A stretch of DNA of 64,000 bases from Tubulanus polymorphus. Taxonomy: Eukaryota > Animalia > Nemertea. The DNA is taken from the NCBI RefSeq assembly GCF_964204645.1, contig NC_134033.1:9122655-9186654 (forward strand), read 5' to 3'. The notes beneath the pieces are model-generated. The model had not been told where the DNA came from. It saw only the letters and a program-made list of their open reading frames with translations, and ran no database searches. Made by a program: the position numbers and the translations under genes. Below, one piece after another: positions 1 to 64,000 of this stretch (positions are counted from its first letter, which is position 1; the number at the start of each line of letters is the position of its first letter).

Positions 1-1
1 A

Positions 2-1240
2 TTTGATTGGAAGAAAAGAATCCTAGATATTGCAGATGATTCAGATATTGGTTACTTCTTCGTTGTAGATTTAGAATACCCTGAAAATATTAAATTCAAA
101 TCTAGAAATCTAGCATATTGTCCCGAACATAAAACTGTTAAACATGAAGAATTATCAAATTATCAAAAAAGAATTAAACCTGATAATCATATTCATACTG
201 AAAAGTTAATGGTAACTCAAGAAGATAAATATAATTACGTTGTGCATTATAGAATGTTGAAGTTTTATTTGAGACAAGGAATGATATTAAAAAAAGTACA
301 TAGATATATTTCATTCAGTCAATCTAAATGGTTAGAAAAATATATAGATTTTAATACTACACAGAGAACTAAATCTAAAACTGATTTTGAGAAGGATTTT
401 TTTAAGTTAATGAACAATGCGTTCTATGGTAAGACTTGTGAAAATATTAGAAATAGAAATGATATTGAGTTAGTTAGTAATGGTAAAAGGATAAGGCATT
501 TACAATCATATCCTAAGTTTATAGGTAACAGAATATTTGATGAAAATTTAGCAGCAGTTAAGATGAGAAGAACTTCAATGAAATTTAATAAACCAATTTA
601 TGTTGGAGCTGCAGTTTTAGAAATTTCAAAGCTATTGATGTATGAATTCTATTATAATGTATTACAACCACTTTTTGGAGAAAAACATATAGAAATATTA
701 TATTTTGATACAGATTCTTACATATTAAAGATAAAAACTGATAACATAACTGATGATTTAAAAACATTAAAACATCATTTTGATTTCAGTAACTATCCTA
801 AAGATCATGAATTGTTTAGCAATGATAATAAAAACGTTCCTGGGAAGTTTAAGGATGAATTAGGTGGTGAAGAAATGATAGAGTTCATTGGTATTAGATC
901 TAAAATGTATAGTTATAAAACTAAAACTCATGAAGCTAAAAAGTTAAAAGGAATTACCAAAAGCGTTGTTGAAAAGAATATTCATTTCAAAGATTACATC
1001 AATTGTATATTTAATGAAGAAGTTAGAAAACATAAGATGAAATGTTTAAGATCTGAAGATCATGAAATGTTTATTGAAGAAATTGAAAAGATAAGTCTAA
1101 ACCCATTTGATGATAAAAGATATATTTTAGATGATGGAATTCATACAGTTGCTTATGGTTGCAATTTAGATGAATACTTAAAATTTAAAAGAGAAGAAAC
1201 AAAAGAAAATGAGATTATGAAAAGGATTCTAGCGTGTTAA
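2..1240 (+). CDS. Protein-primed family B DNA polymerase, C-terminal part; intein-free allele
   Basis: Frame is open from base 2. Motif B KLMNNAFYGKT, motif C YFDTDS (701-718), GKFKDE, RSKMY, KLKGI and DDKR are typical of Polinton pPolB. Confidence 0.95.
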   Translation, partial: FDWKKRILDIADDSDIGYFFVVDLEYPENIKFKSRNLAYCPEHKTVKHEELSNYQKRIKPDNHIHTEKLMVTQEDKYNYVVHYRMLKFYLRQGMILKKVHRYISFSQSKWLEKYIDFNTTQRTKSKTDFEKDFFKLMNNAFYGKTCENIRNRNDIELVSNGKRIRHLQSYPKFIGNRIFDENLAAVKMRRTSMKFNKPIYVGAAVLEISKLLMYEFYYNVLQPLFGEKHIEILYFDTDSYILKIKTDNITDDLKTLKHHFDFSNYPKDHELFSNDNKNVPGKFKDELGGEEMIEFIGIRSKMYSYKTKTHEAKKLKGITKSVVEKNIHFKDYINCIFNEEVRKHKMKCLRSEDHEMFIEEIEKISLNPFDDKRYILDDGIHTVAYGCNLDEYLKFKREETKENEIMKRILAC

Positions 1241-1268
1241 TCAATTTCAATAAAAATTTGTATAATAA

Positions 1269-1610
1269 ATGGAGAGTAAACAAGTACACAGTGAATTCTT
1301 AGATAGAATTAAAGATACTTCAAGCGTCAAATCTGTAGATTATAAATTTAAAAAACTAACTGAGTTAACAATTCACAAGAAATATTTAATTACTAACATT
1401 GAAACAATTACTAATAAATATGGAGATAAATTAGTAATTCATTTAGAATATGAAGGATTAAAAGGAAATAAATATAAATTCAGAACTTATTTACCAGATA
1501 GATTTCATAGATTATCAAGTGAAGATCTAGAAGAATTATATTCTGGTGATTTCTATTTCATATATAAAGGTAAGAATGAAAAAGGGCACCATGAAATAGA
1601 TTTCGAATAA
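1269..1610 (+). CDS. Small viral protein, possibly OB-fold/SSB-like
   Basis: Intact 113-aa ORF with TAAATG start directly after PolB; beta-rich pattern (KYLITNIETITNKYGDKLVIHL...YLPDRF). The fold is inference. Confidence 0.55.
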   Translation: MESKQVHSEFLDRIKDTSSVKSVDYKFKKLTELTIHKKYLITNIETITNKYGDKLVIHLEYEGLKGNKYKFRTYLPDRFHRLSSEDLEELYSGDFYFIYKGKNEKGHHEIDFE

Positions 1611-1627
1611 GAAAATATGTAAAATAA

Positions 1628-2386
1628 ATGGTGGAATTAAAAGAATATAGAATATTTGTTGATTCTAGAAAACTTACAAATTATAAATCTCATAATTTAT
1701 TAGTACAATTAGATAGAGAATTTAAGAATTGTGTTGATTTAAAATTAGTAAATATAAGTTTATGTAATTCTTTTTACAATGTATCGGATAAGTCTATTGA
1801 ACATAGAGTCTTTTTAATTCATGATAGAAATAAAAGTAAATGGTTTCATCTTTATCTTAAACCAGGATTATATAATTTAGAAACATTAGCTCAAGAAATT
1901 AATAGAAGTGCTCGGTTGAAAATGGGTGCATCTGCTGGATTTGGATTAAGACTGATTAAAAGTGATAGTTCTGATAAAATAAGAATAAAATTAGGTAATG
2001 AAGATCAACATCAATTTCTAGTTAAAAAACCCTTAGCTAAAATTTTAGGAATAACCCCAGATGTAAGGATACGCAATGCTGATGCTACACCAAATATAAT
2101 GCCTTTTACACATTTTTATATTTATTGCAATTTAATCGATCCTACAAAAACATTCGAAGCAACTAAAGATATAACTTGTAATTCTGGTTTACTAAACATT
2201 TTACCATTGAAGAATGTTAAAGAATTTGGAACGCAAATAAATTATAATTTAACAGAATGTGATTTCAAACCATGCACTCCTCGTTTTAATAATTTTAGAT
2301 TAGAAATTAGAAATCATAATGGATACTTAATTGATTTAAATAATTTCCCTGTAATTTATGAATTAGTTATAAGATGTAGAGAGTAA
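1628..2386 (+). CDS. Minor capsid (penton-like, single jelly-roll) protein
   Basis: IFVDSR...LKLVNISLCNSFYNV N-terminus and YIYCNLI...LEIRNHNGYLIDLNN C-terminus resemble Polinton/PLV pentons; homologue at 55383. Confidence 0.75.
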   Translation: MVELKEYRIFVDSRKLTNYKSHNLLVQLDREFKNCVDLKLVNISLCNSFYNVSDKSIEHRVFLIHDRNKSKWFHLYLKPGLYNLETLAQEINRSARLKMGASAGFGLRLIKSDSSDKIRIKLGNEDQHQFLVKKPLAKILGITPDVRIRNADATPNIMPFTHFYIYCNLIDPTKTFEATKDITCNSGLLNILPLKNVKEFGTQINYNLTECDFKPCTPRFNNFRLEIRNHNGYLIDLNNFPVIYELVIRCRE

Positions 2387-2403
2387 TTTTTTTCACTATA
2401 TAA

Positions 2404-2745
2404 ATGAATATAACTGTTGGACCGAGTATATGTTTTGGGTTTGATTTTAAACATGGTAAAGAAATGAGAATTAAACTAAATGATGTAATTACTGATATAA
2501 AAAGTAAATCATTTAACAATGCGTCAATGATTAATAAAGAAAAGTATAATATAGAAAAAGTAATTGATTTAATTAAATCACCTTTAGAATATTATGAATT
2601 AAATGAAGATGGAATTATTGATGATATTAAAAACATATTATCCAAAATATATGATAATCATAAAACTAGTAATGAAATAAATGTTGAAATAATCATCACT
2701 AAGTTAACTAAATATTTTGATGATAGTAATTTTTTTGATAAATAA
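2404..2745 (+). CDS. Hypothetical viral protein
   Basis: TAAATG start; homologous to the N-terminal part of 56176-56745. Confidence 0.75.
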   Translation: MNITVGPSICFGFDFKHGKEMRIKLNDVITDIKSKSFNNASMINKEKYNIEKVIDLIKSPLEYYELNEDGIIDDIKNILSKIYDNHKTSNEINVEIIITKLTKYFDDSNFFDK

Positions 2746-2967
2746 ATGAGTGATAATAAGTGGATAATAACTGGATTATATAATGGCGCATTACTATCAG
2801 TTGGAACTGTTGGTTATTCAATGGTATTAAAAAAAGTATTCAAAATGGGAAGTGTTAATGTTGATAGATTTGATATCAATGATATTTTGAAATTAACGTT
2901 AGCAGTTACTTTATCTAATTTAACTATTGATTATTTGGAAAAACAAAAATATATTCCTCCCATATAA
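2746..2967 (+). CDS. Small predicted membrane protein
   Basis: Two hydrophobic segments; nearly identical to the C-terminal part of 56176-56745. Confidence 0.75.
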   Translation: MSDNKWIITGLYNGALLSVGTVGYSMVLKKVFKMGSVNVDRFDINDILKLTLAVTLSNLTIDYLEKQKYIPPI

Positions 2968-2991
2968 ATGCATAATTTTTTTGCTAAATAA

Positions 2992-3414
2992 ATGGCTTCT
3001 GCAATTATAACTATTATAGGATCGGCAATTGTTAACGCTTTAGCATTTACTGGTGGTGGTTATTTATTTAAACATATTGATAAAAATAGTTCATTAGGAG
3101 AACAAAGAAGACATAATTTAGCGTTAGAGAAATACAATAAAGCTGCAGAAGAATATAGAGAAAAGAGACAAAACTATATGGATTACATCAATAAAGAATT
3201 ATATGATCAGAAGATTTCACATAGAGATTTTCAATCAGTTGATGATGCAATGAGTTTATATAACGCAGTAACAAATAAAGAAAAATTACATCTATACAAA
3301 CCTAAATTATCAGATTATTATATCCCAAGTAAAGAACAACAGAAATATGAAATAATTTGGATTTTAGGTGGAACTGTTATTGTTATATTTGTTGCTTATA
3401 AATTTACTAATTAG
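2992..3414 (+). CDS. Predicted membrane protein with N- and C-terminal hydrophobic helices
   Basis: MASAIITIIGSAIVNALAFTGGGYLF and IIWILGGTVIVIFVAY; near-identical copy at 56770. Confidence 0.8.
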   Translation: MASAIITIIGSAIVNALAFTGGGYLFKHIDKNSSLGEQRRHNLALEKYNKAAEEYREKRQNYMDYINKELYDQKISHRDFQSVDDAMSLYNAVTNKEKLHLYKPKLSDYYIPSKEQQKYEIIWILGGTVIVIFVAYKFTN

Positions 3415-3433
3415 TAATTTTTTTTCTAAATAA

Positions 3434-3868
3434 ATGGAAGATAAAGTTGATAGTATTGATATTATTCCTCATGATATAAATAAAACTAAATTAAAAACAT
3501 ATTTAGAAAAACAAATATTAGAATTTGAAAGTGACTTAAAGATAAAAAAGAAAAAATATTTAAAAAGTAAAATTATATATTATTTGATTATAAGTGGTTC
3601 GGTTACAATTAGTTCTGTAATAACATTTCTAGCAATATTCAGCCCATTAACACCTTTAGCTATATCAATTGGTGTGTAAAGATTAAGTTCAAGTGTTTTA
3701 ACTGGTATAAGTTCAAAATTAAATATAAAAAGTAATAAAGAAAAAATAAAATCTAATATAAAAGAAATTAATAAATTAAAGAATACACTAGATTATATAA
3801 TAAGTTTAAATGGTCATATAACAGTTGAAGAACAAGATAAATTATTAAAAGAATTAATAAATTATTAA
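3434..3868 (+). pseudogene. Two-TM membrane protein with premature TAA (3677-3679)
   Basis: Colinear with the intact 144-aa ORF 57212-57646, which has TTA (Leu) at that codon. Confidence 0.85.
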
Positions 3869-3884
3869 TTTTTTAATTATATAA

Positions 3885-5267
3885 ATGGGGTTTCCAAAAG
3901 CTTTCCGATATAATAAATCAATTAAATATAATATTCCAGCAATAGATTTCAATAAAGATATTACATATAGAAATGAAGTTTTAGATTCATTAACTAATTT
4001 AGAAATTTATGTCACTGAAACTAATAATTTTAATGCAAAGATGGAAAATATATTTCATGTATATTTAATTAATTTTAAAAAATTGAAAGATGAAAAACAA
4101 TGGTTATTAAAATCTAATATGAAGTATTGGCAGAACCAATTAAATTTTGCTGTTTATTGTGCAACAACAGGATGTGGAATTAGTTGGAATGATCATTTGA
4201 ATAATTCTAAATATAAACTAATTCAAAGTTTATTTAGATTTCATACATACTTTCAAATCAGAATAATATTAAATGAATTAGAGTGTGCTTTACCAGGATC
4301 TAGATATTTTAAAGAATTAGATAATAATATTAATTTATCAAAGTTTTATAAAATTTGTAATGAATTTAATATAGATATAAATAATTCTGATTTTAGAACA
4401 AAAATTGGAACAATAAGATCACTTCCATGCCCTAGAAAGATTGCAGAATATTGTGCACTTCCCATACCATCTAATAGTTTTTATAATATCTATAATAATA
4501 AATTAGGTTATGGTAAAATAGAAACAAAGGATTTAGAAACATTAAATTTCAATAAATTACCAAAATTTTATGATAATTTAAAACAAGAAAACAATAATGG
4601 TTGGGTTTATTTTATTTTAGAAAATAGTGAAGGTTTTACTAAATCAGGTATAGAAAGAATAAATCAATCTATTAGAACTTATTTGATTTGTATTCTAGGA
4701 TCACAAGTTGAAACAAGATCACCGATAATTGGAAATTTGAATACATCATTCGATACACAAAAACAATTTAAAGTTTTATTTGAAGATTCAATTCATAATG
4801 ATAAAAATAGATCGATTCCAGAAAACATTATAAGATATCAAAATTATTTAGATAAATCACATATTAGATTAAATTATTGAATAGGCCCTAATCTATTAAT
4901 TATTTCTAATGATTTAGTATTGAAGATGGGAAATATAATTGGTTATAATAATCTAATTAAAACTGCAACAATAAATAATTCATTTGGATTGAATGATATA
5001 AATAAAAAGATTATTACTGCTCCAAAATTAATGGAAGGTGAAAAAAATAAAAAACATATTCAATCAACAGAAACTAAAACTAAGAATATTAAATTGGATA
5101 ATGATTCTAAAATAAAAGATTACAATACATCAGAAAATAATAGAACTGATAAAATTCAACATGATATAATTAAACTAAATGATGATAATAAATCCCATGA
5201 AAATACTAAATTAGCTATAACTTGTATAGGAATTGTAATCGGAGGAATATTATATTTTAAATTTTAA
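3885..5267 (+). pseudogene. Conserved ~460-aa viral protein with C-terminal TM; premature TGA (4878-4880)
   Basis: ORFs 3885-4880 and 4920-5267 are in frame and match the intact 57663-59051 (TGT, Cys, at that codon). Confidence 0.85.
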
Positions 5268-5283
5268 TTTTTTTATTATGTAA

Positions 5284-6876
5284 ATGGATGTAGAAGGTTG
5301 AGAAGATATTCCATTGGGTGACATGGGAAATAATAATGAAGGATATATTGATGATGATTGTAATGATGCAGAAACTAATATTGATAATGATGATGAATCA
5401 ACATATAATTCTAATTTAGCAGATAGTGGTTCTAAAGCCCCATCAACAGATGAATTTGATAGAAGAACTAGATCGAGAATACCTACTGAAAATTTAGACC
5501 CAGGTTTAAAAAAGGAAGATATATTGGATTTATATATAAGTTTCAAGATGTATTTAAAAAATCTGGATATAATATAAATGGTAGAGGCGCCAGACTTTTA
5601 GTACAAGAATTAAAATCTTTAGATGGTGAATATTATTATCATTTGAAAGATGATTATTATATTGATATCACTAATAAAAGGACAAGACGAAGTAAAATAT
5701 TAGCGGAATCAACTTTGGAAAATTTAGAAACATTTAGAATTAAGAAGAATAAGTATTAGTAATGAAATAACTGATGTTACACAAAAAGAAAGAGATGATA
5801 ATATAAGAGTATTTAGTCAAAAAATTGATGACTTATTTAAAATAATCGATGATAATCCAGAAACGGAAATGGAAGAGAATAGAGATCGATTAGATAAATT
5901 AAGATCTTCAACACCCGAAACATCTAGAAGAGATATTCAACAAATTGATAATGATTCAAATCAATTACAATTAGGAAAACATTTTGATAGCATGTTAGAT
6001 GCAATTCATTCATTTGACGAAGAGATGAATAGTATTTTAGATACACCCGGTACTGAAACTGGAATAAATCGAATACAATCTTTACTAGAAAAAGGATTAT
6101 TTGATTTAACTGATGATGAATTAGAAGCATTTCCTGAACAAGCACGTAGAGAAATTAAAGGTATGCAAGAATCAGCTGATAAAATTGCGCATGAAAAAAG
6201 TAAAAGAGATATTAAAATTAGATTTTTAGAAAAAGATAGAACTGATAAAAATAAAGAAATAGAACAATTAAAATTAGATAGAGATAATAAAGTTATTGAA
6301 GAAATTGAATTTAAAAAAAGAAATGCATATTTAGAAAAAGAAATTGATGATTTAGAATATAACATAGAATTACAAAAAGAAGAAATTAAATTATTATTAA
6401 AATCATATGATTATAATATTAATAGATTAAAAGTTATTTTCAAAGATTTGTTGATTAAACCAAATTCTGAAATATCATTAAAAGACAGAATAAAGTTATT
6501 ATTTAAATTAGAAGGAATAACAATTCTTTCAATTCTAACAGCTGTAACTATGGTATTTACAACAATTGGTTTAGCAATATCAAATGCTTTGAAATCTACT
6601 CCCACTCCCAATAAACCAGATAAACCCCCAGGTAATAATTCTATACAAGATAAAGTTAAAGATGGTTTAAAGAAATTAGCAAAATATTTATGGGAACTAT
6701 CTAAAAAATCTGCTGCAGCTTTACCAGGAGTTATTGCTTCAATTGTTGGTTTTATATTGAAATCTGCAGGTAATATTCTTAACTTTGCTGCTAAACATAT
6801 TATTTTATTTTTAATTACAGTTGTAAGTGCTATTATTTTTGGTTTAGTAAATATGATATCAAAAAATATCAAGTAA
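5284..6876 (+). pseudogene. Acidic / coiled-coil / multi-TM protein, disrupted
   Basis: TAAATG start MDVEG followed by TGA (GGA in the copy at 59068), then frameshifts; coiled coil and hydrophobic helices in 5869-6876. Confidence 0.8.
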
Positions 6877-6919
6877 ACCATGATATCAAAAAATAAATAA
6901 TTAATTTTTTGTTAAATAA

Positions 6920-8167
6920 ATGAGTGGGAGTTATATCAATCCTTCTAAGAATCATAGAATATCTAATGCTATTAAAGCAGAAAGATCACATCATATAATT
7001 ACTCATAACCCTTCAAATATTAATCCCGATGAAACTTTATACGTTAGAATCCCTCGATTAACACAAAATACTTTTTATGTTCCAAATAGTATTTATTTAT
7101 CAGCCGATATTAAAGTAATCGGTAATAATAATAATTATGTCGTTGATAATGTTGGAAGATATTTGATTAAAAAGTTAACAATAAAGATTGGTCCAGAAAC
7201 AGTTTTCTCATTAGATGATTATAATTTATTTATGCATTATAAAGATTTATGGTAAACTAAAGAAAATAGAAATAATATGATATTTCAAGGAATTCAATCA
7301 GAAAACCAAAATAAATTAAGATCAGAAGCGCATAATGCAATATTAACTAATGATGTAGATAAATTGATAAAAAGTATATATGGAAGTAAATATAAAATTC
7401 CATTAGACTTTGAATTGATAAATAATAATGCGCCTTTATATAAATACGCAATTCAAGAAGATATTATATTTGAGATAACATTTGCTCCTGTAAATGAAAT
7501 TGTATTATCTAGCGTTGTTAAAGATATGAGTTATAAATTATCGAATATATGTTTAGAATATGATACAGTAACTGATGAAAATATTTCAAGTATAATTCAA
7601 ACTCAATACAATCAAGGATTTTCATTATTATATGATTATATTGATAAATTTAAAACTGTAACTATTAATGCAAATGATGAAATAATTAATGAGAATATTA
7701 ACTTTCCTAGAAGATCTATTAAAGGTATATTAATATTTTTTACTATTGGAACGTATACTAATGGCGCAATAAATGTTGATAATTATTATAATCCTGAAAT
7801 AACAAAAGTAGAAATAACTATCGAAGGAATAGCAAATAAAATATTTTGTCAAGGAATGAGAATGATTGATCAATGGCCAGAAATTAGAAAACATTTTATG
7901 AATGAAAAAGTAAAATCATTTGAAAATTGTAACATTAATCAAATTGATTATTATACCGGTAATAAATATGCATTATGGTTAGATTTTAGAACAACAGAGG
8001 ATAACTTATTACATGGTTCTGGAAAAAAACTACAGAACACTAAAGATGGAATACAATTATTCATGACAAAGAAAAATGGAATCAAAAATTTTAAAATGCA
8101 CATTTATATTATATCTGACGCACAATTAAATATTATAAATTCACAATTAGATAGTGTTATGTATTAA
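6920..8167 (+). pseudogene. Major capsid protein (double jelly-roll), one nonsense codon at 7253-7255
   Basis: 415 codons, same length as 60549-61796; beta-rich pattern (LIKKLTIKIG, YKIPLDF, LSNICLEYD, ITKVEITIEG) and position next to integrase/ATPase. The fold is inference. Confidence 0.8.
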
Positions 8168-8199
8168 AATTTTAACTTTAATAAAAATATATATAATAA

Positions 8200-9129
8200 A
8201 TGGAAGGAGGTAAAGTATATAAACATATTCCATACATTGATACACATGAAAATAATGATGGTTTATATTATGTAATACCTTGTAATATAGCATTGATATT
8301 TGATCCTATTTTTAAAAATTATAAAACTAAACTGATAGAAATCGATAATAATAAAAGTGGTGTTGTTAATAATAGTGTAATTGATAATAATGTAATACCT
8401 ACTACATCTGTAATACCTACTACTACATCTGTAATACCTACTACACCTGTAATACCTACTACATCTGTAATACCCTCTACATCAAATAATATAATACCTT
8501 CTACATATAATAATGCAATAATATTAAATGTTAGTGAAAATAGAAATTATTGTGGTTATTGTAATGGTGAATTTTCAAACGCTCCATCAAATTGGAATAA
8601 ACATATGAATACAAATTCACATATTACTAATGTTATAGAACGTGTTGGTTTAAGAGAATTTATAGAACACCCATTTAGATATGTTACAAAGTTTGTTTCA
8701 AATAAAAAAGTAAATGGTAAAGAATTATATGAAGATTTTTTATTAGCAACACCTAATAAAGATGAATTAGATTTAACCGATGCTAATGAAATATTAGGAT
8801 CAAACACTGTAAATGAAATATTAGGAGCAAACACTAATAAAGATAATAATGAAAATGGTACCATACAGCACCCACATGGTGATATAGTTACAGGAAAGCG
8901 CATTGATAATAAAGATTCTATAAAACTTAAAGTAGAAAATAATGATAAATTTGATTGGATGAATAAGTTTAAAAATGAAACAACTATTGATGATTCGGTA
9001 AAAAAGGTGAAAAAGGTGAAAAAAAATTATAAAGATGTTGAAGAAGATTCGGTAGAGCATTTAAATATGTTGTTAGGGCCGTCTGATAGTGAAAGTGATT
9101 CAGAAATTAATTATCTAACACTCGAATAA
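8200..9129 (+). CDS. Accessory protein with VIPTTS repeats and a matrin/U1-type C2H2 zinc finger
   Basis: YCGYC...WNKHMNTNSH; tandem 18-21 bp repeats at about 8390-8500. Confidence 0.7.
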   Translation: MEGGKVYKHIPYIDTHENNDGLYYVIPCNIALIFDPIFKNYKTKLIEIDNNKSGVVNNSVIDNNVIPTTSVIPTTTSVIPTTPVIPTTSVIPSTSNNIIPSTYNNAIILNVSENRNYCGYCNGEFSNAPSNWNKHMNTNSHITNVIERVGLREFIEHPFRYVTKFVSNKKVNGKELYEDFLLATPNKDELDLTDANEILGSNTVNEILGANTNKDNNENGTIQHPHGDIVTGKRIDNKDSIKLKVENNDKFDWMNKFKNETTIDDSVKKVKKVKKNYKDVEEDSVEHLNMLLGPSDSESDSEINYLTLE

Positions 9130-9196
9130 TAAAGGTTGAAAATTGTATAAAATAATAGTAAATAAAAAAAGGGTTTTAATTATTTAAGGTACCTTA

Positions 9197-9265
9197 TAGG
9201 GTATCAGGTATTAGGGTATCAGGTATTAGGGTATCAGGTATTAGGGTATCAGGTATTAGGGTATC
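9197..9265. repeat. 15-bp tandem repeat (TAGGGTATCAGGTAT) x4.6
   Basis: Directly visible between convergent genes. Confidence 0.95.
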
Positions 9266-9287
9266 TAATACATAGGTATACAAATAG

Positions 9288-9899
9288 TTATTTTATAAAT
9301 TTATATTCATAGGGAAATTGTAATCTCAGTAATAATTTTGAACCTTTATTATTCTTTAATTTATTCATATATTCATCATGTAATTCAGGAGGTATAATTT
9401 GATTTTCTTCCAATGATTGTTGCATAGATTTTCTATCTTTGTTGTAGAATAAAACTAGAAATCTTATATTCTCTCTAAAAGCTTTCACAATTGAATTATA
9501 TTTCTGATTTAAAACCCAAGTTGTTATCCCAAAATGTCTTCCAGAGAAAGCTAAATAGCATAACTCACTTTCTCTAACTTTTGAATCATGTAAATCAGCG
9601 CAATCATCTATAATGAATAATGTATTTGATCCTTTATAAGTATCAATTGCTATTTTTATACAATTATCTAAATTTTCTTTTACTGTTTTAGGATCTAATA
9701 TAATAAACTTTTTTATCTTAACTATATCTCTATTATATGTTTTATTCATTTCATATGTAGGACAGAATAATATTATATTATCAAAATGATTCTTATAAAT
9801 AGTTTCTAACAAGTCTAATATGAAATGTGTTTTACCACAATTGGTTACTCCAGTTATTAACATATTATGTGGTTCAAATATAAATAAATCTTTATTCAT
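9288..9899 (-). CDS. A32/FtsK-HerA family genome-packaging ATPase
   Basis: Walker A GVTNCGKT, Walker B LFIIDD, SGRH motif, downstream Q sensor and FRENI. Confidence 0.93.
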   Translation of the reverse strand: MNKDLFIFEPHNMLITGVTNCGKTHFILDLLETIYKNHFDNIILFCPTYEMNKTYNRDIVKIKKFIILDPKTVKENLDNCIKIAIDTYKGSNTLFIIDDCADLHDSKVRESELCYLAFSGRHFGITTWVLNQKYNSIVKAFRENIRFLVLFYNKDRKSMQQSLEENQIIPPELHDEYMNKLKNNKGSKLLLRLQFPYEYKFIK

Positions 9900-10980
9900 T
9901 TATTCTTTTAATTTTACTAGATAAAATCCATTCATTAAATTTATCATCATATCCTTTATATTTCACCAAAGAATACTTTTTTCCTTTAAGAGTTTTTGTT
10001 TTCAATACCTTTTCTATTTTGTATTCTATTTCATCTGGATTTGGTACTAATGATAATTCTTGTTCATAAAAATAACCTAATATTTCTTCATCTTTTAAAT
10101 CAAACAATTTATAAACAAATGGTTTAGTTAATATTATCTTTTTAATTTTAAATATTTCTTCAGTAAAATTAGGGGTATAACCTTTATAAAATGTTTTTCG
10201 ATATTTAGAAATTCTAACATGTTGTCCTATTTTAAATTTAGGTTCTCCGAAATCATGTGTAACAAATGCTCCATATAAATTATTCCAAACTATTTCTGAA
10301 TTTTCTTCTTTTCTAGCTTGTATAGGTTTCATATTTATAGAACTATGTTTAGAATTATTATAACCTTTAACTAAATCATCTAACACATCGATATATTTAT
10401 ATGTTTCATTAGCGGTGAAATATTTCCACATTCTAGTTTTCAATGTTTTATTAAATCTTTCTATAACAGATGCTTTTTTATCTGAATGTGTTGAAAAATA
10501 TTCTACATCGTTATCAGATAATAGTTTTTTAAAATGTTTGTTATAAAATTCCTTACCTTCATCAAATTGTATCTTATCTGGAATAGCTTCTTTAAATATA
10601 GATTTAAAAGCATTTGTTACTTCTATACCAGTTTTATTTTTAATCGGGATACTCCATGCGTATCTACTGAATATATCTATAACATTTAGTATCCAAAAAT
10701 ATCCTTTGTTATATTCTTCTAAGTTTTTCATGTCAATTAAATCAGCTTGCCATTGTTGGTCAATATATGAAACCATTACTTTTCTTGTTAAATATTTTTT
10801 ATCCATCTTTTTATGAATTTGATATGTGGGTTGATTTTGTAACCATGATTTTAATTCACTATATTTTATATTGCTATTATCAGATTTAATTTTATTCCAT
10901 AATTCTGAAACGTTAGAATATGATACTTCACTTTCTGGGTTATAATATAAATCTCTTAAATATTGTTCTTTTTTCATCAT
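9892..10980 (-). CDS. Retroviral-like (rve) integrase with C-terminal chromodomain, intact
   Basis: WQADLID, IDIFSRYAW, QFDEGKEF, IERFNKTLK (DDE); YKIEKVLK...LVKYKGYDDKFNEWI chromodomain. Confidence 0.95.
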   Translation of the reverse strand: MMKKEQYLRDLYYNPESEVSYSNVSELWNKIKSDNSNIKYSELKSWLQNQPTYQIHKKMDKKYLTRKVMVSYIDQQWQADLIDMKNLEEYNKGYFWILNVIDIFSRYAWSIPIKNKTGIEVTNAFKSIFKEAIPDKIQFDEGKEFYNKHFKKLLSDNDVEYFSTHSDKKASVIERFNKTLKTRMWKYFTANETYKYIDVLDDLVKGYNNSKHSSINMKPIQARKEENSEIVWNNLYGAFVTHDFGEPKFKIGQHVRISKYRKTFYKGYTPNFTEEIFKIKKIILTKPFVYKLFDLKDEEILGYFYEQELSLVPNPDEIEYKIEKVLKTKTLKGKKYSLVKYKGYDDKFNEWILSSKIKRINE

Positions 10981-10983
10981 ATT

Positions 10984-11343
10984 TTAATCCATTAATAATA
11001 TTTTAGATTTATTTTCATTTGATTTATTTTCTGGTGGTTTATTGTCTGTACACGGATAACAAAGTTTCCGATCATCTTTATCGTCAGATTTGAATTTTGA
11101 TTTATATATTACACCGGATAATATAATAACTGTTACTAATCCAATTGTAATATATAATTTATAATTACTTCCAGCATTAGAAGAATTAGATGGATTATTA
11201 TTTGAATCAATATCAGGTGATTCATTTATATCAGTTAATTTCTTTTTCTTAGCTTTTTTTAATTCTGAAGATCTTTTACCTAATTCTCTTGCCCATTTAA
11301 TTTGTTTCTCGGATCTAGCCTTTTTATTAACTCCATCACTCAT
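10984..11343 (-). CDS. Basic N-terminus, single-TM protein
   Basis: RSEKQIKWARELGKR; TM segment LYITIGLVTVIILSGVIY; TAAATG start. Confidence 0.7.
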   Translation of the reverse strand: MSDGVNKKARSEKQIKWARELGKRSSELKKAKKKKLTDINESPDIDSNNNPSNSSNAGSNYKLYITIGLVTVIILSGVIYKSKFKSDDKDDRKLCYPCTDNKPPENKSNENKSKILLMD

Positions 11344-11938
11344 TTATTTTAGTTAATTTTTGTTCTGATTCATTTTCTGTTTCGATGTTTTGTTGTAGTA
11401 CATCTGTTTCGTTCTTACCTGATTTATATTCCATAGGTTTGATATTCGAAAATGTTATAACTCCAGTAGAAATCAATGTCATAACCGATCCTAATTGAAA
11501 TGAAGCATATCCAACCCATTTTTGTAATTCAGTCATAACTAAATAGTCATTTTTCAAATCATTATATAATTTATTTTCATCATCAATTGGTATTAACTGG
11601 TTACATAACTTAGAATAACATTTGACAATACCATTAGAAATAGAATCATTTATTCTAGCTAATCGAGCTTCTTCATAAATCTTAAAATATTTTATTACTT
11701 TATCGGGTTTCATAGCATCTAATTCTTGAAAAGTAATAGTCTTAGTTAAAAACTCTTTAGTTTTTCCACCGGCAATCAATAGTTCTAGATGATGCTTACA
11801 ATATAAATAGTATTCATAATCTATATTGTTATTAACTTGAATAGAATTAGTTACAACTGTATCTTTATTATCACTTATACCCAAATCATCTAATGTTTTT
11901 TCAATATCAATACTATTCTTATTAGATTTCTTTGACAT
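11336..11938 (-). CDS. Conserved hypothetical viral protein with a hydrophobic C-terminal helix
   Basis: TAAATG start; homologue at 63733-64000 (IEKTLDDLGI, YEYYLYCKH). Confidence 0.75.
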   Translation of the reverse strand: MSKKSNKNSIDIEKTLDDLGISDNKDTVVTNSIQVNNNIDYEYYLYCKHHLELLIAGGKTKEFLTKTITFQELDAMKPDKVIKYFKIYEEARLARINDSISNGIVKCYSKLCNQLIPIDDENKLYNDLKNDYLVMTELQKWVGYASFQLGSVMTLISTGVITFSNIKPMEYKSGKNETDVLQQNIETENESEQKLTKINE

Positions 11939-12366
11939 TTATATTAGAGGAAAAAAGCAAAAAAAAATATTATAAGTATTCTTCAAATGATACTAGTATC
12001 TCTTTAGGTTAATACTAAATTGACTAGGGACTAGGTTAGTTAAAGTTAAAGAATTTCTATTCAAATCTATTCAAAATCTATTCAATCTAATGTCAATTAG
12101 AATTACCAAAAGAAAATATTGAAAATATAATAGAATTGACTAGCTAGTTGAAGTTATTGTTTTTTAATTATATTTTATTTAAATTAGGATTTAATATCTC
12201 ACTACTATTGTCTATCTATAGGAGCGGTAACTATAACTGTCCAGATAAGTCATTTCGGATTCTCGATAATAAATCCTAAAACTGAAAATAAATTCAAAGA
12301 AACGACTGGTGGAAATCTTATTTCATAAACACATATATTTATTATGTAAATTTTAGCGATCGATAA

Positions 12367-12557
12367 TAGAACAATGGAGAACAATAGAAATGCGGTCCAA
12401 TCGGACCGGTTATTGCGCAATACTTAGTTAACAGTAAACAATCAATACAGAACAACCGCCGCCATTAACAACGATCAATAGTAGAACAATGGAGAACAAT
12501 AGAAATGCGGTCCAATCGGACCGGTTATTGCGCAATACTTAGTTAACAGTAAACAAT
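12367..12557. repeat. Perfect 76-bp direct repeat (12367-12442, 12482-12557) with internal palindromes
   Basis: Directly visible. Confidence 0.9.
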
Positions 12558-12625
12558 ACAATATTAAAACAGATATATACAATCGAGATTACATTTTTGA
12601 TATCTAAGACCTTCAGTATTATAAC

Positions 12626-13354
12626 TTATAATTTTGTCCAGAATTCTTTAATTACTGGATTGTTTCCAATCATTTCTTCAATTTCTGGTAAATGTCTTAC
12701 TACTTCACTAAATGCTAATCCTAATATTTTGAATTTTTCATATTTTATTAATCTACCTACTCTTCTCAGTTTTCTTTCAAAACCGGCACTGATATCTATG
12801 TTCTTTTTAACCCACAGTCCCCAAGAAATCCCCTCAGTTTCTTTATCAAACATTGAAAACCCTATATTTAGATAACCCCCGAAAATGATGTGGTCCCATA
12901 GGTGATTTGCTTTTCTATTTAATACGGTTTTATAACTTTTTTTTAAGATATCAGTAATTTCAGCAAATGAAATAACTTCTACACTTTGTATTTCCGGAAA
13001 GTTTAAATGTCCTGTGTCAATGATTAATTTAAATTTTAAAAACTCGTTCAACTCTTCTCCACTCATTTTCTTAGTTTTCGATTCTTTGAGCCCCAACAGC
13101 AATTTGAGTCGCGTTGCTGGTAATTTTGGTAATTGTAGTTCGCGCGGTAATTGTTTATTATGTATTACATCACTCAGAATTTTCACCATTTCTTGATGAT
13201 AGTCCAAATGTTCTTGTAATGTTTGTGAAGTTTGTTCGTCAATTACGAGAGTTTCATCCTCCATTTCTATTGATTCCTGAGTTTCACTATCCAGTAGCAA
13301 TCGTTCCTCATCCGTTGGTTGGCTTAGAATTTCTGGTTGATCTTTGTGTTCCAT
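12626..13354 (-). CDS. Hypothetical accessory protein
   Basis: 242-aa ORF with TAAAATG start; no family recognised. Confidence 0.6.
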   Translation of the reverse strand: MEHKDQPEILSQPTDEERLLLDSETQESIEMEDETLVIDEQTSQTLQEHLDYHQEMVKILSDVIHNKQLPRELQLPKLPATRLKLLLGLKESKTKKMSGEELNEFLKFKLIIDTGHLNFPEIQSVEVISFAEITDILKKSYKTVLNRKANHLWDHIIFGGYLNIGFSMFDKETEGISWGLWVKKNIDISAGFERKLRRVGRLIKYEKFKILGLAFSEVVRHLPEIEEMIGNNPVIKEFWTKL

Positions 13355-13702
13355 TTTAATCTAAAAGATATCGTGAAAATGAATTACTATACTTAAATAT
13401 GTTTAAAGGTTTCCCTACTTCATAATAACTACAAAAAACGGTACTTACATTTAGATTTAGAACTGTAAACTGTGTTTTGAGAGAGAATATCCAATACGTA
13501 CCATGTATGTGAAAGTTGATTTCTAACTGCCGACGTGGCGCACGTTCGACCAAACTAATTACTTCTGCACAGATGTTCTTTATGATGAAGTTAATTAATT
13601 CTTTAGAATTGAAAACAAGATATATTTGGCAACATATGTTTTAGTAGTAAGCAAAAGCTATGTATTATATACATACAAAGCTCAAATAGAATTGCCAGCT
13701 TT

Positions 13703-14387
13703 CTAACCACTGATCAAAACCTCAGAATGCGGTTGATTCTGTGAAATACTATTCCATAATTCAACAAATGTCTTTGCTTTATCCAGTTGATCTAAATATA
13801 ACTGTAAATCTAGTTTATTGGATTTAATAATGTTTTCCTTCTTTTCTAAAGGTCTTAGATTCTTCCAATTCCAAATAAGTTTTTTATTGTATTCATCATT
13901 CATGTCAAATTTAGAAATCGGCAACACATGATCAATATGAAAGTATTCACCATAATTATCTATATTCATTTTATCGTCGAATTGATATATTATCCATGAT
14001 TTGAGAAATTCATCTGAACAACCCAATAGATTAGATAGTGTTTCTGAATGTGTTTCTTTGTTGAATAATTGTGTTAATCTAGATCTTAAGCATTGTTTCA
14101 ATCTAAAATTAAGATCTGTTTGATATCTTTCTCTCATATATTCTGTCATATAATCATTATAAGCTTCTCTATTATCTTCTCGGTATTGTTTGGTATATAG
14201 TTTAAAACAAGTTTTACAGCAATATTGAAAACCATCTTTGCTAATCTTACGCTTACTAAATTCTGTTAAAGCTAATTTATCTAATTCACATTTAAAACAC
14301 TTCTTGTAGTATATGTTTATAACGCCAGTGTTATTTGTAATATTGATAATGGTTGTTCTAATGGTAATGTGGTTGTTCTGGTTCCAT
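13703..14387 (-). CDS. HNH/endonuclease VII-like nuclease of the type common in large DNA viruses, with N-terminal Cys motifs; frameshift near the start
   Basis: LLGCS...FHIDHVLPIS...WKNLRPLEKKENIIKSNK. The frame stays open upstream of 14149 (KKCFKC...CCKTC). TAAATG at 14387 is out of frame. Confidence 0.75.
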
Positions 14388-14466
14388 TTATTATACGTAT
14401 TTTTTTACTAAATTGGTTAATAATTTTAGAATCCTCTTCCATTTCTTCGACCAACGTCATCCTTTT

Positions 14467-14718
14467 TCATTCCTCGCTGCTTTTGATAAGTTCTTTCGAT
14501 TCCTTGATAATAAATTCCTCAACGTATTGTTCATTATTTGGATCATTATTCCATAATTCAATAAATTTCTTTCCCTTTGTTAACTGTTCTGAATATAACT
14601 GTAAATATTCTAGTTTCAATTTATTCTCTAAATGTGTTCTAGTTTTATTGTGTCTTGCTTTTTGGGATTTATCTATATCGATATTACATGTTGGGCAGTA
14701 GTACTTATTTGCTTCCAT
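14467..14718 (-). CDS. Small C2H2 (matrin-like) zinc-finger protein
   Basis: YYCPTCNIDIDKSQKARHNKTRTH. Confidence 0.65.
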   Translation of the reverse strand: MEANKYYCPTCNIDIDKSQKARHNKTRTHLENKLKLEYLQLYSEQLTKGKKFIELWNNDPNNEQYVEEFIIKESKELIKSSEE

Positions 14719-14929
14719 TTTAATACTATATTTTTTATTAAAATTGATTTTAGAAGTTCAATGATTTATATCATGCATTATTTCAATCACACTTTACTAA
14801 CACTTTTAATGTTTAAAAATCTAACTCACACAAATATAAATATTGAAATAATGTTGTAAATATATCTATATATCTATTCTATAAGAGCTTACACTTTTAA
14901 ATGTTATTCATTTACATGAATATTTTAAG

Positions 14930-15339
14930 AGTAATAGGGATAATAGGCTTTCAGGTTAAAGGTTGAATGGTCGAGTTCATTAATAAAAAATATTAAAAGT
15001 AATTTAAAACTATAATATATTTTCATAACCGTGTGTATTTCAGTTGAATAATAGAATTATTATTATTATTAAAATATATTTGATTATATGAATTTGTGTA
15101 ATTTGGATTATATGAAATAAATCAATTGGTCGCGGAGCGGAGCGGTAGCGAAGTGGAGCGACCAATTGATTTAATACAATATGCTTTTTAAATTATTGAT
15201 ATCTTAGAATAAATATTTAGTTATAATATAAAATACACACGGTTATGAAAATATATTATAGTTTTAAATTACTTTGTTTTGTTTTTTAATTTGCTCGACC
15301 GTTCGACCTTTGGCTTGAAAGCCTATTATCCCTATTACT
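14930..15339. repeat. 410-bp imperfect palindrome at the element boundary
   Basis: Outer arms AGTAATAGGGATAATAGGCTTTCA and its reverse complement; perfect 45-bp arms 14996-15040 / 15231-15275; inner arms 15119-15133 / 15158-15172. Confidence 0.92.
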
Positions 15340-15940
15340 GGCAAGTATTCCTCGTAATCTGAGTACTCGTCAAGCAGCAGATTTAGCCCGGCAAAGAATC
15401 AGAAATGTATATAAAGACGTTGCCGATGACGTCTGTTAATGGTACTTATCGGTATTTCTGTAAATAGTTAATTTGTGAACAACTTTATAATTTCAGATAG
15501 AGAAAGTAATAGTACATAGTTATTTTGTTGTGGCCGGAGTGTCGCGAATATATCATTCGGCGTATATGGTTGTATTTATGTTGTAGTTTTCATTCATGGT
15601 TGTTGTATCATATCAATCCATATAATTCATGTGATAATCCCTTTTCAGTACTGTACAGGTTGTTTACTAGATTCTATCCAATAGTTGTACAGATTTGACA
15701 CAATGTAATCTCAATATCATTTATATGAACGTATGGGCAGAATAAATCAGTGCTGTTATAGATCTTTCAACGATAAGGAAGTCTCGTCGTTCGTAGTCGT
15801 TTTCTCTCGGACCTAGGGAATTCTTTGGAGTCCTCGATAGTATGGACAATCTTACCTCGTGAGAAACTAACTCAGACTGTACGCTGAACAGTATTATCTA
15901 CGACTCTATATCGATTGTTGTGTTTTATACTGCTTACTGA

Positions 15941-16543
15941 TCAGTACTTAGCCCTTAGCACACCATAGAGGGTGAAGATATCATCGGTGGCTGTTCCGTA
16001 GTTCCTTGTATGGTTCAAACTATGGTTGAACACCACCGCTCTACAGTTCACCGATATGTTTGATGAGTACCCAAGGAGCATTGAAATGGTCTCACCGGGA
16101 TGGCATATTGGGAGCAAGTCCCCACTTGGCTTGACGTCCTTAAACATTGAGTCTCCGAGCAAGAGTATCGGCCGGCCCATCGTCCTCTTCTGCATGACTT
16201 CCTGCAGTTTCGCCAGCTACCCATCGAGGTCTTCTGGCCTCCCGCCACTCTCAGCTACCATACCCCTCAACTGTTCCGATAACTCTCTGAAGCGCTTTCG
16301 CCCAAGTGGGTGCAGTTTCCTCTTCATTGATGTCTTCAAACCCAAGATAATTGCACCTACGACCAAGTGGCCTGGCTCGAACACATTCCGCTCGGCCGAT
16401 GCCACAAGCTCCTTCATGGATGGACTGTCATTGTTTGTGTCTGGCCGGAACGTACGGATAAACCGGGCTACTTCTTGTGTTAGCTTCCGCTTCATATCTT
16501 GCGTCATCCTATCGAGACTATCTAACTGTAGTACATCCATCAT
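15941..16543 (-). pseudogene. Extra ORF of the Gypsy element with an SGNH/GDSL hydrolase-like domain; in-frame TAG at 16217-16219
   Basis: ILLLGDSMF (block I), HPGET (block II), HSLNH (block III-like); the two ORFs share one frame. Confidence 0.6.
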
Positions 16544-16963
16544 GAAACTAAAGGAAAAAGAGAAATTAAAGAACGATTAAGGCAACCCGTATGGGATAGG
16601 AAAGACAGCACATATGACCATAGATAGGTAATGGCGTCTCCACTGCCAAACATCTGATTTTGGCTAAGCCGATTCCCTTTGTCGCAGTTCCAAACCTCTA
16701 CGCAGCCAGGTGTCCTTTTTGAGGGCGATGCGCCTCCAAGTTGCCTCGAAGCAATGACAAGGCCGCGCCTTATGGCAATGTGTCATCTCATAGGCGTATC
16801 ACTTTGGAAGCTTCAGAGTGCCCCGCGGTCGAGGCTGGCGTTGAGGTTCAACGGCATCCAATGGCGCACGGTCATCAACAGGCGGTCTTTGAACAGTACC
16901 ATTCGGCGTGCGGTCATCAACAGGCGGTCTTTGAACAGTACCATTGGCCACGGTTGCATCGGG

Positions 16964-19900
16964 CTAATTAGGCTCATGTGCCACCGGGGGCGGGATTCTC
17001 ACTGGAGCAGGTGTTGCTTTTGGCCAAACCCACACAGTGTCCTCAAGTATCGGGTTTTCTGATGATGCATCCGAGTCAGTTGACCCATCCTCTTCAGCAA
17101 CGGGGAGTGATGAAGTTTTTTTCCGTTTTAACCTCCCAGTGGGTTTTATTTCCTTAGGGCAATCCTTTCTGATATCACCGTAACACAACTTCATATCATT
17201 AAAGTGTACTACCCTGGTCTTTTTCTGTCCGCTCACTGGGGATACTCTTACCTCGGACACGCGCTCAATAACAGTATACGGCCCCTTCCACTTGTGGTGG
17301 AATTTTGACGCCTCCCCCTGTTTCAGGAAATGGCTTAGCAACCAGACACGGTGACCCTCCTGGTAACCACCACGCTTGGCAAACCTGTCATATGCCAATT
17401 TCTGGCGCCTCTGAGCAGCCTGCAGACGGTCTCTCACATGGTGATGGGCATAGTCTAGGCGGTCAGTCAGGTCATGGCCGTATTTGGTCGCACCTGAAGG
17501 GTTCGGGTTCCCAACCATGATGTCGATGGGTAATACCATTTCCTCCCCGAAGGTTAGATAAAATGGTGTTTCCTGGGTTGACATCTGGATGCTGGAACGA
17601 AAAGCCATCAGGCATGCGGGCAAATGGTCATCCCAATTGGTACCCTTATCATTGACGGCGACTGTCAGTGTTGACTTCAGTGTCTTGTTGAGGTTCTCAA
17701 CCTGACCATTGCCCATTGGATGGTATGCTGTCGTTCGTGTCTTATCGATGCCTAATATGGTACACATCTCAGCAAATACCCTGGATTCAAAGTTGGAACC
17801 ACGATCGGAATGAATGCTTTCTGGGCAGCCGAATCTGCATACCCATTCGTTCACCAGGATTCGGGCAACAACGTGCGCCTTCTCACTACGAATGGCCCAT
17901 GCTTCTGGCCATTTAGTAAATGCGTCCTGGGCGGCGAGGATGTAAACATTTCCATGGCGAGTACGGGGTAATGGGCCCACAATGTCGACATGAAGGCGCT
18001 GACCACGCCTCCCAATAGGAGTAGGGATAAGTGGGGCCTTTGGACGTTTCGGTGGGGATTTACATTCCTGGCAGATTGCGCACTCTTTAACAAAAGTTCT
18101 TACTCTTGTGGTCAACCCCGGGCACCAAAACCTTTGGCGGGCTTTGTGTTCTGTTTTTGCCCTTCCAAGGTGCTTTCCAGCAAACCCCTGATGCAATTCC
18201 TTAATTGCTTTTGGTGCAAGGCATGCAGGCAGGACAGTGCGGTACTGCTATTTCGTGGAGTCTGTGGGTGGCTTGAAGAGCAGTAGACTATCATGAAGTA
18301 CTAGCCTCTCAATCAGACCATAAAGACTCCGAGCCAACTTCCCACACTGCTGCAGTTCTGCAACAGATGGTTTTGCCTTACTCGTCTCCAGCGTTCTTAT
18401 TACAGAGTAAATATCAGGGTCGCTTCGCTGTGCCAATTTAATTTCGGCTCGGTGTAAGCAATCACGATCAACTTTGACATTTGCTACGAGTGGTGACTTA
18501 GGGAGGCCTGTTGGCCCACAACTTGGGCAGATTCCGTGCTTACTCAATGATCCTCTCGCTCCCGTCTGGTTGGGCCTGAGACAATTTCCCACCAATTGCC
18601 CGTTTACTAGCGTCGAAGTCCAGTATAAAAGTGCCACCTGAGACGGTGAAAACTGGGAATGCTAGAATCGGTGGATTGATAAGTCTGTCTTTCAAGGTCT
18701 GGAATGAGTCTTCCTGTTCTTTACGCCAAACGAACGGGTTATTCTTCCTCGTAAGGCGATGCAATGGTGCGGCTAGAGAGGAGAAGTCTGGGATATATCG
18801 AGAGTAGTATGTGACGAGTCCCATGAAGCTACGTAATTCCGCCACATTCTTTGGGACCGGCCAGTCTCTTACCACCTCTTACTTTGAACTGTCTGCCTCG
18901 ATTCCAGCTGAACTTACAATCCTGCCCAGGAACTTTATTTTCCGCCTCATAAGTTTGCATTTTCTTGGTTTCAGCTTCAAGTTGGCATTCCGTAGGTATG
19001 TGAAAACACCATCCAGCCTTTCCACATGAGTTTCCAGGTCTGAAGAGAACACGACAACATCGTCGAGGTAGATGAGGCACGTTTTCCACGCAACCTCATC
19101 GAGGACCATAGACATGAGTCGTGAGAATGCAGCTGGGGCATTAGTCACCCCAAACGACATCACATTCCACTCGTACAAGTGCCTATCAGTGGTGAACGCC
19201 GTCTTTTGCTTGTGTTGTTCCTTGATTGGCACTTGCCAGTATGAGCTGGTCATGTCGAGGCTAGAAAACCAGACTGAACCAGCCAGGGCTTCGAGTGTAC
19301 TATCAATCCGCCCGAGGGGGTGGCTGTCCTTGACCGTGCACTCGTTCAACTTTCGGTAGTCGCAGCACAAACGAAGAGTGCCGTCGGCCTTCTTGGCTAG
19401 GACAATTGGGCTTGCCCATGCACTATGCGATTCCCGTATCAAGCCCCTATCAAGCAACTCTTTTGTGGTAGTATCTACAAAGTCTCGACGTGCCGGTGGC
19501 ATACGCCGCGGTTGTTGTTTAATTGGCTTCGCCTCACCAGTGTCAATCTCAAAGTCCATGATTTTGGTCTTACCGATATCAAAATCGTTCCGTGAAAAGA
19601 CGTTTCGGTTTTTGTGTATGACAGCAACCAACTGTTCCTTTATTTTGGTCGGAATGTCCAGGTCTGGGACTCCTAGTTCCCCCAGGAGGTTCTGTAGATC
19701 AGAGTCATGTGGTGTCTTGTCGAACTCTTGTACTACTTGCTGTTTGGTACCTTCGTTAAGAGACATTACTTCAAGCGATTGCAGAGGGCAAAAACACCCA
19801 ATAGGTTGGCCGCGTTTGACTCTATAGGTGCAATCTGAGAAGTTGGCCAGTCTTACAGGTACCTTGTCGTCCTTTGGTACCACAAGTGACTTTCCCGTAC

Positions 19901-20548
19901 AGAACTCAGACCGTTTGCTACCCTCGATGATCCCCGGCATATAGTTTCCCATGGAGTTGCGTTTGATGTAACCTTCAACTACCACCTCTTGAGCCAGCTG
20001 GAATATACTGGGTCCGGCTTACGTAGACCCTGCACGCCTTTGGCCGAGACTGTCCTTGCTGGAGCGGGACTTCCGTCGGTCCAATCCTGAGGGAACGGTT
20101 TTCAAAGTTGACCGCACACCCATGTTTGTCGAGGAAATCACTACCCAACAGCAGGTCCTGGGAGAGGTCATCCGCAATTATCATTGGGTGCTCGATCTTC
20201 ATACCCCCAATTTCGAGCGCAACGTTAGCAATACCCCAGAGACATCTCCTGTCCAGTTGCCGTCACGAGAGATCCATTAACCGGGGACAGGGAATCGCTA
20301 CACTTAGAGCTCTCCCATACTGAAGCCTGCAGCACGGTACACGCTGCTCCAGTGTCAATTAGAAGTACTTTATTCTTCTCCCCATTCACCCGTCCACTAC
20401 AGTAAAGCCCAGTATCGTGTAGTGTTAACTGGCCTATGTTCAGGCTATCTGTCGAAACCTTTGCCAACTCATTCGTAAGACAAGGACCATCTGCAGGTAT
20501 GTCATTAGAATGAGAGATATCGGCATTGAATGAGGCGCGCCTACTCAT
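16964..20548 (-). pseudogene. pol: Gypsy pol (protease, RT, RNase H, integrase), frameshifted
   Basis: LIDTGA protease; LRLCCDYRKLN and YLDD RT; DFDAS RNase H; HHCC, VDIVGPLP, SDRGSNF, GQVENLN and GPY integrase motifs. Confidence 0.93.
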
Positions 20549-20556
20549 ATCCTTAG

Positions 20557-21891
<1,335 letters not shown>

Positions 21892-22186
21892 TCTTATCGG
21901 CTCAATTTAGGATAGGAATTATGATAAAATGAAATGAAGTAAGTCAAGCCTATGTCCCAAAAACACAAAATTATAAATTTCGTTCGCAAAACGGTTATAA
22001 AATATAGGTCACAGCATGTATCGGGCGAAATACTACTGCTGGATTCCTTCAATATACCAGATAGATCTAATTATAGCCCTACTTCTGTTCATTTAGGGCC
22101 GGCCGGGACACTAAAATATACAATTTAGCGACGCTTCACAAAAATAGCTTCAACACCACAAATAGGTTCAATTTCAATCCCACAAT

Positions 22187-22197
22187 CGCTGCCACCA
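22187..22197 (-). promoter_or_regulatory. Primer-binding site TGGTGGCAGCG (tRNA-Leu-like)
   Basis: Adjacent to the LTR edge at 22199; complementary to a tRNA 3' end. Confidence 0.8.
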
Positions 22198-22198
22198 A

Positions 22199-22510
22199 TG
22201 TAATAGTATTGCCTCTATTGTGTGTGTGACAATAGAGCACAAATAAATCCTTTAAAGAAACAGATCACGATCGATTGAACACTAACAAAAGATAGTAACC
22301 ACTTGCCTCCGTTTTATTCACGCAAAAGGTAGAAAGTTTCTTTTGTCCAATGTCGTATAGCGCCAGGAGTTTTTTTATGTCATAATTTTTTTACCTCATG
22401 CGTAACTCAATTATAGCAGAGTTGATAGTTTAATTATCAATTATTAATTTATAAATAAATTAGCATTATTAATCTAATTATTGGATTGATTATTATTAAG
22501 AGATATGACA
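22199..22510 (-). repeat. Candidate 5' LTR
   Basis: TGTAATA...TATGACA termini next to the PBS; the far end is not confirmed by a second LTR. Confidence 0.55.
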
Positions 22511-23739
22511 TAATAAACATATATATAATGCACAGATATGGATGTTATATATAACGCAAAGATATGGATGTTATAATGATAATGTATTTCTACTCGCATA
22601 GAAATGAGACTAAAGTTTTCCTGTTTGGATATTCTAAAAGCTTATAAGTCCTTTGCCAAGGATATGAATGGTTTGTGATGATATTATGTTAACTAAATTC
22701 ATTTGTTGGTTGAACGATTTCAATTAATATCGCAATATTTAGCATTCGTGATATGATCAATATGATAGAGGTATGGCCATTTTTCTATTGTTTATGTTAG
22801 CAAAAGATTGCATTTGATATAGAAGGCTTTAAAATGTTTTGATGTATGGTTGAGATTTTCAAAATAAATGTTATGCTTACATGAGATAATTGGAACTAGA
22901 TGTTTTATTTCATTTTTATCAAGTATCGATGGATGTCTTTCGATGATGTGCAGTTAGCCCATTAGAGTTTGCCTTAAAATACTTTTCTCTCAGTCTAAGC
23001 TGAATTTAATTCATACCGCCGTTACAGTACCATAAAATTAACACAAAATCTTTAGCGTCATTGGAATAGGACGTCCCCTGTTTCACATCCGGCAGGTGTG
23101 TTGACGGTGGGTAAGTTTAATAAGGTACACCAAATCTATTAAAACGATCGCTATTTTAAAATCAAATCATTCCGAAGAAATTGGGGATTCGAACCTATCG
23201 GATATATACTGGTACTCGGCGTCTTTCCACTTAACAAAACATCGTCAATTACATTAGTTCTTATTATTGCTAAGTAGCGGCGCTACCGGTACTGTCGATC
23301 GGACATTAGAAACTTTCTACCTTTTGCTTTATTCACACCGGAGAGAGAGCTTCTTCCGGTCTCCACAGTTACACTATTTTGAGGCGCATGGACTCGAACA
23401 CTAAACGACGGAACCGGACTATGATAAAACCGGCCCATCACATCAACAGAATATTTGTAAAGAAGCATTCATTTACTGTTCACAAGTTTTAAAAGACATT
23501 GAAGTGAAGTAAGTGAAGTTAACTGTCGTATAGGCTAATATTTTCACCACACTGAATTGACTGCTAATATCTAGTGTCACATTCAGCATAATCAATCAGT
23601 CATCTTAAGTGGAACAAACAAATTGCCGGTGTCGTGGCATTTGCTGCATGGCTGGTTCAGTTCAGTAAGTCAGTCAGTAGAAATTGGTTTTTCCATCTCA
23701 AGTTCGTCGGTATTGTTGTCGATTGACGACCGTTCCTTT

Positions 23740-24010
23740 GAGCAGGGTAGATTTTGATGGTGCTGTAACGGAGACATACTGCCTTGTATGTCGATATCTT
23801 CCAGGCCACACGCAGTACAGGTTCTCGCAGAAGCGTTACCTGATAGTTTTGGTCGAGTTTCTTCCTTCCATTGATGTAAAATTCGACTTTTAAGAGGTCC
23901 ATGGAACGTAAATCGAGACACTATGGAGGCGGCCATGTTACATTGTTCACGTGATAAAATACTGAAATCTGATTGGATCCATATATTCCGCGGATGATGG
24001 CGGACGGGTT
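23740..24010. repeat. Interspersed repeat, diverged second copy at about 28055-28325
   Basis: Shared GAGGTCCATGGAACGTAAATCGAGACACT and AAATACTGAAATCTGATTGGATCC. Confidence 0.8.
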
Positions 24011-24477
24011 AAACCTGTCCTATACGGGCCAAATTCGGTTTTCGTATCTAGTCGACTAGTGGTTCGGAACTAATAACCGAATGCGCTTGATTTTCGAACT
24101 ATTTCCGGGATATAGTTCCGACTAACGGACATTCGGTTTCCTTTAGTTCGACTATAGTCGACTAACTCATATAACCGAATTTCTTAAAACATCCTACGAG
24201 TTGTGACTTACAAAATCATCACTAAAACGCTCACAATAGTCTACAATAGACAATCAATATAGTGTTTGTGGAATAGCACTCGTATTCAATGTTCACATTT
24301 TTACGAAGTAAGTAGGTGAAGTTACCTTGTTGATATCATTATTTTCACTGGATCAACTACTGATGTCCAATGTCACATTTAGAACAATCAATCAATCGCC
24401 TCGAGTGAACAAACAAGTAGCCTCTGCTGCATGGTTCAGTTTGTCAGTAGTGGTATAGTAGTATTGTATGTATTTGT

Positions 24478-27140
24478 CAAGTTCAAGTTCAAGTTCAAGT
24501 TCAAATTTATTTCACAGAAAGCATGACAGGCTAAGTACACAGGTTGAGAGAAAACAAACAATAAAATTTACATTTTTTTTAAAGCACAATTATAAAAAGA
24601 GAGAGAGAACAGTAGCTTTCAGTGTGGGCCAAGCAAAGCCTTTAGGCCGCTGTCGCAAACACCCAGGGAAAAAAACGAAAGGGAAATGAAGAAACAAAGG
24701 GGAAGGAAATGAGAGTTCATGATTTTTGATAATTTCAGAGGAGTTTATATGAGTAAGCTAGAGGGTTCAGGAGAGTGAGCAATTATAACAATTAGGGTTA
24801 TTACATTGATGGATATCATTGTAGGCGGAGGTGAGATATGGTCTGAGTTTACGTTTTAAATTTTGTTTGCTTGTTTGTAGGATGTCATTGGAAAAAGGTA
24901 GTTTTCGCCAGATGTTTGAAAGAATGTTTTGAGGTGAATTTTGATGCGGGGTTGGCGGTGTTTGTTTTGAAAATAAAGAATATGCGTGGTCTAAATATGT
25001 GCTTTTTCTGATGTTGACTAAAGGAGATAAGTTTTCCGCGGTGAAGTAATTAGAAAAGCAATGGGGTGAAGATTTGATGGTGTTTTGAATGAAAAGTGCG
25101 CTTTTAAGGATGAGGACATCATTGATTTTGAGGATTTCAAGATTTTAAAAAAGTGGGTGTGTGTGTGCAGTGTACTTAGAGTTGGTGATTATTCGAACAA
25201 TCATCTTTTGGATTAGGAGGCATTTTTATTATAAGGCGAGTGACCCCAAGCCAACAAGCCATAGTTCAAATGAGGATAGACTAAGGTGTAGTAAAGAGAA
25301 AGCAAATTTTGTGTGTCTAGGATGTTTTTAGTTTTGTTTATGATACCAGTAACTTGGGAAATTTTCTTGTGTATTTTGTCGATATGTGGTTTCCAGTTCA
25401 GATTTTCATGTATTGTCAAACCGAGGAAATCTATTTGTTTTACTCTTTCAAGTTCAAAGTTGCCTATTTTGATTTGTTGTACGTGGTTTATGAATGTTCT
25501 TCTCTGATAATTATGAAATATGATATATTTAGTTTTGTTCAGATTAGGGGTTAGTTTATTAGCGATAAGCCAGTCATTCAATATGTTTAGGTTATAATTA
25601 ATATACTGTGTGAGTGTGTTGAGGTGTGTATGAGAAGCAATGCAATTTGTATCGTCAGCGAATAATATGCCTTCATGTTTACCAACGAGGCATAGATATC
25701 ATTGATGTAAATTAGAAAAAGAAGTGGACCTAGGATGGAACCCTGGGGTACACCGATGTTTGAGGACAGTGTAGTGGAGTTGTAGGATTTGTACGAAACG
25801 TATTGTTGACGATTAGAATATGAGGATAACCAATCTCTTGCTATTCCTCGGATGCCGTAATGTTCAAGTTTATCTAGTAGTATATCGTGGTTAAGAGTGT
25901 CAAAAGCCTTCGAAAGGTCCAGGAAAATGCCTATTGTCCATGCATGGTTATTTATAGAGTTAGAAATTCTGTCTATGAGTTCGAGTATTGCATGTTCGGT
26001 TGAATCGCTGTGTCGGAAACCATATTGGTTAGGAAAAAGGTGTTTGTCAATGAATTTAGAAAGTCGTTTATGTACAAGTTTTTCGTAGATTTTGGAAAGT
26101 GAATTTAGTAGTGAAATGGGTCGATAATTTTCGATCAGTTTTATGTCACCTTTTTTTATGTAAAGGTGTTATTTTAGCTATTTTAAGTAAATCGGGGAAT
26201 TTGCCTGTTGAGAAGGATTGATTTAAAAGGCAAGTTAGTGGGTATGATATGTGGTTAATGATTCTCTGTAGGGTGTATGTGGAAATGTTGTCATGACCAC
26301 TTGAGTGTTTTGTTTTGAGATTATTTATAGTTTCTATGACTTATCTTTCGCACACTGGCATGAGGAAGAAGTTAGAGTCGGATCTAGGTAAATTGTTCAG
26401 GTAGTGTTGAGATGGCATTTGAGCCAAGGGAAGTTCATTCGCTAGATGTTCACCAATTTTATTGAAGTGATTGTTAAAGGAGTTGGCAATTTTGAATGGG
26501 TCGATAGTCTTAATGTTGTTAATTTTGAATGAGTGTGTAATGAATGTCTTGTTTATTATTAGTTTTCCCGATATCTTCCCTCAGGATTTTATGTTGTCTT
26601 TTATGTTGCCGTTTGCTATTTTTAAGGATTTTTAGTAGTGAAGTTTTTTGGAAAGTCTAATGATTGAGTTAAGTTTGTTTCTGTATGTTTTGAAGTTGTG
26701 TAGTTCGATAGCACGTAGGATTTAATTTTTTTATAGACATTAGGTGTATGTATTTTTTATCTTTGTTGTAGATTGATTGAAGTATGCCTTTAAATATCCA
26801 TGGGCATTTTGGTGTGTTGTAGTTGTTTTGTTTCAGTTTTTTTGATGTGGTTTCTGAATTAATTATAGTGCTTAACGTCGCTGAAAATGATTCGAATGTT
26901 TCGTTTATTGAAACGTTGTTGTTAAGGAGTGTTGGGAAGTCAATATTGCTGAGTTTATCACATATATTGTTAAATCCTTGTTCACTGATAAAAGTTTTTG
27001 TGTATGTTTGTTTACTATTGGGTTTTTGTTTTGTTCTGTGACTACACGCAAAAGTGATAAAATGGTCCGAGAGTGGTGTTGTAAGGATGCCCGAGTAATA
27101 GTTATGTCAGTTAGTAAATATGTTGTCAATTAGAGTGGTG
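24478..27140 (-). mobile_element. 5'-truncated, degenerate L2/CR1-group LINE
   Basis: Minus-strand TTLIDNIFTN and SDH (APE end), LDLSKAFDTLNH, GVPQGSILGPLLFLIYIND, FADDT; 3' tail AATAAA followed by (GAACTT)n. Confidence 0.9.
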
Positions 27141-27171
27141 TAGTGTATTTGAGATTAATGGGTTAATACAA

Positions 27172-27830
27172 TGTTATATACGGCAGTGTGCCCTATCGGT
27201 TGTAATTGATGATGTAATTAGAGATGCCTGTCAGCAGCCGCTGTTCACATTTAAATAAAACGTGATCTGTTCTGAAGCAGTCGTTGGTGTTTGTGCTTAG
27301 TTGAGATACCACATTTGGCGACGAGGATCGAGCCGGATTCGCGCAGATTCTTCTGATATTAGGTACGCACGATGGCACTCGTAGGGGTTGAAATTCAAGC
27401 GGTTGAAAGGTTTGACGTTTCTGGAAATGCTGCAACGTTGGGTCCACGCTGGTTGAAATGGTGGAAAGCATTTCAGTATTTTCTGGCCGCAAAAGGCGTA
27501 GAACGGGCCTCTCAGAAGCAGGCATTACTTCTCCACTGTGCTGGGGTGGAGGTTCAAGAACTTTTTGAAACGTTAATTGATCCTGGGCCGGTGGTTATCG
27601 AGCGAGACGCTGGTGGAAATGCTGTCCAAGATACTGCGGATGAATATGAGCGTGCATTACGAACATTGAACAACCATTTCGTTGGGTAGGTGAATGAGCC
27701 GTATGAGAAGCATGTTTTTCGTTCAATGGCCCAAAAAGAGGGCGACACGGTTGACAAATTTGTAGCCCAACTCAAAAAGCAGGCTCAATTTTGTAATTTT
27801 CCGCATCCAGAGGTAGATATCCGGGATCTT
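27172..27830 (+). mobile_element. Truncated Gypsy (Mag-like): LTR 27172-27313, PBS TGGCGACGAG 27316-27325, gag N-terminus
   Basis: TG...CA LTR containing AATAAA; gag RWLKWWKAFQYF...ALLLHCAG...FRSMAQKEGDTVDKF...CNF with one stop. Confidence 0.85.
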
Positions 27831-29071
27831 CCAATCGTTGATTCATAGCATCAATTTCCTGATCGGTTTTGTCCTTTCGGGGAAGGAGCGACGCAATTTT
27901 CACTTAGGCGTTTGGCCACATTTTTTTAACGGTCTCGATGGATTTCTTCATCTCCTGGAGAACTTTTGCATCTGTTTTTGTGTACCAATCGTTTGTACCG
28001 CAGTTGATGAGTACGGAATCATGTCGTTTCCATCCAGTCCAAATTGCTGATTGACGACCGGTAGGTTTTGACGGCGCTGTAACGCAGCCATCCTGAATTG
28101 AATACCGATATTTTCGATATCACACGCTAAACAAGTGCCTGCAGAAGCGTTACCTGGCAGGGTTAATGGAATTTCTTTCTTCATTGATATAAAAAATGAC
28201 TTTAAAAGAGGTCCATGGAACGTAAATCGAGACACTGTGTAGGCGACCATGTTACATTGTTCACGTGATGAAATACTGAAATCTGATTGGATCCGTAAAT
28301 TCAGCGGAAGATGCCGGACGGGCAAAACACATCCTCGCTTGCCAGGGGTCCGGTATCACTCCCGAACTCGCTTCCACCAGCCCCCTGGCGTCACGAAGCG
28401 TGATTTCATTACTGGCGCTGTTGCGCGTGACGTCATATATCGATTTGCGAAATACTTCCTTGTTCGGTAAAACGTTCGCTGATTGGTCAATTTAACGGGA
28501 AAACCAACAGAAGTCTACTGACGCGTTTGTTACAAGCGCTGTGATTGGTACGACCGGATTCTGGTCGGCTAGTAACGACTCCAACGACTCGTGAGGTCAA
28601 GGGGTTCGGGGAACAGCTTTAGCGTAGTGGGTTCGAATCCCTTGACGGGTGAAGATGGGCAAAACATAGAAGATAGAGACCGGTAACCGGTCTATGTCCC
28701 ATATTGAATGGGAGAGGCAACCAGTCTAACCGAAATCAGTGATTGATTGACCGAAACGTAAAAAATCGAAGGGTTAAAAAAGTAATACGCGTTAACTAAC
28801 TTGAATCTACGAGGATATCGATATGTTACATATAGCCACATATTTCAAAGATGGAGCCAGATGACGATAGCAACAATTAACGCTGGTTTTTCAAATCAGG
28901 CATCGAAAACTGCTTTTAAAACTTAGGCCTGAGAAAAGCATATAGAATTACAAATTAATCTTTTTTCTTAAGTAGCCAAACTGTTTACTTTATCATTAAG
29001 TCACATTTTCTTGGAAACTGAAAAGTGCTTCGTTCCGGGTGAGAGTTTCTTATTTTCGAAACCGCAATCGG

Positions 29072-29105
29072 TCCTTTTAAACCCGGAAGTGAAAATCGCT
29101 CCTCC
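29072..29105 (+). promoter_or_regulatory. Putative TCTP core promoter: pyrimidine (TCT/TOP-like) tracts and ETS site CCGGAAGTG (29083-29091)
   Basis: Motifs 45-80 bp upstream of the ATG; TCTP is an established TOP mRNA. The TSS was not determined. Confidence 0.45.
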
Positions 29106-29151
29106 GTCGTTGATAATTCATCGTCGTTAAATCCTTAAACATCACTTCAAA

Positions 29152-32100
29152 ATGATCGTCTTCAACGATTTACTCACAGGTATTTGGTTAAATGCCGATC
29201 AATGTTTCATCGGTGAAAATCCCGTGACGAATCGTGTTCGACCTGTTAGCGTTTAGCCCGCTTTAAATCTGTTCTTCGTAAGGCCGCCATACCTTGTTTT
29301 TCCACAGGGGCTCGTATCCGAGTTGTAGGTAGTGTAAAAACGATAATCTGTCAATCCATTGTCTAGAACGTACAGGTATGTAAACTAAGAAGGGGATGCA
29401 GGGGGCCTATGTCTAGGGATTTCAGGTTGAAAGTTTCTATGTGTCCTACGTACGTGTCGTTCTAATGGTTTAAAATGAAGAAGGGGATAGTATGGGTCAT
29501 CCTTATTACCGAGATGACATCACAGGGGTTTGGCGATGGGCTTGGATTTTATTTCCGGGTTGTTGATAATCTCGCGAGAATGGCGCTAAATATGAACTGC
29601 GAATAAATTCAAAATATCACGGAAATACCTTGTGTTTATATTGTTTATTTATCCGCTATAAAGTTCTGATAAACAATTGGTCTTTAAGAATCATTATCAG
29701 ACGGTCGTCATGCTTTACTATATAAAATCACAAGGGATGAAACGCCAGGCCTCCGCTGTACTTAAATTTTCAGCCAGAAAGTTGGGACAGTCACGTGACA
29801 TTCTGATGACGTCATCGCATTTAAAACTTCAACACGAAAAGTTAACATATTCACAGACCGATATCAATTGTCAGATTATGATTCATATGAAATAAATAAC
29901 TTATAAGGAATAAATTATGACGAAATATATAATTCATAGTAAAAAAATGCATTCGAATGTAAGTTATTCTCAAATATTTTTCGTATCATAGTTTCCATCT
30001 TATATGCTTCAGGTTCGCGTTCAGTCAAATAAGAAGCGTTAAGTCACGTGACTGTCCCAACTTTCTGGCTGGCACAACTCTGAAGGCGTTTCATCCCTTG
30101 TTCTTTTATATAGTAGCGTGACGACCGTCTGATAATGATTCTTAACGACCAATTGTTTATCGAAACTTTATAGCGGATAAATAAACAATATAAACACAAG
30201 GTATTTCCGTGATATTTTGAATTTATTCGCAATTCATATTTAGCGCCATTCTCGCGAGATTATCAACAACCCGGAAATAAAATCCAAGCCCATCGCCAAA
30301 CCCCTGTGGATGACATACTTTACCGAGATGAACCGAGATGAAATTAAATATGACATATTTATTTATTTCTTATCGATTTTAACACTTGAAATCATGTTAT
30401 ATCAGTAATAAATACCTTCTAGAGTCATATTTTACATATTTTTTTTCATTTAAAAAAATTTTGACTTCAAATACGTAAACTCGGTTAGCAATAAAATTTC
30501 ATTGAATTTGATTGATCGACGATCTTATCTCGGTAAAGTTAAGTTATTTCTCTACATAATATATGACAAAATATGTAAAATATGACTCCAGCAGGCATTT
30601 ATTACTGATATAATATGATTTCAATGGTAAAAATCGATAAGGAATAAATAAATATGTCATATTTAATTTCATCTCGGTTCATCTCGGTAAAATACGTCAT
30701 CTCGGTAATAAGGATGACCGGATAGTATAAGCCACAGGGGCTTGTAAACTGGCTTGGATTTTACTTCCGGGTTGTTGATAATCTCGCGAGAATGGCGCTA
30801 AATTTAAACTGCAAATAAATTCAAAATATCACAGAAATACCTCTTGTTGATGTTGTTTATTTATCCACTATAGAGTTTCGATAAACAATTGGCTGTTAAG
30901 GATCAGTATCAGCGGGCGCGACGCCTTACTATATTAAAATAACAAGGGATGAAACGGCTTCGCTTTTGCCTGTGACCGTATTGATGCGGCGGAAACCGCT
31001 GCGCATGCGCGGCATTCTCGCGAGATTATCAACAACTCGGAAGTAAAATCCAAGCCAGTTTACAAGCCCCTGTGTATAAGCATACAGCACTTTACAGAAT
31101 CAAAATTGGTCAAGCGGTTCAAAAGTAATAAGCAATCAAAGGGTGGAAATTTGGGGTATCTTAGTCATTCGAATGCACAATACACTTAAGTTCATTTCCA
31201 ATGAAAGTATCAGACAGGAAGTGTCTAGGTTTTGCTGCTTTTTAGCCAGATAATGGAATTAACTTCAATATTAAAACCAATATAACTCCCAGAATTTTTA
31301 TCCGTTTAAAACCTAGCGAAATATCCCAAAAAGATCGTGGACAATCGAAAATAAATAGACTTTAGTCGCCTCAAAAAACAAGTGAAGCAACATAACAAAT
31401 ATGGCGGCTTTTCGTGGCGCATGATGGGAGTGTAAATTACCGATTCGAACTTAAACTTGGACTGACATTGATGCCAATGCAGATATTATTCTTGTTTCAA
31501 ATTGTTAAGGTTAAAATTGACCAAAATTTATGCGTTTTATCAACAAAAGATAACATTTAGAGATAATTTTCAGTCCCAGAGGGCTATTGCGTTCACTTTT
31601 CGTCGGTCAGTGCGTCCATCCGTCCATAGACGGAATCTAGTTATTTTGGGAAGTTTTGAAGACGCTTCTATGTAATATCCTGATATTTGGGTTACACATG
31701 TATTTCCCTAGACACACCTTCAGCCTGAAGCCTGGCCCTGTCAGAATCAAGATGACCGAACGGCAGCCATTGTTGTTCGCCAAAATCAACACTTTTTACA
31801 CATTTTTGAACTTTTTGAGGAAAATTTTGAAGACGCTTTAATCAATTAGGCCCTACCTTGATCTTTCGTATATATTTGAATCCCCCAAGGGTCCATCACC
31901 ATAAAAAAAATTGGGTCGATCGGACAAGACTAACCCCTTTTTAGTACCCAAAAATGTCAAGTTGGCCCAAATTCTGAGTCCTGTAGCTTCCTACTGGTTT
32001 GCCATTTCTCATTCTAATTTGTGATGGGTATTATTTGGAAAGGGATGTTTTATATCTGAGACAGGTATTTTTGATCAGCCAATTATGACGCAATTGGCGG

Positions 32101-35100
32101 CCATCTTTGTGTCATCAGTACTCAGTCATAGGTGGAAAATGTTTTTCCACATTATATTGATAACCTTAGCATATTTTTTTACCACAATCAATTGCAAAGT
32201 TGTAGCTCATGACATAGTCTATAATTGTGGCGAGTTTGAAGGACATTAGTTATTCTACATGATCACAAGGGGGCATTGGATAACTTAGTATTTCCTTATT
32301 AGATAGGTACCTAGGCATATTTTGTTACCATGATCAATAATTGCAAGGTTGTAGTTCATGACATGTACTATGATTGTGGTGAGTTTCAAGGTCATTGGGT
32401 CTTGCATATGATCACCAGGGGGCGTCGAATAGTAGAGTAACTTAGTATTTCCATATTAAATTGGTAAGGAGGCATATTTTGTTATCACATTCGATTACAA
32501 AATCGTAGCTGCTGATATGTTCTATGATTGTGGTGGGTTTCAAGGTCATTGGTTTTTTGTATATGCAGTGTTTTCAATAAGAAATTAACAAGCCAGGTCC
32601 CTTTGAAAAACAGGAGGGTCCCATAATACGTCACAGTCCCGGAAATGAAAGTTGGTATGAAAAAAACAGGCTGGTCCTTTACAAACGACAGGTGTACGGG
32701 TCTGGGACCTGGCTCTTATTGAAAACACTGATATGGTCACCAGGGGGCGTTGAATATTGAAATTGTTAGATTGTTGAGCATTTGGAATCACTTTCCAAGT
32801 GGGTATGGTGTCCCTGAACCCCTAGTTACATCAGTAAGAAAACAACATGCGAATAATTTCCAATGAACAAACTCGAGGTAAACGCTTTTTGACTGTAATA
32901 AAATGCATGCTTCCCTTTTCATTGAATCATTGGTTTTTGTATATGGCAGGGATGAGAATTATCCGCAGATTTCGGTATTGAAAAATATCAATGTTCCAAA
33001 TAGTCCAAAAATGATGTAAAAGTATGGGGAGGGGGTGATGATCTCATTCAATTGGTCTGGCGAGATCGATAATCAGGTGAACTGTAAAAGCGTTCAGTGC
33101 CTGTTTTATTTATCGTTGCGTAAAAGTATCGCATTTCAATGCATATTCATTGCAACACTGATTTTGTATCTACATTTGTACTACGATGAGTGTGGATGTA
33201 TTTTATCGATCGGTTGCAGAAATGCGCGCGGCAACAGAAGTTATGTATGTAGGCCTGCTTACTGTTGCTGCACATGTGTGGCGAACGCCTTCAGATATTA
33301 TACACTACTGGGTGATGTTTTTAGTGAGCATTCATTGGCGCGTTTTAACTGCAATAATTCAGGGCTCGACCCATAATGCATTAGATGCCCCCGAGCCCCG
33401 CGTAATGGCTTTGGCGCTCGCAAGGTCAGAATGAGGTCAAATTGATTTCCGATTTTTAGCCCACTTGGGACGTTGGGCCCAGCAGGCTATTGCGTTCACT
33501 TTTCGTCCGTCTGTAGACGGAATCCAGTTATCTTGAGAAGTTTTGAAGACGCTTCAAGGTTATGTCTTGATATTTGGGTTACACATGTATCTACCCTAGA
33601 CACATCTTCAGCCCAAAAACTGGCCCTGTCAGATTCAAGATGGCCGACTGGCAGCCATTGTTGTTCGCCAAAATCAGCACTTTTTACACATTTTTGAACT
33701 TTTTGAGGGAAATTTTGAAGACGCTTTGATCAATTACCTTGATCTTTCGGATATATGTGAATTCCCCCAGGGCCCATTGGCATAACAAAAATTGGGTCGA
33801 CCAGACTCAAGATGGCCGTCCTATGACCTTTTTAGTGCCCAAAAATGTTAATTTTGGCCCAAATCCTGTAGCTTCCTACTGGTTTATTATTTCTCATTGC
33901 AATTTGTGATGGGTATTCTTTGGAAAGGGATGTTTCATACCTGAGACCGGTATTTTTCATCAGCAAATTATGACGCAATTGGCGGCCATCTTGGTGTCAG
34001 CAGTACTCATTCGTAAGTGGGAAAAAGTTTTTCCACATTATATTGATACCTTAGCGTATTTTGTTACCACATTCATTTAGAAAGTTGTAGCTCATAACGT
34101 GTTCTATGACTGTGGTGATTTTCAAGGTCATTGGTTTTTGTTTATGGCCACCAGGGGCGTTGAATAATGCAATATCTTAGTATTTCTATAATATATTCGT
34201 ATCAATGCATATTTTGTAACAACAATCAATTGCAAAGTTGTAGCTCATGACATCATCTATGATTGTGGCAAGTTTTAAGGCCATTAGTTATTCTATATGG
34301 TCACCAGGGGGTGTTGAATAGTAGAATAACTTAGTATTTCCTTATTATATTGGTACCTAGGCATATTTTGTTACCATGATCAATTACAAAATTATAGTTC
34401 GTGACATGTTCTATGATTGTGGTGAGTTTCAAGGTCATTGGGTTTTGAATATGGTCTCCAGGGGGCGTTGAATAGTAGAATAACTTAGTATTTCCATATT
34501 AAAGTGGTAACGAGGCATATTTTGTTATCACAATCAATTACAAAATCGTAGCTGGTGACATGTTCTATGATTGTGGTGAGTTTCAAGGTCATTGGATTCT
34601 GTATATGGTCACCAGGGGGCGTTGTATATTGAAATTGTTAGATTGTTGAGCATTTGAAACCACTTCCCAAGTGGGCATGGTGTCCCTGGACCCCTATTTT
34701 TTTTTGTAACTACTGTTGGGATCCCTGAATTTTCATTCTGGTCAGTTCATAGTAAAATTAATTTCTTTTCTTTTCTACAGGTGTCGAGATATTTTCCGAT
34801 TCATTCAGGCACAAACTTGTTGATGGCCTATACTATGAAGTTGAAGGCAAGGTATGAAATGAATTTAATCACATTTGCGCACATTTGTGAATTTCCGAAA
34901 ATTTCATTATTAGTGAAACTTTGCTATTACCATGTCTGCATGGGGTCTCAATGTTCGACCAAAACCCACGTTCGCAGTTTCGGCAATAAAATAGCGCTAT
35001 CGTGGGTTGTATATGAACTATAAGCGTGAAGGATAAATAAATTAAAATTTATGGCCAATGGAGCTACTTTCGTCGATAAGTCCTATCTCGGGTCTTTATA

Positions 35101-38100
35101 CATATATACTAAAGTTTAGAAAAGTTTAGAGTTCTGGTTTAGAAATCGCGGAAAGTTCAATTTTGACAGCACTTGCCCTTTAAATCTGGGTTCAGCGTCC
35201 ATCGAACCTGTGCATCGAGCATAGTGGAGACGCATAGCCCTGGTACAAAATGCTAGTGTAGATGTAATGAGTGATCTTAAACTTAATTACGAGGTGGACA
35301 AATCAATTCAATAGATATCTATGACTATTACTTCCAAGTACATGTTACAGAGTATAGGCCTAATGCAGAAAACCTGTTATCACTGCTGTGTCTGTATTTA
35401 TTGAATTGAATTTCAGCTGGTTTACCGATCAGATGAGGGTGTAGATGCTTACATTGGAGCTAATGCATCAGCAGAAGGTGGTGATGAAGCTGAAAATGCT
35501 GATGTATCCGGCAAGCAAGTCATTGATGTTGTCGATAATCACAATTTAGAATTGATTGACCGACCCAAAAAATCAGACTACAAAGCATATTTGAAGGTTT
35601 GTTAATCGATACGATATCATATGACAAAAACATGTAGAGATATAAGCCATTGAGTGTACAGTCCAGTGCTTCATCTAGCCAAAAATAGAAGGGCGGTCAG
35701 CCCCGCCCCCGAAAATAGTCGCCCTTGTGCCCTCATCACTTGCCGTAGGTCCGCCATCCTGCCCTTGTCAGTCACGAGTAATGAGTCAGGGCTTTCAAAA
35801 TAAGCCGACGCATCCGACTGTTAGTAAGTTTCCTGCGACGGCTATGAAATATCTCGTATGATATCAACGATAGTAGCTCATGTGATCAGTGGTTATATTA
35901 AAATGTACTGCAGTCAGTGTGCATCGTGTGAAGACGTGCCTCAGACGCGTGGCCTAGTTAAAGTTTCCAGGAAATTGGCTGACTTCCAAACTACTGCCAA
36001 TCATTCTAGCGACTGCCGTTGTAAAGCTGGTAGTGTATATTCGATGGATTGTTTCGTTTTGAACACATCGTGATGCTCTGGATCTTTTTATCTAGACTAT
36101 TCGACAAATTTTATATATACAAGGTGAAAAACTTTGTTCGGTGAACTCGCAGAGAGACTCGCACAGACAATTAGTTTGAGTAGCCTAATAGCAATAATGT
36201 GTTCTTAAGCTGGCTGCTTACCAATTATCAACAGTTACTTGCCAATCACTAACACTATCAATTTAAACCAATTAATTTGATGTTTCTAAGATTAAAAATA
36301 TGCAATTTCATGTAGGCCTATACACTATTGCTGGCTCTTTTTCGCTGTATTTGCTACTTGAGATTGCTTTTTTCTGCAATCTTTTTGTCTGCAACTGGTT
36401 TTCCAAATCATGTTGAAAGCCCTATCTAGATAAACTTTTGTTCATTGACAGGCATAGGTGTAAGGATGTACTGAGGTCAAGTGTGTCATTCATGGCAAAA
36501 TCAGAGTTAAACATAGTTTCTAGTCCTCAATCGTAGTAGGGGTACCTCGATTCTATGCAATAGGGAACATTGCAGGTTGCCCCTAAAACGGACGTGAGTG
36601 CGTTATTATGTGCCCTTGCTCCGATGGAATCACACACAAAAATGCCCTTATTTGAAATCAGCACCCAGCCCTTTTTCAATGCTAGATGAAGCACTGACAG
36701 TCAAAGCTCATTATAACGCCAGCTCCGGGAACTGTCAAAATTTTGGCGGCTCAAAGAATGGCGGTATAACAAAATGGCAATCGTGAGAGTTGACATAGTA
36801 TACAATACATGACTATTAACCAAATCCAGAATTCGTCATTAGGAAAGGGTAAAGGTCTTAGCTCATTTCATTTAGGTAATAGGAAAAATGATACAGATGT
36901 GTGATACTATTTTACTCATGTAAAAGTTATTTTCAAATGTGATATACATTGTATTCACAAGTATCAAATATGCAACTGGTTTGAATTTTAGTTCAGCCAT
37001 TACTGAGAAGTACAACTTCTAAATCAGCAATTTCAGCACATACTCACTGTTATTGTTTATGTTAGCAGGTGCGCATCTCTGACAAACGCTCACAGCTTCA
37101 GGGATGTGATTTTTTTGGCTTAAACCGGATTTCCGGCCTTTGGGACCAAAATATTGACCCTCTGGGATTTGCACAGATCCGTTGAGAGAGTGGGGAGGGG
37201 GGGTGAGGTACTCTGCTGACTGACGATTGGTACCGGTGAGCAATAAAAGCGTTCAAGACCGGACAATCAGAAGTCTTTTTTAGCGCTGGATGGTTGCGTT
37301 GCTGTCAGAATTCGACAACGATTGACTACCCTCGAGCTATTAATAGACAGTTCACTCGCGTAATGCTGAAAAACGGCTTTTATGGCCCGTCACGTGGCGC
37401 CACCTACTGTATTTAGATATGCTAATGAGCAGGTGATGACGTCACTGTAACATTTCCGAGCGTCCGCGGAGCGGATTTTTCAGCATTACGCGAGCGTATG
37501 CCGAGTAAACTATCGCTCATAAATGAAAACAAAAACAACTTTAGTGAAAATTGTTGTTTCTTTCTGAATGCGAATTCCTCACTGAACAAATTGATGCGTA
37601 ATTAAGGTAGATAAACCGATTATTAACGAAATTACGGACCAAAACGAGAGTAGGTGTGACAGACAGTAGTTGTCTATTTCCTGGTTAGAATTAGGAACAT
37701 CGTTTTTATCCGAAATGCTCTAAAATCGCTCTCAGGGCAATGAAAATTCAAAATTGAATTCTATTCCGCATTAGAATCAATAAGACCAAGGGAAACGACT
37801 CATGTGAGGTATTTGTTCCTGCCAGATCCAGTCGCTGTCTGTGCTCCTTTTGTATTCTATGGTTGTATTGTGTAAATTATTAGGTATTGACTCTGAGCTG
37901 GGAGAGTATTTTGACAAATTTATACAGAATGCATCATCATGCCATTTTTGAAAAGCTGACAGGCTAGAACTTTATGATTTGTTTCTGGGCAAGTTTATTT
38001 CCATGATATTCTCGGGCAAGGCTCCGGAACCTCGCAAGTGCTATGCGGCGCTTTTGGCGCTCGCACGTCGTGTATTGGAATGTTCAATATTTGCTGTCGG

Positions 38101-41100
38101 TATCCCTGTCTAATTTATGTTTCTGGTCTGTTTATTCTCAGCAATACATGAAGTTGAGTAAGGAAAAAATTATGGCTAATAAAGACTTGAATGAAGAAAG
38201 TTACCAAAAATATTGCGCTGATTTGACGAAGGTAGTAATAAAAAAGATTTTACCAAACTGGAGTAACTTCGATGTTTACATTGGTAAGTATCAACATCTA
38301 TTCTAAGATCTAGAACCCCCGGCCTTCCTTTCAATTATTCATTGTGGCCAGCTCATAGGTATGGAACTCGATTCCCCAACCATCAAAGTAAATTAGCTAG
38401 TGTCTAGTCTAGTGTATAACTGAAGGGTAACTGACACATTTGACCAGTGGCCATGAAGTTCAAATGCTGATAAGATGATAAATAGATGTGGTTTTACATA
38501 GAAATCAAGATTTTTATTGTCAGACATTTTAACTCATAAGTACTAAAGCCGCCTGGCCTATTACTTTTTAAGCTGTCTGACACCGCCCTGACACTTTTTA
38601 GCCTATTTGGGACTTAAATCCCAGTGGGCTTGTGTTCACTTTTTGTCTATCCGTCTGGAGACCACCCTCCCTCGGCAGAGATTCGAATCGCTGAGGTAAA
38701 TTTTATGGAAGAACTATGAATGGGAAAACCCGAGCTAAAATGAAACAGGATATCTCATTGGCTGATGATGACATTATCTAAGTTGCGCGTGTAGCTGTGA
38801 ACTGGGTCTAGTGTGGTAGGGTTTCGTATCGTAGCAATTTCGATGCCATCAGGTTTGAAACCCTGCCGGGGAGGGTGTCGGAATGCAGTTATTTTGGGAT
38901 GTTTTGAAGGCGTATCTATGGATTGTCTTCATATTTGGTTTATACATCCGGCTTATCTACCCAACTATTCATCTTCAACCCAAAATTGGCCTGATCAGAA
39001 TCATAGTGGCCGACTGATAGCCAAAATTAGCACTTTTTATATATTTTTGAAGTTTTGGATGGAAATTTTTAAGACTCTTAGATCAATTATCTTGGTCTTT
39101 TACAATATTTGTATGAGATAAATCATAAGAAAAATTGGTGTCGATCAGCCTCAAGATGACCGTCCTGTGACCTATTTTGTGGCCAAAAATGTTGATTTTG
39201 GCCTGAATTCTGGGGCCTGTTGCTTCCTAATGGTTTGCTAATTTTCATTGATATTTGATGGGCATTTTATGAAAACAGATCTTTAATACATCAGACAGGT
39301 ATTTTCGATCAGCCAATTATCACTCAATTGGCGTCCATCATGGCATGAATTCCAAAGATCCCTGAAACGGGGTGAAATCTGGGAATTCCTAAAATCTTTA
39401 GCTGATATGTTTTACAATCATCGTTTTTGCATAAATGAATTATTATGGTCGAAGACCATATAGGCATCGCAGCTAGTAAAAATCCTGCCGTTCACTGAAC
39501 AACATCTGTAGTATCTCTACTGCCATGGATATAGTCCCATAATGCTGTACCGATATAGAACAGATAATCCCATAAAAGACTGTCTGTAACGCGTCGTTTG
39601 CCTATATCCATGATCCTAGATATGACTATTATAGCCTGTTTTATTTAGGTTCCCAAAGTTGTGATGCATTACGGAAAGTTTTGAGGCGCATAAAGGGCTT
39701 ACCTGTCAGTGAATTGTTAAGATCGGTTTTACCCGATAATGAAATGTAATCCCCATCACTTTCCTCACACGTGCTCGCGCACTGATCCATTCCAAAGTAG
39801 TTCATAGAAACTGCGCAGTTCATGGTTCACACTGACTGGAAGAGGATTGGTTGATTATTGTCTCTGCAGGGCGGGTTCGTCGCTAGCCCGGATTTTATTG
39901 AAAGCACTACAAGTCTGGGATATATCTACGCAAACTGCGCCATTCCAAGATGCTGTACTCGCAGGGAGTTAGTAGTAGTAGGCTATAAAGCAATGCTGTA
40001 TACACACAGCGAGACAAGTGGCCGCGTCCCGCAAGGCAGACAGGCCGACTCAGATTGGCTGACGAAAAGTAACTTGTTCGGCGCGTGCCGTAGTAGAAAA
40101 AAAAAGATGTATATGAGAAACGTAGGGTTTCCGTGAGCTCGTTCAAAATGTCCGTTATTGGGGAAACAATTGTTCAAGTGTGCATCGTTGCAAATACGAA
40201 CACATCAGGTGTAAAGTCCAAGGGGAAGTGATGGGGATTTTTGGAGCCATTTCAATTTCATTCTAATGTTATCATGTACTCTTTGCCGTAATTAAAACTA
40301 CTACGGTTCGCACGAACTTCATTCAAACACTGCCTATACACAGTTTCATTGGCTAACTGTTTTTTCTATAGCAAACTTTATTCTTGTCAACTTACCTTAC
40401 TATATAAACCCATGTAATTTTGTTAATGTTGTTCAGTTAAAATATAGACTTCAGCTTGACATCCAACTCTTCGCTCTCACTTCTTTGCCGTTAGTTGGTT
40501 TGGCCAACAACTCTGAAGATGGGATTTAGGTACAGTTAGGTTAATTCTTATATTAAAGAATTGTTCGTTAACCTTCTTTCTTACTCGGCAGGTCAAGGAT
40601 ATGAAATGACTAAATGTACATATGTATTGTGCGATTATCGCGAAGACGGAGTCACCCCATATTTCATTGTGTTCAAGGATCAAGTAGTCGAAACAAAGCA
40701 TGTAAGTTGAAGCTTAAATGAAGTTATATTTCCAAAGGAAGAGCCACGATTACACAAAGACAATTTGACCTTGCCCAGTTGGGCCAAATAGGCATGGATC
40801 AGGCCGGGTCAAATATGGCTTGGTATATGGGTTAGTTAACTATTGAATGAGATCATGATTAGCATTTTGACTAAGCGCGACTTGGTCTTAACCCTTACAA
40901 TACCACTACCGTATAGCATGCGGTACAAATTGACAATTGTATGTGATATGGTATCACTTAACCCTTCTTCTAGAAGGGCATATCTATCAGTATCAGCCGG
41001 TGCTGCCATCTGCATAAAATCCAAGTTGGCAACAGCCAGGAAAAAACAATTAGGCTGGATGAAACGGTTCAGCAGCTCGTATGTGATGCTGACAGATATG

Positions 41101-44100
41101 CTGGTGACTTGGAATTTGGTAGTGACAACGAATATGACAGCAGCAGTTCAGATGATGAGACTTAGTCAGAAAATAGGTTTATAGTGCCGGCTATGATTAT
41201 GATGATGAAAATGAAATCAGTGACAATTTTTTTAGACCCTGTTGATACAGTTGTCATGACAACGGACACCAATAACAAAAATGAAGAACCAGAAACTCTC
41301 CATCCTCAAGGTCACATATATCCAAATAATTTGTCTTATTTGTAAGCCCAATGGTTATCAACACCATGGTATACAATGTATCAGTGTCAAATACATAGGT
41401 AACAATTTTCTGAGGCCTGAAATTATACCCCAATGAAACCCCTTACATCCGGCCTTCCGACATATCATGGTAAATGAGTGGAAAAATAAATTTTTTAGTT
41501 CTATTGCTTTGAAATTTTTACTACATAAAGTAAGGATATATGGCATACAATTTCAGGTGGAATTGAATAGATCAGTGCATTTTGCTGAGAGACAGAGCAG
41601 TTTATCTGAAACTTTATCGTGAATTTTTTTCATGGCGGCCATCTTGGAGTACGTGACCTTGACCTCAAGTTGACTTATATCCAAATTATTTATGTCTACA
41701 TTGTTGGCCACAAAGTTATCAACAACATGCTATATAAATTTTCTGTGTCAGATACCTTGGTAACTATTCTATGAAGATTTAAATATACCCCTATAAACCC
41801 CTAAATTCCCTCCGGTACAGCAGTGGAGACACTATGTGGTATTGAAAGGGTTAAACTAAACCTATATACTAGTAAAAATGTTATATTTTTGGTTAACACT
41901 GAACCTGAATTAACCTGCCCCTATTATGTCATCATCTGCAGCACCATCTACATTGGTATCAGATGAACTACGCAATGTGAAAATGCCTTCAAATTGAACA
42001 TTTGCAATCGTTAATATTTCAGTAATCCATCGCTAATTAGTTAATTTTAGGCTACACATGATCTTTAAGACAATTAATAGGAAAAAGCCTGTCAAGCATG
42101 AATTTCTTAGCTCCGCTGTGACCAAAGGTCAGCAAAGCTGATGGGTTAGGGATGAGTCGTCATCTTCTGTCCGTCAATTTCCATTTTAAATTACTACTAG
42201 TCCTAAGTTAAATTGGGTCATTACCAAAATTGGAATTCCATGGGTGCATTTAAATATGTTCCATGACATCCCTCACTTGCAACACGCTTCATTTTGGTTT
42301 ACCTTTGTCAGCAGTATGAAGTTGGCATTGAGCCAATTCATGCAAAATCGCGGTACGTTTTTTTATGTGAGCACTTTTTTTATTGGTTCTCGGGTGAAAC
42401 GACGTATAATCGATGCGATTGAAGACATGGCAAACCTCCATCGATGAAAAACTGTTTTTGGCAGGAAAATTCTTTCCTCTTGCGTATAAAATTACAATGA
42501 CCTCGATTGGGGGCATCGTCTCTACGAGCAATATGATTGGCTGTTTTTGGGATATACGGGGAATTCTGGCGTTACTAAAATAATTATAGGAAAGCCATGA
42601 ATAGCGAACGTTTCATCATTGGACTAGGTGCCGTAGGCTATATCCGAATATTAAATGCTCATTGCTGGTGAGAATACGATTATTTCACATATTGCCATAG
42701 GTATTGTTTCATTTTAAATACGCGGTGATTGTGTTGATTGAGATAGGAGTGAAGCGAATGTTCACTACACAAGGCCTCCACGTGCGAAGGAGTGCTAAAC
42801 ACACAAACATACGCTCATACATATGGAAGACCTCAGACGACATACGAGATATGAGATATAACATACGAGATATGAGATGCAACATACGAGATACGACATA
42901 TGACATACGAGATACGACTTATTTACAGTACGGGTGTCCGTCCGCTAGCGCCACCGCAGTGTATATATTTCACGTGCGCAGGCAGTGGCGTATACATTAA
43001 CTATGAATCTCAATATGCGAAAAACGTTTCATTTGAAAATAAAAATATTTAAAAATATTCGATCAACCACTCCCGGGGACCGGTTTCTCGCTGTGACGTC
43101 AGTGGGCCACTCTTAGTGTGAGACACCGATGGTCCGGTGATTCGAGTTGGCTCCAAATACGGGGCTAACAGCCCCTAAATCCACCAAAAAACGCCTCAAA
43201 TTCCATTTTTGAGTGTACAAAAATCCCTCAAAAAGAGTTTGCCATGGCCCTTCAAATTGGTGGTCATTAAGAATTGCGCCTAGTCAAGGGTTTAAACTTC
43301 GCGTTCGATCGAGGGTTTTCGATGAAGAATGAAAGATGTATGTATATTACGAATGCCGATGACCAAAGAGTCTTAAAAAAGTCCGACACACGCGGAATCT
43401 GTTTAGTGTACCGGTACTATGATTTCAACAAATGAATTGAAACATGGACATGAATTAAAAATACTAAAGATATCATAAATTTATTGAATGAATTATTCAT
43501 TAAATATCAGAATGGAGTTCCATTGTATCACTCTCAGCTCCTGGCCCTAGTCCAGCTGATTTCGTTTATCACGACGTTTTTTGCGACGGGTGCAAACACA
43601 CCATATGAGCAACATTCCGGTGTTCCGCTAATTCCCTGTCTAAAGAAATGTTACTTGATATTTCCATGGATCTCTTATCTTTACAAATGTAAGAGCTGTT
43701 GTGTTTTGCTGAAGACTTATTTATGTGGTTCCTGTACTTTTGTCAATAAACAGTTTTAAAACTGGCCATGATAATTGATAAGAATGATCTTAAATTGGAT
43801 TCTCCGATTATGAAAGTTATTCAGATTCAGCCATTGGCCCTTTTCATGAAAGATGTCAGAAAAGAAAGATAGCCAAAAAGCCCTCAGAATACACAAGTAC
43901 CTAAATTGAACAAATTTTCAGGGGAGGACCCCAAACTATGGCTTCAGAAAGACAGTGCCGCATACTGCCCTGACAGTTAGCGAAAACTGGCCAGTCTCGA
44001 CTCTCAACGGCTGGTCTAGTGGACTCACCAGTCTTCCCCGGTAGCCCGATAGGGATGGAATTTAGCTGGGGATTTCAAACCTTGAGAGAGAGCACGGGAG

Positions 44101-46678
44101 TTCTTAATCTGGATACCAGGGCGATGTACGGGTTCCCGGGTTGTTTGGGATTCAAGAACTCAGGCAGGGGTGTCAAACAGCGGAGGAGGGGTACAAGGGG
44201 GCGGGATTTCCGGCTGCGGGTTTTTTTTTTAGAATTTTGATTTCTGATGCAGAAAAGCCGGCGGTTACAGCGGGCGGTGAACAGTAGTTATTTTTTCTGC
44301 AGGCATCGAGTAACCGGAACCCCGGCTCCTGAACACCAGGCCGTTTTCAGACCAAAGGAAGACAAGAAATAGCATAATATTATGAACTTGAACAGTTTGA
44401 TATCTTTTTTGACGCCTTATAAAACGTTACCATTATGAAACCTAAACAATGTTAACCATTCAGCGTCATTTTACAAACGACAGCCGTAAATCGATGTGCA
44501 AAACGTCACAGGTCTATGTGTACACAAACAAGCTATCTGGCAAAATATTATTGACTTAGATGTAGAATGGCTTCCTGTGATTATATAATGACCTATATTT
44601 GACATGGAAATGTTATATTGCATTGAATATCATTAGAAGACGTATCGTAATAGTAAAGGATGTATGATTATATCAGAAGCGGCAGGCATAAATAGAAATG
44701 ATAAGTAAATCGGATTATTCGGTTAAATGGCGGATGTATACACGATGCGGAAGTCTGATATAAAAGTCAGACCCTGACGTGGGCATGCCGGTGGAATGAC
44801 GAAGCTATCTACGATGTGTGTAGGGCCGGCGTGAATTTCATCAGCGGCTACAAGCGGTTGATATGAAAATGTGTAAACATATAATTTCAATATTCAAACG
44901 TTTTAGAAAATATGTTTGATATTAGGAGTATGCAGGTTTCGTGAGATTAGCAATTTATAATAGCATAGCTGTCATATACGGCTCCGCGTCCTCTGATGGC
45001 ATGTGTATTAGGTGACAATTCAATTCAATTCTTTATTGATCCTTATTACATTGAAATTCCAGGATAAAATTCCCAAATTCAATAAATACAAATTTTAAAA
45101 TAAATTAATACAACATACATGACACACGGGTAATTCATACAGAACAACATAAGCATGTTATTTTAAATGACAATGTCTACTTCAACCCACCCAGACTCAA
45201 GACTCTAGGATATCGAGTGACAGCCGAACCCGTGGCCCGAGGACTGGGCCGGCTGGCTAGGCCACACGATATGCTCGAAGTCATGATGAAGCAGACATCA
45301 GAAGAGCTCTTTCTACAACCATGGAGGCAATGAAGTTGCAGACCAGCTTAGAGGCATAAGTAAATGAAGTCGGTCGCAAGTTCGCGATCAATTATTGAGA
45401 ATTTTCAATAAAAAAATTACTAGTAGAGTCGAAGACCTTTATCATCTACCCAATCGCCAAATCTCATCATTCCCCAAATTTCTTAAAACTTCGATTTCAA
45501 ATTTGCAATTCCACATTAGCTTAGCCCAGAAATTCTACTTTTTTTTCGCAGGCGTCAAATAATTTTCTTGTTAGTTTTGTGATTCGAAAAACTTTTCGTT
45601 GCCCGCGGGAGAGGAACGGCCGGCGCGCCTAGTCCAGGGTGTTCACAGTATGGCCTAATATCGTTGTGTCCGGTCCAGGTGTCCATTATCCAAAGGAAAT
45701 CTATTTCTGGTTTGAATAAAATGTTGACTATGTTGGTTTTCATATAATTGACGGTGACTGTACGCGTCAACATGTTAAACGATTTATATGCAGTAAATAT
45801 TGAAAAAACATACACTGCGGTGGCGCTAGCGGAGGGACACCCGTACTGTAAATAAGTCGTATGTCATATGTCGTATCTCGTATGTTGCATCTCATATCTC
45901 GTATGTTATATCTCGTATGTCGTCTGAGGTCTTCCATACATACAGACTACTATATGGTGATGCTGTAACGCTGATTGGCGCGTGCGCATTTGGTCCGTGC
46001 GCAACAGGCTAAATAATCATCATAGCAGAAAATGAGTGCTATGTTTTTCTGTTAGATAGAATTGTAGTAATTCTAAGCAGCAAACTATAGGTATAGATCA
46101 ACTCTGAATATTGTAGTGGTGAATTCCAGGATTTAAAACGATCGAATACTACGCCCGGTGTTTTAGCTTCCGCGGCCATACATTGGAAGAGGTTTCGTTT
46201 CCAAGACTCAATATTCAGCCACCCTCTGATATGTCACATCATATGAATTTTATTTGAATATTTTTTCATATTGTGAAAAATAATTTTTTGAAAATATAAA
46301 ATAGTTTCCCTGCCGCGCCTACCTGTACCCTACGAAATTTTGGAGGTAGACCATAAACAAATGTTTATCTTTGGTCTTATTTGACTACAAAATAATTCTT
46401 TAAGAAAAATGAAATACAATATAGACTTCTAGAACTTTGAAGAATTAAAAGATTTTTCAAGCAATGCCCTTACTCCAAACAACCTCTAGCTTTCAAGGTA
46501 AACCACACTTTGCCCATGGGCAATTTATTTTAAACAAGTACTGACTTTATTAGTTATTGGTGGAAAGAGAAAAAATAGCCTACCCATCGAGCCATAGCTT
46601 TCATTAAGAGTCTAGAACCAGATATCTTAAAGCATAACTGATTCTAATGATATTCTACAATTTGTATCATTTCAGTGA
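29152..46678 (+). CDS. TPT1: Translationally controlled tumour protein, 177 aa; exons 29152-29179, 34781-34851, 35417-35596, 38142-38283, 40592-40701, and 46676-46678 (stop only)
   Basis: Spliced translation MIVFNDLLTGVEIFSDSF...YYEVEGK...IGANASAEG...DYKAYLKQYMK...DYREDGVTPYFIVFKD; all introns GT-AG with consistent phases. The last exon (ttcag|TGA, AATAAA near 47062) is less certain; without that splice the frame ends V-S-stop at 40710. Confidence 0.92.
29494..30720. mobile_element. MITE with GGTCATCCTTATTACCGAGATGAC TIRs and 8-9 bp TSD (G)GATAGTAT; hosts a nested MITE
   Basis: TIRs and TSD visible; Merlin/MULE-like termini (inference). Confidence 0.85.
29521..30308. mobile_element. P-element-like MITE, long TIRs starting CACAGGGG, 8-bp TSD GATGACAT
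   Basis: Near-perfect inverted arms of more than 200 bp; TSD at 29513-29520 and 30309-30316. Confidence 0.9.
30733..31074. mobile_element. Related P-like MITE, TSD TATAAGC
   Basis: CACAGGGG...CCCCTGTG termini; homologous to the element at 29521. Confidence 0.88.
31572..32826 (+). mobile_element. Helentron-associated non-autonomous element (HINE-like), copy 1; contains a 165-bp MITE at 32566-32730 (TSD ATATG)
   Basis: Homologous to 33453-34696; internal ~120-bp tandem repeats; ends CCCCTAGT. Confidence 0.7.
33453..34696 (+). mobile_element. HINE-like element, copy 2
   Basis: Subterminal inverted repeat GCCCACTTGGGA (33459) / TCCCAAGTGGGC (34665), GTCC-type microsatellite remnant, T-rich flanks. 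Confidence 0.75.
35664..36696. mobile_element. Non-autonomous DNA transposon with 16-bp TIR CAGTGCTTCATCTAGC, flanked by ACAGTC duplication
   Basis: Perfect TIRs visible; hAT-like termini. Confidence 0.85.
38595..39345 (+). mobile_element. HINE-like element, diverged partial copy 3
   Basis: TTTTTAGCCTATTTGGGAC start and patchy homology to copy 2. Confidence 0.6.
40892..41850. mobile_element. piggyBac-type non-autonomous element
   Basis: TTAA|CCCTTACAATACCAC ... GTGGTATTGAAAGGG|TTAA. Confidence 0.85.
42822..45938. mobile_element. DNA transposon with ~130-140 bp internally repetitive TIRs (TATGGAAGACCTCAGAC...), flanked by CATACA duplication
   Basis: Inverted arms at 42822-42964 and 45810-45938. 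Confidence 0.88.
44408..45559. mobile_element. 1.1-kb non-coding mobile element with TTTGACGCCT / AGGCGTCAAA termini, copy A
   Basis: Full-length homologue at 53295-54390. Confidence 0.88.
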
Positions 46679-48012
46679 ACAGAACTATCATCTACAGCCG
46701 TAGCAAACACGCTTATGATTTGAAAATTGCCATCTTACAGCATCCTGTCAACTGGCAGTCAAATTTTCATGGAACTGTTTGCATCAAATTTTGTGAAGCG
46801 CCAATATGCAATTTTATTAGTTTGCTTTTTTCATTAAGAATCTTCCAAGGTTTTGAAAAAGAAATTTTATTTCACTCAGGATCAGTCAGGCAAACATGGG
46901 ATTGTCTACCACACACAATACATACAAAATCAATTGAAAATGTTGGCTTCTTAACATGGTGAAGTGTAGTGCAACCAATGAAATGATAAGCGTCTCTTCT
47001 TCCTCATTTAAATTATTGTTATTACAAAGTACTATGGTGCGTAAAAATTCCTCATTATTAAATAAATTAATGAATACTTGAATGTATGATCATTCAATGT
47101 ACTTTAAATGTTGTGTTTTGTGGTCATCATTTTTGTGGGGTTATTCTTTCGTTCAGGCACATAACCTCAGGGATTCTATACTACTGAATCACATTGTCTG
47201 ATTTTGTAAGCTAGTCTTTATTGTAGTTCAGAAAAAAACCGGTGTTACCACTAGCCACAACCTTTTTTAGCAAAGCTATTTTCAGTCCTATTCTCGAAGA
47301 ATGGTCGACGTCGGAAATCCGGAACAGAGCGAAAGAGTAAAGAGCAAACTATCAGTTTGGAATACCAAAACTGGACTGACTTTATTTTTACACATAGCTA
47401 TTTATATAACACAGATTCAGACAGGTTGAGACATGGAAAATGATGCAAAAACAAAGGTAGTAGTGACATGACAGTGAGACAAACAACAATTAACACATTC
47501 TGACACAGACAAACAGTCTCAGAGGACAATGAGTAATAAGATGGAGAAATAAAACAATAAAGAAATACGAAATATAGATGAAATATGTATAACAATTATC
47601 AGTGATATTTAGTGTTGTTAAACTTTCACATGAATTACATTAATGGGAGAAACTTATTACATGTACATAGCATGAAAAAGTTTTTGTTGACGTCTATGAC
47701 ACCAATGCCAGTAAAATGGATCGATGGTCCGTAATCAAGAAAAGATCCAATGCTTTACTACGCGAATGGAGAGAATTTTAAATGACTTGGTTTCCAGATG
47801 AAAGGCCTTAAGGCTGGCTTATGTCGACAAGCAATGCGACGCCTACCGACGCAACTGGGTTTATCGCCGATTAGCGGTCTACGAGAGGCCGCCAGTTGCT
47901 GCTCTATCGGTTCGACATAAGTCGGCTAGTAATTGGAAGATGTGGGTTTCATACCAGAGTACTAGAGTACTAAACACCACTCATCACCACAAGTAATTTT
48001 TTTTCCTAATAA

Positions 48013-51000
48013 ATGGGAGAGAGTGAGTACCAGACAGAAAACAATGATGTTAATAAAAATCAATATTATTGCCAATATTGTAAAAAATACATCGATAAAT
48101 CTAATAAATCTAAACATGAAAAATCTTCAAATCATATAAAAAATGTTATAGATTTTGAAACCCCAGAAAATTCCAATGAAAGAAAAGAACGATTAGAAAA
48201 TATGAATGTGGATGTGGATGAAATAAAATTTGAAGTTTGTAATGAATTTATAGTAAAAAGGAATTATAATAGACATCTCGAATCACAAAAACACCATCAA
48301 AATTTGAGTAATAATGTTTTAGGAAAAGATTATTTTGATGATAAACCTCAAAAAGTAAAAAAACCAACTTCAAAAACTAAATCCATTTCAAATAAACCTT
48401 ACATGGAAAATGTTAGAAATTATATTGATTCACTAGAAATAAAAGATACAATTGAAATATTAGAAACATTACGTAGTAAAATTGGTCCTGCAGCTATTAT
48501 ATTTAGATTTTTTAAAGGTACAACAATAGAAGATTATAGTAAATTTAATGAAAAAATAGAAAAAATACTAGATTTGATAACAGATGATGAATATCCAAAA
48601 ATTAGTATCTCTGGGAAAGTACGTTTTTTAAAGTCAGAAGAGAAAATGGATTATAATATTCAAACACTCTTTGAAGAAATAATTTCAAAAACGCAATAAA
48701 ATAGAAGTTAGAAAAAATATTTAATGAATTTAAACGTCATATTGAAGAAAGATATTTTGAGGGTTCTGGCTTAACATTGAATGAAATTATATATTTAGAT
48801 TTAAATGTTTATAATACAAAAAGAAATAAAACATCAAAAAGTAATAAAATGTTTAAAAATGATTCAAACTTTACAACAGAAAAGGATATTAAAGCATCAT
48901 CTTATATTAAATTACCATTTACAACAAAAGCAGTAATAAATGTTAAAAATGAAGATAATAAATGTTTTCTATGGTCAGTTATTAGTTGTTTACACCCAAC
49001 AGAAGATATGACGCATAGTTTTAGAATAACAAATTACCGGAAATATGAAACATTATGTAAAATTGATCAATATCCAGTAACTATAAAAATGATTCCTAAA
49101 ATAGAAAAAGTTAATAATTTAAAAATAAATGTATTCGAATTAATGCAATTACCAAAGACAAAAGGTGAAAATGTTAAAGAAGCTTTATATTTAACAGAAT
49201 ATTATGATGATGAAAATGCTATAGATTTGTTATATTACAAAAAAAGATGAAAATGAACATTATATGTGGTTAAAACAAATTGATTTATTCTTTAGAACAG
49301 AAAGTGATCATCATCGTAAAATTTATCTATGTAGAAAATGTTTATCTAAATTTATGACTGAGAATACATTATTAAAACATAAAAAATTATGTGATAATAA
49401 AGATTTTTGTAAATTAATAATGCCAACAGAAAAAGATTATAAATTGAAATTTACTAATCATAAATTTAAGAATATTGTTCCATTTGTAATTTATGGGGAT
49501 TTTGAATCGTTGAATAAAGAATTAACTGATCAAGATAGAAAAGAAATATATAACAAAAAGCAATTATTAAAATCAATGGATAAAGGAAATGAATTAAATG
49601 AAGACACAATACAAGACCCACCAATTATAAATACAATTAAAAAAGTTCATCAAAGAGCTGCTGCTTATGGAATTTACATCAAATCAAATTATCCCGAATT
49701 ATATGAAAGTCAAGATATTTCTTTTAGAGGTGAAAATGTAGTTAATGATTTTTGTGATAAAATGATTGAATTAGAAAGTGATTTTGCAAAATTATTAAAC
49801 AAAAATAAAAGAATAGTTATGACAAAAGAAGATGAAATTGATTTTAATTATGCAACTCATTGTTGTTATTGTGAAAAAAGTTTTTATTCATTTAATAAAA
49901 AAAGTTAGAGATCATGATCATTTAAATTCAAAATATCGTGGAGCTGCTCATGAAGATTGCAATTTACAAGCTAAGAAAGTTAATTTCGTACTAATATTAT
50001 TTCATAATTTATCAGGCTATGATACCCATTTATTTGTAAAACAATTATCAGGAAAATTAGGTGCAATTAATCAAGAAATAGAAGAATATAATGCTATGAA
50101 TGGTGTAAATGTAAGAAAATATGATTTTAAACTATTAGCTAAAACATCTGAAAATTATATTTCATTTCAGTTTGGTTGCATTAGATTTTTAGATTCTTAT
50201 AGATTTCTAGCAAGTTCATTAGATAATTTATCAAAAAGTTTAGTTGATAATGATTTTGTTATAACTCGATATTATTATCCAAATGACCAAGATTTTAAAT
50301 TATTGAGATATAAAGGCGCAATTCCTTATTCATTTTATAAAACACACAATGATTTTAATGTAACAGAATTATTAAAAGATCAATTTTATGATTAATTAAA
50401 AGAGGAGTATGTGAAAGATGAAGTGTTTAATAGAACATTAAATATTTGGAACCATTTTAAGATGAAAAATCATGGTGAATTAGTTGATTTATATTTAAAA
50501 TCAGATGTTATGATATTAGCTGACATATTTGAAAAATTTAGAGAAGTTAATTTGAATCATTTTAATGTTGATCCTTGTTATTGCTACTCTAGTCCTGGTT
50601 TAACCTGGCAATGTGGTTTAAAATATACAAATGTAGAATTAGATTTATTAAAAGAACCAGATATGGTTTTATTATTTGAAAAATCAATTAGAGGTGGAAT
50701 TAGTGGTGTTATGGGAGATAGATATTTTAAAGCAAATGATGAATATAAATTATTATATATTGACGCCAATAATTTATATGGTTGGGCAATGATGCAACCT
50801 CAACCATACAAAAATTTCATATTAACAGAAGTTGAAAATGATGACAAAACTGATTGGGAAAGCGCAATTGCGAGTTTAGAAGATGAAGCACCAATTGGTT
50901 ATTTCTTTGTAGTTGATTTAGAATATCCTGAAAATATAAAGTTTAAAATATAAAAATATAAACTTACCTTATTGCCCAGAACATTTAACCGTAGATGATA

Positions 51001-53009
51001 GTTATTTAAGTGAATACCAGAAAAAAATAAAACCGAAAGATCATGTTTTTACAGAAAAATTAATACTCAAAATAATAAATACAATTATATTGTTCATTAT
51101 AGAATGTTAAAATTTTATCTGAAACAAGGAATGGAATTAAAGAAAGTACATAGATATATTGAATTTAATCAATCGAAGTGGTTAGAAAAATATATAGATT
51201 TCAATACTCAACAGAGAACCATATCTAAAACAGATTTTGAAAAAGATTTCTTCAAATTAATGATTAATAGTTTTTATGGTAAAACATGTTAAAATATTAG
51301 AAATAGAAATGATATTGAATTAGTAAATAATTCTGAAAGATTAAGACATTTACAATCAAGTCCTAGACATTTAGGAAATAAAAGATTTGAAGATTATTTA
51401 ACAGCAGTTAAATTAAAAAGAACATCAATGAAATTTAATAAACCTAAATTCATTGGTTCAACTGTTTTAGAAGTATCAAAATTATTAATGTATGATTTTT
51501 ATTATAATGTTTTACAACCACTTTTTGGGGAAAAACATATAGAAATCTTATATTTTGATTCTGTAACAGCTGACACCCCAATATTATTAAAATGTAATAA
51601 TGAAATATTAATTAGAAGAATTTCAGAAATAATTCCAAAACAAAATGAATTATATTTCGTATGATGAAAAAGAATTAATACAAATAAATGAATTGATAGA
51701 TGTTTGGACAAGAAATGGATGGAAAAAATTAAAGAATATTATTAGGCATAAAACAAATAAGAAAATCTATAGAGTTAGAACTAAATTAGGGTTTTTAGAT
51801 GTTACAGAAGATCATAGTTTAATTAAACGAAATGGCGATGAAATAAAACCAACTGATATAAAAATTGGAGACGAATTATTACATAAAAGATTTTTCCAAA
51901 GAATGAATCATATGTCATTTGATGAAATAATTGATAATATTTATAACATAGAACCCGAAACATTAGAAGAAAAAGAATATTTTATCAAAGGATTTTTCAT
52001 GGGAGATGGTTCAGCAGGTGTGTATAAATATGTTTGGGGTAATAAATATTGTTGGTATTTATGCAATCAAGATTTGATATTATTAGAAAGAATAAAGAAA
52101 TATTGTGAAGAAGTTTATCCAAATAAAACATTTCAAATCATGGATGTTATGGAATCATCAGCAGTTTATAGAATACTTGTAAATAATCGAAAAGATTTTG
52201 CTATAAAATATAATGATGAATTCTATATTCATGCAATAGTGAAAAGTAATACTTCAACAAAAGAAAAGATAGTTCCAGATTATGTATTAAATGCAAAAAA
52301 TTATTTAAGAAAATGGTTCTTCATTGGATTCTATGCAGCAGATGGTGCTAAAAAATTTACAAAGGATAAAAAGATAACCTTTGCACAGAAAGGAAAAGTT
52401 GCTATATCAGGGTTAAATATATTATGTAATTCATTAGGCTTCAATATGAATATTGGATTGATTAAATCTAAACAAATTGCTTTAATCTAAGCCACACAGA
52501 AAAAGATCAACTGAAGATGGTACATTTAACAGTGGATTTCCATTAATTTGCTTCAATACTGACAGTTACATACTAAAAATCAAGACAAATGACATAACAA
52601 AAGACTTAAAAACATTAAAACATCATTTTGATTTTAGCAATTATCCCAAAGATCATGAACTATTTAGCAATGATAATAAAAAGATTCCTGGTAAGTTTAA
52701 AGATGAATTAGGGGGTGATGAAATGATTGAATTTGTTGGGATAAGAAGTAAAATGTATAGTTATAGAACAAAAGACCATGAAGCTAAAAAATTAAAAGGA
52801 ATAACAAAACATGTGGTTGATAAACATATAGAATTTCAAGATTATATAAAGTGTTTATATAACTCAATTGTAATGAAACACAAAATGAATTGTTTAAGAT
52901 CAGAAGATCACGAGATGTACATGAAGTTGAAAAAACTAGTTTGAATCCATTTGATGATAAAAGGCATATTTTAGATGATGGTATAAAAACATTACCTTAT
53001 GGTCATTAA
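48013..53009 (+). pseudogene. Protein-primed PolB (N-terminal ZnF, vOTU-like domain, EndoVII-like insert, exonuclease, polymerase) with intein; many frameshifts and stops
   Basis: DNKCFLWSV...HYMW, YGDFES, VRDHDHLNSKYRGAAHEDCNL, FHNLSGYD, FLDSYRF, YLKSDV, IRGGISG, YIDANNLYG, KLMINSFYGK, YFD//TDS. Confidence 0.93.
51560..52557 (+). mobile_element. Intein with LAGLIDADG homing endonuclease in PolB motif C (degenerate)
   Basis: Block A SVTADTPILL, block B VTEDHSLI, block C GFFMGDGS, block D KIVPDYVLN, block E GFYAADGA, C-terminus TEDGTFNSGFPLICFN followed by +1 Thr; absent from the element 1 allele. Confidence 0.93.
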
Positions 53010-55314
53010 AACATAAAATCAATATCATCATACTCGAAATCACTATTGGCTTCTTCATTTTCATTTAATTGTTTAGGTTCTTCTTCCATTTCATTTTTCT
53101 CATTTAAATAAAGTTCTATCTTGTTCCACATTTCATCTCGCTCTCTTTGTTTCTTTTTGTTTGTTAATTCATCAAATGGAATTATAATATCTATGTTTAA
53201 ATAATTTACAATCTTATTTAAAAAGAATTCATAATTTATTGAATCTGTTATTCTATTTTCCAAATGATACATTAATATTTGTTTGAATATTTTTTTTGAC
53301 GCCTTATAAAACGTTACCATTATGAAACTTAAACAATGTTAACCATTCAGCGTCATTTTACAAACGACAACCGTAAATCGATGTGCAAAACGTCACAGGT
53401 TTATGTGTACACATACAAGCTATTTGGCAAAATATTATTGATAAAGATGTAGAATGGCTCCCTGTGATTATATAATGACCTCTATTTGAACGTCGAAATG
53501 TTATATTGCATTGAATATCATGATAAGAGGTATTGTAATAGTAAAGGATGTATGATTATATCAGGAGCGGCAGGCATAAATAGAAATGATAAGTAAATCG
53601 GATTATTCGGTTAAATGGCGGATGTATACACGATTTGGAAGTCTGATATAAAAGTCAGACCCTGACATGGGGATGCTAGTGGAATGACGAAGCTATCTAC
53701 GATCTGAGTAGGGCCGGCGTGAATTTCATCGGCGGCTACAAGCGGTCTATATAAAAATGTGTAAACAAATAATTTCAATATTCAAATGTTTTAGAAAATA
53801 TGTTCGATATTAGGGGTATGCAGGTTTCATGAGATTAGCAATCTATAATAGCATAGCTGTCATATACGTCTCCGCGTCCACTGATGGCATGTGTATAAGG
53901 TGACAATTCAATTCAATACTTTATTGATCCTTATTACATTGAAATTCTGGGATGAAATTCCCAAATTCAATAAAGTTACAAATTTTAGAATAAGAAAATA
54001 CAAAATACAAGATACATGGGTAATTCATACAGAATAACATGAATAAGTTATTTAAATGACGATGTCAACCCAGACTCAAGTCTAGGATATCGAGTGACAG
54101 CCAAACCGGGACCGGGCCGGCTGGCTACACGATATGCTCGAAGTCATGATGAAGCAGACATCAGAAGAGCTCTTTCTTCAACCATGGAGGCAATGAAGTT
54201 GCAGACCAGCTTAGAGCAAAAGTGAATCGAAGTCGGTCACAAGTTGACAATTTTTTTTAAATTAGACCAGTCGAAGACTGTATCATCGCCAAATCTCATA
54301 ATTCCCCAAATTTCTTAAAACTTCGATTTCAAATTTGCAATTCCACATTAGCTTATCCCAGAAATTCTACATTTTTTCGCAGGCGTCAAATAATTTATTA
54401 AAGTTAATTTTCTTGTTTATATTTTTCATATCTTCTTCTGTTAATTTAGGTTTTTCATAATAATCGTTAAATAATAAATATAAATACATTTTCTTTTATT
54501 TTGTGTTAAATGTTGACGGAATAATTGTTTTTATAATATCTTTTTTAGTTATTTCACCATTTTTATTTTCTATTATTTTCATTTTTTCAAGCCATTGCAT
54601 ATATTATAACACAGTACCTTCTTGCCTTAAGGTCGCGTAACTACATTGTGGACATTTTCGTTTATAATTTATTGGTAATAGATCTTCATTAAGCTCTTGG
54701 TATTTTCTTACGTTTTCTTTATGTTTTATTGTTCTATTATGTAGATTTGAATTACTTGTTGTAATAATCAATTTACAATATTTACAATAATATGTTTTTC
54801 TTGTTAATTCATTATATTGTTTTTCTAACTTTTCAACTGTTTCTTTATTATCTGGTAACGTTTTCTCATATTTTATTTTTTCTAATAAATTATTTTTTCT
54901 TTCATTGAATTCAGTTTCAAATTTATTAGAAATTTTATCTATATGTGGTTTACGAAATTGATGATTCTCCCAATCTTCTATATTTTCAGGGCTATATTTT
55001 ATTCGACAAGGCTCACAGAAATGATCTTTTATATTATCCTTATCATAGAATAAGAAAGGTCTTTTCCAAATAATTTCAGGTTCAACTTCAACAGAATTAC
55101 TATTAATTTCGTTACTATCAACATTAATCGTTGAGTCATTAATTTTACACTTCTCTGAATGTTTTTTAACATAATTTCTTGAGAATAATTTATTACATTT
55201 TGGGCAGTTTAGTTTAGGGGGTTTATAATTTTCTTCATGTTTTTTCATATGTCGAGCCATATTACTTTTTCTTAGAAGTTCACCACAAATTTCGCATGCT
55301 ATCTTCTCATCCAT
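53006..55314 (-). pseudogene. Multi-C2H2 zinc-finger viral gene split by a transposon
   Basis: CEIC..HMKKH, CPKC, CEPC and CKYC fingers in 54604-55314; coding-like sequence continues through 54391-54600 and resumes below 53295. Confidence 0.7.
53295..54390. mobile_element. 1.1-kb mobile element copy B inserted in Polinton 2
   Basis: Colinear with 44408-45559, same termini, more GC-rich than the viral flanks. Confidence 0.9.
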
Positions 55315-55382
55315 TTATTAAGGAAAAATTTTATTAAAATTAATTTTTAGTGATGAGCGGTAATTTTTTTATATTATAAATA

Positions 55383-56159
55383 ATGGTAGAATTAAAAGAA
55401 TACAGAATATTTGTTGATTCTAGAAAACTTACAAATTATAAATCACATAATTTACTAGTACAATTAGATAGAGAATTTAAGAATTGTGTTGATTTAAAAT
55501 TAGTTAATATAAGTTTATGTAATTCTTTTTATAATGTATCAGATAAAACTGATGAACGTAGAACCTTTTTTATTTATGATGAAATTAAACTTGAATGGAC
55601 TCAACTTATGCTTACACCAGGATTATATAATTTAGAAACATTAGCGCAAGAAATTAATAGAAAAGCTCGAGCTAAATTAGGAAGTGATTCTAAATCTATT
55701 ATTAAATTCATAAAAAGTGAGAGCTCTAATAAAATTAAAATAAAGTTTAATAATGAAAAACCTATTGGTATTGTTTTACCTGCTTACTATGTAAAAAAAC
55801 CTTTTACTAAACTGTTAGGAATTCCTCCAGATAAAAGTATTGTTGAAAACATATACGGTATATCAAATTTAATACCTTTTACGCATTTTTATATTTATTG
55901 CAATTTGATTGACCCAACAAAAACATTTGAAGCAACTAAAGATACAATTTGTAATTCTAGCATATTAAATATTTTACCATTAAAAAATGTTAAACAATTT
56001 GGAACGCAAATAAATTATAATTTAGCTGAATGTGATTTTAAACCTTGTATTCCACATTTCAATAATTTTAAATTAGAAATAAGAAATCATAATGGATATT
56101 TAATTGATTTGAATAACTTTCCTGTGATATATGAATTAGTTATAAGATGTAGAGAGTAA
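55383..56159 (+). CDS. Minor capsid (penton-like) protein
   Basis: Homologue of 1628-2386. Confidence 0.75.
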   Translation: MVELKEYRIFVDSRKLTNYKSHNLLVQLDREFKNCVDLKLVNISLCNSFYNVSDKTDERRTFFIYDEIKLEWTQLMLTPGLYNLETLAQEINRKARAKLGSDSKSIIKFIKSESSNKIKIKFNNEKPIGIVLPAYYVKKPFTKLLGIPPDKSIVENIYGISNLIPFTHFYIYCNLIDPTKTFEATKDTICNSSILNILPLKNVKQFGTQINYNLAECDFKPCIPHFNNFKLEIRNHNGYLIDLNNFPVIYELVIRCRE

Positions 56160-56175
56160 TTTTTTCATTATATAA

Positions 56176-56745
56176 ATGAATATAACTGTTGGACCGAGTA
56201 TATGTTTTGGATTTGATTTTAAACGTGAGAAAGAAATGAAATTTAACATCAATGATGTAATTACACAAATCAAAAATATTGCATTTTCTAATGAAACAAC
56301 ATTTAAGTATGAAAAAACAATAGATAAAGAAACTTTTAATGTAGAAAAGATTACTAATTTAATTAGAGAATCTTTAAGATTTTATGAATTAGATGAAGAT
56401 TTTATCATCGATGATATTAGAAAAATAATAATTGCAATATATACAAATGAAACTAGTAATGAAATAAATGTTGAATTAATCGTAAATAAGTTAACTAAAT
56501 ATTTTGATGATAAATATTTTGATATGAGTGATAATAAGTGGATAATAACTGGATTATATAATGGAGCATTACTATCAGTTGGAACTGTTGGTTATTCAAT
56601 GGTATTAAAAAAAGTATTCAAAATGGGAAGTGTTAATGTTGATAGATTTGATATAAATGATATCTTAAAATTAACATTAGCAGTTACTTTATCTAATTTA
56701 ACTATTGATTATTTGGAAAAACAAAAATATATTCCTACCATATAA
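56176..56745 (+). CDS. Fusion of the homologues of 2404-2745 and 2746-2967
   Basis: Internal MSDNKWIITG is in frame; the stop and TAAATG are absent. Confidence 0.75.
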   Translation: MNITVGPSICFGFDFKREKEMKFNINDVITQIKNIAFSNETTFKYEKTIDKETFNVEKITNLIRESLRFYELDEDFIIDDIRKIIIAIYTNETSNEINVELIVNKLTKYFDDKYFDMSDNKWIITGLYNGALLSVGTVGYSMVLKKVFKMGSVNVDRFDINDILKLTLAVTLSNLTIDYLEKQKYIPTI

Positions 56746-56769
56746 ATGCGTAATTATTTTACTAAATAA

Positions 56770-57192
56770 ATGGCTTCTGCAATTATAACTATTATAGGAT
56801 CGGCAATTGTTAACGCTTTAGCATTTACTGGTGGTGGATATTTATTTAAGCATATTGATAAAAATAGTTCATTAGGAGAACAAAGAAGACATAACTTAGC
56901 ATTAGAGAAATACAATAAAGCAGCAGAAGAATATAGAGAAAAGAGGCAAAACTATATGGATTATATTAATAAGGAATTATATGATCAGAAGATTTCACAT
57001 AGAGATTTTCAATCAGTTGATGATGCAATGAATTTATATAATGCGGTAACCAAGAAAGTAAAATTACATCTATACAAACCTAAATTATCAGATTATTATA
57101 CCCCAAGTAAAGAACAACAGAAATATGAAATAATTTGGATTTTAGGTGGAACAGTTATTGTTATATTTGTAGCATATAAATTTACTAATTAG
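56770..57192 (+). CDS. Predicted membrane protein
   Basis: Near-identical to 2992-3414. Confidence 0.8.
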   Translation: MASAIITIIGSAIVNALAFTGGGYLFKHIDKNSSLGEQRRHNLALEKYNKAAEEYREKRQNYMDYINKELYDQKISHRDFQSVDDAMNLYNAVTKKVKLHLYKPKLSDYYTPSKEQQKYEIIWILGGTVIVIFVAYKFTN

Positions 57193-57211
57193 TAATTTTT
57201 TTTCTAAATAA

Positions 57212-57646
57212 ATGGATGATAAAGTTGATAATATTGATATTATTCCTCATGATATAAATAAAACTAAATTAAAAATATATTTAGAAAAACAAATATTAGA
57301 ATTTGAAAGTGACTTAAAGATAAAAAAGAAAAAATATTTAAAAAGTAAAATTATATATTATTTGATTATAAGTGGTTCGGTTACAATTAGTTCTGTAATA
57401 ACATTTCTAGCAATATTCAGTCCATTAACACCATTAGCTATATCAATTGGTGTATTAGGATTAAGTTCAAGTGTATTAACTGGTATAAGTTCAAAATTAA
57501 ATATAAAAAGTAATAAAGAAAAAATTAAAACTAATATAAAAGAAATTAATAAATTAAAGAATACACTAGATTATATAATAAGTTTAAATGGTCATATAAC
57601 AGTTGAAGAACAAGATAAATTATTAAAAGAATTAATAAATTATTAG
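57212..57646 (+). CDS. Two-TM membrane protein, intact
   Basis: Hydrophobic hairpin flanked by basic coiled segments. Confidence 0.8.
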   Translation: MDDKVDNIDIIPHDINKTKLKIYLEKQILEFESDLKIKKKKYLKSKIIYYLIISGSVTISSVITFLAIFSPLTPLAISIGVLGLSSSVLTGISSKLNIKSNKEKIKTNIKEINKLKNTLDYIISLNGHITVEEQDKLLKELINY

Positions 57647-57662
57647 TATTTTTATTATATAA

Positions 57663-59051
57663 ATGGTAGATTGTTTTCCAAAAGCTTTCCAATATAATAA
57701 ATCAATTAAATATGATATTCCAGCAATAGATTTTAATAAAGATATTACATATAGAAATGAAGTTTTAGATTCATTAACTAATTTAGAAATTTATGTTACT
57801 GAAACTAATAATTTTAATGCAAAGATGGAAAATATATTTCATGTATATTTAATTAATTTTAAAAAATTGAAAGATGAAAAACAATGGTTATTAAAATCTA
57901 ATATGAAGTATTGGCAGAACCAATTAAATTTTGCTGTTTATTGTGCAACAACAGGTTGTGGAATTAGTTGGAATGATCATTTGAATAATTCTAAATATAA
58001 ATTAATTCAAAGTTTATTTAGATTTCATACATACTTTCAAATCAGAATAACATTAAATGAATTAGAGTGCGCTTTACCAGGATCTAGGTATTTTAAAGAA
58101 TTAGATAATAATATTAATTTATCAAAGTTTTATAAAATTTGTAATGAATTTAATATAGATATAAATAATTCTGATTTTAGAACAAAAATTGGAACAATAA
58201 GATCACTTCCTCTGCCTAAAAAGATTGCAGAATATTGTGCACTTCCCATACCATCTAATAGTTTTTATAATATCTATAGTAATAAATTAAGTTATGGTAA
58301 AATAGAAACAAAGGATTTAGAAACATCAAATTTCAATAAATTACCGACATTTTATGATAATTTAAAACAAGAAAACAATAATGGTTGGGTTTATTTCATT
58401 TTAGAAAATAATGAAGGTTTTACAAAATCAGGTATACAAAGAATAAATCAATCTATTAGAACTTATTTGATATGTATTTTATGTGCGCAAGTTGAAACAA
58501 GATCCCCAATAATTGGAAATTTAAATACATCATTTGATACGCAGAAACAATTTAAAGTATTATTTGAAGATTCCATTCATAATGATAAAAATAGATCGAT
58601 TCCAGAAAACATTGTACGATATCAAAATTATTTAGATAAATCACATATTAGATTAAATTATTGTATAGGCCCTAATCTATTAATTATTTCTAATGATTTA
58701 GTATTAAAGATGGGAAACATAATTGGTTATAATAATCTAATCAAAACTGCAACAATAAATAATTCATTTGGGTTAAATGATATAAATAAAAAGATTATCA
58801 CTGCTCCAAAATTAATGGAAGGTGAAAAAAATAAAATGCACATTCAATCAACAGAAACTAAAACTAAGAATATTAAATTGGATAATGATTCCAGAATAAA
58901 AGATTACAATACTACAGAAAATATTAAAACTGATAATATTCAACATGATATAATTAAAACTGATAATGATAATAAATTACATGAAAATACTAAATTAGCT
59001 TTAACTTGTATAGGAATTGTTATAGGAGGAATATTATATTTTAAATTTTAA
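57663..59051 (+). CDS. Conserved 462-aa viral protein with C-terminal TM, intact
   Basis: YWQNQLNFAVYCATTGCGIS; homologue of 3885-5267. Confidence 0.8.
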   Translation: MVDCFPKAFQYNKSIKYDIPAIDFNKDITYRNEVLDSLTNLEIYVTETNNFNAKMENIFHVYLINFKKLKDEKQWLLKSNMKYWQNQLNFAVYCATTGCGISWNDHLNNSKYKLIQSLFRFHTYFQIRITLNELECALPGSRYFKELDNNINLSKFYKICNEFNIDINNSDFRTKIGTIRSLPLPKKIAEYCALPIPSNSFYNIYSNKLSYGKIETKDLETSNFNKLPTFYDNLKQENNNGWVYFILENNEGFTKSGIQRINQSIRTYLICILCAQVETRSPIIGNLNTSFDTQKQFKVLFEDSIHNDKNRSIPENIVRYQNYLDKSHIRLNYCIGPNLLIISNDLVLKMGNIIGYNNLIKTATINNSFGLNDINKKIITAPKLMEGEKNKMHIQSTETKTKNIKLDNDSRIKDYNTTENIKTDNIQHDIIKTDNDNKLHENTKLALTCIGIVIGGILYFKF

Positions 59052-59067
59052 TTTTTTTTTTATATAA

Positions 59068-60530
59068 ATGGATGTAGAAGGTGGAGAAGATATTGGAATG
59101 GATCCTTTTGATGAACCTGGTATAACTGATGAACAACAACCTGATTTTAGTGAAACAAGTTTTAATGATGGTAATGAGCCAGAATATAATAATAATAATT
59201 TAAATATGCCTGATTATATTAAAAATGCAGAATCACAATTAAATCCTGAAAATTTAGACCCAGATTTAGTAAAACAAGATTTAGATAATTTAAACAAAAT
59301 ACCTAAATTAGAAGATTTAATTGAAAAATCTAAACTTAACATAAATGATGAAGACGTTGGACTTTTAGCAGATCAATTAAAATTTTTAGATAATGGTAAA
59401 TGTTATCGTTTGAAAGGTGATTATTATATTGATATCACTTATAAAAATGATAAAAATAAAATATTAGCAGAATCAACTTTAAAAAAATTAGAACCAGAAA
59501 AAATTAAAATAATAAGTAATAGTAATGAAATAACTGATGTTACGCAAAAAGAAATAGATGATAATATAGACGTATTTAAACAAAGAATTAATAAATTATT
59601 TGAAATAATCAAAAAGAAATCAAAAACAGAAACAACTTCTGAACAGAATATAACTTCCAAAACTAGTAAACTTAAATCAAATAAAGTTCTAATTGAAAAA
59701 TTTTTACCGAATGGATTACTTGATGCAACAGATCAACAATTAGAAGATTTAAATATATTTTCTGATGAAGCAATTAGAGAAATATTAGTATAAGAAATGA
59801 AGCTGATAAAATTGCACATAATAAAAGTATAAGAGATCAAAAAATTATGTATTTGGAAAAAGAATTTAACTAATGCAAATAAAGAAATAGAACAAATAAA
59901 GTCTGATTTAGATCATCAAGTAATTGATGAAATAGAATATAGGCAAAAAGAATTACGTTTAGAAAAAGAAATTAATAATTTAAAAGATAATTTAGCAGTA
60001 CAGAAAGAAGAAATTAAATTATTATTAAAATCATATGATTATAATATTAATAGATTAAAAGTTATTTTTAAAGATTTGTTGATAAAACCAAATTCTGAAA
60101 TATCATTAAAAGATAGAATAAAGTTATTATTTAAATTAGAAGGAATAACAATTCTTTCAATTCTAACAGCTGTAACTATGTTATTTACAACAATTGGTTT
60201 AGCTATATCAAATTCTTTGAAATCTACTCCTACTCCCAATAAACCGGATAAACCCCCGAATGATAATAATTCTATACAAGATAAAGTTAAGGATGGTTTA
60301 AAGAAATAAGCAAAATATTTATGGGAACTATCTAAAAAATCTGCTGCAGCATTACCAGGAATTATTGCATCAATTGTTGGTTTTATATTGAAATCTGCTG
60401 GGAATATTCTTAACTTTGCTGCTGAACATATTATTTTATTTTTAATTACAGTTGTAAGTGCTATTATTTTTGGGTTAGTGAATATGATATCAAAAAGATA
60501 TCAAGAAAAAATAATAAAAAATAAATAATT
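59068..60530 (+). pseudogene. Acidic / coiled-coil / multi-TM protein, disrupted
   Basis: Homologous to 5284-6876; frameshifts near 59790-59870 and TAA at 60307. Confidence 0.8.
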
Positions 60531-60548
60531 AATTTTTTTGTTAAATAA

Positions 60549-61796
60549 ATGAGTGGGAGTTATATAAGTCCTTCTAAGATATCTAGAATATCTAATGCTA
60601 TTAAAGCAGGAAGATCGCATCATATAGTTACTCATAACCCTTCTAATATTAATCCCGATGAAACTTTATATGTTAGAATTCCTAGATTAACACAAAATAC
60701 TTTTTATGTTCCAAATAGTATTTATTTATCAGCTGATATAAAAGTAATTGGTCATGATAATAATTATGTTGTTGATAATGTTGGGAGATATTTGATTAAA
60801 AAATTAACTATAAAGATTGGTCCAGAAACAGTTTTCTCATTAGATGATTATAATTTATTTATGCATTATAAAGATTTATGGTTAACTAAAGAAAATAGAA
60901 ATAATATGATATTTCAGGGTATTCAATCGGAAAACCATAATAAATTAAGATCTGAAGCCAATAATGCAGTAGCAACTAATGCTGTAGATAATTTGATAAA
61001 AAAGATTTATGGAAGCAAATATAAAATTCCATTAGACTTTGAATTGATAAATAATAATGCACCTTTATATAAATATGTTATTCAAGAAGATATTATATTT
61101 GAGATAACATTTGCGCCTGTAAATGAAATTGTATTATCTAGCGTTGTTAAAGATATGGGTTATAAATTATCAAATATATGTTTAGAATATGACACAGTAA
61201 CTAATGAAAATATTGCTAGCACAATTCAAACTCAATACAATCAAGGATTTTCATTATTATATGATTATATTGATAAATTTAAAACTGTAACTATTAATGC
61301 AAATGATGAAATAATTAATGAGAATATTAACTTCCCAAGAAGATCTATTAAAGGTATATTAATATTTTTTACCATTGCAACATATTCTAATGGTGCAATA
61401 AAGGTAGATAATTATTATAATCCTGAAATAACAAAAGTAGAAATAACTATCGAAGGAATAGCAAATAAAATATTTTGTCAAGGAATGAGAATGATAGATC
61501 AATGGCCAGAAATTAGAAAACATTTTATGAATGAAAAAGTAAAATCATTTGAAAATTGTAATATTAATCAAATTGATTATTATACCGGCAATAAATATGC
61601 ATTATGGTTAGATTTTAGAACAACAGAGGATAATTCATTACATGGTTCTGGGAAAAAACTACAGAACACTAAAGATGGAATATAATTATTTATGAAAAAG
61701 AAAAAAGGAAGCTTAAATTTTAAAATGCACATTTATATTATATCTGACGCACAATTAAATATTGTAAATTCACAATTAGATAGTATTCAATATTAG
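60549..61796 (+). pseudogene. Major capsid protein, nonsense codon at 61683-61685
   Basis: Colinear with 6920-8167, which has CAA at that codon. Confidence 0.8.
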
Positions 61797-61826
61797 AAAT
61801 ATAAAGTTAAAATTAAGGATATATAA

Positions 61827-62947
61827 ATGGGTGGTAAAAAAAACTCCTAATACTAAGGAACAATATTTAAGAAATTTATATTACAACCCTGAGAGTTCGG
61901 TTGCTTATTCTTCTACCAAAAATATATGGCGTCAAGTAAAACAAGATAAATTAGATAAGATAATCCCACAAAATTTAGTTAAATATAAAGATATAAATGA
62001 ATTTATGTTAGGACAACCAACATACACAACACATAAAAAAATTGTTAGAAAATATAAAACTCGTAAAACTATGGTAAGTTGTGTAGATCAACAGTGGCAA
62101 GGAGATTTAATTGATATGAAAAATGTTAAGAAAGATAATGATGATTATTGGTGGTTATTGAATATAATTGATATTATTAGTCGTTATGTATGGAGCTTCC
62201 CACTTTATAGAAAAGATACTGTACAAACATCAAATGTTTTAAGAAAATTTCTTTCGGATGATAAACTAAAACCAGAAAAAATACAATGGAAAAGAGTTTG
62301 ATAATTCACTTGTTCATGAACTCTTAGAAAATCATAATATTAAATATTTTTCAACAAAATCGGATAAAAAAGCGGCAGTTGTTGAACGATTTAACAGAAC
62401 ATTAAGAACAAGAATGTGGAAATATTTTACAGCAAATAATACTTTTAAATGGATTGATGTTTTACCAAAATTGATAGAAGGATATAACAATTCTTATCAT
62501 TCTCCTATTGGAATAAAACCTATTGATGCTAGAAAACCTGAAAATGCTGAAATTGTTTGGAATAATTTATATGGAGCATTTCTTGTAGATGATTTTGGTG
62601 AACCTAAATTAAAAGTTGGTCAAAATGTTTGAATTTCTAAGTATAAAAAGATATTTGACAAAGGATACGATCGAAATTTTACTAGGGAAATATATAAAAT
62701 AAAAAAGGTAATAACAACAAAACCATATGTCTATAGATTAGAAGATTTAAATGGTGAAGAAGTTGATGGGTATTTTTATGAAGAAGAATTGAGTTTAACT
62801 ACTGAAAATCTAGAACAAGAATATAAAATTGAAAAAGTATTAAAAACAAAAACTGTTAAAAGAAAAAAATATTCTTTAGTAAAATGGGTTGGATGGCCAG
62901 ATAAATTTAATGAATGGATATTATCAAGTAAAATTAAAAATATATAA
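61827..62947 (+). pseudogene. rve integrase with chromodomain, disrupted
   Basis: WQGDLID, IDIISRYVW, VERFNRTL, LVKWVGWPDKFNEWI; frameshifts and TGA at 62630. Confidence 0.9.
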
Positions 62948-63556
62948 ATGAATAAGGAATTATTTATATTTGAACCTCATAATAGGTTAATTTCTGGTGT
63001 AACAAATTGTGGAAAAACTTATTTTATATTAAATTTATTAGAAACTGTTTATGAAAACTATTTTGATAATATAGTATTATTTTGTCCAACATGTGAATTT
63101 AATCAAACTTATGATAGAAATATTACTAGAAATAATAAATTTATTATATTAGATCCTAAAACAGTAAAAGAAAATTTAGATAATTGTATAAAAATAGCAA
63201 TTGATATTTATAAAGGATCAAATACATTATTTATCATAGATGATTGCGCAAATTTACATGATTCAAAAGTTAGAGAAAGTGAGTTATGCTATTTAGCTTT
63301 TTCTGGCAGACATTTTGGGATAACAACATGGGTTTTAAATCAAAAATATAATTCAATTGTTAAAGACTTTAGAGAAAACATTAGATTTCTAGTTTTATTC
63401 TACAATATGGATAGAAAATCGATGAAAAATGCACTTGAGGAAAATGATATTATTCCACATGATTTACATAATGAATATATGGATAAGTTGAAAAATATTA
63501 AAAGATCAAAATTACTATTTAGATTACAACACCCATTTAAATATGAATTTATTTAA
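62948..63556 (+). CDS. A32/FtsK-HerA packaging ATPase
   Basis: GVTNCGKT, LFIIDD, SGRH. Confidence 0.93.
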   Translation: MNKELFIFEPHNRLISGVTNCGKTYFILNLLETVYENYFDNIVLFCPTCEFNQTYDRNITRNNKFIILDPKTVKENLDNCIKIAIDIYKGSNTLFIIDDCANLHDSKVRESELCYLAFSGRHFGITTWVLNQKYNSIVKDFRENIRFLVLFYNMDRKSMKNALEENDIIPHDLHNEYMDKLKNIKRSKLLFRLQHPFKYEFI

Positions 63557-63732
63557 ATTCAACTAGCTTGTTAATCTAGTTGAATTCTAGTTACATTCTA
63601 GTTGAATTCTAGTTATTGGTAGTTGTAACAAAAATCAACTAGATTTAAAAATATTTTAACTAGCTTGTTAATCTAGTTGAATTCTAGTTGAATTCTAGTT
63701 GCAACATCACAACTAATTTTTTTGTTATATAA

Positions 63733-64000
63733 AAGGTAGGTGAAAAGAAAATAAAATCTAAAAATGGTGATGCTCCAATTGAAAAAACTTTAGATGATTT
63801 AGGAATAACAGAAAACAAATTAATTCCAGATGGTTGTGCTTTAAATAATGTTACAACAAATAATAATTATGAATATTATCTTTACTGTAAACATTTTTTT
63901 CGGTAAAAATTTAACTTATAATGAATTAGACACAATGAAATCAGATGAAATTATTAGATTATTTAAGATTTATGAAGCCGCGAGAACAGCTAGAATTAAT
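63733..64000 (+). pseudogene. Homologue of 11336-11938; start apparently mutated (TATAAAAGG for TATAAATGG), internal deletion, runs off the window
   Basis: IEKTLDDLGI, YEYYLYCKH, FKIYEAARTARIN. Confidence 0.75.

Follow-up and report, generated by a model that had tools for sequence, protein, structure and literature searches.

Two Polinton-like elements on one chromosome have the same polymerase site, occupied by an intein in one element and empty in the other, and this raises the question of what happens to the DNA around a site that an intein can enter. Homing and co-conversion are known processes. A first-pass annotation took the two copies as donor and target alleles and read the recoded flank next to the intein as either a co-conversion tract or the mark of target-site escape. 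We analyzed the window (the whole 64,000-nt stretch of DNA that holds both elements) together with related polymerases, loci with DNA, and sequencing reads.

Two Polinton-Like Elements and Their Shared Site

The window contains two AT-rich elements (~1–15 kb and 48–64 kb; elements 1 and 2), each with a protein-primed PolB (pPolB), an RVE integrase, and an A32 ATPase. In these genes they resemble Polinton/Maverick elements; a capsid search gave only a weak match to Capsid_N for 60549–61685 (E = 0.009), and the atlas was without a match for 57663–59051. Both elements run past the window at one end, and the left end of element 2 has no match elsewhere within it. In element 1, an A32-type packaging ATPase (9288–9899, reverse strand; PF04665, E = 6e-13) adjoins a retroviral-type integrase with a chromo domain (9892–10980, reverse strand; PF00665, E = 2e-9), and this integrase/ATPase block is inverted between the elements (9295–10833 vs. 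62014–63552). Identities between their genes are uneven, ranging from ~47–69% (integrase) up to 97% of amino acids, and the elements are thus mosaic. At about 3413–3441, 47992–48020, and 57191–57215, the gene start reads TAAATG and is preceded by AGTAAT and a run of T, an arrangement that we take to resemble poxvirus late promoters. The elements are separated by DNA of the host, a eukaryote that is probably an invertebrate animal; this DNA is rich in retroelements, among them an LTR retrotransposon (RT, integrase) at 16964–21486 and a decayed LINE-type RT at 24767–27106. A 1.1-kb host repeat, 88% identical to 44395–45565, lies inside element 2 behind PolB (53281–54396).

The PolB of element 1 (2–1240, forward strand) consists of the C-terminal 412 codons, is open up to its stop and free of an intein, and has its 5′ part beyond the window; it is 78% identical in nucleotides to that of element 2. 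Its motif C (701–718, forward strand) reads YFD/TDS, where the slash marks the insertion site, and the codons TAT TTT GAT/ACA GAT TCT run uninterrupted across 709/710, just as first annotated. Inteins of five intact pPolBs (P0001, P0003, and P0047–P0049) sit at the same site. Position 709/710 is an empty homing site in the catalytic motif of the DNA polymerase of a Polinton-like element.

In element 2, the intein (51560–52557, forward strand; 998 nt) occupies the same position as the junction of element 1, 50.85 kb away, in agreement with the earlier estimate of ~51 kb. It lies between an upstream flank (51500–51559, forward strand) and the downstream flank of 16 codons described as recoded (52558–52605, forward strand). 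The intein has two LAGLIDADG motifs and the ends S...CFN/T, with Ser first, Asn last, and Thr at +1. It matches PI-PkoII (E = 1e-5), PF14528 is over the cut-off, and Asp is retained in both LAGLIDADG motifs, as it is in intact relatives. The Hint splicing domain PF14890 is below the cut-off on the broken piece (23.2 bits) and over it in the intact relative P0047 (37.7 > 35.8). The insertion is broken by two frame changes (near 51655–51665 and 52470–52505), whereas in P0001, P0003, and P0047–P0049 the intein is unbroken and in frame. Judged by these features, the insert belongs to a true intein family, although its own copy is dead.

The host gene has decayed as well, with at least five frame changes plus stops in the PolB of element 2 (PF03175; 48013–53010, forward strand). 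As a decayed member of a multi-copy family, element 2 has no special standing as a donor, and with its polymerase and intein broken in several places, the proposal that elements 1 and 2 form a local donor and target pair is not supported.

Two further, partial pPolBs (P0002 and P0059) also carry this intein. Among inteins of PF00136 polymerases, the six pPolB inteins that were placed make up a single clade (SH-aLRT 99, quick tree), which suggests that the intein entered pPolB once and then spread horizontally. P0003, a distant pPolB (YLD/.../TDSC), contains a member of this intein family as well, a sign of long-range horizontal spread. Related inteins occur in P0004 and P0033 within proteins bearing type II topoisomerase Pfam domains.

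Asymmetry between the Two Copies

The two flanks of the site differ in how similar the elements are, largely as first described. Upstream (650–709, forward strand), 3 of 60 nt are mismatched (661, 679, and 697), the same small number that had been noted; downstream, 13 of 16 codons differ, 10 synonymously and 3 non-synonymously, and 3 are identical, which bears out the description of most codons as changed and most changes as silent. The 16 codons upstream and the 16 downstream differ significantly (Fisher P = 0.0007).

Whether the downstream flank exceeds the background of the whole PolB depends on how this is asked. Among 386 codons (381 gap-free), the downstream 16-codon window is the top window for synonymous changes, and the excess at the pre-chosen junction is significant (P = 0.0035; 0.0087 when stratified by amino acid), with a window length of 16 codons that was picked after the data were seen. 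By 25 codons the excess is lost (P = 0.25), and counted by nucleotides, 15 mismatches in the 48 nt downstream do not stand out from the background of 0.224 (P = 0.099). The same excess for any window in the gene has P = 0.41/0.31, as would be expected if the pattern had arisen, without any role for an endonuclease, from the usual mosaic recombination of a large repeat family together with chance and a relaxation of motif C peculiar to one clade. That explanation, which we return to below, is in our judgment unlikely, if far from negligible. The claim of elevated downstream divergence consequently holds for synonymous changes at the junction itself and fails for nucleotides and for the gene-wide comparison. 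In contrast, the upstream 48 nt have only 2 mismatches (P = 0.0006). The asymmetry is genuine, and most of it comes from upstream similarity rather than downstream divergence.

Among 83 loci with DNA, five are close relatives (L004–L008; 75–86% amino acid identity to the PolB of element 1) and all five are empty. Elements 1 and 2 are not sisters in the gene tree, where L004 is the partner of element 1 and L007 that of element 2 (88 vs. 19 and 16 informative sites). Against this tree, the two elements have derived upstream letters in common (His to Leu at –13 and Met to Leu at –4), and the tree signal of elements 1 and 2 vanishes between 649 and 715. The upstream stretch of 650–709 is therefore likely a converted patch, as judged from its discordance with the tree. 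Sites 715–717 follow the gene tree, and the downstream flank, unlike the upstream tract, is not discordant. A comparable run of four equally discordant sites occurs at 810–847, and the element 1 and 2 pair, taken alone, is modest evidence.

The first-pass annotation had placed the exchange on the other side: the downstream 16 codons of element 2 would be a co-conversion tract that arrived with an intein from a more distant donor. This is compatible with the explanation that we favor below, and we consider it possible but on balance doubtful. In the downstream flank of element 2, diagnostic changes begin right at the insertion site. The 16-codon stretch also ranks first in comparisons with L005, L006, and L008, which are near-identical, so these results count as one comparison. 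L007, the empty relative nearer to element 2, differs from it at 11 of the 48 nt (P = 0.068), and all four bases private to element 2 are G or C. However, four private bases are within background (P = 0.23) and match the number in element 1, there is no synonymous excess relative to L007 (4/12, P = 0.35) or L004 (P = 0.15), and the three amino acid differences are mostly changes of element 1 itself. No donor was found. Scans of viral contigs recovered three distant loci, and none for P0001, P0047, or a degenerate upstream pattern. Since L007 has codons +2 and +3 of element 2 and shows no excess, the recoding is in large part divergence between lineages. The downstream block of element 2 is not supported as a foreign donor tract by these comparisons. 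We also considered a GC-rich foreign tract (GC3 of 0.38 in the block vs. 0.15) and rejected it, as only the four private bases speak for it and they are not significant.

Variation among Copies in Reads

Reads from run X6, of which 12% was read, sample many copies of the family; the run is labeled with an organism whose runs contain 0.40–0.48 of the sampled words and which may not be the window's own species. Copies with and without the intein are both present. Depth is ~114–266 inside the intein and 611–630 just outside it, the intein is bridged exactly in 76 reads, and a further 60 bridge it with letters of the element 1 type. Among 1,381 reads on element 1, the junction marks a drop in depth from 641 to 488, and 126 reads run into an intein. 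The depth drop and the reads entering the intein indicate that 20–24% of copies are intein-bearing.

The downstream flank appears not to be inherited as one block. Codons +1 to +3 (710–718, forward strand) exist in two forms at about 50:50, with letters of the element 2 type at +6 to +8 in 51–53% of reads, nearly all of which are from empty copies. In the remainder of the divergent block (725–757, forward strand; +16 to +48), element 2 letters are at 14–16% at 8 of 11 sites and at 21%, 56%, and 57% at the three others, and upstream they are at 29–35%. At least ~113 reads, a bound from marginal counts, must join an element 2 type +6 with an element 1 type +30; this bound indicates that the first downstream codons move apart from the farther block. 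The frequency of the farther block roughly equals the share of intein-bearing copies, a linkage drawn from marginals in one run. This match, closer than that of the upstream letters, is consistent with a downstream tract that travels with the intein. The expectation that flank and intein correlate across copies agrees with a match in frequency for +16 to +48 and is contradicted for +1 to +9, whose element 2 form is in half of the empty reads and in L007.

In run X6, 26 reads have loose ends before position 720 that are unlike the end of the intein. Over 52417–52570 in the same run, depth halves in the last 150 nt of the intein and loose ends agree at only 75%, so more than one version of the intein is present among copies. 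In run X3, summed contig depth over 50800–53100 is 6,000–138,000, far higher than in other runs; for the contig runs X2 and X3, presence alone was confirmed. Run X1 was rejected as evidence of habitat (share of 0.05).

Conversion Tracts at the Site in Other Families

Relatives provide clearer cases of exchange at the site. Loci L005 and L006, both empty, are 99.6% identical over 5,125 nt, and 15 of their 22 substitutions are within –42 to +9 of the site, in a 52-nt tract that projects onto 667–718 (forward strand) of element 1 and changes YFD/TDS to YLD/TDA. The L005 patch is known from one assembly. YLD/TDA is absent from all 11 complete intein-bearing proteins, so the donor of this patch was probably also empty.

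A cluster of 136 members, of which 15 were seen, includes P0047 and provides the second case. Between seven intein-bearing and three empty copies, 12 of 12 fixed differences are within –7 to +44 of 1,191 columns, and the six empty copies seen that cover the site all have TDA or CDS. From this distribution, we interpret the tract of the P0047 family as a co-conversion tract with the very asymmetry that had been proposed in the first pass. That proposal is upheld in this family and not in the flank of element 2, to which it was originally applied; the short upstream and long downstream shape seen here, and in passages on the plant cox1 intron (PMC3192709), nevertheless lends the element 2 reading some support. 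In the clusters of P0052, P0054, and P0055, all from empty copies, none of the three varies at the site.

Conversion tracts do occur at the empty homing site, as had been suggested: they are shown in the L005 and L006 pair and in the P0047 family and likely in elements 1 and 2, in each case from patterns of substitution. Plain mosaicism could account for part of this. We compared 16 near-identical pairs (drawn from 29 alignments by requiring ~97% identity or higher but not full identity, with redundant pairs thinned out), and 11 have dense tracts somewhere; two have a tract that spans the junction (0.33 expected, P = 0.044), and in a third the tract stops 12 nt short of it. This third pair and one of the junction-spanning pairs, L037 and L042, belong to a clade without known inteins, and sub-genic mosaicism is described for these viruses in a source whose available text lacks the word "intein" (10.64898/2026.10.13.758929). 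Against mosaicism alone, the junction tract of L005 and L006 is the sole tract in 5.1 kb and covers 1% of the alignment, and every fixed difference of the P0047 family flanks the intein.

Two observations come from the clade without known inteins. The tract of L042 is over the same site, at about 3585–3670, and P0238, P0242, and P0274 form a group with DID/TDG. These cases possibly reflect another endonuclease or a lost intein.

Change of the Target Motif across Polymerases

We placed 335 pPolBs in a tree; four of 339 were dropped for having fewer than 200 columns (including the partial intein-bearing P0002 and P0059), P0003 was left out by a score filter, and the tree has no protein entry for element 2. 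Inteins are in 11 of 132 members of clade A, in three separate subclades, and in 0 of 203 members of clade B. By parsimony, residues –2 to +3 changed 45 times in clade A and 23 times in clade B (a share of 0.66 against 0.30), and this enrichment in clade A ranks first of 305 windows. The rank is kept after dereplication, among empty copies only, without the largest subclade, and in two of three subclades; the P0049 subclade ranks only 7–8 (P = 0.06). One of five control subclades in clade B also ranks first at –2 to +3 (5 changes, P = 0.047), as plain mosaicism with relaxed constraint would allow, and the other four rank 293–311. Most of the rate signal is supplied by column –2 and could reflect relaxed constraint after the loss of Thr; changes at +1 and +3 mostly stem from one subclade.

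TDS is altered in 33 of 121 empty members of clade A versus 7 of 203 members of clade B, in a set where many sequences are integrated and possibly decayed copies. DTDA and DCDS are found only in empty copies, and TDS is kept by 11 of 11 complete intein-bearing proteins. That the changes strike the catalytic DTDS motif itself, and in empty copies only, argues against an explanation that leaves out the endonuclease.

The escape proposed in the first pass was of another kind, in which element 1 evaded cutting by synonymous recoding downstream of the site, a switch of the Ser codon included. We consider this improbable. In its favor, 33% of synonymous changes in WHO6 conferred resistance (as given in excerpts of 10.64898/2026.08.13.744650), the switch between TCN and AGY alters non-wobble positions, and the two codon forms are at about 50:50 among empty copies. 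However, the Asp and Ser codons of element 1 are of the same classes as those of its relatives L004 and L006 and so are lineage states. The Ser of DTDS is also no more mixed in codon class than other conserved serines (30 AGY:47 TCN among clade B loci, compared with, e.g., 18:41, 23:46, and 21:26), and we rejected the codon-class switch as a mark of escape at the family level. In excerpts on tested intein endonucleases, PI-SceI and PI-PspI cut fully wobble-recoded targets (PMC3159444); wobble changes are tolerated and non-synonymous changes lower cutting (PMC3159444 and PMC3024317). Escape is thus plausible through the non-synonymous changes and poorly served by the synonymous ones.

A Contested Homing Site

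Taken together, we favor endonuclease-driven conversion at a contested homing site, with likely non-synonymous escape, and regard this as probable. The homing endonuclease of the intein would cut empty copies at the site, and another copy would serve as the repair template. In other inteins, cutting of the empty allele is followed by repair through homologous recombination (described in portions of PMC3024317 and PMC3159444). An intein-bearing template would transfer the intein plus its flank by co-conversion. An empty template would transfer a short patch only, so that the target would keep being swapped, and such repair may favor target forms that cannot be cut (DTDA, DCDS, and an altered –2). 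The asymmetry between elements 1 and 2 would then be mainly an upstream patch across two lineages set against lineage divergence downstream, with some of the downstream block perhaps moving together with the intein. The partners in exchange are probably the many copies or replicating forms and not these two neighbors. We infer both the endonuclease as the cause of the tracts and the resistance of TDA and CDS to cutting. The stronger version, an intein-driven arms race in the active-site motif of Polinton polymerases in which resistant DTDA and DCDS spread via the endonuclease's own breaks, is tentative, and we lean somewhat against it.

Comparison with Known Systems

The insertion site bears what we take to be the "Pol-c" label of family B DNA polymerase inteins. 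Like inteins at Pol-c in archaeal and giant-virus PolB, the one described here lies between the first Asp and the Thr of DTDS, has Ser...Asn ends, and has two LAGLIDADG motifs, and the nearest relatives of pPolB inteins sit in PF00136 polymerases. Unlike those inteins, it resides in the protein-primed, PF03175-type polymerase of a Polinton-like element that integrates, and the copy in element 2 is broken. Purifying selection is believed to protect the targets of inteins, and for that reason escape at catalytic residues is documented mainly for WHO elements, which are not inteins.

Three systems, each as portrayed in part of its source, bear on the pattern. Co-conversion by the cox1 homing intron leaves asymmetric diagnostic exon changes beside the insert (PMC3192709), as found in the P0047 family, whereas here patches are also in empty alleles and include amino acid changes, and the upstream side has the clearer patch in the case of elements 1 and 2. 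In the arms race of WHO and FBA1 (10.64898/2026.08.13.744650), a LAGLIDADG target likewise overlaps an active site and residues beside the catalytic ones diversify, but here a true intein resides in a mobile element's own polymerase, and selection and resistance are inferred from sequence only. In resistant MCM-d alleles of haloarchaea (PMC10643990), a change in an extein residue at the site similarly limits the spread of the intein and has to be co-converted; Pro there blocks splicing and not cutting. Here, +1 stays Thr or Cys, which makes a block to cutting the likelier effect of the altered targets.

Across open-access main texts, with few subscription papers, we found no earlier account of a Polinton polymerase with a complete intein at its catalytic motif or of the evolution of the intein's target. 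In one passage, nuclease domains of polinton pPolB are suggested to stem from intein invasions, with no mention there of a complete intein, an insertion site, or evolution of the target site (PMC11071308). Inteins in viral-like polymerases are described on nuclear scaffolds of algae and a labyrinthulid in a source whose excerpts leave polintons unmentioned (PMC10710043), and the available parts of two others mention inteins in general terms only (PMC12220804 and PMC3671162).

The element 1 and 2 pair is valuable as a pointer to a homing site that is contested within the active-site motif of Polinton polymerases. Copies with the intein, without it, and with altered targets occur side by side, so that homing, the length of co-conversion, and resistance are measurable within single genomes, and the finding suggests that integrated Polintons still meet and recombine. 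If the stronger version is true, a horizontally spreading intein is hosted by Polinton-like viruses integrated in eukaryotic, probably animal, genomes, and would represent a natural gene drive with natural resistance alleles that can be read in hundreds of copies per genome.

Follow-up and report, generated by a model that had tools for sequence, protein, structure and literature searches.

Introduction

The closest described counterparts of the start signals reported here are the intermediate and late promoters of vaccinia virus. According to the available text of the papers cited, late promoters carry a T ten bases upstream, whereas intermediate promoters have no such T and are A-rich farther up (PMC11980589); the distance from core to initiator is about 11 nt in intermediate and about 6 nt in late promoters (PMC12722222), and the intermediate core has no consensus (PMC12917281). 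The vaccinia genes A32, A2 and D13 are intermediate, and the vaccinia membrane proteins are late.

Satellites of giant viruses (Sputnik, mavirus, PgVV and the pacmanvirus transpoviron) bear helper promoters, as far as the accessible text of the reports goes (10.1101/2022.07.28.501842, PMC11788076), and in the pacmanvirus transpoviron early and late signals are both present. Like these virophages, Polinton-like viruses (PLVs) and transpovirons, the locus described here is a small DNA element, with no RNA polymerase seen in it, that has a giant-virus-type promoter before most genes; unlike them, with their mimiviral or asfarviral motifs, protist hosts and known helper, it carries a pox-type signal and is probably an animal Maverick. 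PLVs have also been found in entomopoxvirus occlusion bodies (Barth et al. 2024, PMC11296320), and they resemble our element in being Polinton-like; they are tied to poxviruses, and one lineage branches with maverick-polintons; a word search of the main text of that paper for promoter, motif, TAAA and transcription gave 0 occurrences. By gene content the element is similar to the Group 2 Maverick-Polintons (10.64898/2026.06.19.733378), with pPolB, rve integrase, A32 ATPase, MCP and penton, and it shares their variable gene content, no protease being seen in the window or in the related locus L003; a search of the text at hand for promoter analysis gave 0 matches. The yeast elements pGKL1/2 are likewise protein-primed linear DNA, and their TAAAN initiator makes 5' poly(A) leaders, but in the portion of the source available they differ in that they lack a capsid, code for an RNA polymerase and a capping enzyme themselves and use an upstream element of early type (PMC6211774). 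Our literature search, which covered main texts and few subscription papers, found no description of pox-type promoters in Polintons.

Results

The window, the whole stretch of 64,000 nucleotides of Tubulanus polymorphus DNA that was analysed, contains an endogenous Polinton/Maverick (element 1) and a second element (element 2), each cut by a window end, with the left part of element 1 lying outside. Element 1 is integrated in many copies, its DNA is 23% GC, and it has the Polinton gene set of pPolB, rve integrase, A32 ATPase and major and minor capsid proteins (Table 1). The partial gene at the left end of the window was recognised as pPolB by its family B motifs; a Pfam scan of it gave no match. 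The product of the following gene is likely an OB-fold single-stranded DNA-binding protein (SSB): its structure model (pLDDT 82) had PRD1 P12 as best Foldseek match (E 4e-3), Z up to 5.6 against OB folds and an Atlas lead of 0.85. Searching PDB by sequence and scanning the SSB alignment with Pfam yielded nothing informative. The penton model (pLDDT 66) best matched the mavirus penton 6g41 (E 1.4e-7). For the HNH-like gene, support comes from a weak match in the L001 homologue, and ORF 14467-14718 is a deleted paralogue of this gene.

Table 1. Genes and start signals in the window.
Feature	Position	Strand	Remark
Protein-primed DNA polymerase (pPolB), 3' part, element 1	2..1240	+	start outside window
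Likely OB-fold SSB, PRD1 P12/phi29-like	1269..1610	+	structure model
Penton (minor capsid protein)	1628..2386	+	structure model match
Major capsid protein (MCP) gene, two ORFs in present copy	6920..8167	+	Capsid_N, weak
Accessory gene with zinc-finger-like stretch	8200..9129	+	homologues in L001, L002, L004
A32-type packaging ATPase	9288-9899	-	
rve/chromo integrase	9892-10980	-	
HNH-like endonuclease gene with broken frame (start 14387) and deleted paralogue	13703..14718	-	
A-rich start signal, SSB-like gene	1242..1272	+	opens 2 nt past pPolB stop; L003 orthologue T-rich
A-rich start signal, penton	1601..1631	+	exact pattern match
A-rich start signal, gene 8200	8173..8203	+	after MCP stop; exact pattern match
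A-rich start signal, broken HNH-like gene	14384..14414	-	copy-related to 1269 site, z 4.8
Looser A-rich start signal (TAAAATG), ORF 14718	14715..14745	-	co-oriented upstream gene absent
Fifth AAAAT-N8-TAAATG site, packaging ATPase start	9896..9926	-	inside integrase coding sequence
T-rich TAAATG starts 2404, 2746, 2992, 3434, 3885, 5284, 6920	2386..6922	+	T nine bases upstream
T-rich TAAATG start	11935..11965	-	co-oriented upstream gene absent
T-rich start, first (pPolB-module) ORF of element 2	47986..48016	+	at element end
VLTF3-like remnant, element 2	53006..53290	-	Pfam Pox_VLTF3 E 3e-5, 24.2 bits (cut-off 25)
Hybrid start (A-rich upstream block and T tract), zinc-finger gene of element 2	55311..55341	-	same form in L003
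T-rich start, element 2 penton	55356..55386	+	

In element 1, each of the 17 starts that could be placed has one signal at the start codon: TAAATG in 14, TAAAATG in two and TAAAATATG in one. We compared 54 hand-curated starts from the close clade, A-rich and T-rich together, with 126 non-start occurrences of TAAATG. A T nine bases before TAAATG (-9) was present at 50/54 starts and 45/126 non-starts (p 2e-13), and an A at -15 at 44/54 and 48/126, respectively (p 1e-7); the T at -9 was also enriched in two more distant tiers (23/27 and 23/36). Because the tiers were chosen after usage had been seen, the count of 0/175 TAAATG starts in the other 45 loci is partly circular and was kept out of the evidence. 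TAAATG is common in DNA of 23% GC, with 49 occurrences in element 1 vs 30 in shuffles. Base composition was nevertheless rejected as the cause of TAAATG starts, for usage is near all-or-none per locus and independent of GC: 14/15 ORFs in L003 and 3/4 in L006 (GC 0.44) vs 0/4 in L024 (GC 0.28) and 1/8 in L021 (GC 0.26). Stop-start coupling was rejected too, the upstream stop being TAA in just 2/54 starts; a co-oriented upstream gene is absent for 16/54. Twelve head-to-head pairs have TAAATG on both strands, the A tract of one being the T tract of the other. With T at -3, the ATG has a poor Kozak context, unless transcription begins in the AAA. A vaccinia early-type core pattern matched once in element 1, away from gene starts.

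The first-pass annotation had proposed, on top of this, a second promoter class in which an A-rich block stands at fixed spacing from the start. The sites that it noted are real, with correct sequences and coordinates, including the one at 14718-, which is indeed a looser match. The pattern is exact in element 1 at 1253-1272+, 1612-1631+, 8184-8203+ and 14384-14403-; none of 300 dinucleotide shuffles produced a single exact match against these four, a significance that is overstated because the pattern was derived from these very sites. With <=2 mismatches there were 6 matches vs 0.62 expected. The looser form AAAAT-N8-TAAATG occurs five times in element 1 (shuffle mean 0.2, maximum 2); the fifth site, missing from the original list, is the ATPase start at 9899-. 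When spacings of 3-14 were scanned across both window elements and L001-L004, the peak was at 8 nt (12/34 matches), and 10 of these 12 lie at gene starts. Spacing is conserved, as had been supposed, with no spacer indel listed among other copies of the same species.

Other parts of the proposal did not hold. The genes had been called unrelated, but the flanks of the 1269, 14387 and 14718 sites are homologous outside the core, making these sites copies of one sequence, and ORF 14718 is the deleted HNH-like paralogue. Nor are the genes mostly non-structural: the A-rich form stands on the penton (ORF 1628) and the packaging ATPase (9899), so there is no sorting by function. The spacing is not specific to A-rich sites either, since the T nine bases upstream is common to T-rich starts.

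Whether the A-rich form is a class of its own was assessed on the 32 starts left once redundant and coding-overlapped ones had been removed. It is a minority subtype (6/32), and the A count is two-humped (0 in 9 starts, 1 in 13, 2 in 2, 3 in 2, 4 in 1 and 5 in 5). A TT(T/C)AATAA block occurs in 8/54 close-clade starts, every one of them A-leaning; none of the 8 strict A-rich starts has a T at -10, which 40/54 starts have overall. Model choice was split, BIC favouring one class and AIC two. Within the close clade, class was linked to gene (p 0.0002-0.0006; element 1 vs L003 alone, p = 0.085). Segregation of class by gene, named beforehand as a test of the proposal, fails beyond that clade: among more distant relatives, 44 starts showed no link between the two (p = 0.25).

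The claim of a second class thus stands as to a distinct subtype within the close clade and falls as to fixed membership, because the SSB, penton and HNH orthologues switch class among close relatives. The SSB start is A-rich in element 1 and T-rich in L003; the penton start is A-rich in both of these and T-rich in element 2, L008, L041 and six same-species contigs. The MCP start is T-rich in the close clade, but across relatives every grade is seen between an entirely T-rich and an entirely A-rich form. Starts of pPolB, integrase and dNK are T-rich. Assignment is stable for the 8200 family, A-rich in 4/4 members (element 1, L001, L002 and L004, two of them near-identical), and for the 55314 gene only. 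The A-rich form therefore probably serves to tune expression and is not a second, fixed class of timing.

The pox-type initiator and the likeness to vaccinia geometry, both part of the original proposal, were borne out. The TAAA initiator of poxvirus intermediate promoters is present at or near element start codons, and the A-rich block upstream resembles the vaccinia layout in the accessible text (PMC11980589). Like vaccinia intermediate promoters, which depend on VITF-3, the A-rich sites have TAAA on the start codon and an A/T block 10-22 nt upstream, and the strict ones have no T at the tenth base, as far as the available text of these papers allows comparison (PMC12917281, PMC11980589, PMC12722222). 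This A-rich block without T at -10 was found at 8 strict sites, in a setting where all upstream DNA is A/T-rich and the reference core has no consensus. Unlike their vaccinia counterparts, these sites belong to an integrated Polinton in which an RNA polymerase was not seen, their A run stops 9 nt before the initiator and their assignment to genes is labile; the stable class of orthologous genes expected of a poxvirus intermediate class was not found. The majority of element starts resemble vaccinia late promoters, with TAAATG over the start codon and a T tract about ten bases upstream (PMC11980589, PMC5294985, in the text accessible); this late geometry, with the T at -10 in a T tract, was present in 40/54. 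They are unlike late promoters in also opening polymerase, integrase and kinase genes and in grading into the A-rich form.

In element 2, Pfam found no VLTF3 match in the piece between ORF 55314 and the VLTF3-like remnant and so gave no support for joining the two into a single gene. A homologue search among longer proteins with both sequences gave no match, which is weak evidence. L046:4144-4746, picked by eye as VLTF3-like, was rejected after Pfam gave no match.

Discussion

We favour, with a probability of about 0.5, the reading that the A-rich sites are labile variants of one pox-type start signal, read by a helper-virus polymerase and tuning expression gene by gene. What was observed directly is the motif, where it lies, how far it is conserved and how it switches class. 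The signal would consist of an A/T tract, a T nine bases upstream and TAAATG on the start codon, opening nearly every gene, and its reader is likely the RNA polymerase of a pox-type helper virus. By comparison with vaccinia, transcription may start within the AAA, slippage adding a 5' poly(A) leader, and the A/T tract, roughly a helical turn farther up, could be read by its shape. Expression would then take place in the cytoplasmic factory of the helper, after DNA replication. The A-rich form, on few and partly duplicated promoters, would set level or onset per gene rather than a function-linked stage. A motif scan of viral contigs in search of the helper gave 7 loci and no helper; the loci were read as chance because they had no BLAST match to element proteins. 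No relatives of the element were found in the viral contig and genome contig collections.

It is possible, though we doubt it, that there are two true temporal classes on a pox-type helper, A-rich being intermediate-like and T-rich late-like, with some genes re-assigned. The two-humped A count and the separate upstream block would fit such a scheme, as would the lack of T at -10 in 8/8 strict A-rich starts, the difference drawn between intermediate and late promoters in the text available (PMC11980589). Vaccinia core distances of ~11 nt and ~6 nt roughly match both forms (PMC12722222, as far as its accessible text goes), and by hand count the ATAA of the 1269 and 8200 sites is in register with the G8R scaffold (PMC12917281, consulted in part). 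G8R itself, however, carries a T at the tenth base, and any upstream region of 23% GC fits the intermediate core because that core has no consensus. The A-leaning set includes SSB, ATPase and zinc-finger genes, and A32 and A2 are intermediate in vaccinia; yet T-rich starts open pPolB, integrase and dNK and, in the close clade, also MCP, despite the intermediate class of vaccinia D13. Orthologues that switch, the missing gene-class link in distant tiers and ATPase starts that sit within coding sequence also argue against fixed classes. Improbable in our judgement is transcription by host RNA polymerase II, in which the A-rich block would mainly serve the preceding gene as its polyadenylation signal, AATAAA, with TAAATG as a compact start context. 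A co-oriented gene (pPolB, SSB, MCP, 14718) does precede 8/8 strict A-rich starts vs 38/54 overall, AATAAA follows soon past the pPolB and MCP stops, and integration in many copies would suit a host polymerase. But the block is also found before 14718, 55314 and L003_11054, all without a co-oriented upstream gene; a perfect AATAAA is absent at the strict sites 1628 and 14387 and lies within 60 nt in only 1/6 gene ends without a following start; and spacing is fixed relative to the next ATG, the distance to the previous stop varying from 17 to 105 nt.

Because the left part of element 1 lies outside the window, an element-encoded factor, VLTF3-like or zinc-finger, keeps a slim chance of making an early-to-late switch with host or helper polymerase, the A-rich genes being those before the switch. 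The VLTF3-like remnant of element 2, VLTF3-like ORFs in L018 and L020, and the A-rich block that the zinc-finger gene preceding the remnant has in element 2 and in L003 point this way. On the other side, the Pfam scores are under the cut-off and Pfam did not support linking ORF 55314 to the remnant; the part of element 1 within the window showed no VLTF3, TBP or polymerase subunit, and TBP or polymerase matched 0/46 non-core ORFs of relatives.

Comparative evidence for two-stage use of a helper cascade is mixed, and a second class alone matters less than the signal itself; if true, it would mean that a satellite draws on two stages of its helper's cascade. A more far-reaching joint reading, which we consider unlikely, is that this animal Polinton lineage lives as an endogenous virophage on a pox-type virus still to be discovered, with an intermediate-then-late programme run on the helper's polymerase and aided by its own VLTF3-like factor. 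Sister lineages with the same gene set have switched every start to other signals (TATA-type, TAAAAATG, TTGAA); if this reading were true, the promoter code would record the helper family followed by each lineage. The debate touched is whether Polintons of animals can fend for themselves in the nucleus or depend on large DNA viruses as their satellites. A pox-type signal before nearly every gene in some lineages, with other signals in their sisters, predicts a pox-type virus in hosts with none recorded here and makes the satellite question directly testable.

Two related elements and their genes

The window contains a pair of related, A/T-rich Polinton/Maverick copies (element 1 and element 2) on either side of DNA of 35-50% GC that includes a retrotransposon. 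Besides the 3' end of a protein-primed polymerase gene, recognised by its motifs, element 1 carries genes for an A32 ATPase, an rve integrase and the major capsid protein (MCP). By fold comparison, ORF 1628 (ORFs and starts are named by window position) is the penton (best match mavirus penton, E 1.4e-7), and ORF 1269 probably encodes an OB-fold SSB (best match PRD1 P12, E 4e-3). The sole named eukaryotic match of the MCP was from a bivalve (40% identity), and the Atlas clusters closest to the SSB were most frequent in arthropods; both point to an animal as the probable host. One cluster of MCP relatives (P0047) appears under several Bartonella assemblies on contigs of 0.5-1.6 kb and is likely eukaryotic contamination. 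Thousands of variant pieces in DNA contigs (three runs, one study) covered element 1, indicating that the element is a many-copy family. The SSB, 8200 and HNH genes were absent from the visible part of element 2.

Features of the two elements, their surroundings and two related loci
Feature	Position	Strand	Observation
Element 1	~1-15300
Element 2	~48000-64000
Integrase-ATPase block, element 1	9288-10980		inverted relative to element 2
Integrase-ATPase block, element 2	62005-63556
Abutting genes, element 1	2746		two genes meet at TAAATG
Fused ORF, element 2	56176-56745		same two genes as one ORF; internal start signal lost
Intein, element 2	51645-52490		LAGLIDADG-like domain; within broken polymerase gene
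Inverted repeat, element 1	14930-15340		long, imperfect, near right end; terminal repeat or inserted element
Tandem repeats, element 1	9195-9265		short; after ATPase stop
Tandem repeats, element 2	after 63556		short; after ATPase stop; units differ from element 1
Zinc-finger ORF and VLTF3-like remnant	53006-55314	-	split by stops and inserted DNA; possibly one broken gene
Recurrence of part of that inserted DNA	44400-44901
Self-complementary stretch	20674-20888		perfect, ~215 nt, in retrotransposon region; possibly simple repeat or assembly artefact
dNK gene, TAAATG-type relative	L003:10343-10981
dNK gene, TAAATG-type relative	L007:2898-3377

A start motif shared by both forms

The first-pass annotation had proposed an A-rich second promoter class with fixed spacing. 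Its four exact sites (1269, 1628, 8200 and 14387) and a looser one (14718, TAAAATG) were all confirmed at the stated positions, in a number above chance. Because that pattern had been fitted to its own sites, AAAAT-N8-TAAATG was tested as well: element 1 held 5 (shuffle mean 0.2), the fifth being the ATPase start, a scan of spacings had its maximum at 8, and no exact site occurred in element 2. The sites could not be treated as independent cases: the 1269 flanks outside the core matched those of 14387 (z 4.8) and 14718 (z 3.5), and flank pairs above z 2.5 numbered 4/45 among A-rich starts, 0/28 among T-rich starts and 0/80 between the two. ORF 14718 aligned to the HNH C-terminus (score 85 against a maximum of 66 in 1000 shuffles), and contig joints (1610 to 14752 and 14749 to 14423 among them) suggest that genes have been shuffled at these promoters.

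All 17 placeable element 1 starts carried TAAATG (14), TAAAATG (2) or TAAAATATG (1). Metagenomes yielded 80 related loci. A curated set of 54 TAAATG starts (the close clade) came from L001-L005 together with the window; position numbers run upstream from the signal's first T. T stood at -9 in 50 of these, and A at -15 in 44, at -14 in 39, at -3 in 42 and at -1 in 51, while positions -13 to -10 ranged from all T to all A; among non-start TAAATG in the same DNA, T was at -9 in 45 of 126. T at -9 was also enriched in two more distant, higher-GC tiers (23/27 and 23/36 starts). Since it spans A-rich and T-rich starts alike, the fixed spacing is present but belongs to the whole promoter set rather than marking an A-rich class.

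TAAATG use was near all-or-none per locus and independent of GC. The MCP tree, restricted to ORFs of 250 aa or longer, had 41 rows, 21 of them users (L016 counted as a non-user, though TAAATG stands just before its MCP start); it required 3-4 changes of use, against 14 with shuffled labels. Stop-start coupling as a source of TAAATG accounted for 2/54 starts and was rejected. No co-oriented gene lay upstream in 16/54 starts. TAAATG stood on both strands in 12 head-to-head pairs, where the T tract of one gene is the A tract of its partner, so the class can follow from geometry alone.

Other relatives showed different patterns, all picked after viewing the data: in L015, L017, L018 and L020, which have the same gene set, a TATA-type signal no more than 22 nt from the ATG (19/25 core-gene starts, background 7%); TTGAA within 60 nt in L028, L031 and L055 (16/30, against 6%); and at least four A directly before the ATG in L021, L023-L025, L040 and L051 (10/20, against 2%). 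The TATA-type signal often follows an A-then-T tract and is similar to the late signal of asfarviruses; VLTF3-like ORFs are also present in L018 and L020.

The A-rich form is labile across the family

Several observations speak for the A-rich form as a class of its own, as in a reading with two true stages (A-rich starts intermediate, T-rich starts late). Two groups of starts were removed: 8 near-duplicates and another 14, of which 13 sit within or abut coding sequence upstream (or are orthologues of starts that do) and one, 14387, is a copy. Among the 32 left, the number of A at positions -14 to -10 was two-humped (0:9, 1:13, 2:2, 3:2, 4:1, 5:5). A TT(T/C)AATAA block occurred in 8/54 starts, every one A-leaning, and the 8200 family was A-rich in 4/4 (L001 and L002 near-identical; protein identity ~47-50% over the shared stretch). 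Within the close clade, class tracked gene (p 0.0002-0.0006), as shared descent also predicts; element 1 against L003 alone gave p=0.085. Model choice was split, AIC selecting two classes and BIC one. At 1269 the spacing held in other copies of the same species: among 40 of 61 rows, no indel fell in the spacer and at least two substitutions fell in the promoter.

Against a separate class, three genes changed form between relatives. The SSB start of element 1 was fully A-rich and its L003 counterpart fully T-rich; the HNH start of element 1 differed in class from that of L001; and the penton start, A-rich in both element 1 and L003, was T-rich in element 2, in L008 and L041 and in a loose end of 6 contigs. 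Segregation by gene did not extend to 17 more distant loci (44 starts, p=0.25), where close-clade class means failed to predict starts (rho -0.17) and MCP starts spanned the full T-rich to A-rich range. Nor did the classes sort by gene function: penton and ATPase starts were A-rich, and pPolB-module, integrase and dNK starts T-rich. We consider two stages doubtful, since sequence alone cannot tell stages from tuning.

Host Pol II transcription, with the A-rich block as a polyadenylation signal, is improbable: a gene precedes each of the 8 strict A-rich sites, yet the block also turns up where none lies upstream, and AATAAA occurred in only 1/6 free gene ends. A self-encoded switch would draw on the VLTF3-like sequences of element 2, L018 and L020, whose scores fall just below the Pfam cut-off; we think it very improbable. 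The best reading, at a probability of roughly 0.5, is a single post-replicative promoter that has a labile A-rich variant.

Relation to poxvirus promoters and helper mimicry

With T at -3 from the ATG and an in-frame stop, the start context is poor except in an mRNA that begins within the AAA. The layout of the element's starts fits that of vaccinia post-replicative promoters. In vaccinia late promoters, TAAAT(G) overlaps the start codon and a T lies ten bases upstream; intermediate promoters have TAAA, no such T, and A-rich sequence 15-19 nt upstream (PMC11980589). The intermediate core shows no consensus. It is recognised by its shape and is separated by a 12-bp spacer from TAAA, itself a direct contact of the viral polymerase (PMC12917281), and slippage at TAAA yields 5' poly(A) leaders (PMC12722222, PMC6211774). 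By this analogy the sites appear to behave as post-replicative starts of pox type. They do not qualify as an intermediate class, because a stable assignment to genes was looked for and not found. The first-pass interpretation is partly supported: the feature is real and the starts pox-type, without the gene assignment.

Helper-promoter mimicry by small elements is already known from Sputnik, mavirus and PgVV (10.1101/2022.07.28.501842), and one transpoviron has both early and late helper signals (PMC11788076). PLVs have been described from entomopoxvirus occlusion bodies (PMC11296320). That last paper leaves promoters unmentioned in its main text, and 'promoter' had 0 matches in a coral polintovirus survey (PMC11131425) and in a PLV framework preprint (10.64898/2026.06.19.733378). 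Our literature search, which covered the main texts of articles, found no precedent for pox-type promoters in a Polinton. No RNA polymerase gene is visible in the element, and we therefore infer a pox-type helper, whose polymerase would read the element's start signals.

Follow-up and report, generated by a model that had tools for sequence, protein, structure and literature searches.

Most genes of the two endogenous polintoviruses in the analysed window (the whole stretch of 64,000 nucleotides) are preceded by a two-part start signal of the poxvirus type, consisting of a T-run or an A-run, a short spacer and TAAATG, so that their transcription is likely of the virus type and not driven by ordinary host promoters. 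The motifs are very probably the promoters of such a system. In our preferred reading, with a probability of about 0.4, these conserved signals are read by the polymerase of a co-infecting pox-like (Pokkesviricetes-type) virus, with help predicted from the element's own VLTF3-like factor.

Judging from their sequences, both elements are decayed polintoviruses, and the genes for protein-primed PolB (pPolB), rve integrase, A32 ATPase, capsid and penton are found across the two:

1..14900, no strand assigned, copy 1, endogenous polintovirus, cut by the window start, right end approximate
47980..64000, no strand assigned, copy 2, endogenous polintovirus, runs off the window end, left end approximate

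The copies are 77-91% identical to each other, with GC contents of 0.23-0.30 (copy 1) and 0.22-0.29 (copy 2) versus 0.35-0.51 for the host DNA. Copy 1 has in-frame stops at 3677, 4878 and 5299, where sense codons are present in copy 2; in copy 2 several ORFs make up PolB, the capsid ORF is shortened at the 3' side, and the integrase exists only as fragments. Raw DNA reads with the same species label indicate multiple copies of the family in the genome (~110-500 reads per orientation in most element bins and 60-75 in two, against ~27 in a single-copy-like bin). The named closest relatives of a neighbouring Ty3/gypsy polyprotein (37-53% identity, unnamed EukProt entries set aside) are all metazoan, which is compatible with an animal host. 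The only marine link is provided by short contigs from one marine metagenome.

The following genes were identified:

6920..8167, + strand, major capsid protein (MCP), copy 1, in two ORFs (6920-7255 and 7277-8167)
1628..2386, + strand, penton (minor capsid) protein, copy 1, assigned by structure matches; copy 2 version at 55383-56159
9288..9899, - strand, A32-like packaging ATPase (Pfam Pox_A32, E 6e-13); copy 2 version at 62948-63556 (+)
9892..10980, - strand, rve integrase with chromodomain (Pfam rve 1.8e-9, Chromo 8e-5), start not TAAATG
48849..52944, + strand, protein-primed PolB, copy 2, in several ORFs (Pfam DNA_pol_B_2 2.2e-8), start not TAAATG
54604..55314, - strand, zf236, zinc-finger protein (zf-U1 / C2H2; Pfam zf-U1 4.4e-7)
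53006..54600, - strand, VLTF3-like gene, copy 2, broken (Pfam PF04947 on 53006-53320), start ATAATATATG, not TAAATG

The MCP ORF of copy 2 (60549-61685) matches Pfam Capsid_N with an E value of 0.009; the protein has 676 homologues, many on Mb-scale contigs and one named from a bivalve, and its look-alike clusters in the Atlas are in majority viral, some with Capsid_N or Capsid_NCLDV. The predicted penton model (pLDDT 75.5) aligns in VIA-align with PBCV-1 capsid chains (Z 12.9 and 12.2), the mavirus penton (Z 10.1) and Sputnik (Z 8.3), and a comparison with BFVD gives 60 hits with E<=1e-3, some of them to minor capsid and penton proteins. Within PolB of copy 2 lies an intein that includes a LAGLIDADG domain (51645-52490; Pfam LAGLIDADG_3, Intein_splicing), and the C-terminal part of the copy 1 PolB is located at 2-1240. 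The original prediction had noted that no RNA polymerase gene is visible, and this is upheld by Pfam: a scan of 27 ORFs from the window and of 150 of the 161 ORFs of relatives gave no match to any RNA polymerase or capping-enzyme family.

The T-run form (T-class) was read at the 16 starts for which it had been claimed, given below with their positions. TAAATG is present at 16/16, and a T5+ run lies within 20 nt upstream at 15 of them, the exception being 56770, with an interrupted run (TTATTTT). Orthologues are those of 12 close metagenomic relatives (L001-L012, GC 20-44%, 9 of the 12 loci at 20-31%); lines without further comment are plain sequence readings.

2385..2406, + strand, before g189a (start 2404), TAA-T7-N7-TAAATG
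2727..2748, + strand, before g189b (start 2746), inside the last codons of g189a; absent in copy 2, where the ORFs are fused
2973..2994, + strand, before g140TM (start 2992)
3415..3436, + strand, before g144 (start 3434)
3866..3887, + strand, before g462 (start 3885)
5265..5286, + strand, before g530 (5284-6876, broken; start 5284)
6901..6922, + strand, before MCP, copy 1 (start 6920); same form in L001-L003 and L007-L009
11936..11969, - strand, before g200 (start 11938), T9 and T6 runs then TAAATG; L001 and L003 orthologues also T-class
47994..48015, + strand, before zf228, first gene of copy 2 (start 48013), no gene upstream
55312..55340, - strand, before zf236 (start 55314), T5
55362..55385, + strand, before the copy 2 penton, T7 run then TATAAATAATG, initiator offset by 3 nt (additional to the 16)
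56157..56178, + strand, before g189 in fused form, copy 2 (start 56176)
56751..56772, + strand, before g140TM, copy 2 (start 56770), TAAATG with broken T-run
57193..57214, + strand, before g144, copy 2 (start 57212)
57644..57665, + strand, before g462, copy 2 (start 57663), T5
59049..59070, + strand, before g530, copy 2 (start 59068), T10
60530..60551, + strand, before MCP, copy 2 (start 60549)

The T-run begins 15-17 nt ahead of the A of ATG, is mostly preceded by TAA, and is separated from TAAATG by 5-7 nt (the consensus of 10 window starts is TAATTTTTTT..TAaATAAATG). The information is restricted to positions -20..-1, with 9.3 and 8.7 bits versus 2-3 bits per 10-nt bin farther upstream. Between 2300 and 8200 of copy 1, the sense strand has 8 T6+ runs, of which 7 are located at gene starts. 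The split g189a/g189b form, together with its site, is also found in L001, L004 and L006. A splice acceptor was considered for the T-run and rejected, with no AG between run and ATG at 2385-2406, 2727-2748, 2973-2994 and 3415-3436 (the first four + strand sites, which were those checked).

At six more gene starts the run before TAAATG consists of A instead of T (A-class: A-run, spacer, TAAATG):

1245..1271, + strand, before g113 (start 1269)
1604..1630, + strand, before the penton, copy 1 (start 1628); L001 orthologue also A-class
8176..8202, + strand, before g309zf (start 8200); L003 orthologue also A-class
9897..9923, - strand, before the A32-like ATPase (start 9899), orthologue starts compared
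11341..11367, - strand, before g119 (start 11343); L001 and L003 orthologues also A-class
62924..62950, + strand, before the ATPase, copy 2 (start 62948)

TAAATG with an A-rich upstream part is found at 4/5 orthologous ATPase starts (62948, L001, L003, L009), and the fifth, in L011, has an A-run without TAAATG. From the sequences compared, the class appears to be mostly kept between orthologues among the nearest relatives: in the window, L001 and L003, MCP, g462, g200 and g144 have the T-run throughout and ATPase, g119 and g309zf the A-run throughout, and the penton has an A-run in both copy 1 and L001. The class is not strict, as MCP has an A-run in L006 and L010-L012, and a T-run is present at the copy 2 penton and the L001 orthologue of g113, where copy 1 has A-runs. 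PolB, the integrase, the VLTF3-like gene, g242, HNH and zf83 start with something other than TAAATG. The A-run class and these genes point to a temporal cascade and not to one 'late' signal. The original prediction had spoken of a structural block, but the block is not purely structural: zinc-finger genes also have the T-run, and the copy 1 penton and the ATPase have the A-run.

The proposed likeness to vaccinia late promoters was borne out point for point, with TAAAT(G) over the start, a T-rich core, a spacer of 5-7 and a T at the 10th nucleotide. In the promoter passages of PMC11980589, vaccinia late promoters have TAAAT followed by G across the start codon and a conserved T, flanked by Ts, at the 10th nucleotide upstream, and intermediate promoters have TAAA with an A-preferring upstream part; a gap of 5-7 bp between T-rich core and TAAAT is given in an excerpt of PMC5294985. 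By these accounts the T-run layout resembles vaccinia late promoters and the A-run layout the intermediate ones. Upstream of TAAAT, T is found at the 10th nucleotide in 36/36 T-class starts (35 at the 9th, 34 at the 11th) and A at positions 11-15 in 15-19 of the 19 A-class starts, values that are partly circular, the classes having been defined by T/A counts. Divergent gene pairs have one common intergenic region of ~30 bp, and in one such pair, in L009, a single run is the T-run of one gene and the A-run of the other. The confinement of the signals to -20..-1, with the initiator abutting the ATG, is unlike the ~24-30 bp from TATA to start of Pol II, a misfit that the authors of PMC7163114, in the part dealing with ASFV late promoters, argue for ASFV as well. 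More distant relatives have clade-specific start-proximal motifs, one of which, of a TATATAG type and 3-8 nt ahead of the start codon, recalls the ASFV late initiator TA(+1)TA.

Against 200 dinucleotide-preserving shuffles, the motif T5+-N4-10-TAAATG was observed 9 times in copy 1 (1.17 expected, shuffle maximum 4), 10 times in copy 2 (1.67 expected, maximum 6) and once in 33 kb of host DNA (0.58 expected, chance level), and with a leading TAA 7, 5 and 0 times (0.10, 0.15 and 0.02 expected). The excess in the elements, 6-8x for the composite motif and 33-70x with the leading TAA, is large relative to an AT-matched background, the comparison suggested with the original prediction; because of the identity of the copies, counts are not independent between them, and the 8-10 sites within one copy are. 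TAAATG occurs in 65/79 start windows versus 167/5612 background windows and TTTTTT in 30/79 versus 223/5612, orthologous starts not being independent. In L001-L012, TAAATG starts 38/47 ORFs of at least 100 aa (81%) versus 4/116 ORFs of 25-50 aa (3%), and since this holds across 20-44% GC, composition does not explain the motif. In L004-L006 (36-44% GC) it starts 9/14 listed ORFs, a listing that mixes in ORFs of at least 70 aa. Base -3 is T in 63/66 AAATG-bearing starts versus 204/540 elsewhere, homology-anchored MCP starts have TAAATG in 12/12 close relatives and 19/46 overall, and a T- or A-run accompanies 58/63 start TAAATGs versus 56/141 non-start ones.

The shuffle, ORF-length, GC and MCP-start controls already contradict the reading that the motif has no function and is a by-product of 77% A+T, TAA stops beside ATG and ORF calling, which we regard as extremely improbable. 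In its favour, TAAATG alone exceeds the shuffles just 1.4-1.6x (47 vs 30.0 and 47 vs 34.0), and any ATG directly preceded by an in-frame TAA is by necessity the first of its ORF; however, the composite motif is 6-70x over shuffles and is retained at 36-44% GC. AT content and stop/start overlap, which had been named as possible causes, are contradicted by the shuffles and by the TAA doubling as the previous stop at just 1/10 + strand TAAATG starts of copy 1 (2746 only). It is also unlikely that polycistronic RNA arises from one or several upstream promoters of the host type, with the T-run acting as a terminator of the gene before it, or the T-run/TAAATG serving the following ATG as a signal for re-initiation or as context. 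This would agree with the co-directional block, where each T-run directly follows the previous stop codon (TAA-T6-8) and contains T5NT, with intergenic spaces of only 16-43 nt (ORF coordinates), and with A at -3..-1 as a favourable translation context. Poly-T is a termination determinant in poxvirus early genes. It is one in ASFV too, according to an excerpt of PMC7163114. However, the composite motif also stands before genes without a gene upstream (48013, 11938-, 55314- and the L001 dNK), only a part of the sites contain AATAAA, and no T-run follows the stops of PolB, g113 and MCP, after which an A-class gene comes next, so the run belongs to the downstream start.

Profile matches show that the elements also carry a gene of the VLTF3 late-transcription-factor family, which the original prediction had overlooked. 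The PF04947 match (E 2.2e-5, 24.7 bits) is just under the cut-off of 25, and the gene, in frame with the terminal TAA of zf236 next upstream, is interrupted twice, by a stop in its frame (54498-54496) and by a host-repeat insertion of ~1.1 kb (about 53295-54415), the repeat being present also at 44400-45570. The presence of an own factor opens another reading, nearly as likely as the pox-like helper, in which an autonomous polintovirus uses this factor (perhaps with zinc-finger proteins) to recognise the motifs and guide a host polymerase, likeliest Pol II together with TBP, inside the nucleus; in that case the pox likeness would stem from a VLTF3-dependent late system inherited from a common ancestor and not from helper mimicry. 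In its favour, a profile including the window fragment retrieves true VLTF3 proteins (64 proteins, PF04947 in 43/49 scanned, many at 100-169 bits), and three other clades, represented by L020, L023 and L050, have VLTF3-like genes too, the one in L050 scoring above the Pfam cut-off. VLTF3 is already in print for one polintovirus subgroup (PMC11131425, in a passage citing Krupovic and Koonin 2016), and mriyaviruses, with VLTF3 and no RNA polymerase, are inferred to be nuclear and to use host Pol II (PMC11253617). One title in the reference list of PMC5294985 concerns the targeting of intermediate and late promoter elements of vaccinia by host TBP. The lack of TAAATG at PolB, the integrase and the VLTF3-like gene fits host-driven early genes that start a self-encoded late programme; the integrase chromodomain and the multi-copy family also favour autonomy, and the Bcl-2 homologue encoded by the related L020 suits a free-standing animal virus. 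On the other hand, all detectable information lies <=20 nt from the ATG, and a metazoan Pol II placed by these elements would start ~25-30 nt downstream, within the ORF, whereas N-termini are conserved from the first ATG and MCP alignments of close relatives begin at residue 1-3. Without polymerase slippage, a start in TAAAT would leave 0-3 nt of leader, and slippage is documented, in the excerpts of PMC11980589 and PMC7163114, only for viral polymerases. At the position that the VLTF3-like gene occupies in copy 2, copy 1 has none.

In the preferred reading, the polymerase of the co-infecting pox-like virus would read both the T-run and the A-run signals, assisted, as predicted, by the VLTF3-like factor. 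Transcription would start inside TAAAT, and since this leaves no templated leader, a poly(A) head would be needed, formed by polymerase slippage as in poxviruses. PolB, the integrase and the VLTF3-like gene would be expressed before the A-run genes, and the T-run genes last, with integrated copies silent until the helper infects, in a provirophage-like manner. By analogy, dependence on such a helper, possibly an undiscovered one, is plausible. A link between polintoviruses and entomopoxviruses, to which the original prediction referred, is indeed reported, with polinton-like viruses inside entomopoxvirus occlusion bodies (excerpt of PMC11296320), and endogenous virophage clades are described, in part of 10.1101/2025.10.09.676808, as differing in GC and promoter motif and being reactivated only if the motif matches the giant virus. 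Against a helper, the capsid family is widespread on large animal-type contigs and every clade sampled has some start-proximal motif; if all clades had a helper, a large number of animal giant viruses would have to await discovery. To our knowledge, poxviruses are known from insects and vertebrates only. The motif is missing here at PolB, the integrase and the VLTF3-like gene, unlike in classical virophages, where, as far as is known, every gene bears the late motif of the helper. In favour of a pox-like helper, the TAAATG clade comprises the most AT-rich contigs sampled, and entomopoxviruses are similarly AT-rich.

The two AT-rich stretches of the window (GC 0.22–0.30), separated by DNA of 0.35–0.51 GC, can be identified as copies of one polintovirus (Maverick/Polinton) family, and copy 1 and copy 2 show 77–91% identity to each other. 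The main features are:

1 to ~14,900: copy 1 of the polintovirus element
9892–10980, minus strand: rve integrase with a chromodomain (Pfam rve, E 1.8e-9; Chromo, E 8e-5)
16900–21500, minus strand: Ty3/gypsy retrotransposon (RVT_1, E 1e-34; RNase H, integrase C-terminal domain and aspartic protease; 46–51% GC)
~47,980 to 64,000: copy 2 of the polintovirus element
51645–52490, plus strand: LAGLIDADG intein within copy 2 PolB (Pfam LAGLIDADG_3, E 4.8e-5; Intein_splicing, E 6.5e-5)
53006–53320, minus strand: match to Pfam Pox_VLTF3 in copy 2 (E 2.2e-5; 24.7 bits, just missing the cut-off of 25)

Besides the integrase, the family encodes a protein-primed PolB (Pfam DNA_pol_B_2, E 2.2e-8 and 5.6e-5 on copy 2 ORFs), whose C-terminal part is found in copy 1 at 78–79% DNA identity to copy 2, an A32-like packaging ATPase (Pfam Pox_A32, E 6e-13), and an MCP with a weak Pfam Capsid_N match (E 0.009) and Atlas look-alikes. 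The MCP has 676 homologues at E ≤ 0.001, of which the nearest (76% identity) are on small contigs and many of ~40% identity are on Mb-scale contigs; one carries a species name, that of the bivalve Mactra antiquata. The penton model (pLDDT 75.5) matches in fold the PBCV-1 capsid chains (Z 12.9 and 12.2), the mavirus penton (Z 10.1) and Sputnik (Z 8.3), and gives 60 matches at E ≤ 1e-3 in BFVD, including minor capsid and penton proteins. The rest of the gene set consists of several small membrane-type proteins, zinc-finger proteins (zf-U1), and an HNH nuclease, the ORF of which is the sole match in the PHROGs scan (endonuclease VII). The two largest proteins without assigned function contain membrane segments. 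The model of one ORF, g462 (pLDDT 64.4), has no BFVD match at E ≤ 0.001 and reaches at best Z 4.3 against solved chains; profiles of MCP, penton and g462 gave nothing below E 0.03 among solved-structure sequences, and scanning the MCP and its alignment against viral contigs found no relative. No family of maturation protease (adenain-like cysteine) was found in the Pfam and PHROGs scans, in which several ORFs remained without a match.

Both copies are decayed. The reading frames of copy 1 are interrupted by stops at 3677, 4878 and 5299, positions that are sense codons in copy 2, and its capsid gene is split between two ORFs; copy 2 has a PolB in pieces, a fragmented integrase, and a capsid ORF lacking some of its 3' end. 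The intein is present in copy 2 only, copy 1 being uninterrupted there through the conserved ...ILYFDTDSY... polymerase motif. In raw DNA reads from a run of the same species label, most bins of the element attract ~110–500 reads per orientation (60–75 in two bins), against ~27 in the one single-copy-like bin, which indicates a multi-copy family; these reads are mostly 90–99% alike rather than 99%. Each copy is cut by an end of the window, and the best inverted local score between copy 1's right end and copy 2's left end is 30, which is not significant. The integrase and ATPase genes of copy 2 lie downstream of the capsid gene and share its strand, as they do in L001, one of the closest metagenomic loci, whereas in copy 1 and in another close locus, L003, this block is inverted and stands behind an extra zinc-finger gene (9288–11938 versus 62005–63556 in the window).

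All 16 starts listed in the original prediction are indeed TAAATG (16/16), and the T-run described there is nearly as regular: five or more Ts lie close upstream at 15 of the 16, the run being interrupted at 56770. The element of the window reads TAATTTTTTT..TAaATAAATG, with the T-run starting 15–17 nt 5' of the A of the ATG and a spacer of 5–7 nt to TAAATG. The information is all within the last 20 nt (9.3 + 8.7 bits), and the five 10-nt bins further 5' are noise (2–3 bits). Between 2300 and 8200 in copy 1, 7 of the 8 sense-strand runs of at least six Ts are these sites. Measured against 200 dinucleotide-preserving shuffles, the composite motif is in excess in both copies (observed versus expected, 9 versus 1.17 in copy 1 and 10 versus 1.67 in copy 2; with a leading TAA, 7 versus 0.10 and 5 versus 0.15, respectively), while the 33 kb of host DNA is at chance (1 versus 0.58, and 0 versus 0.02 with the leading TAA). 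TAAATG by itself is merely 1.4–1.6-fold enriched, so the signal is the combination and its position, not the hexamer.

The motif is shared by relatives, which were collected as 80 metagenomic loci with capsid-protein relatives; the closest 12 (L001–L012) have a capsid identity of 51–76% and a contig GC of 0.20–0.44. In these 12, TAAATG starts 38 of 47 ORFs of at least 100 aa versus 4 of 116 ORFs of 25–50 aa, the same comparison in more distant loci gives 19/135 and 22/139 versus 21/457 and 15/554, and none of the 14 ORFs in the host part of the window starts in this way; orthologous sites inflate such start-motif counts, and the p-values of the k-mer comparison at starts are overstated for that reason. 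Capsid starts fixed by homology, independently of ORF calling, are TAAATG in 12/12 close loci and in 19/46 loci overall. Three of the close loci with 36–44% GC (L004–L006) have TAAATG at 9 of 14 listed ORFs, in a listing that mixes ORFs of at least 70 aa. The base 5' of AAATG is T at 63 of 66 curated starts versus 204 of 540 places elsewhere, and this T is therefore unexplained by a plain A-rich translation context. The original prediction had named AT content and stop/start overlap as what might explain TAAATG instead; composition is ruled out as the cause by the shuffles and the short-ORF control, and an overlap of stop and start is seen at only 1 of 10 sites. A splice acceptor does not fit, as the interval from T-run to ATG has no AG at the four plus-strand sites checked, and neither does a poly(A) signal, since AATAAA is present in some sites only and the motif also precedes first genes.

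The elements fall into two classes, according to whether the run upstream of TAAATG is of T (T class) or of A (A class). TAAATG was found at 63 of 79 curated starts (29 in the window, with 22 TAAATG, and 50 in L001–L012). These 63 are T-rich 4–13 nt upstream in 36 cases, A-rich 10–22 nt upstream in 19, both in 3, and neither in 5; among TAAATGs away from starts, 85 of 141 have neither run. All 36 starts of the T class have T as the 10th nucleotide before TAAAT, and the A class has A at 11–15 nt upstream in 15–19 of 19 and then, at position 9, T in 16/19, figures which are partly circular because the classes were set by base counts. In the nearest relatives a given gene mostly keeps its class: in the window, L001 and L003, the capsid gene and the ORFs g462, g200 and g144 have the T-run, and the ATPase gene and the ORFs g119 and g309zf have the A-run, which is also found at the penton gene of copy 1 and L001. 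The exceptions are the capsid gene of L006 and L010–L012 (A-run), the copy 2 penton gene (T-run, with the initiator shifted by 3 nt), and the orthologue of the ORF g113 (T-run in L001, A-run in the window). In divergent gene pairs, an intergenic space of ~30 bp carries both initiators, and in L007–L009 one and the same run is the T-run for one gene and the A-run for the other. The starts of PolB, the integrase, the VLTF3-like gene, the HNH nuclease, and the ORFs g242 and zf83 are without TAAATG. One T-class site (2727–2748) separates two genes in copy 1, as it does in L001, L004 and L006; in copy 2 (56500–56530) this site is absent, and the two ORFs are fused into g189, of 189 aa.

As to transcription genes, the original prediction had reported no RNA polymerase, and this stands: neither RNA polymerase nor capping enzyme, VLTF1 or VLTF2 families were detected by Pfam in 27 ORFs of the window, or in 150 of the 161 relatives' ORFs of at least 110 aa that lack a capsid, ATPase, integrase or PolB match. 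It had overlooked, however, the VLTF3-like late-transcription-factor gene of copy 2. This gene, whose start is most likely the ATG at 54600, is broken by an in-frame stop and by the insertion of a host repeat of ~1.1 kb; the 104-aa VLTF3-like fragment alone found nothing in a homologue search, and the N-terminal pieces have no Pfam match of their own. Intact ORFs of 165–182 aa with the same Pfam match are present in three other clades (L020, 6e-4; L023, 3.6e-5; L050, 5.5e-8), and that of L050 lies above the Pfam cut-off. A search of 1.84 billion proteins with a profile built from these three ORFs and the fragment of the window retrieved 64, and PF04947 is present in 43 of the 49 scanned matches, many at 100–169 bits and some beside A2L- or TFIIB-type zinc ribbons, so that homology to the VLTF3 family is sound. 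The zinc-finger ORF just upstream, zf236, has its terminal TAA in the frame of the VLTF3-like gene, and the two could possibly represent one longer, stop-broken fused gene starting at the T-class site 55314. A VLTF3 in a subgroup of polintoviruses has already been published (PMC11131425), and VLTF3 is also named in gene-map legends of PMC8502044 and 10.64898/2026.06.19.733378.

The inserted host repeat (53287–54416) has a counterpart in host DNA (44400–45570), 93–95% identical, and is highly repeated in the genome by read depth. Raw reads bridge the insertion site in the VLTF3-like gene (103 reads), so copies without the insertion exist in that species; 120 reads join 44407 to 45571, so that both places also occur as empty sites.

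The two classes closely follow what is described for vaccinia. Its late promoter contains TAAAT, typically followed by a G overlapping the start codon, with a conserved T at the 10th nucleotide upstream and less conserved Ts around it, and its intermediate promoter contains TAAA and prefers A upstream (PMC11980589); 5–7 bp separate the T-containing core from TAAAT (PMC5294985). As far as the descriptions in these two papers go, the T class agrees with each of the late points (TAAAT plus G over the ATG, T core, spacer of 5–7, T at the 10th position), and the A class with the intermediate description, its A-run being found 11–15 nt upstream of TAAAT versus 15–19 nt in vaccinia, i.e. ~4 nt closer. 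Both forms stand directly at the ORF start, here as in vaccinia. The comparison is with published consensus descriptions of poxvirus promoters. Post-replicative transcripts of poxviruses begin within TAAAT, bear a non-templated poly(A) head at the 5' end, and are made by a viral multisubunit RNA polymerase working with VLTF factors; such a start would be predicted here as well. In contrast to the loose 20-bp T-rich core of vaccinia, the T-run here is short and sharply placed (6–8 T, mostly after TAA), and the signals are on a ~20 kb integrating polintovirus without RNA polymerase.

The late promoters of ASFV are likewise bipartite and AT-rich, with an upstream motif 4–12 bp from a TA(+1)TA initiator, a median leader of 9 nt, termination at poly-T and a polymerase prone to slip when it starts, and the authors note that such tight spacing misfits a Pol II pre-initiation complex (PMC7163114, in the sections on these promoters). 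The window elements use TAAAT, unlike the TATA of ASFV; the relatives L020 and L023 have TATATAG 3–8 nt before the ATG and a TTTTC element upstream.

As small integrating capsid-encoding elements without a polymerase, the copies resemble virophages and provirophages (mavirus with CroV, Cafeteria EMALEs, Tetraselmis PLVs), which carry a giant-virus late promoter on their genes, are reactivated only by the matching helper, and differ between clades in GC and motif (10.1101/2025.10.09.676808, as far as its text covers them). The hosts of those elements are protists, and their helpers are known Mimiviridae-type viruses with other motifs, whereas here the host looks animal, the motif is poxviral, some genes are without it, and the helper is hypothetical. 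A figure legend in the same preprint shows VLTF3 in Tetraselmis PLV gene maps, and this group includes free-living viruses as well as ones reactivated by a giant virus. The report of polintoviruses associated with entomopoxviruses, to which the original prediction had referred, does exist: polinton-like viruses in entomopoxvirus occlusion bodies are animal-associated and have been proposed as poxvirus hyperparasites, with one relative integrated in an insect (Barth et al. 2024, PMC11296320). Set beside the window by description only, their capsids are highly divergent and two are without detectable integrase, and the main text of that paper has 0 occurrences of 'promoter', 'TAAAT' or 'motif'. 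The mriyaviruses share with the elements VLTF3, an A32 ATPase, a double-jelly-roll capsid and the lack of a polymerase, and they have been inferred to depend on the host nucleus; unlike the elements they are protist viruses of 35–45 kb without pPolB and without integrase (PMC11253617, with 0 occurrences of 'promoter'). The gene set is otherwise that of the Mavericks/Polintons (Polintoviricetes, adintoviruses) of animals, with pPolB, rve integrase, a predicted double-jelly-roll-type capsid, penton, A32-like ATPase, ~20 kb and many copies; it differs by the VLTF3-like gene, which is known only for a subgroup (PMC11131425), and by the absence of a recognised protease in the ORFs scanned.

We consider that the 20-nt elements would be promoters of a virus-type system, with a probability of roughly 85%. 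Such elements are found at the starts of genes on either strand, among them first genes and divergent pairs, they are kept in relatives with a twofold difference in GC, and their classes mostly follow genes and copy a known promoter grammar, all of which argues for a promoter function. The T-run may in addition terminate the preceding gene, but termination is excluded as its main function, because the run tracks the class of the downstream gene and also precedes first genes. A search for RNA runs containing the element found none, and one run guessed to be RNA (X9) gave only 18–21-nt matches.

Which polymerase would read such promoters is less certain. That a helper virus supplies it, as originally predicted, is a serious possibility at somewhat under even odds. 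The likeness to poxviruses is specific (initiator over the ATG, T at –10, spacer, A-run variant), elements confined to –20..–1 without a templated leader call for a slipping viral polymerase, the clade-specific motifs mirror those of the endogenous Cafeteria virophages (10.1101/2025.10.09.676808, in the parts on these elements), and the PLVs of entomopoxvirus occlusion bodies (PMC11296320, by its description) offer a direct animal precedent. Alternatively, the host polymerase could express PolB, the integrase and the VLTF3-like factor, and the factor would then open the TAAATG genes, an account only slightly less likely than the helper. The replication genes are indeed without the motif, the family carries its own VLTF3-like factor and is very widespread in animal-type contigs, a helper for these elements is not known, and the scheme parallels what has been inferred for polymerase-less viruses bearing VLTF3 (PMC11253617). 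The factor itself does not discriminate between the two, because the Tetraselmis PLVs with VLTF3 include both free-living and giant-virus-reactivated ones (10.1101/2025.10.09.676808, in the text on this group). Dependence on a helper could also be taken further: a polintovirus clade endogenous in aquatic animals would consist of provirophages of undiscovered pox-like (Pokkesviricetes) viruses. These provirophages would combine promoters of the poxvirus intermediate and late types with a VLTF3 paralogue that serves for hijacking, and would fire only with the helper polymerase. We think this doubtful, though it deserves mention; if it were true, each of the motifs of the relatives (TAAATG, TATATAG, AATAAAATG) would be the mark of a separate helper lineage not yet seen, and could serve as bait for it.

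In protists, the dependence of virophages and inducible antiviral defence both have their molecular basis in promoters that small integrating viruses share with giant viruses. Such promoter matching is known already, and to our knowledge nothing comparable has been shown in animals. The poxvirus form on animal-type polintoviruses, with its two classes and the VLTF3-like gene, appears to be new: in the main texts of the openly available literature searched, we found nothing linking polintons or virophages with TAAATG. The polinton promoter literature found concerns mostly protist systems and giant viruses, with none on animal-polinton promoters, and no uniform start-proximal promoter grammar turned up in it for Mavericks/Polintons. 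Here the whole gene set of an animal-type endogenous polintovirus would carry both poxvirus post-replicative promoter forms, together with a VLTF3-family factor and no polymerase. Should a helper be the reader of these signals, there would be provirophage-like elements in animals and a pox-like virus still to be discovered in this host; if the host polymerase and the element's own factor do so, poxvirus late-transcription grammar predates poxviruses and goes back to polinton-like ancestors, which would bear on the origin of Nucleocytoviricota. On either reading, the 20-nt element is a simple testable handle on the long-standing question of Maverick/Polinton expression.

More distant relatives have other start-proximal motifs. 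L020 and L023 (48% GC) show ATTTTCY-N6-9-TATATAG-N3-8-ATG, L058 and L027–L031 show TTTAAA(G)ATTCTC-N10-14-AATAAAATG, L050 has TTATAAAAAATG, and L017, L039, L041 and L049 have plain (A)ATAAATG or ATTAAATG. In the first three cases a conserved bipartite motif specific to the clade lies no more than ~35 nt from the ATG (the TATATAG, TTTAAAGATTCTC and TTATAAAAAATG types). With each distant clade having its own motif, start-proximal virus-type promoters may be general in this Maverick/Polinton group, a trait so far undescribed.

Several accessory genes are found in the relatives. A dNK gene is present in L001 (10340–10981, minus strand; Pfam, 1.7e-31), where a T-class TAAATG site precedes it, and in L006 (2895–3377, minus strand; 8.3e-31), and an auxiliary nucleotide-metabolism gene of this kind is unusual for a ~20 kb element. 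More distant relatives encode a Bcl-2 family protein (L020, 2448–2861, plus strand; 2.3e-18) and a Bro-N protein (L044, 638–1465, plus strand; 4.8e-25), both accessory genes of animal-virus type. Capsid fragments (cluster of P0047, the only cluster with a name) are filed in public databases under several Bartonella sp. isolates on contigs of 0.5–1.6 kb, and are probably host or virus DNA contaminating those assemblies.

In copy 1, g309zf and the ATPase gene converge on an intergenic space that contains a perfect 15-bp tandem repeat (TAGGGTATCAGGTAT, 4.6 copies, 9197–9265), which might act as an origin, as a terminator or as an array of binding sites. In the DNA between the copies, the named nearest relatives of the gypsy polyprotein, EukProt entries without names aside, are all metazoan, at 37–53% identity only (pseudoscorpion, bivalves, sea cucumber, flatworms, nematode, fishes, abalone, spider), which fits an animal host. 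A (TA)107 microsatellite is located inside the retrotransposon at 20674–20888. Satellites are also present in this middle (host) DNA, and one of ~154 bp forms two blocks at 32141–34628, in a duplicated segment of ~1.9 kb (31619–32575 / 33506–34618).

Follow-up and report, generated by a model that had tools for sequence, protein, structure and literature searches.

Two Polinton copies and a split polymerase

The window, by which we mean the whole stretch of DNA analysed at its full length of 64,000 nucleotides, holds two decayed Polinton copies, here called A and B, and in it the Polinton gene set is represented by matches to PF03175 (the protein-primed PolB, or pPolB), rve and Pox_A32, together with a weak match for the capsid. 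In the polymerase of copy B a 998-nt insert splits motif C (YFD|TDS), and the polymerase of copy A aligns with it by blastn up to 51559, picks up again past the insert and reads YFDTDS. The main features are listed below in order of position.

2..1240, + strand: C-terminal half of the copy A pPolB with an empty site, YFD/TDS, the insertion point lying between 709 and 710 (blastn; 78% DNA identity to the copy B exteins)
38142..46678, + strand: host TCTP-like gene with GT-AG introns, exons 38142-38282 and 40591-40701 and the last from 46676 (Pfam TCTP, E 0.009 and 2.4e-5)
48013..51559, + strand: N-extein of the copy B pPolB with zinc fingers, EndoVII-like motif, exonuclease, motifs A and B and YFD, bearing frameshifts and stops (PF03175; tblastn of P0021)
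51560..52557, + strand: pol-c-site intein with Hint and two-motif LAGLIDADG endonuclease, broken in copy B (sequence, Pfam, blastn, reads, comparison with P0021)
51560..51655, + strand: N-terminal piece of the intein, block A with Ser1 (SVTADTP), 59% identical to residues 1-32 of the P0021 intein
51666..52472, + strand: main frame of the intein with TEDH at ~51804, GFFMGDG at 51990 and GFYAADG at 52326, 63% identical to residues 38-304 of the P0021 intein (also Pfam)
52507..52557, + strand: C-terminal piece of the intein, which carries the signature FNSGFPL and ends in Asn (76% identity over residues 338-354 of the P0021 intein)
52558..53010, + strand: C-extein of the copy B pPolB, beginning TDS (Thr+1) (blastn against copy A; comparison with P0021)
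55380..63556, + strand: rest of copy B, comprising virion-module ORFs and the three genes below (Pfam)
60549-61685, + strand: probable major capsid protein of copy B (Capsid_N, weak, E 0.009)
61780-62947, + strand: rve integrase of copy B (rve, E 4e-5)
62948-63556, + strand: A32-type ATPase of copy B (Pox_A32, E 4e-12)

When 1-11750 is set against 50880-64000, the two copies prove to be mosaic, with virion-module genes 87-91% identical and PolB 78%, and the integrase/ATPase block, 77% identical, is inverted between them. Copy A apparently ends on the right in an imperfect hairpin of ~410 nt (14930-15339) whose arms are 84-91% complementary; on the left side of copy B a search of 47200-48100 recognised no terminal repeat, and its right end falls outside the window. 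Copy B has also received a secondary insertion of 1121 nt of high-copy repeat DNA (53295-54415), which 116 genomic reads of run X6 skip. Between the Polintons lie a decayed LTR retrotransposon of Gypsy type (16000-21900), in which an (AT)n run occupies 20674-20888, and a LINE, represented by its reverse transcriptase (24770-26170).

The host of the element

The TCTP-like gene ends ~1.3 kb upstream of copy B, and the LINE and Gypsy elements lie between the two Polintons. Over 790 nt of unique host DNA a contig of run X2 shows 3 differences from the window, and host DNA and the element are both present in reads from a different sample and study. Integration into a eukaryotic genome is well supported. 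Of 30 short host ORFs searched, 28 returned nothing that places the host taxon, nor did one weak TCTP match; from the intron-bearing gene, the LINE and the Gypsy element, taken with the statement in the available text of PMC8502044 that adintovirus-type virion genes appear restricted to animals, the host is likely an animal. The first-pass annotation of this DNA had placed the intein in an animal germline, of which the integrated state is well supported and the animal is our reading of the host context. Two further observations concern the TCTP-like gene, which is divergent: its last exon apparently consists of a stop codon and 3' UTR only, and a contig of run X1, which may be an RNA library, joins its last two exons, X1 also covering the intein; as contigs are unable to demonstrate expression, X1 carries no weight here.

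An intein at the pol-c site

In copy B, YFD ends at 51559, SVTADTP runs from 51560, ICFN ends at 52557 and TDS follows from 52558; the insert thus has Ser first and Asn last with Thr+1 next, and inside it are TEDH (within VTEDH at about 51801-51815) and two LAGLIDADG motifs. The class 1 residues are all present except the start of block F. The unbroken 285-aa frame passes the Pfam cut-off for LAGLIDADG_3 (E 9.5e-5) and stays below that for Intein_splicing (E 8.9e-5), so the profile check proposed in the first-pass annotation succeeded for the endonuclease, whereas the splicing domain was recognised only in intact relatives: P0023 and P0002 pass the cut-offs of Intein_splicing and/or TIGR01445, the latter being above cut-off in P0002, P0023 and P0158, and LAGLIDADG_3 is above cut-off in intact relatives too. 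The insertion falls between YxD and TDS, equal to the Mimivirus intein site YGD|TDS in PolB as given in the available text of PMC549080, which makes it the pol-c allele. By these sequence features the insert is a class 1-type Ser/Asn/Thr+1 Hint-LAGLIDADG intein at the pol-c site, with predicted splicing and endonuclease activities, and the earlier claim of just such an insert, with all five of the motifs then read in it, is borne out by the sequence, by blastn against copy A and by reads that skip 998 nt.

A predicted model of P0002, a natural intact relative, was built from a 57-row alignment and reaches a pLDDT of 91.8; an earlier fold from 13 rows, with pLDDT 60, was discarded in its favour. 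The best PDB match of the model is PI-PkoII (Z 27.7, rmsd 4.7, 309 residues aligned), its endonuclease part matches I-DmoI (TMt about 0.74), and its best BFVD matches are the PolBs of a phycodnavirus, Pandoravirus and Megavirus. Similarly, the ESM Atlas led from P0043 to Nucleocytoviricota-type PolB clusters, and from P0021 to leads under 0.9 only.

The copy in the window is not a working one. Compared with the intein of the natural relative P0021, that of copy B changes frame near 51655-51666 and again near 52472-52475, and ~21 codons, including the start of block F, are gone near 52507, which confirms the frameshifts and the missing block F start reported from the letters alone. The intein itself is out of frame, and tblastn of P0021 finds extra frame changes in the polymerase and 6 stops within one aligned stretch; to judge by these frames copy B is dead and cannot work. 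At one of the breaks in the intein about half of the host reads differ in length from the window sequence, so that this break is not common to all copies. The first-pass annotation had also remarked on a penultimate Phe where His might be expected; the residue is real, but we reject it as a special feature, since among 82 motif-selected complete inteins of the lineage this position varies (K 32, H 30, Y 7, S 5, F 2, other 6).

Filled and empty alleles, and signs of homing

Copies with and without the intein exist side by side in the host species. In run X6, of which ~12% was analysed at 85% likeness, 69 genomic reads with 47 different starts join 51557 to 52556 and so skip 998 nt (2 letters fit either side of the joint). 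Reads cover the exteins ~380-410 deep and the intein 160-240 deep, against ~7 for unique host DNA, ratios that give roughly 50 copies of this Polinton family, about half to 60% of them filled. Of the 10 codons that follow the site, 8 show synonymous differences between copies A and B, against a background of 35% (p 0.005, a post hoc test on one pair).

Filled and empty alleles also occur together in two other families, P0158/P0161 and P0023, making three with the host family. The P0023 cluster has 136 members; of the 15 that were listed, 7 carry the intein, 6 are empty and 2 leave the site uncovered. When the 7 filled alleles are set against 5 near-complete empty ones over 1116 alignment columns, 10 columns tell the two groups apart, and every one of these falls in the stretch from 7 residues before the site to 44 after it, although the nominal p of 2e-11 for this clustering is too strong, columns and copies being non-independent. 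Four of the positions nearest the site match a sister intein-bearing family, as expected of a co-conversion tract. Also, empty members of this family (P0147, P0149-P0154) encode motif C as YFDTDA, YTDCDS or YGDTDA, which is possibly target-site escape from the endonuclease, and the flank tract may itself be a resistant patch gained by the empties rather than co-conversion in the filled copies. Either reading, co-conversion or escape, would need site-directed cutting and repair; ordinary recombination may also have left such a pattern. In P0158/P0161 the filled and empty exteins are 99.2% identical, and there are neither flank differences nor a tract. Taken over the alleles compared, the intein likely spreads from copy to copy by homing.

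A Polinton intein clade in two polymerase classes

Protein searches recovered unbroken pPolBs with the intein in P0021, P0022, P0023, P0026/P0158, P0027, P0259 and P0264, spread over at least 6 database clusters, including the P0023 cluster, with contigs of up to 1 Mb, and that of P0026/P0158, with 121 members. The intein is in frame in P0021, P0023, P0027, P0158, P0259 and P0264, and Ser1, TEDH, both LAGLIDADG motifs, VYD, Asn and Thr+1 are kept in all six Polinton inteins tabulated, with identities between Polinton intein lineages of 46-50%. A pPolB extein combined with intein motifs was found in 32 of 486 collected proteins, many of them fragments or cluster mates. The lineage is rare in pPolBs: the 132 new top representatives divide into 117 RNA-primed PolBs, 3 topoisomerases, 1 pPolB and 11 unassigned. 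A search of metagenome and viral contigs with the window frame and P0021 turned up no locus at the DNA level for any intact Polinton relative.

In ingroup trees the Polinton inteins form a single clade, with 99 SH-aLRT in a first, quick tree and 100/99 in trees with either 7 or 8 Polinton rows; the quick tree left out 6 near-duplicates as well as 12 motif hits whose length or start was atypical, L015 and L019 were omitted from another tree, and subsampling was used for the 8-row and the outgroup-rooted trees. The clade spans two kinds of polymerase, set apart here by motifs and BLASTP rather than against named Alpha or Beta adintovirus references. P0027 has FYGGRT, lacks RGGIS and the EndoVII motif, and carries what we take to be a VSR-like motif; against P0161 its extein reaches E 0.097 at best by BLASTP, short of significance, yet its intein shows 46-49% identity to the rest of the Polinton inteins, which points to passage of the intein between two very distant pPolB classes. 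A position of P0027 nested inside the other pPolB class was not favoured over a sister position (p-AU 0.37). Within the main class intein and extein identities are alike (66% and 67% in one case), so that long vertical inheritance fits too. With a clade, intact members, two pPolB classes and filled/empty polymorphism, the Polinton intein is not a one-off fossil.

The same lineage occurs at a D|TDG site in type II topoisomerases (P0028, P0106, P0107, P0109, P0125, P0128), whose inteins are nested among those of PolB, so the lineage has changed host protein before.

The possible source of the Polinton inteins

Among the matches listed, the closest relatives outside Polintons are, by sequence, inteins of giant-virus RNA-primed PolBs. 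The best 80 of 547 IMG/VR loci, together with 3 more, comprise 81 RNA-primed PolBs, no pPolB and 2 unassigned, and 7 of the top 8 are contigs of giant-virus MAGs (GVMAG). Furthermore, a C-terminal signature, FNxG(F/Y)xL, is found in all complete Polinton inteins and in one giant-virus clade that includes the PolB of Mimiviridae sp. ChoanoV1. The branch that unites Polintons with this signature clade has 99 SH-aLRT in the quick tree and 83/56 in the 7-row tree and is unresolved in the 8-row tree. When the trees are rooted with three phage-like PolB inteins, the root comes to lie among those of Polintons (99/96 under LG+G4 and 95 under a mixture model), and Polintons nested among giant-virus inteins are not rejected by the AU test (p-AU 0.25). 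Another AU test, with p 0.039, was set aside as confounded by the topoisomerase inteins nested among those of PolB.

The first-pass annotation had the intein cross from the RNA-primed PolB of a large DNA virus into a pPolB and had called for a tree with related PolB inteins. That tree gives the Polinton clade and its giant-virus relatives; the direction is another matter, given the rooting among Polintons and the nesting test just cited, and transfer from giant virus to Polinton is, on the sequences compared, a probable but by no means a secure reading.

A proposed homing cycle on dispersed Polinton copies

What we propose, with a good deal of confidence, is that this is a pol-c-site Hint-LAGLIDADG intein of Polinton pPolBs whose intact members are predicted to splice and likely home among the element's copies in what is likely an animal genome, the copy in the window being a broken one. 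Ser1, Thr and His of block B, Asp of block F, the terminal Asn and Thr+1 would carry out class 1 splicing that restores YxD-TDS, and a filled polymerase would then remain active. The endonuclease would cut the empty YxD/TDS coding site of sister copies, where repair from a filled copy would add the intein and a flanking tract, and the dozens of dispersed or replicating Polinton copies would offer the empty targets on which the intein persists. We know of no inteins in this type of host's own nuclear genes. The lineage would have entered Polintons once, probably from a giant-virus (Mimiviridae-like) RNA-primed PolB, and have crossed later between the two pPolB classes.

The same intein could have another origin, being old in Polintons or derived from a phage-type PolB, with the giant-virus signature clade as its sister or recipient. 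We think this rather unlikely, even if the outgroup-rooted trees place the root among Polinton inteins under both models and intein and extein identities track each other in the main pPolB class, because the outgroup branch is long (0.5-0.9, with one tip at 2.0) and attraction is likely, and the nested tree was not rejected. In addition, the outgroup and most giant-virus inteins end in a G(I/V)G-type C-terminus, so FNxGF arises once if Polintons nest with the signature clade and otherwise takes two changes, and the allele is far more diverse in RNA-primed PolBs, as the tally of new top representatives shows (117 to 1). It is less likely still that the intein splices, as predicted, and has lost homing, filled and empty copies being due to vertical descent, precise loss and ordinary recombination between Polinton families. 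The decay of the window copy, the mosaic structure of copies A and B, by which recombination is common anyway, and the clean flanks of P0158 and P0161 all speak for it. However, lineages that share only about half of their residues have retained both endonuclease motifs, the fixed differences between filled and empty P0023 alleles cluster only at the site, surviving empties have altered motif C codings, synonymous differences between A and B crowd the codons after the site (within the limits of that one post hoc comparison), and presence in two pPolB classes needs mobility.

We judge it very unlikely that the host of the element is some eukaryote other than an animal, or that a symbiont or free virus contributed the element when the contig was assembled. 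The element's relatives are known from metagenome assemblies, as one might expect in that case, but an intron-bearing TCTP-like gene, a LINE and a Gypsy element flank two decayed, integrated Polintons, host stretch and element recur in the independent material described above, and the animal range of adintovirus-type virion genes (PMC8502044, in its available text) points the same way. Returning to the homing cycle that we prefer, its fullest version, on which we are evenly divided, has one giant-virus invasion giving rise to a homing cycle that is now live on dispersed Polinton copies in animal genomes, that jumped between two major pPolB classes and that drove the motif C escape variants. 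If true, animal nuclear DNA would here be seen for the first time to house a functional intein lineage. With an intact and polymorphic lineage in Polintons whose hosts are likely animals, the long-standing question of why animals lack inteins becomes testable, as splicing and homing may work in animal cells given a multicopy carrier with empty sites. The Polinton intein also serves as a molecular tag of DNA contact, both of giant viruses with Polintons and between two polymerase classes; it supports the view that Polintons replicate and recombine as viruses, and it explains over-long pPolB annotations.

Comparison with known systems

The first reading of this DNA knew of no described intein in a Polinton pPolB, and our literature searches found none either, with the proviso that supplements, Repbase reports and subscription journals lay outside their scope and may hold an earlier mention. 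The word "intein" occurs 0 times in PMC10748475, PMC8502044, PMC11131425 and bioRxiv 2026.06.19.733378, and the available portions of PMC12220804, PMC5718144 and PMC3671162 contain no Polinton intein. Eukaryotic inteins have been surveyed, as far as the available text of the two sources goes, in fungi, algae, protists and large DNA viruses (PMC5784728, PMC10710043), with 14 in Iridoviridae (PMC5784728), and inteins of insect-infecting iridoviruses are thus already known, so that what is new here is that the host enzyme is protein-primed, that the carrier integrates and that the intein likely resides in animal nuclear DNA.

The nearest likeness is to the pol-c inteins of Mimivirus and archaeal PolB (PMC549080) and to the polymerase inteins of NCLDV (PMC5784728), which, in the available text of these papers, share the motif C site, Ser1/Asn/Thr+1 and the combination of Hint and LAGLIDADG; the Polinton inteins are 40-50% identical to giant-virus MAG PolB inteins. 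They differ in their host, an integrating pPolB (PF03175) where that of giant viruses is the RNA-primed PolB (PF00136) of a free virus, and in forming a clade of their own. Endogenised viral polymerases of algae and protists and the nuclear inteins of Anaeramoeba (PMC10710043) offer a parallel for a virus-derived intein in nuclear DNA with inferred intragenomic spread; those systems belong to algae and protists and their polymerases are not described, in the available text, as Polinton-type ("polinton", "animal" and "metazoa" have 0 occurrences in the main text), whereas here the carrier is a multicopy Polinton, likely of an animal. Nuclease domains within pPolB are themselves familiar from the HNH and VSR inserts of Polintons (PMC10748475), inserts of a type suggested to stem from intein invasions (PMC11071308, available text), but those are fused HNH or VSR domains with no Hint described in the available text, and what sits in the catalytic motif here is a complete intein, for which precise empty alleles exist. 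Finally, the element as a whole resembles the Polintons/Mavericks and adintoviruses in the available text of PMC8502044, integrated and multicopy with a pPolB, an rve integrase, an A32-type ATPase and a probable capsid gene, and is set apart from those adintoviruses by the intein in its pPolB.
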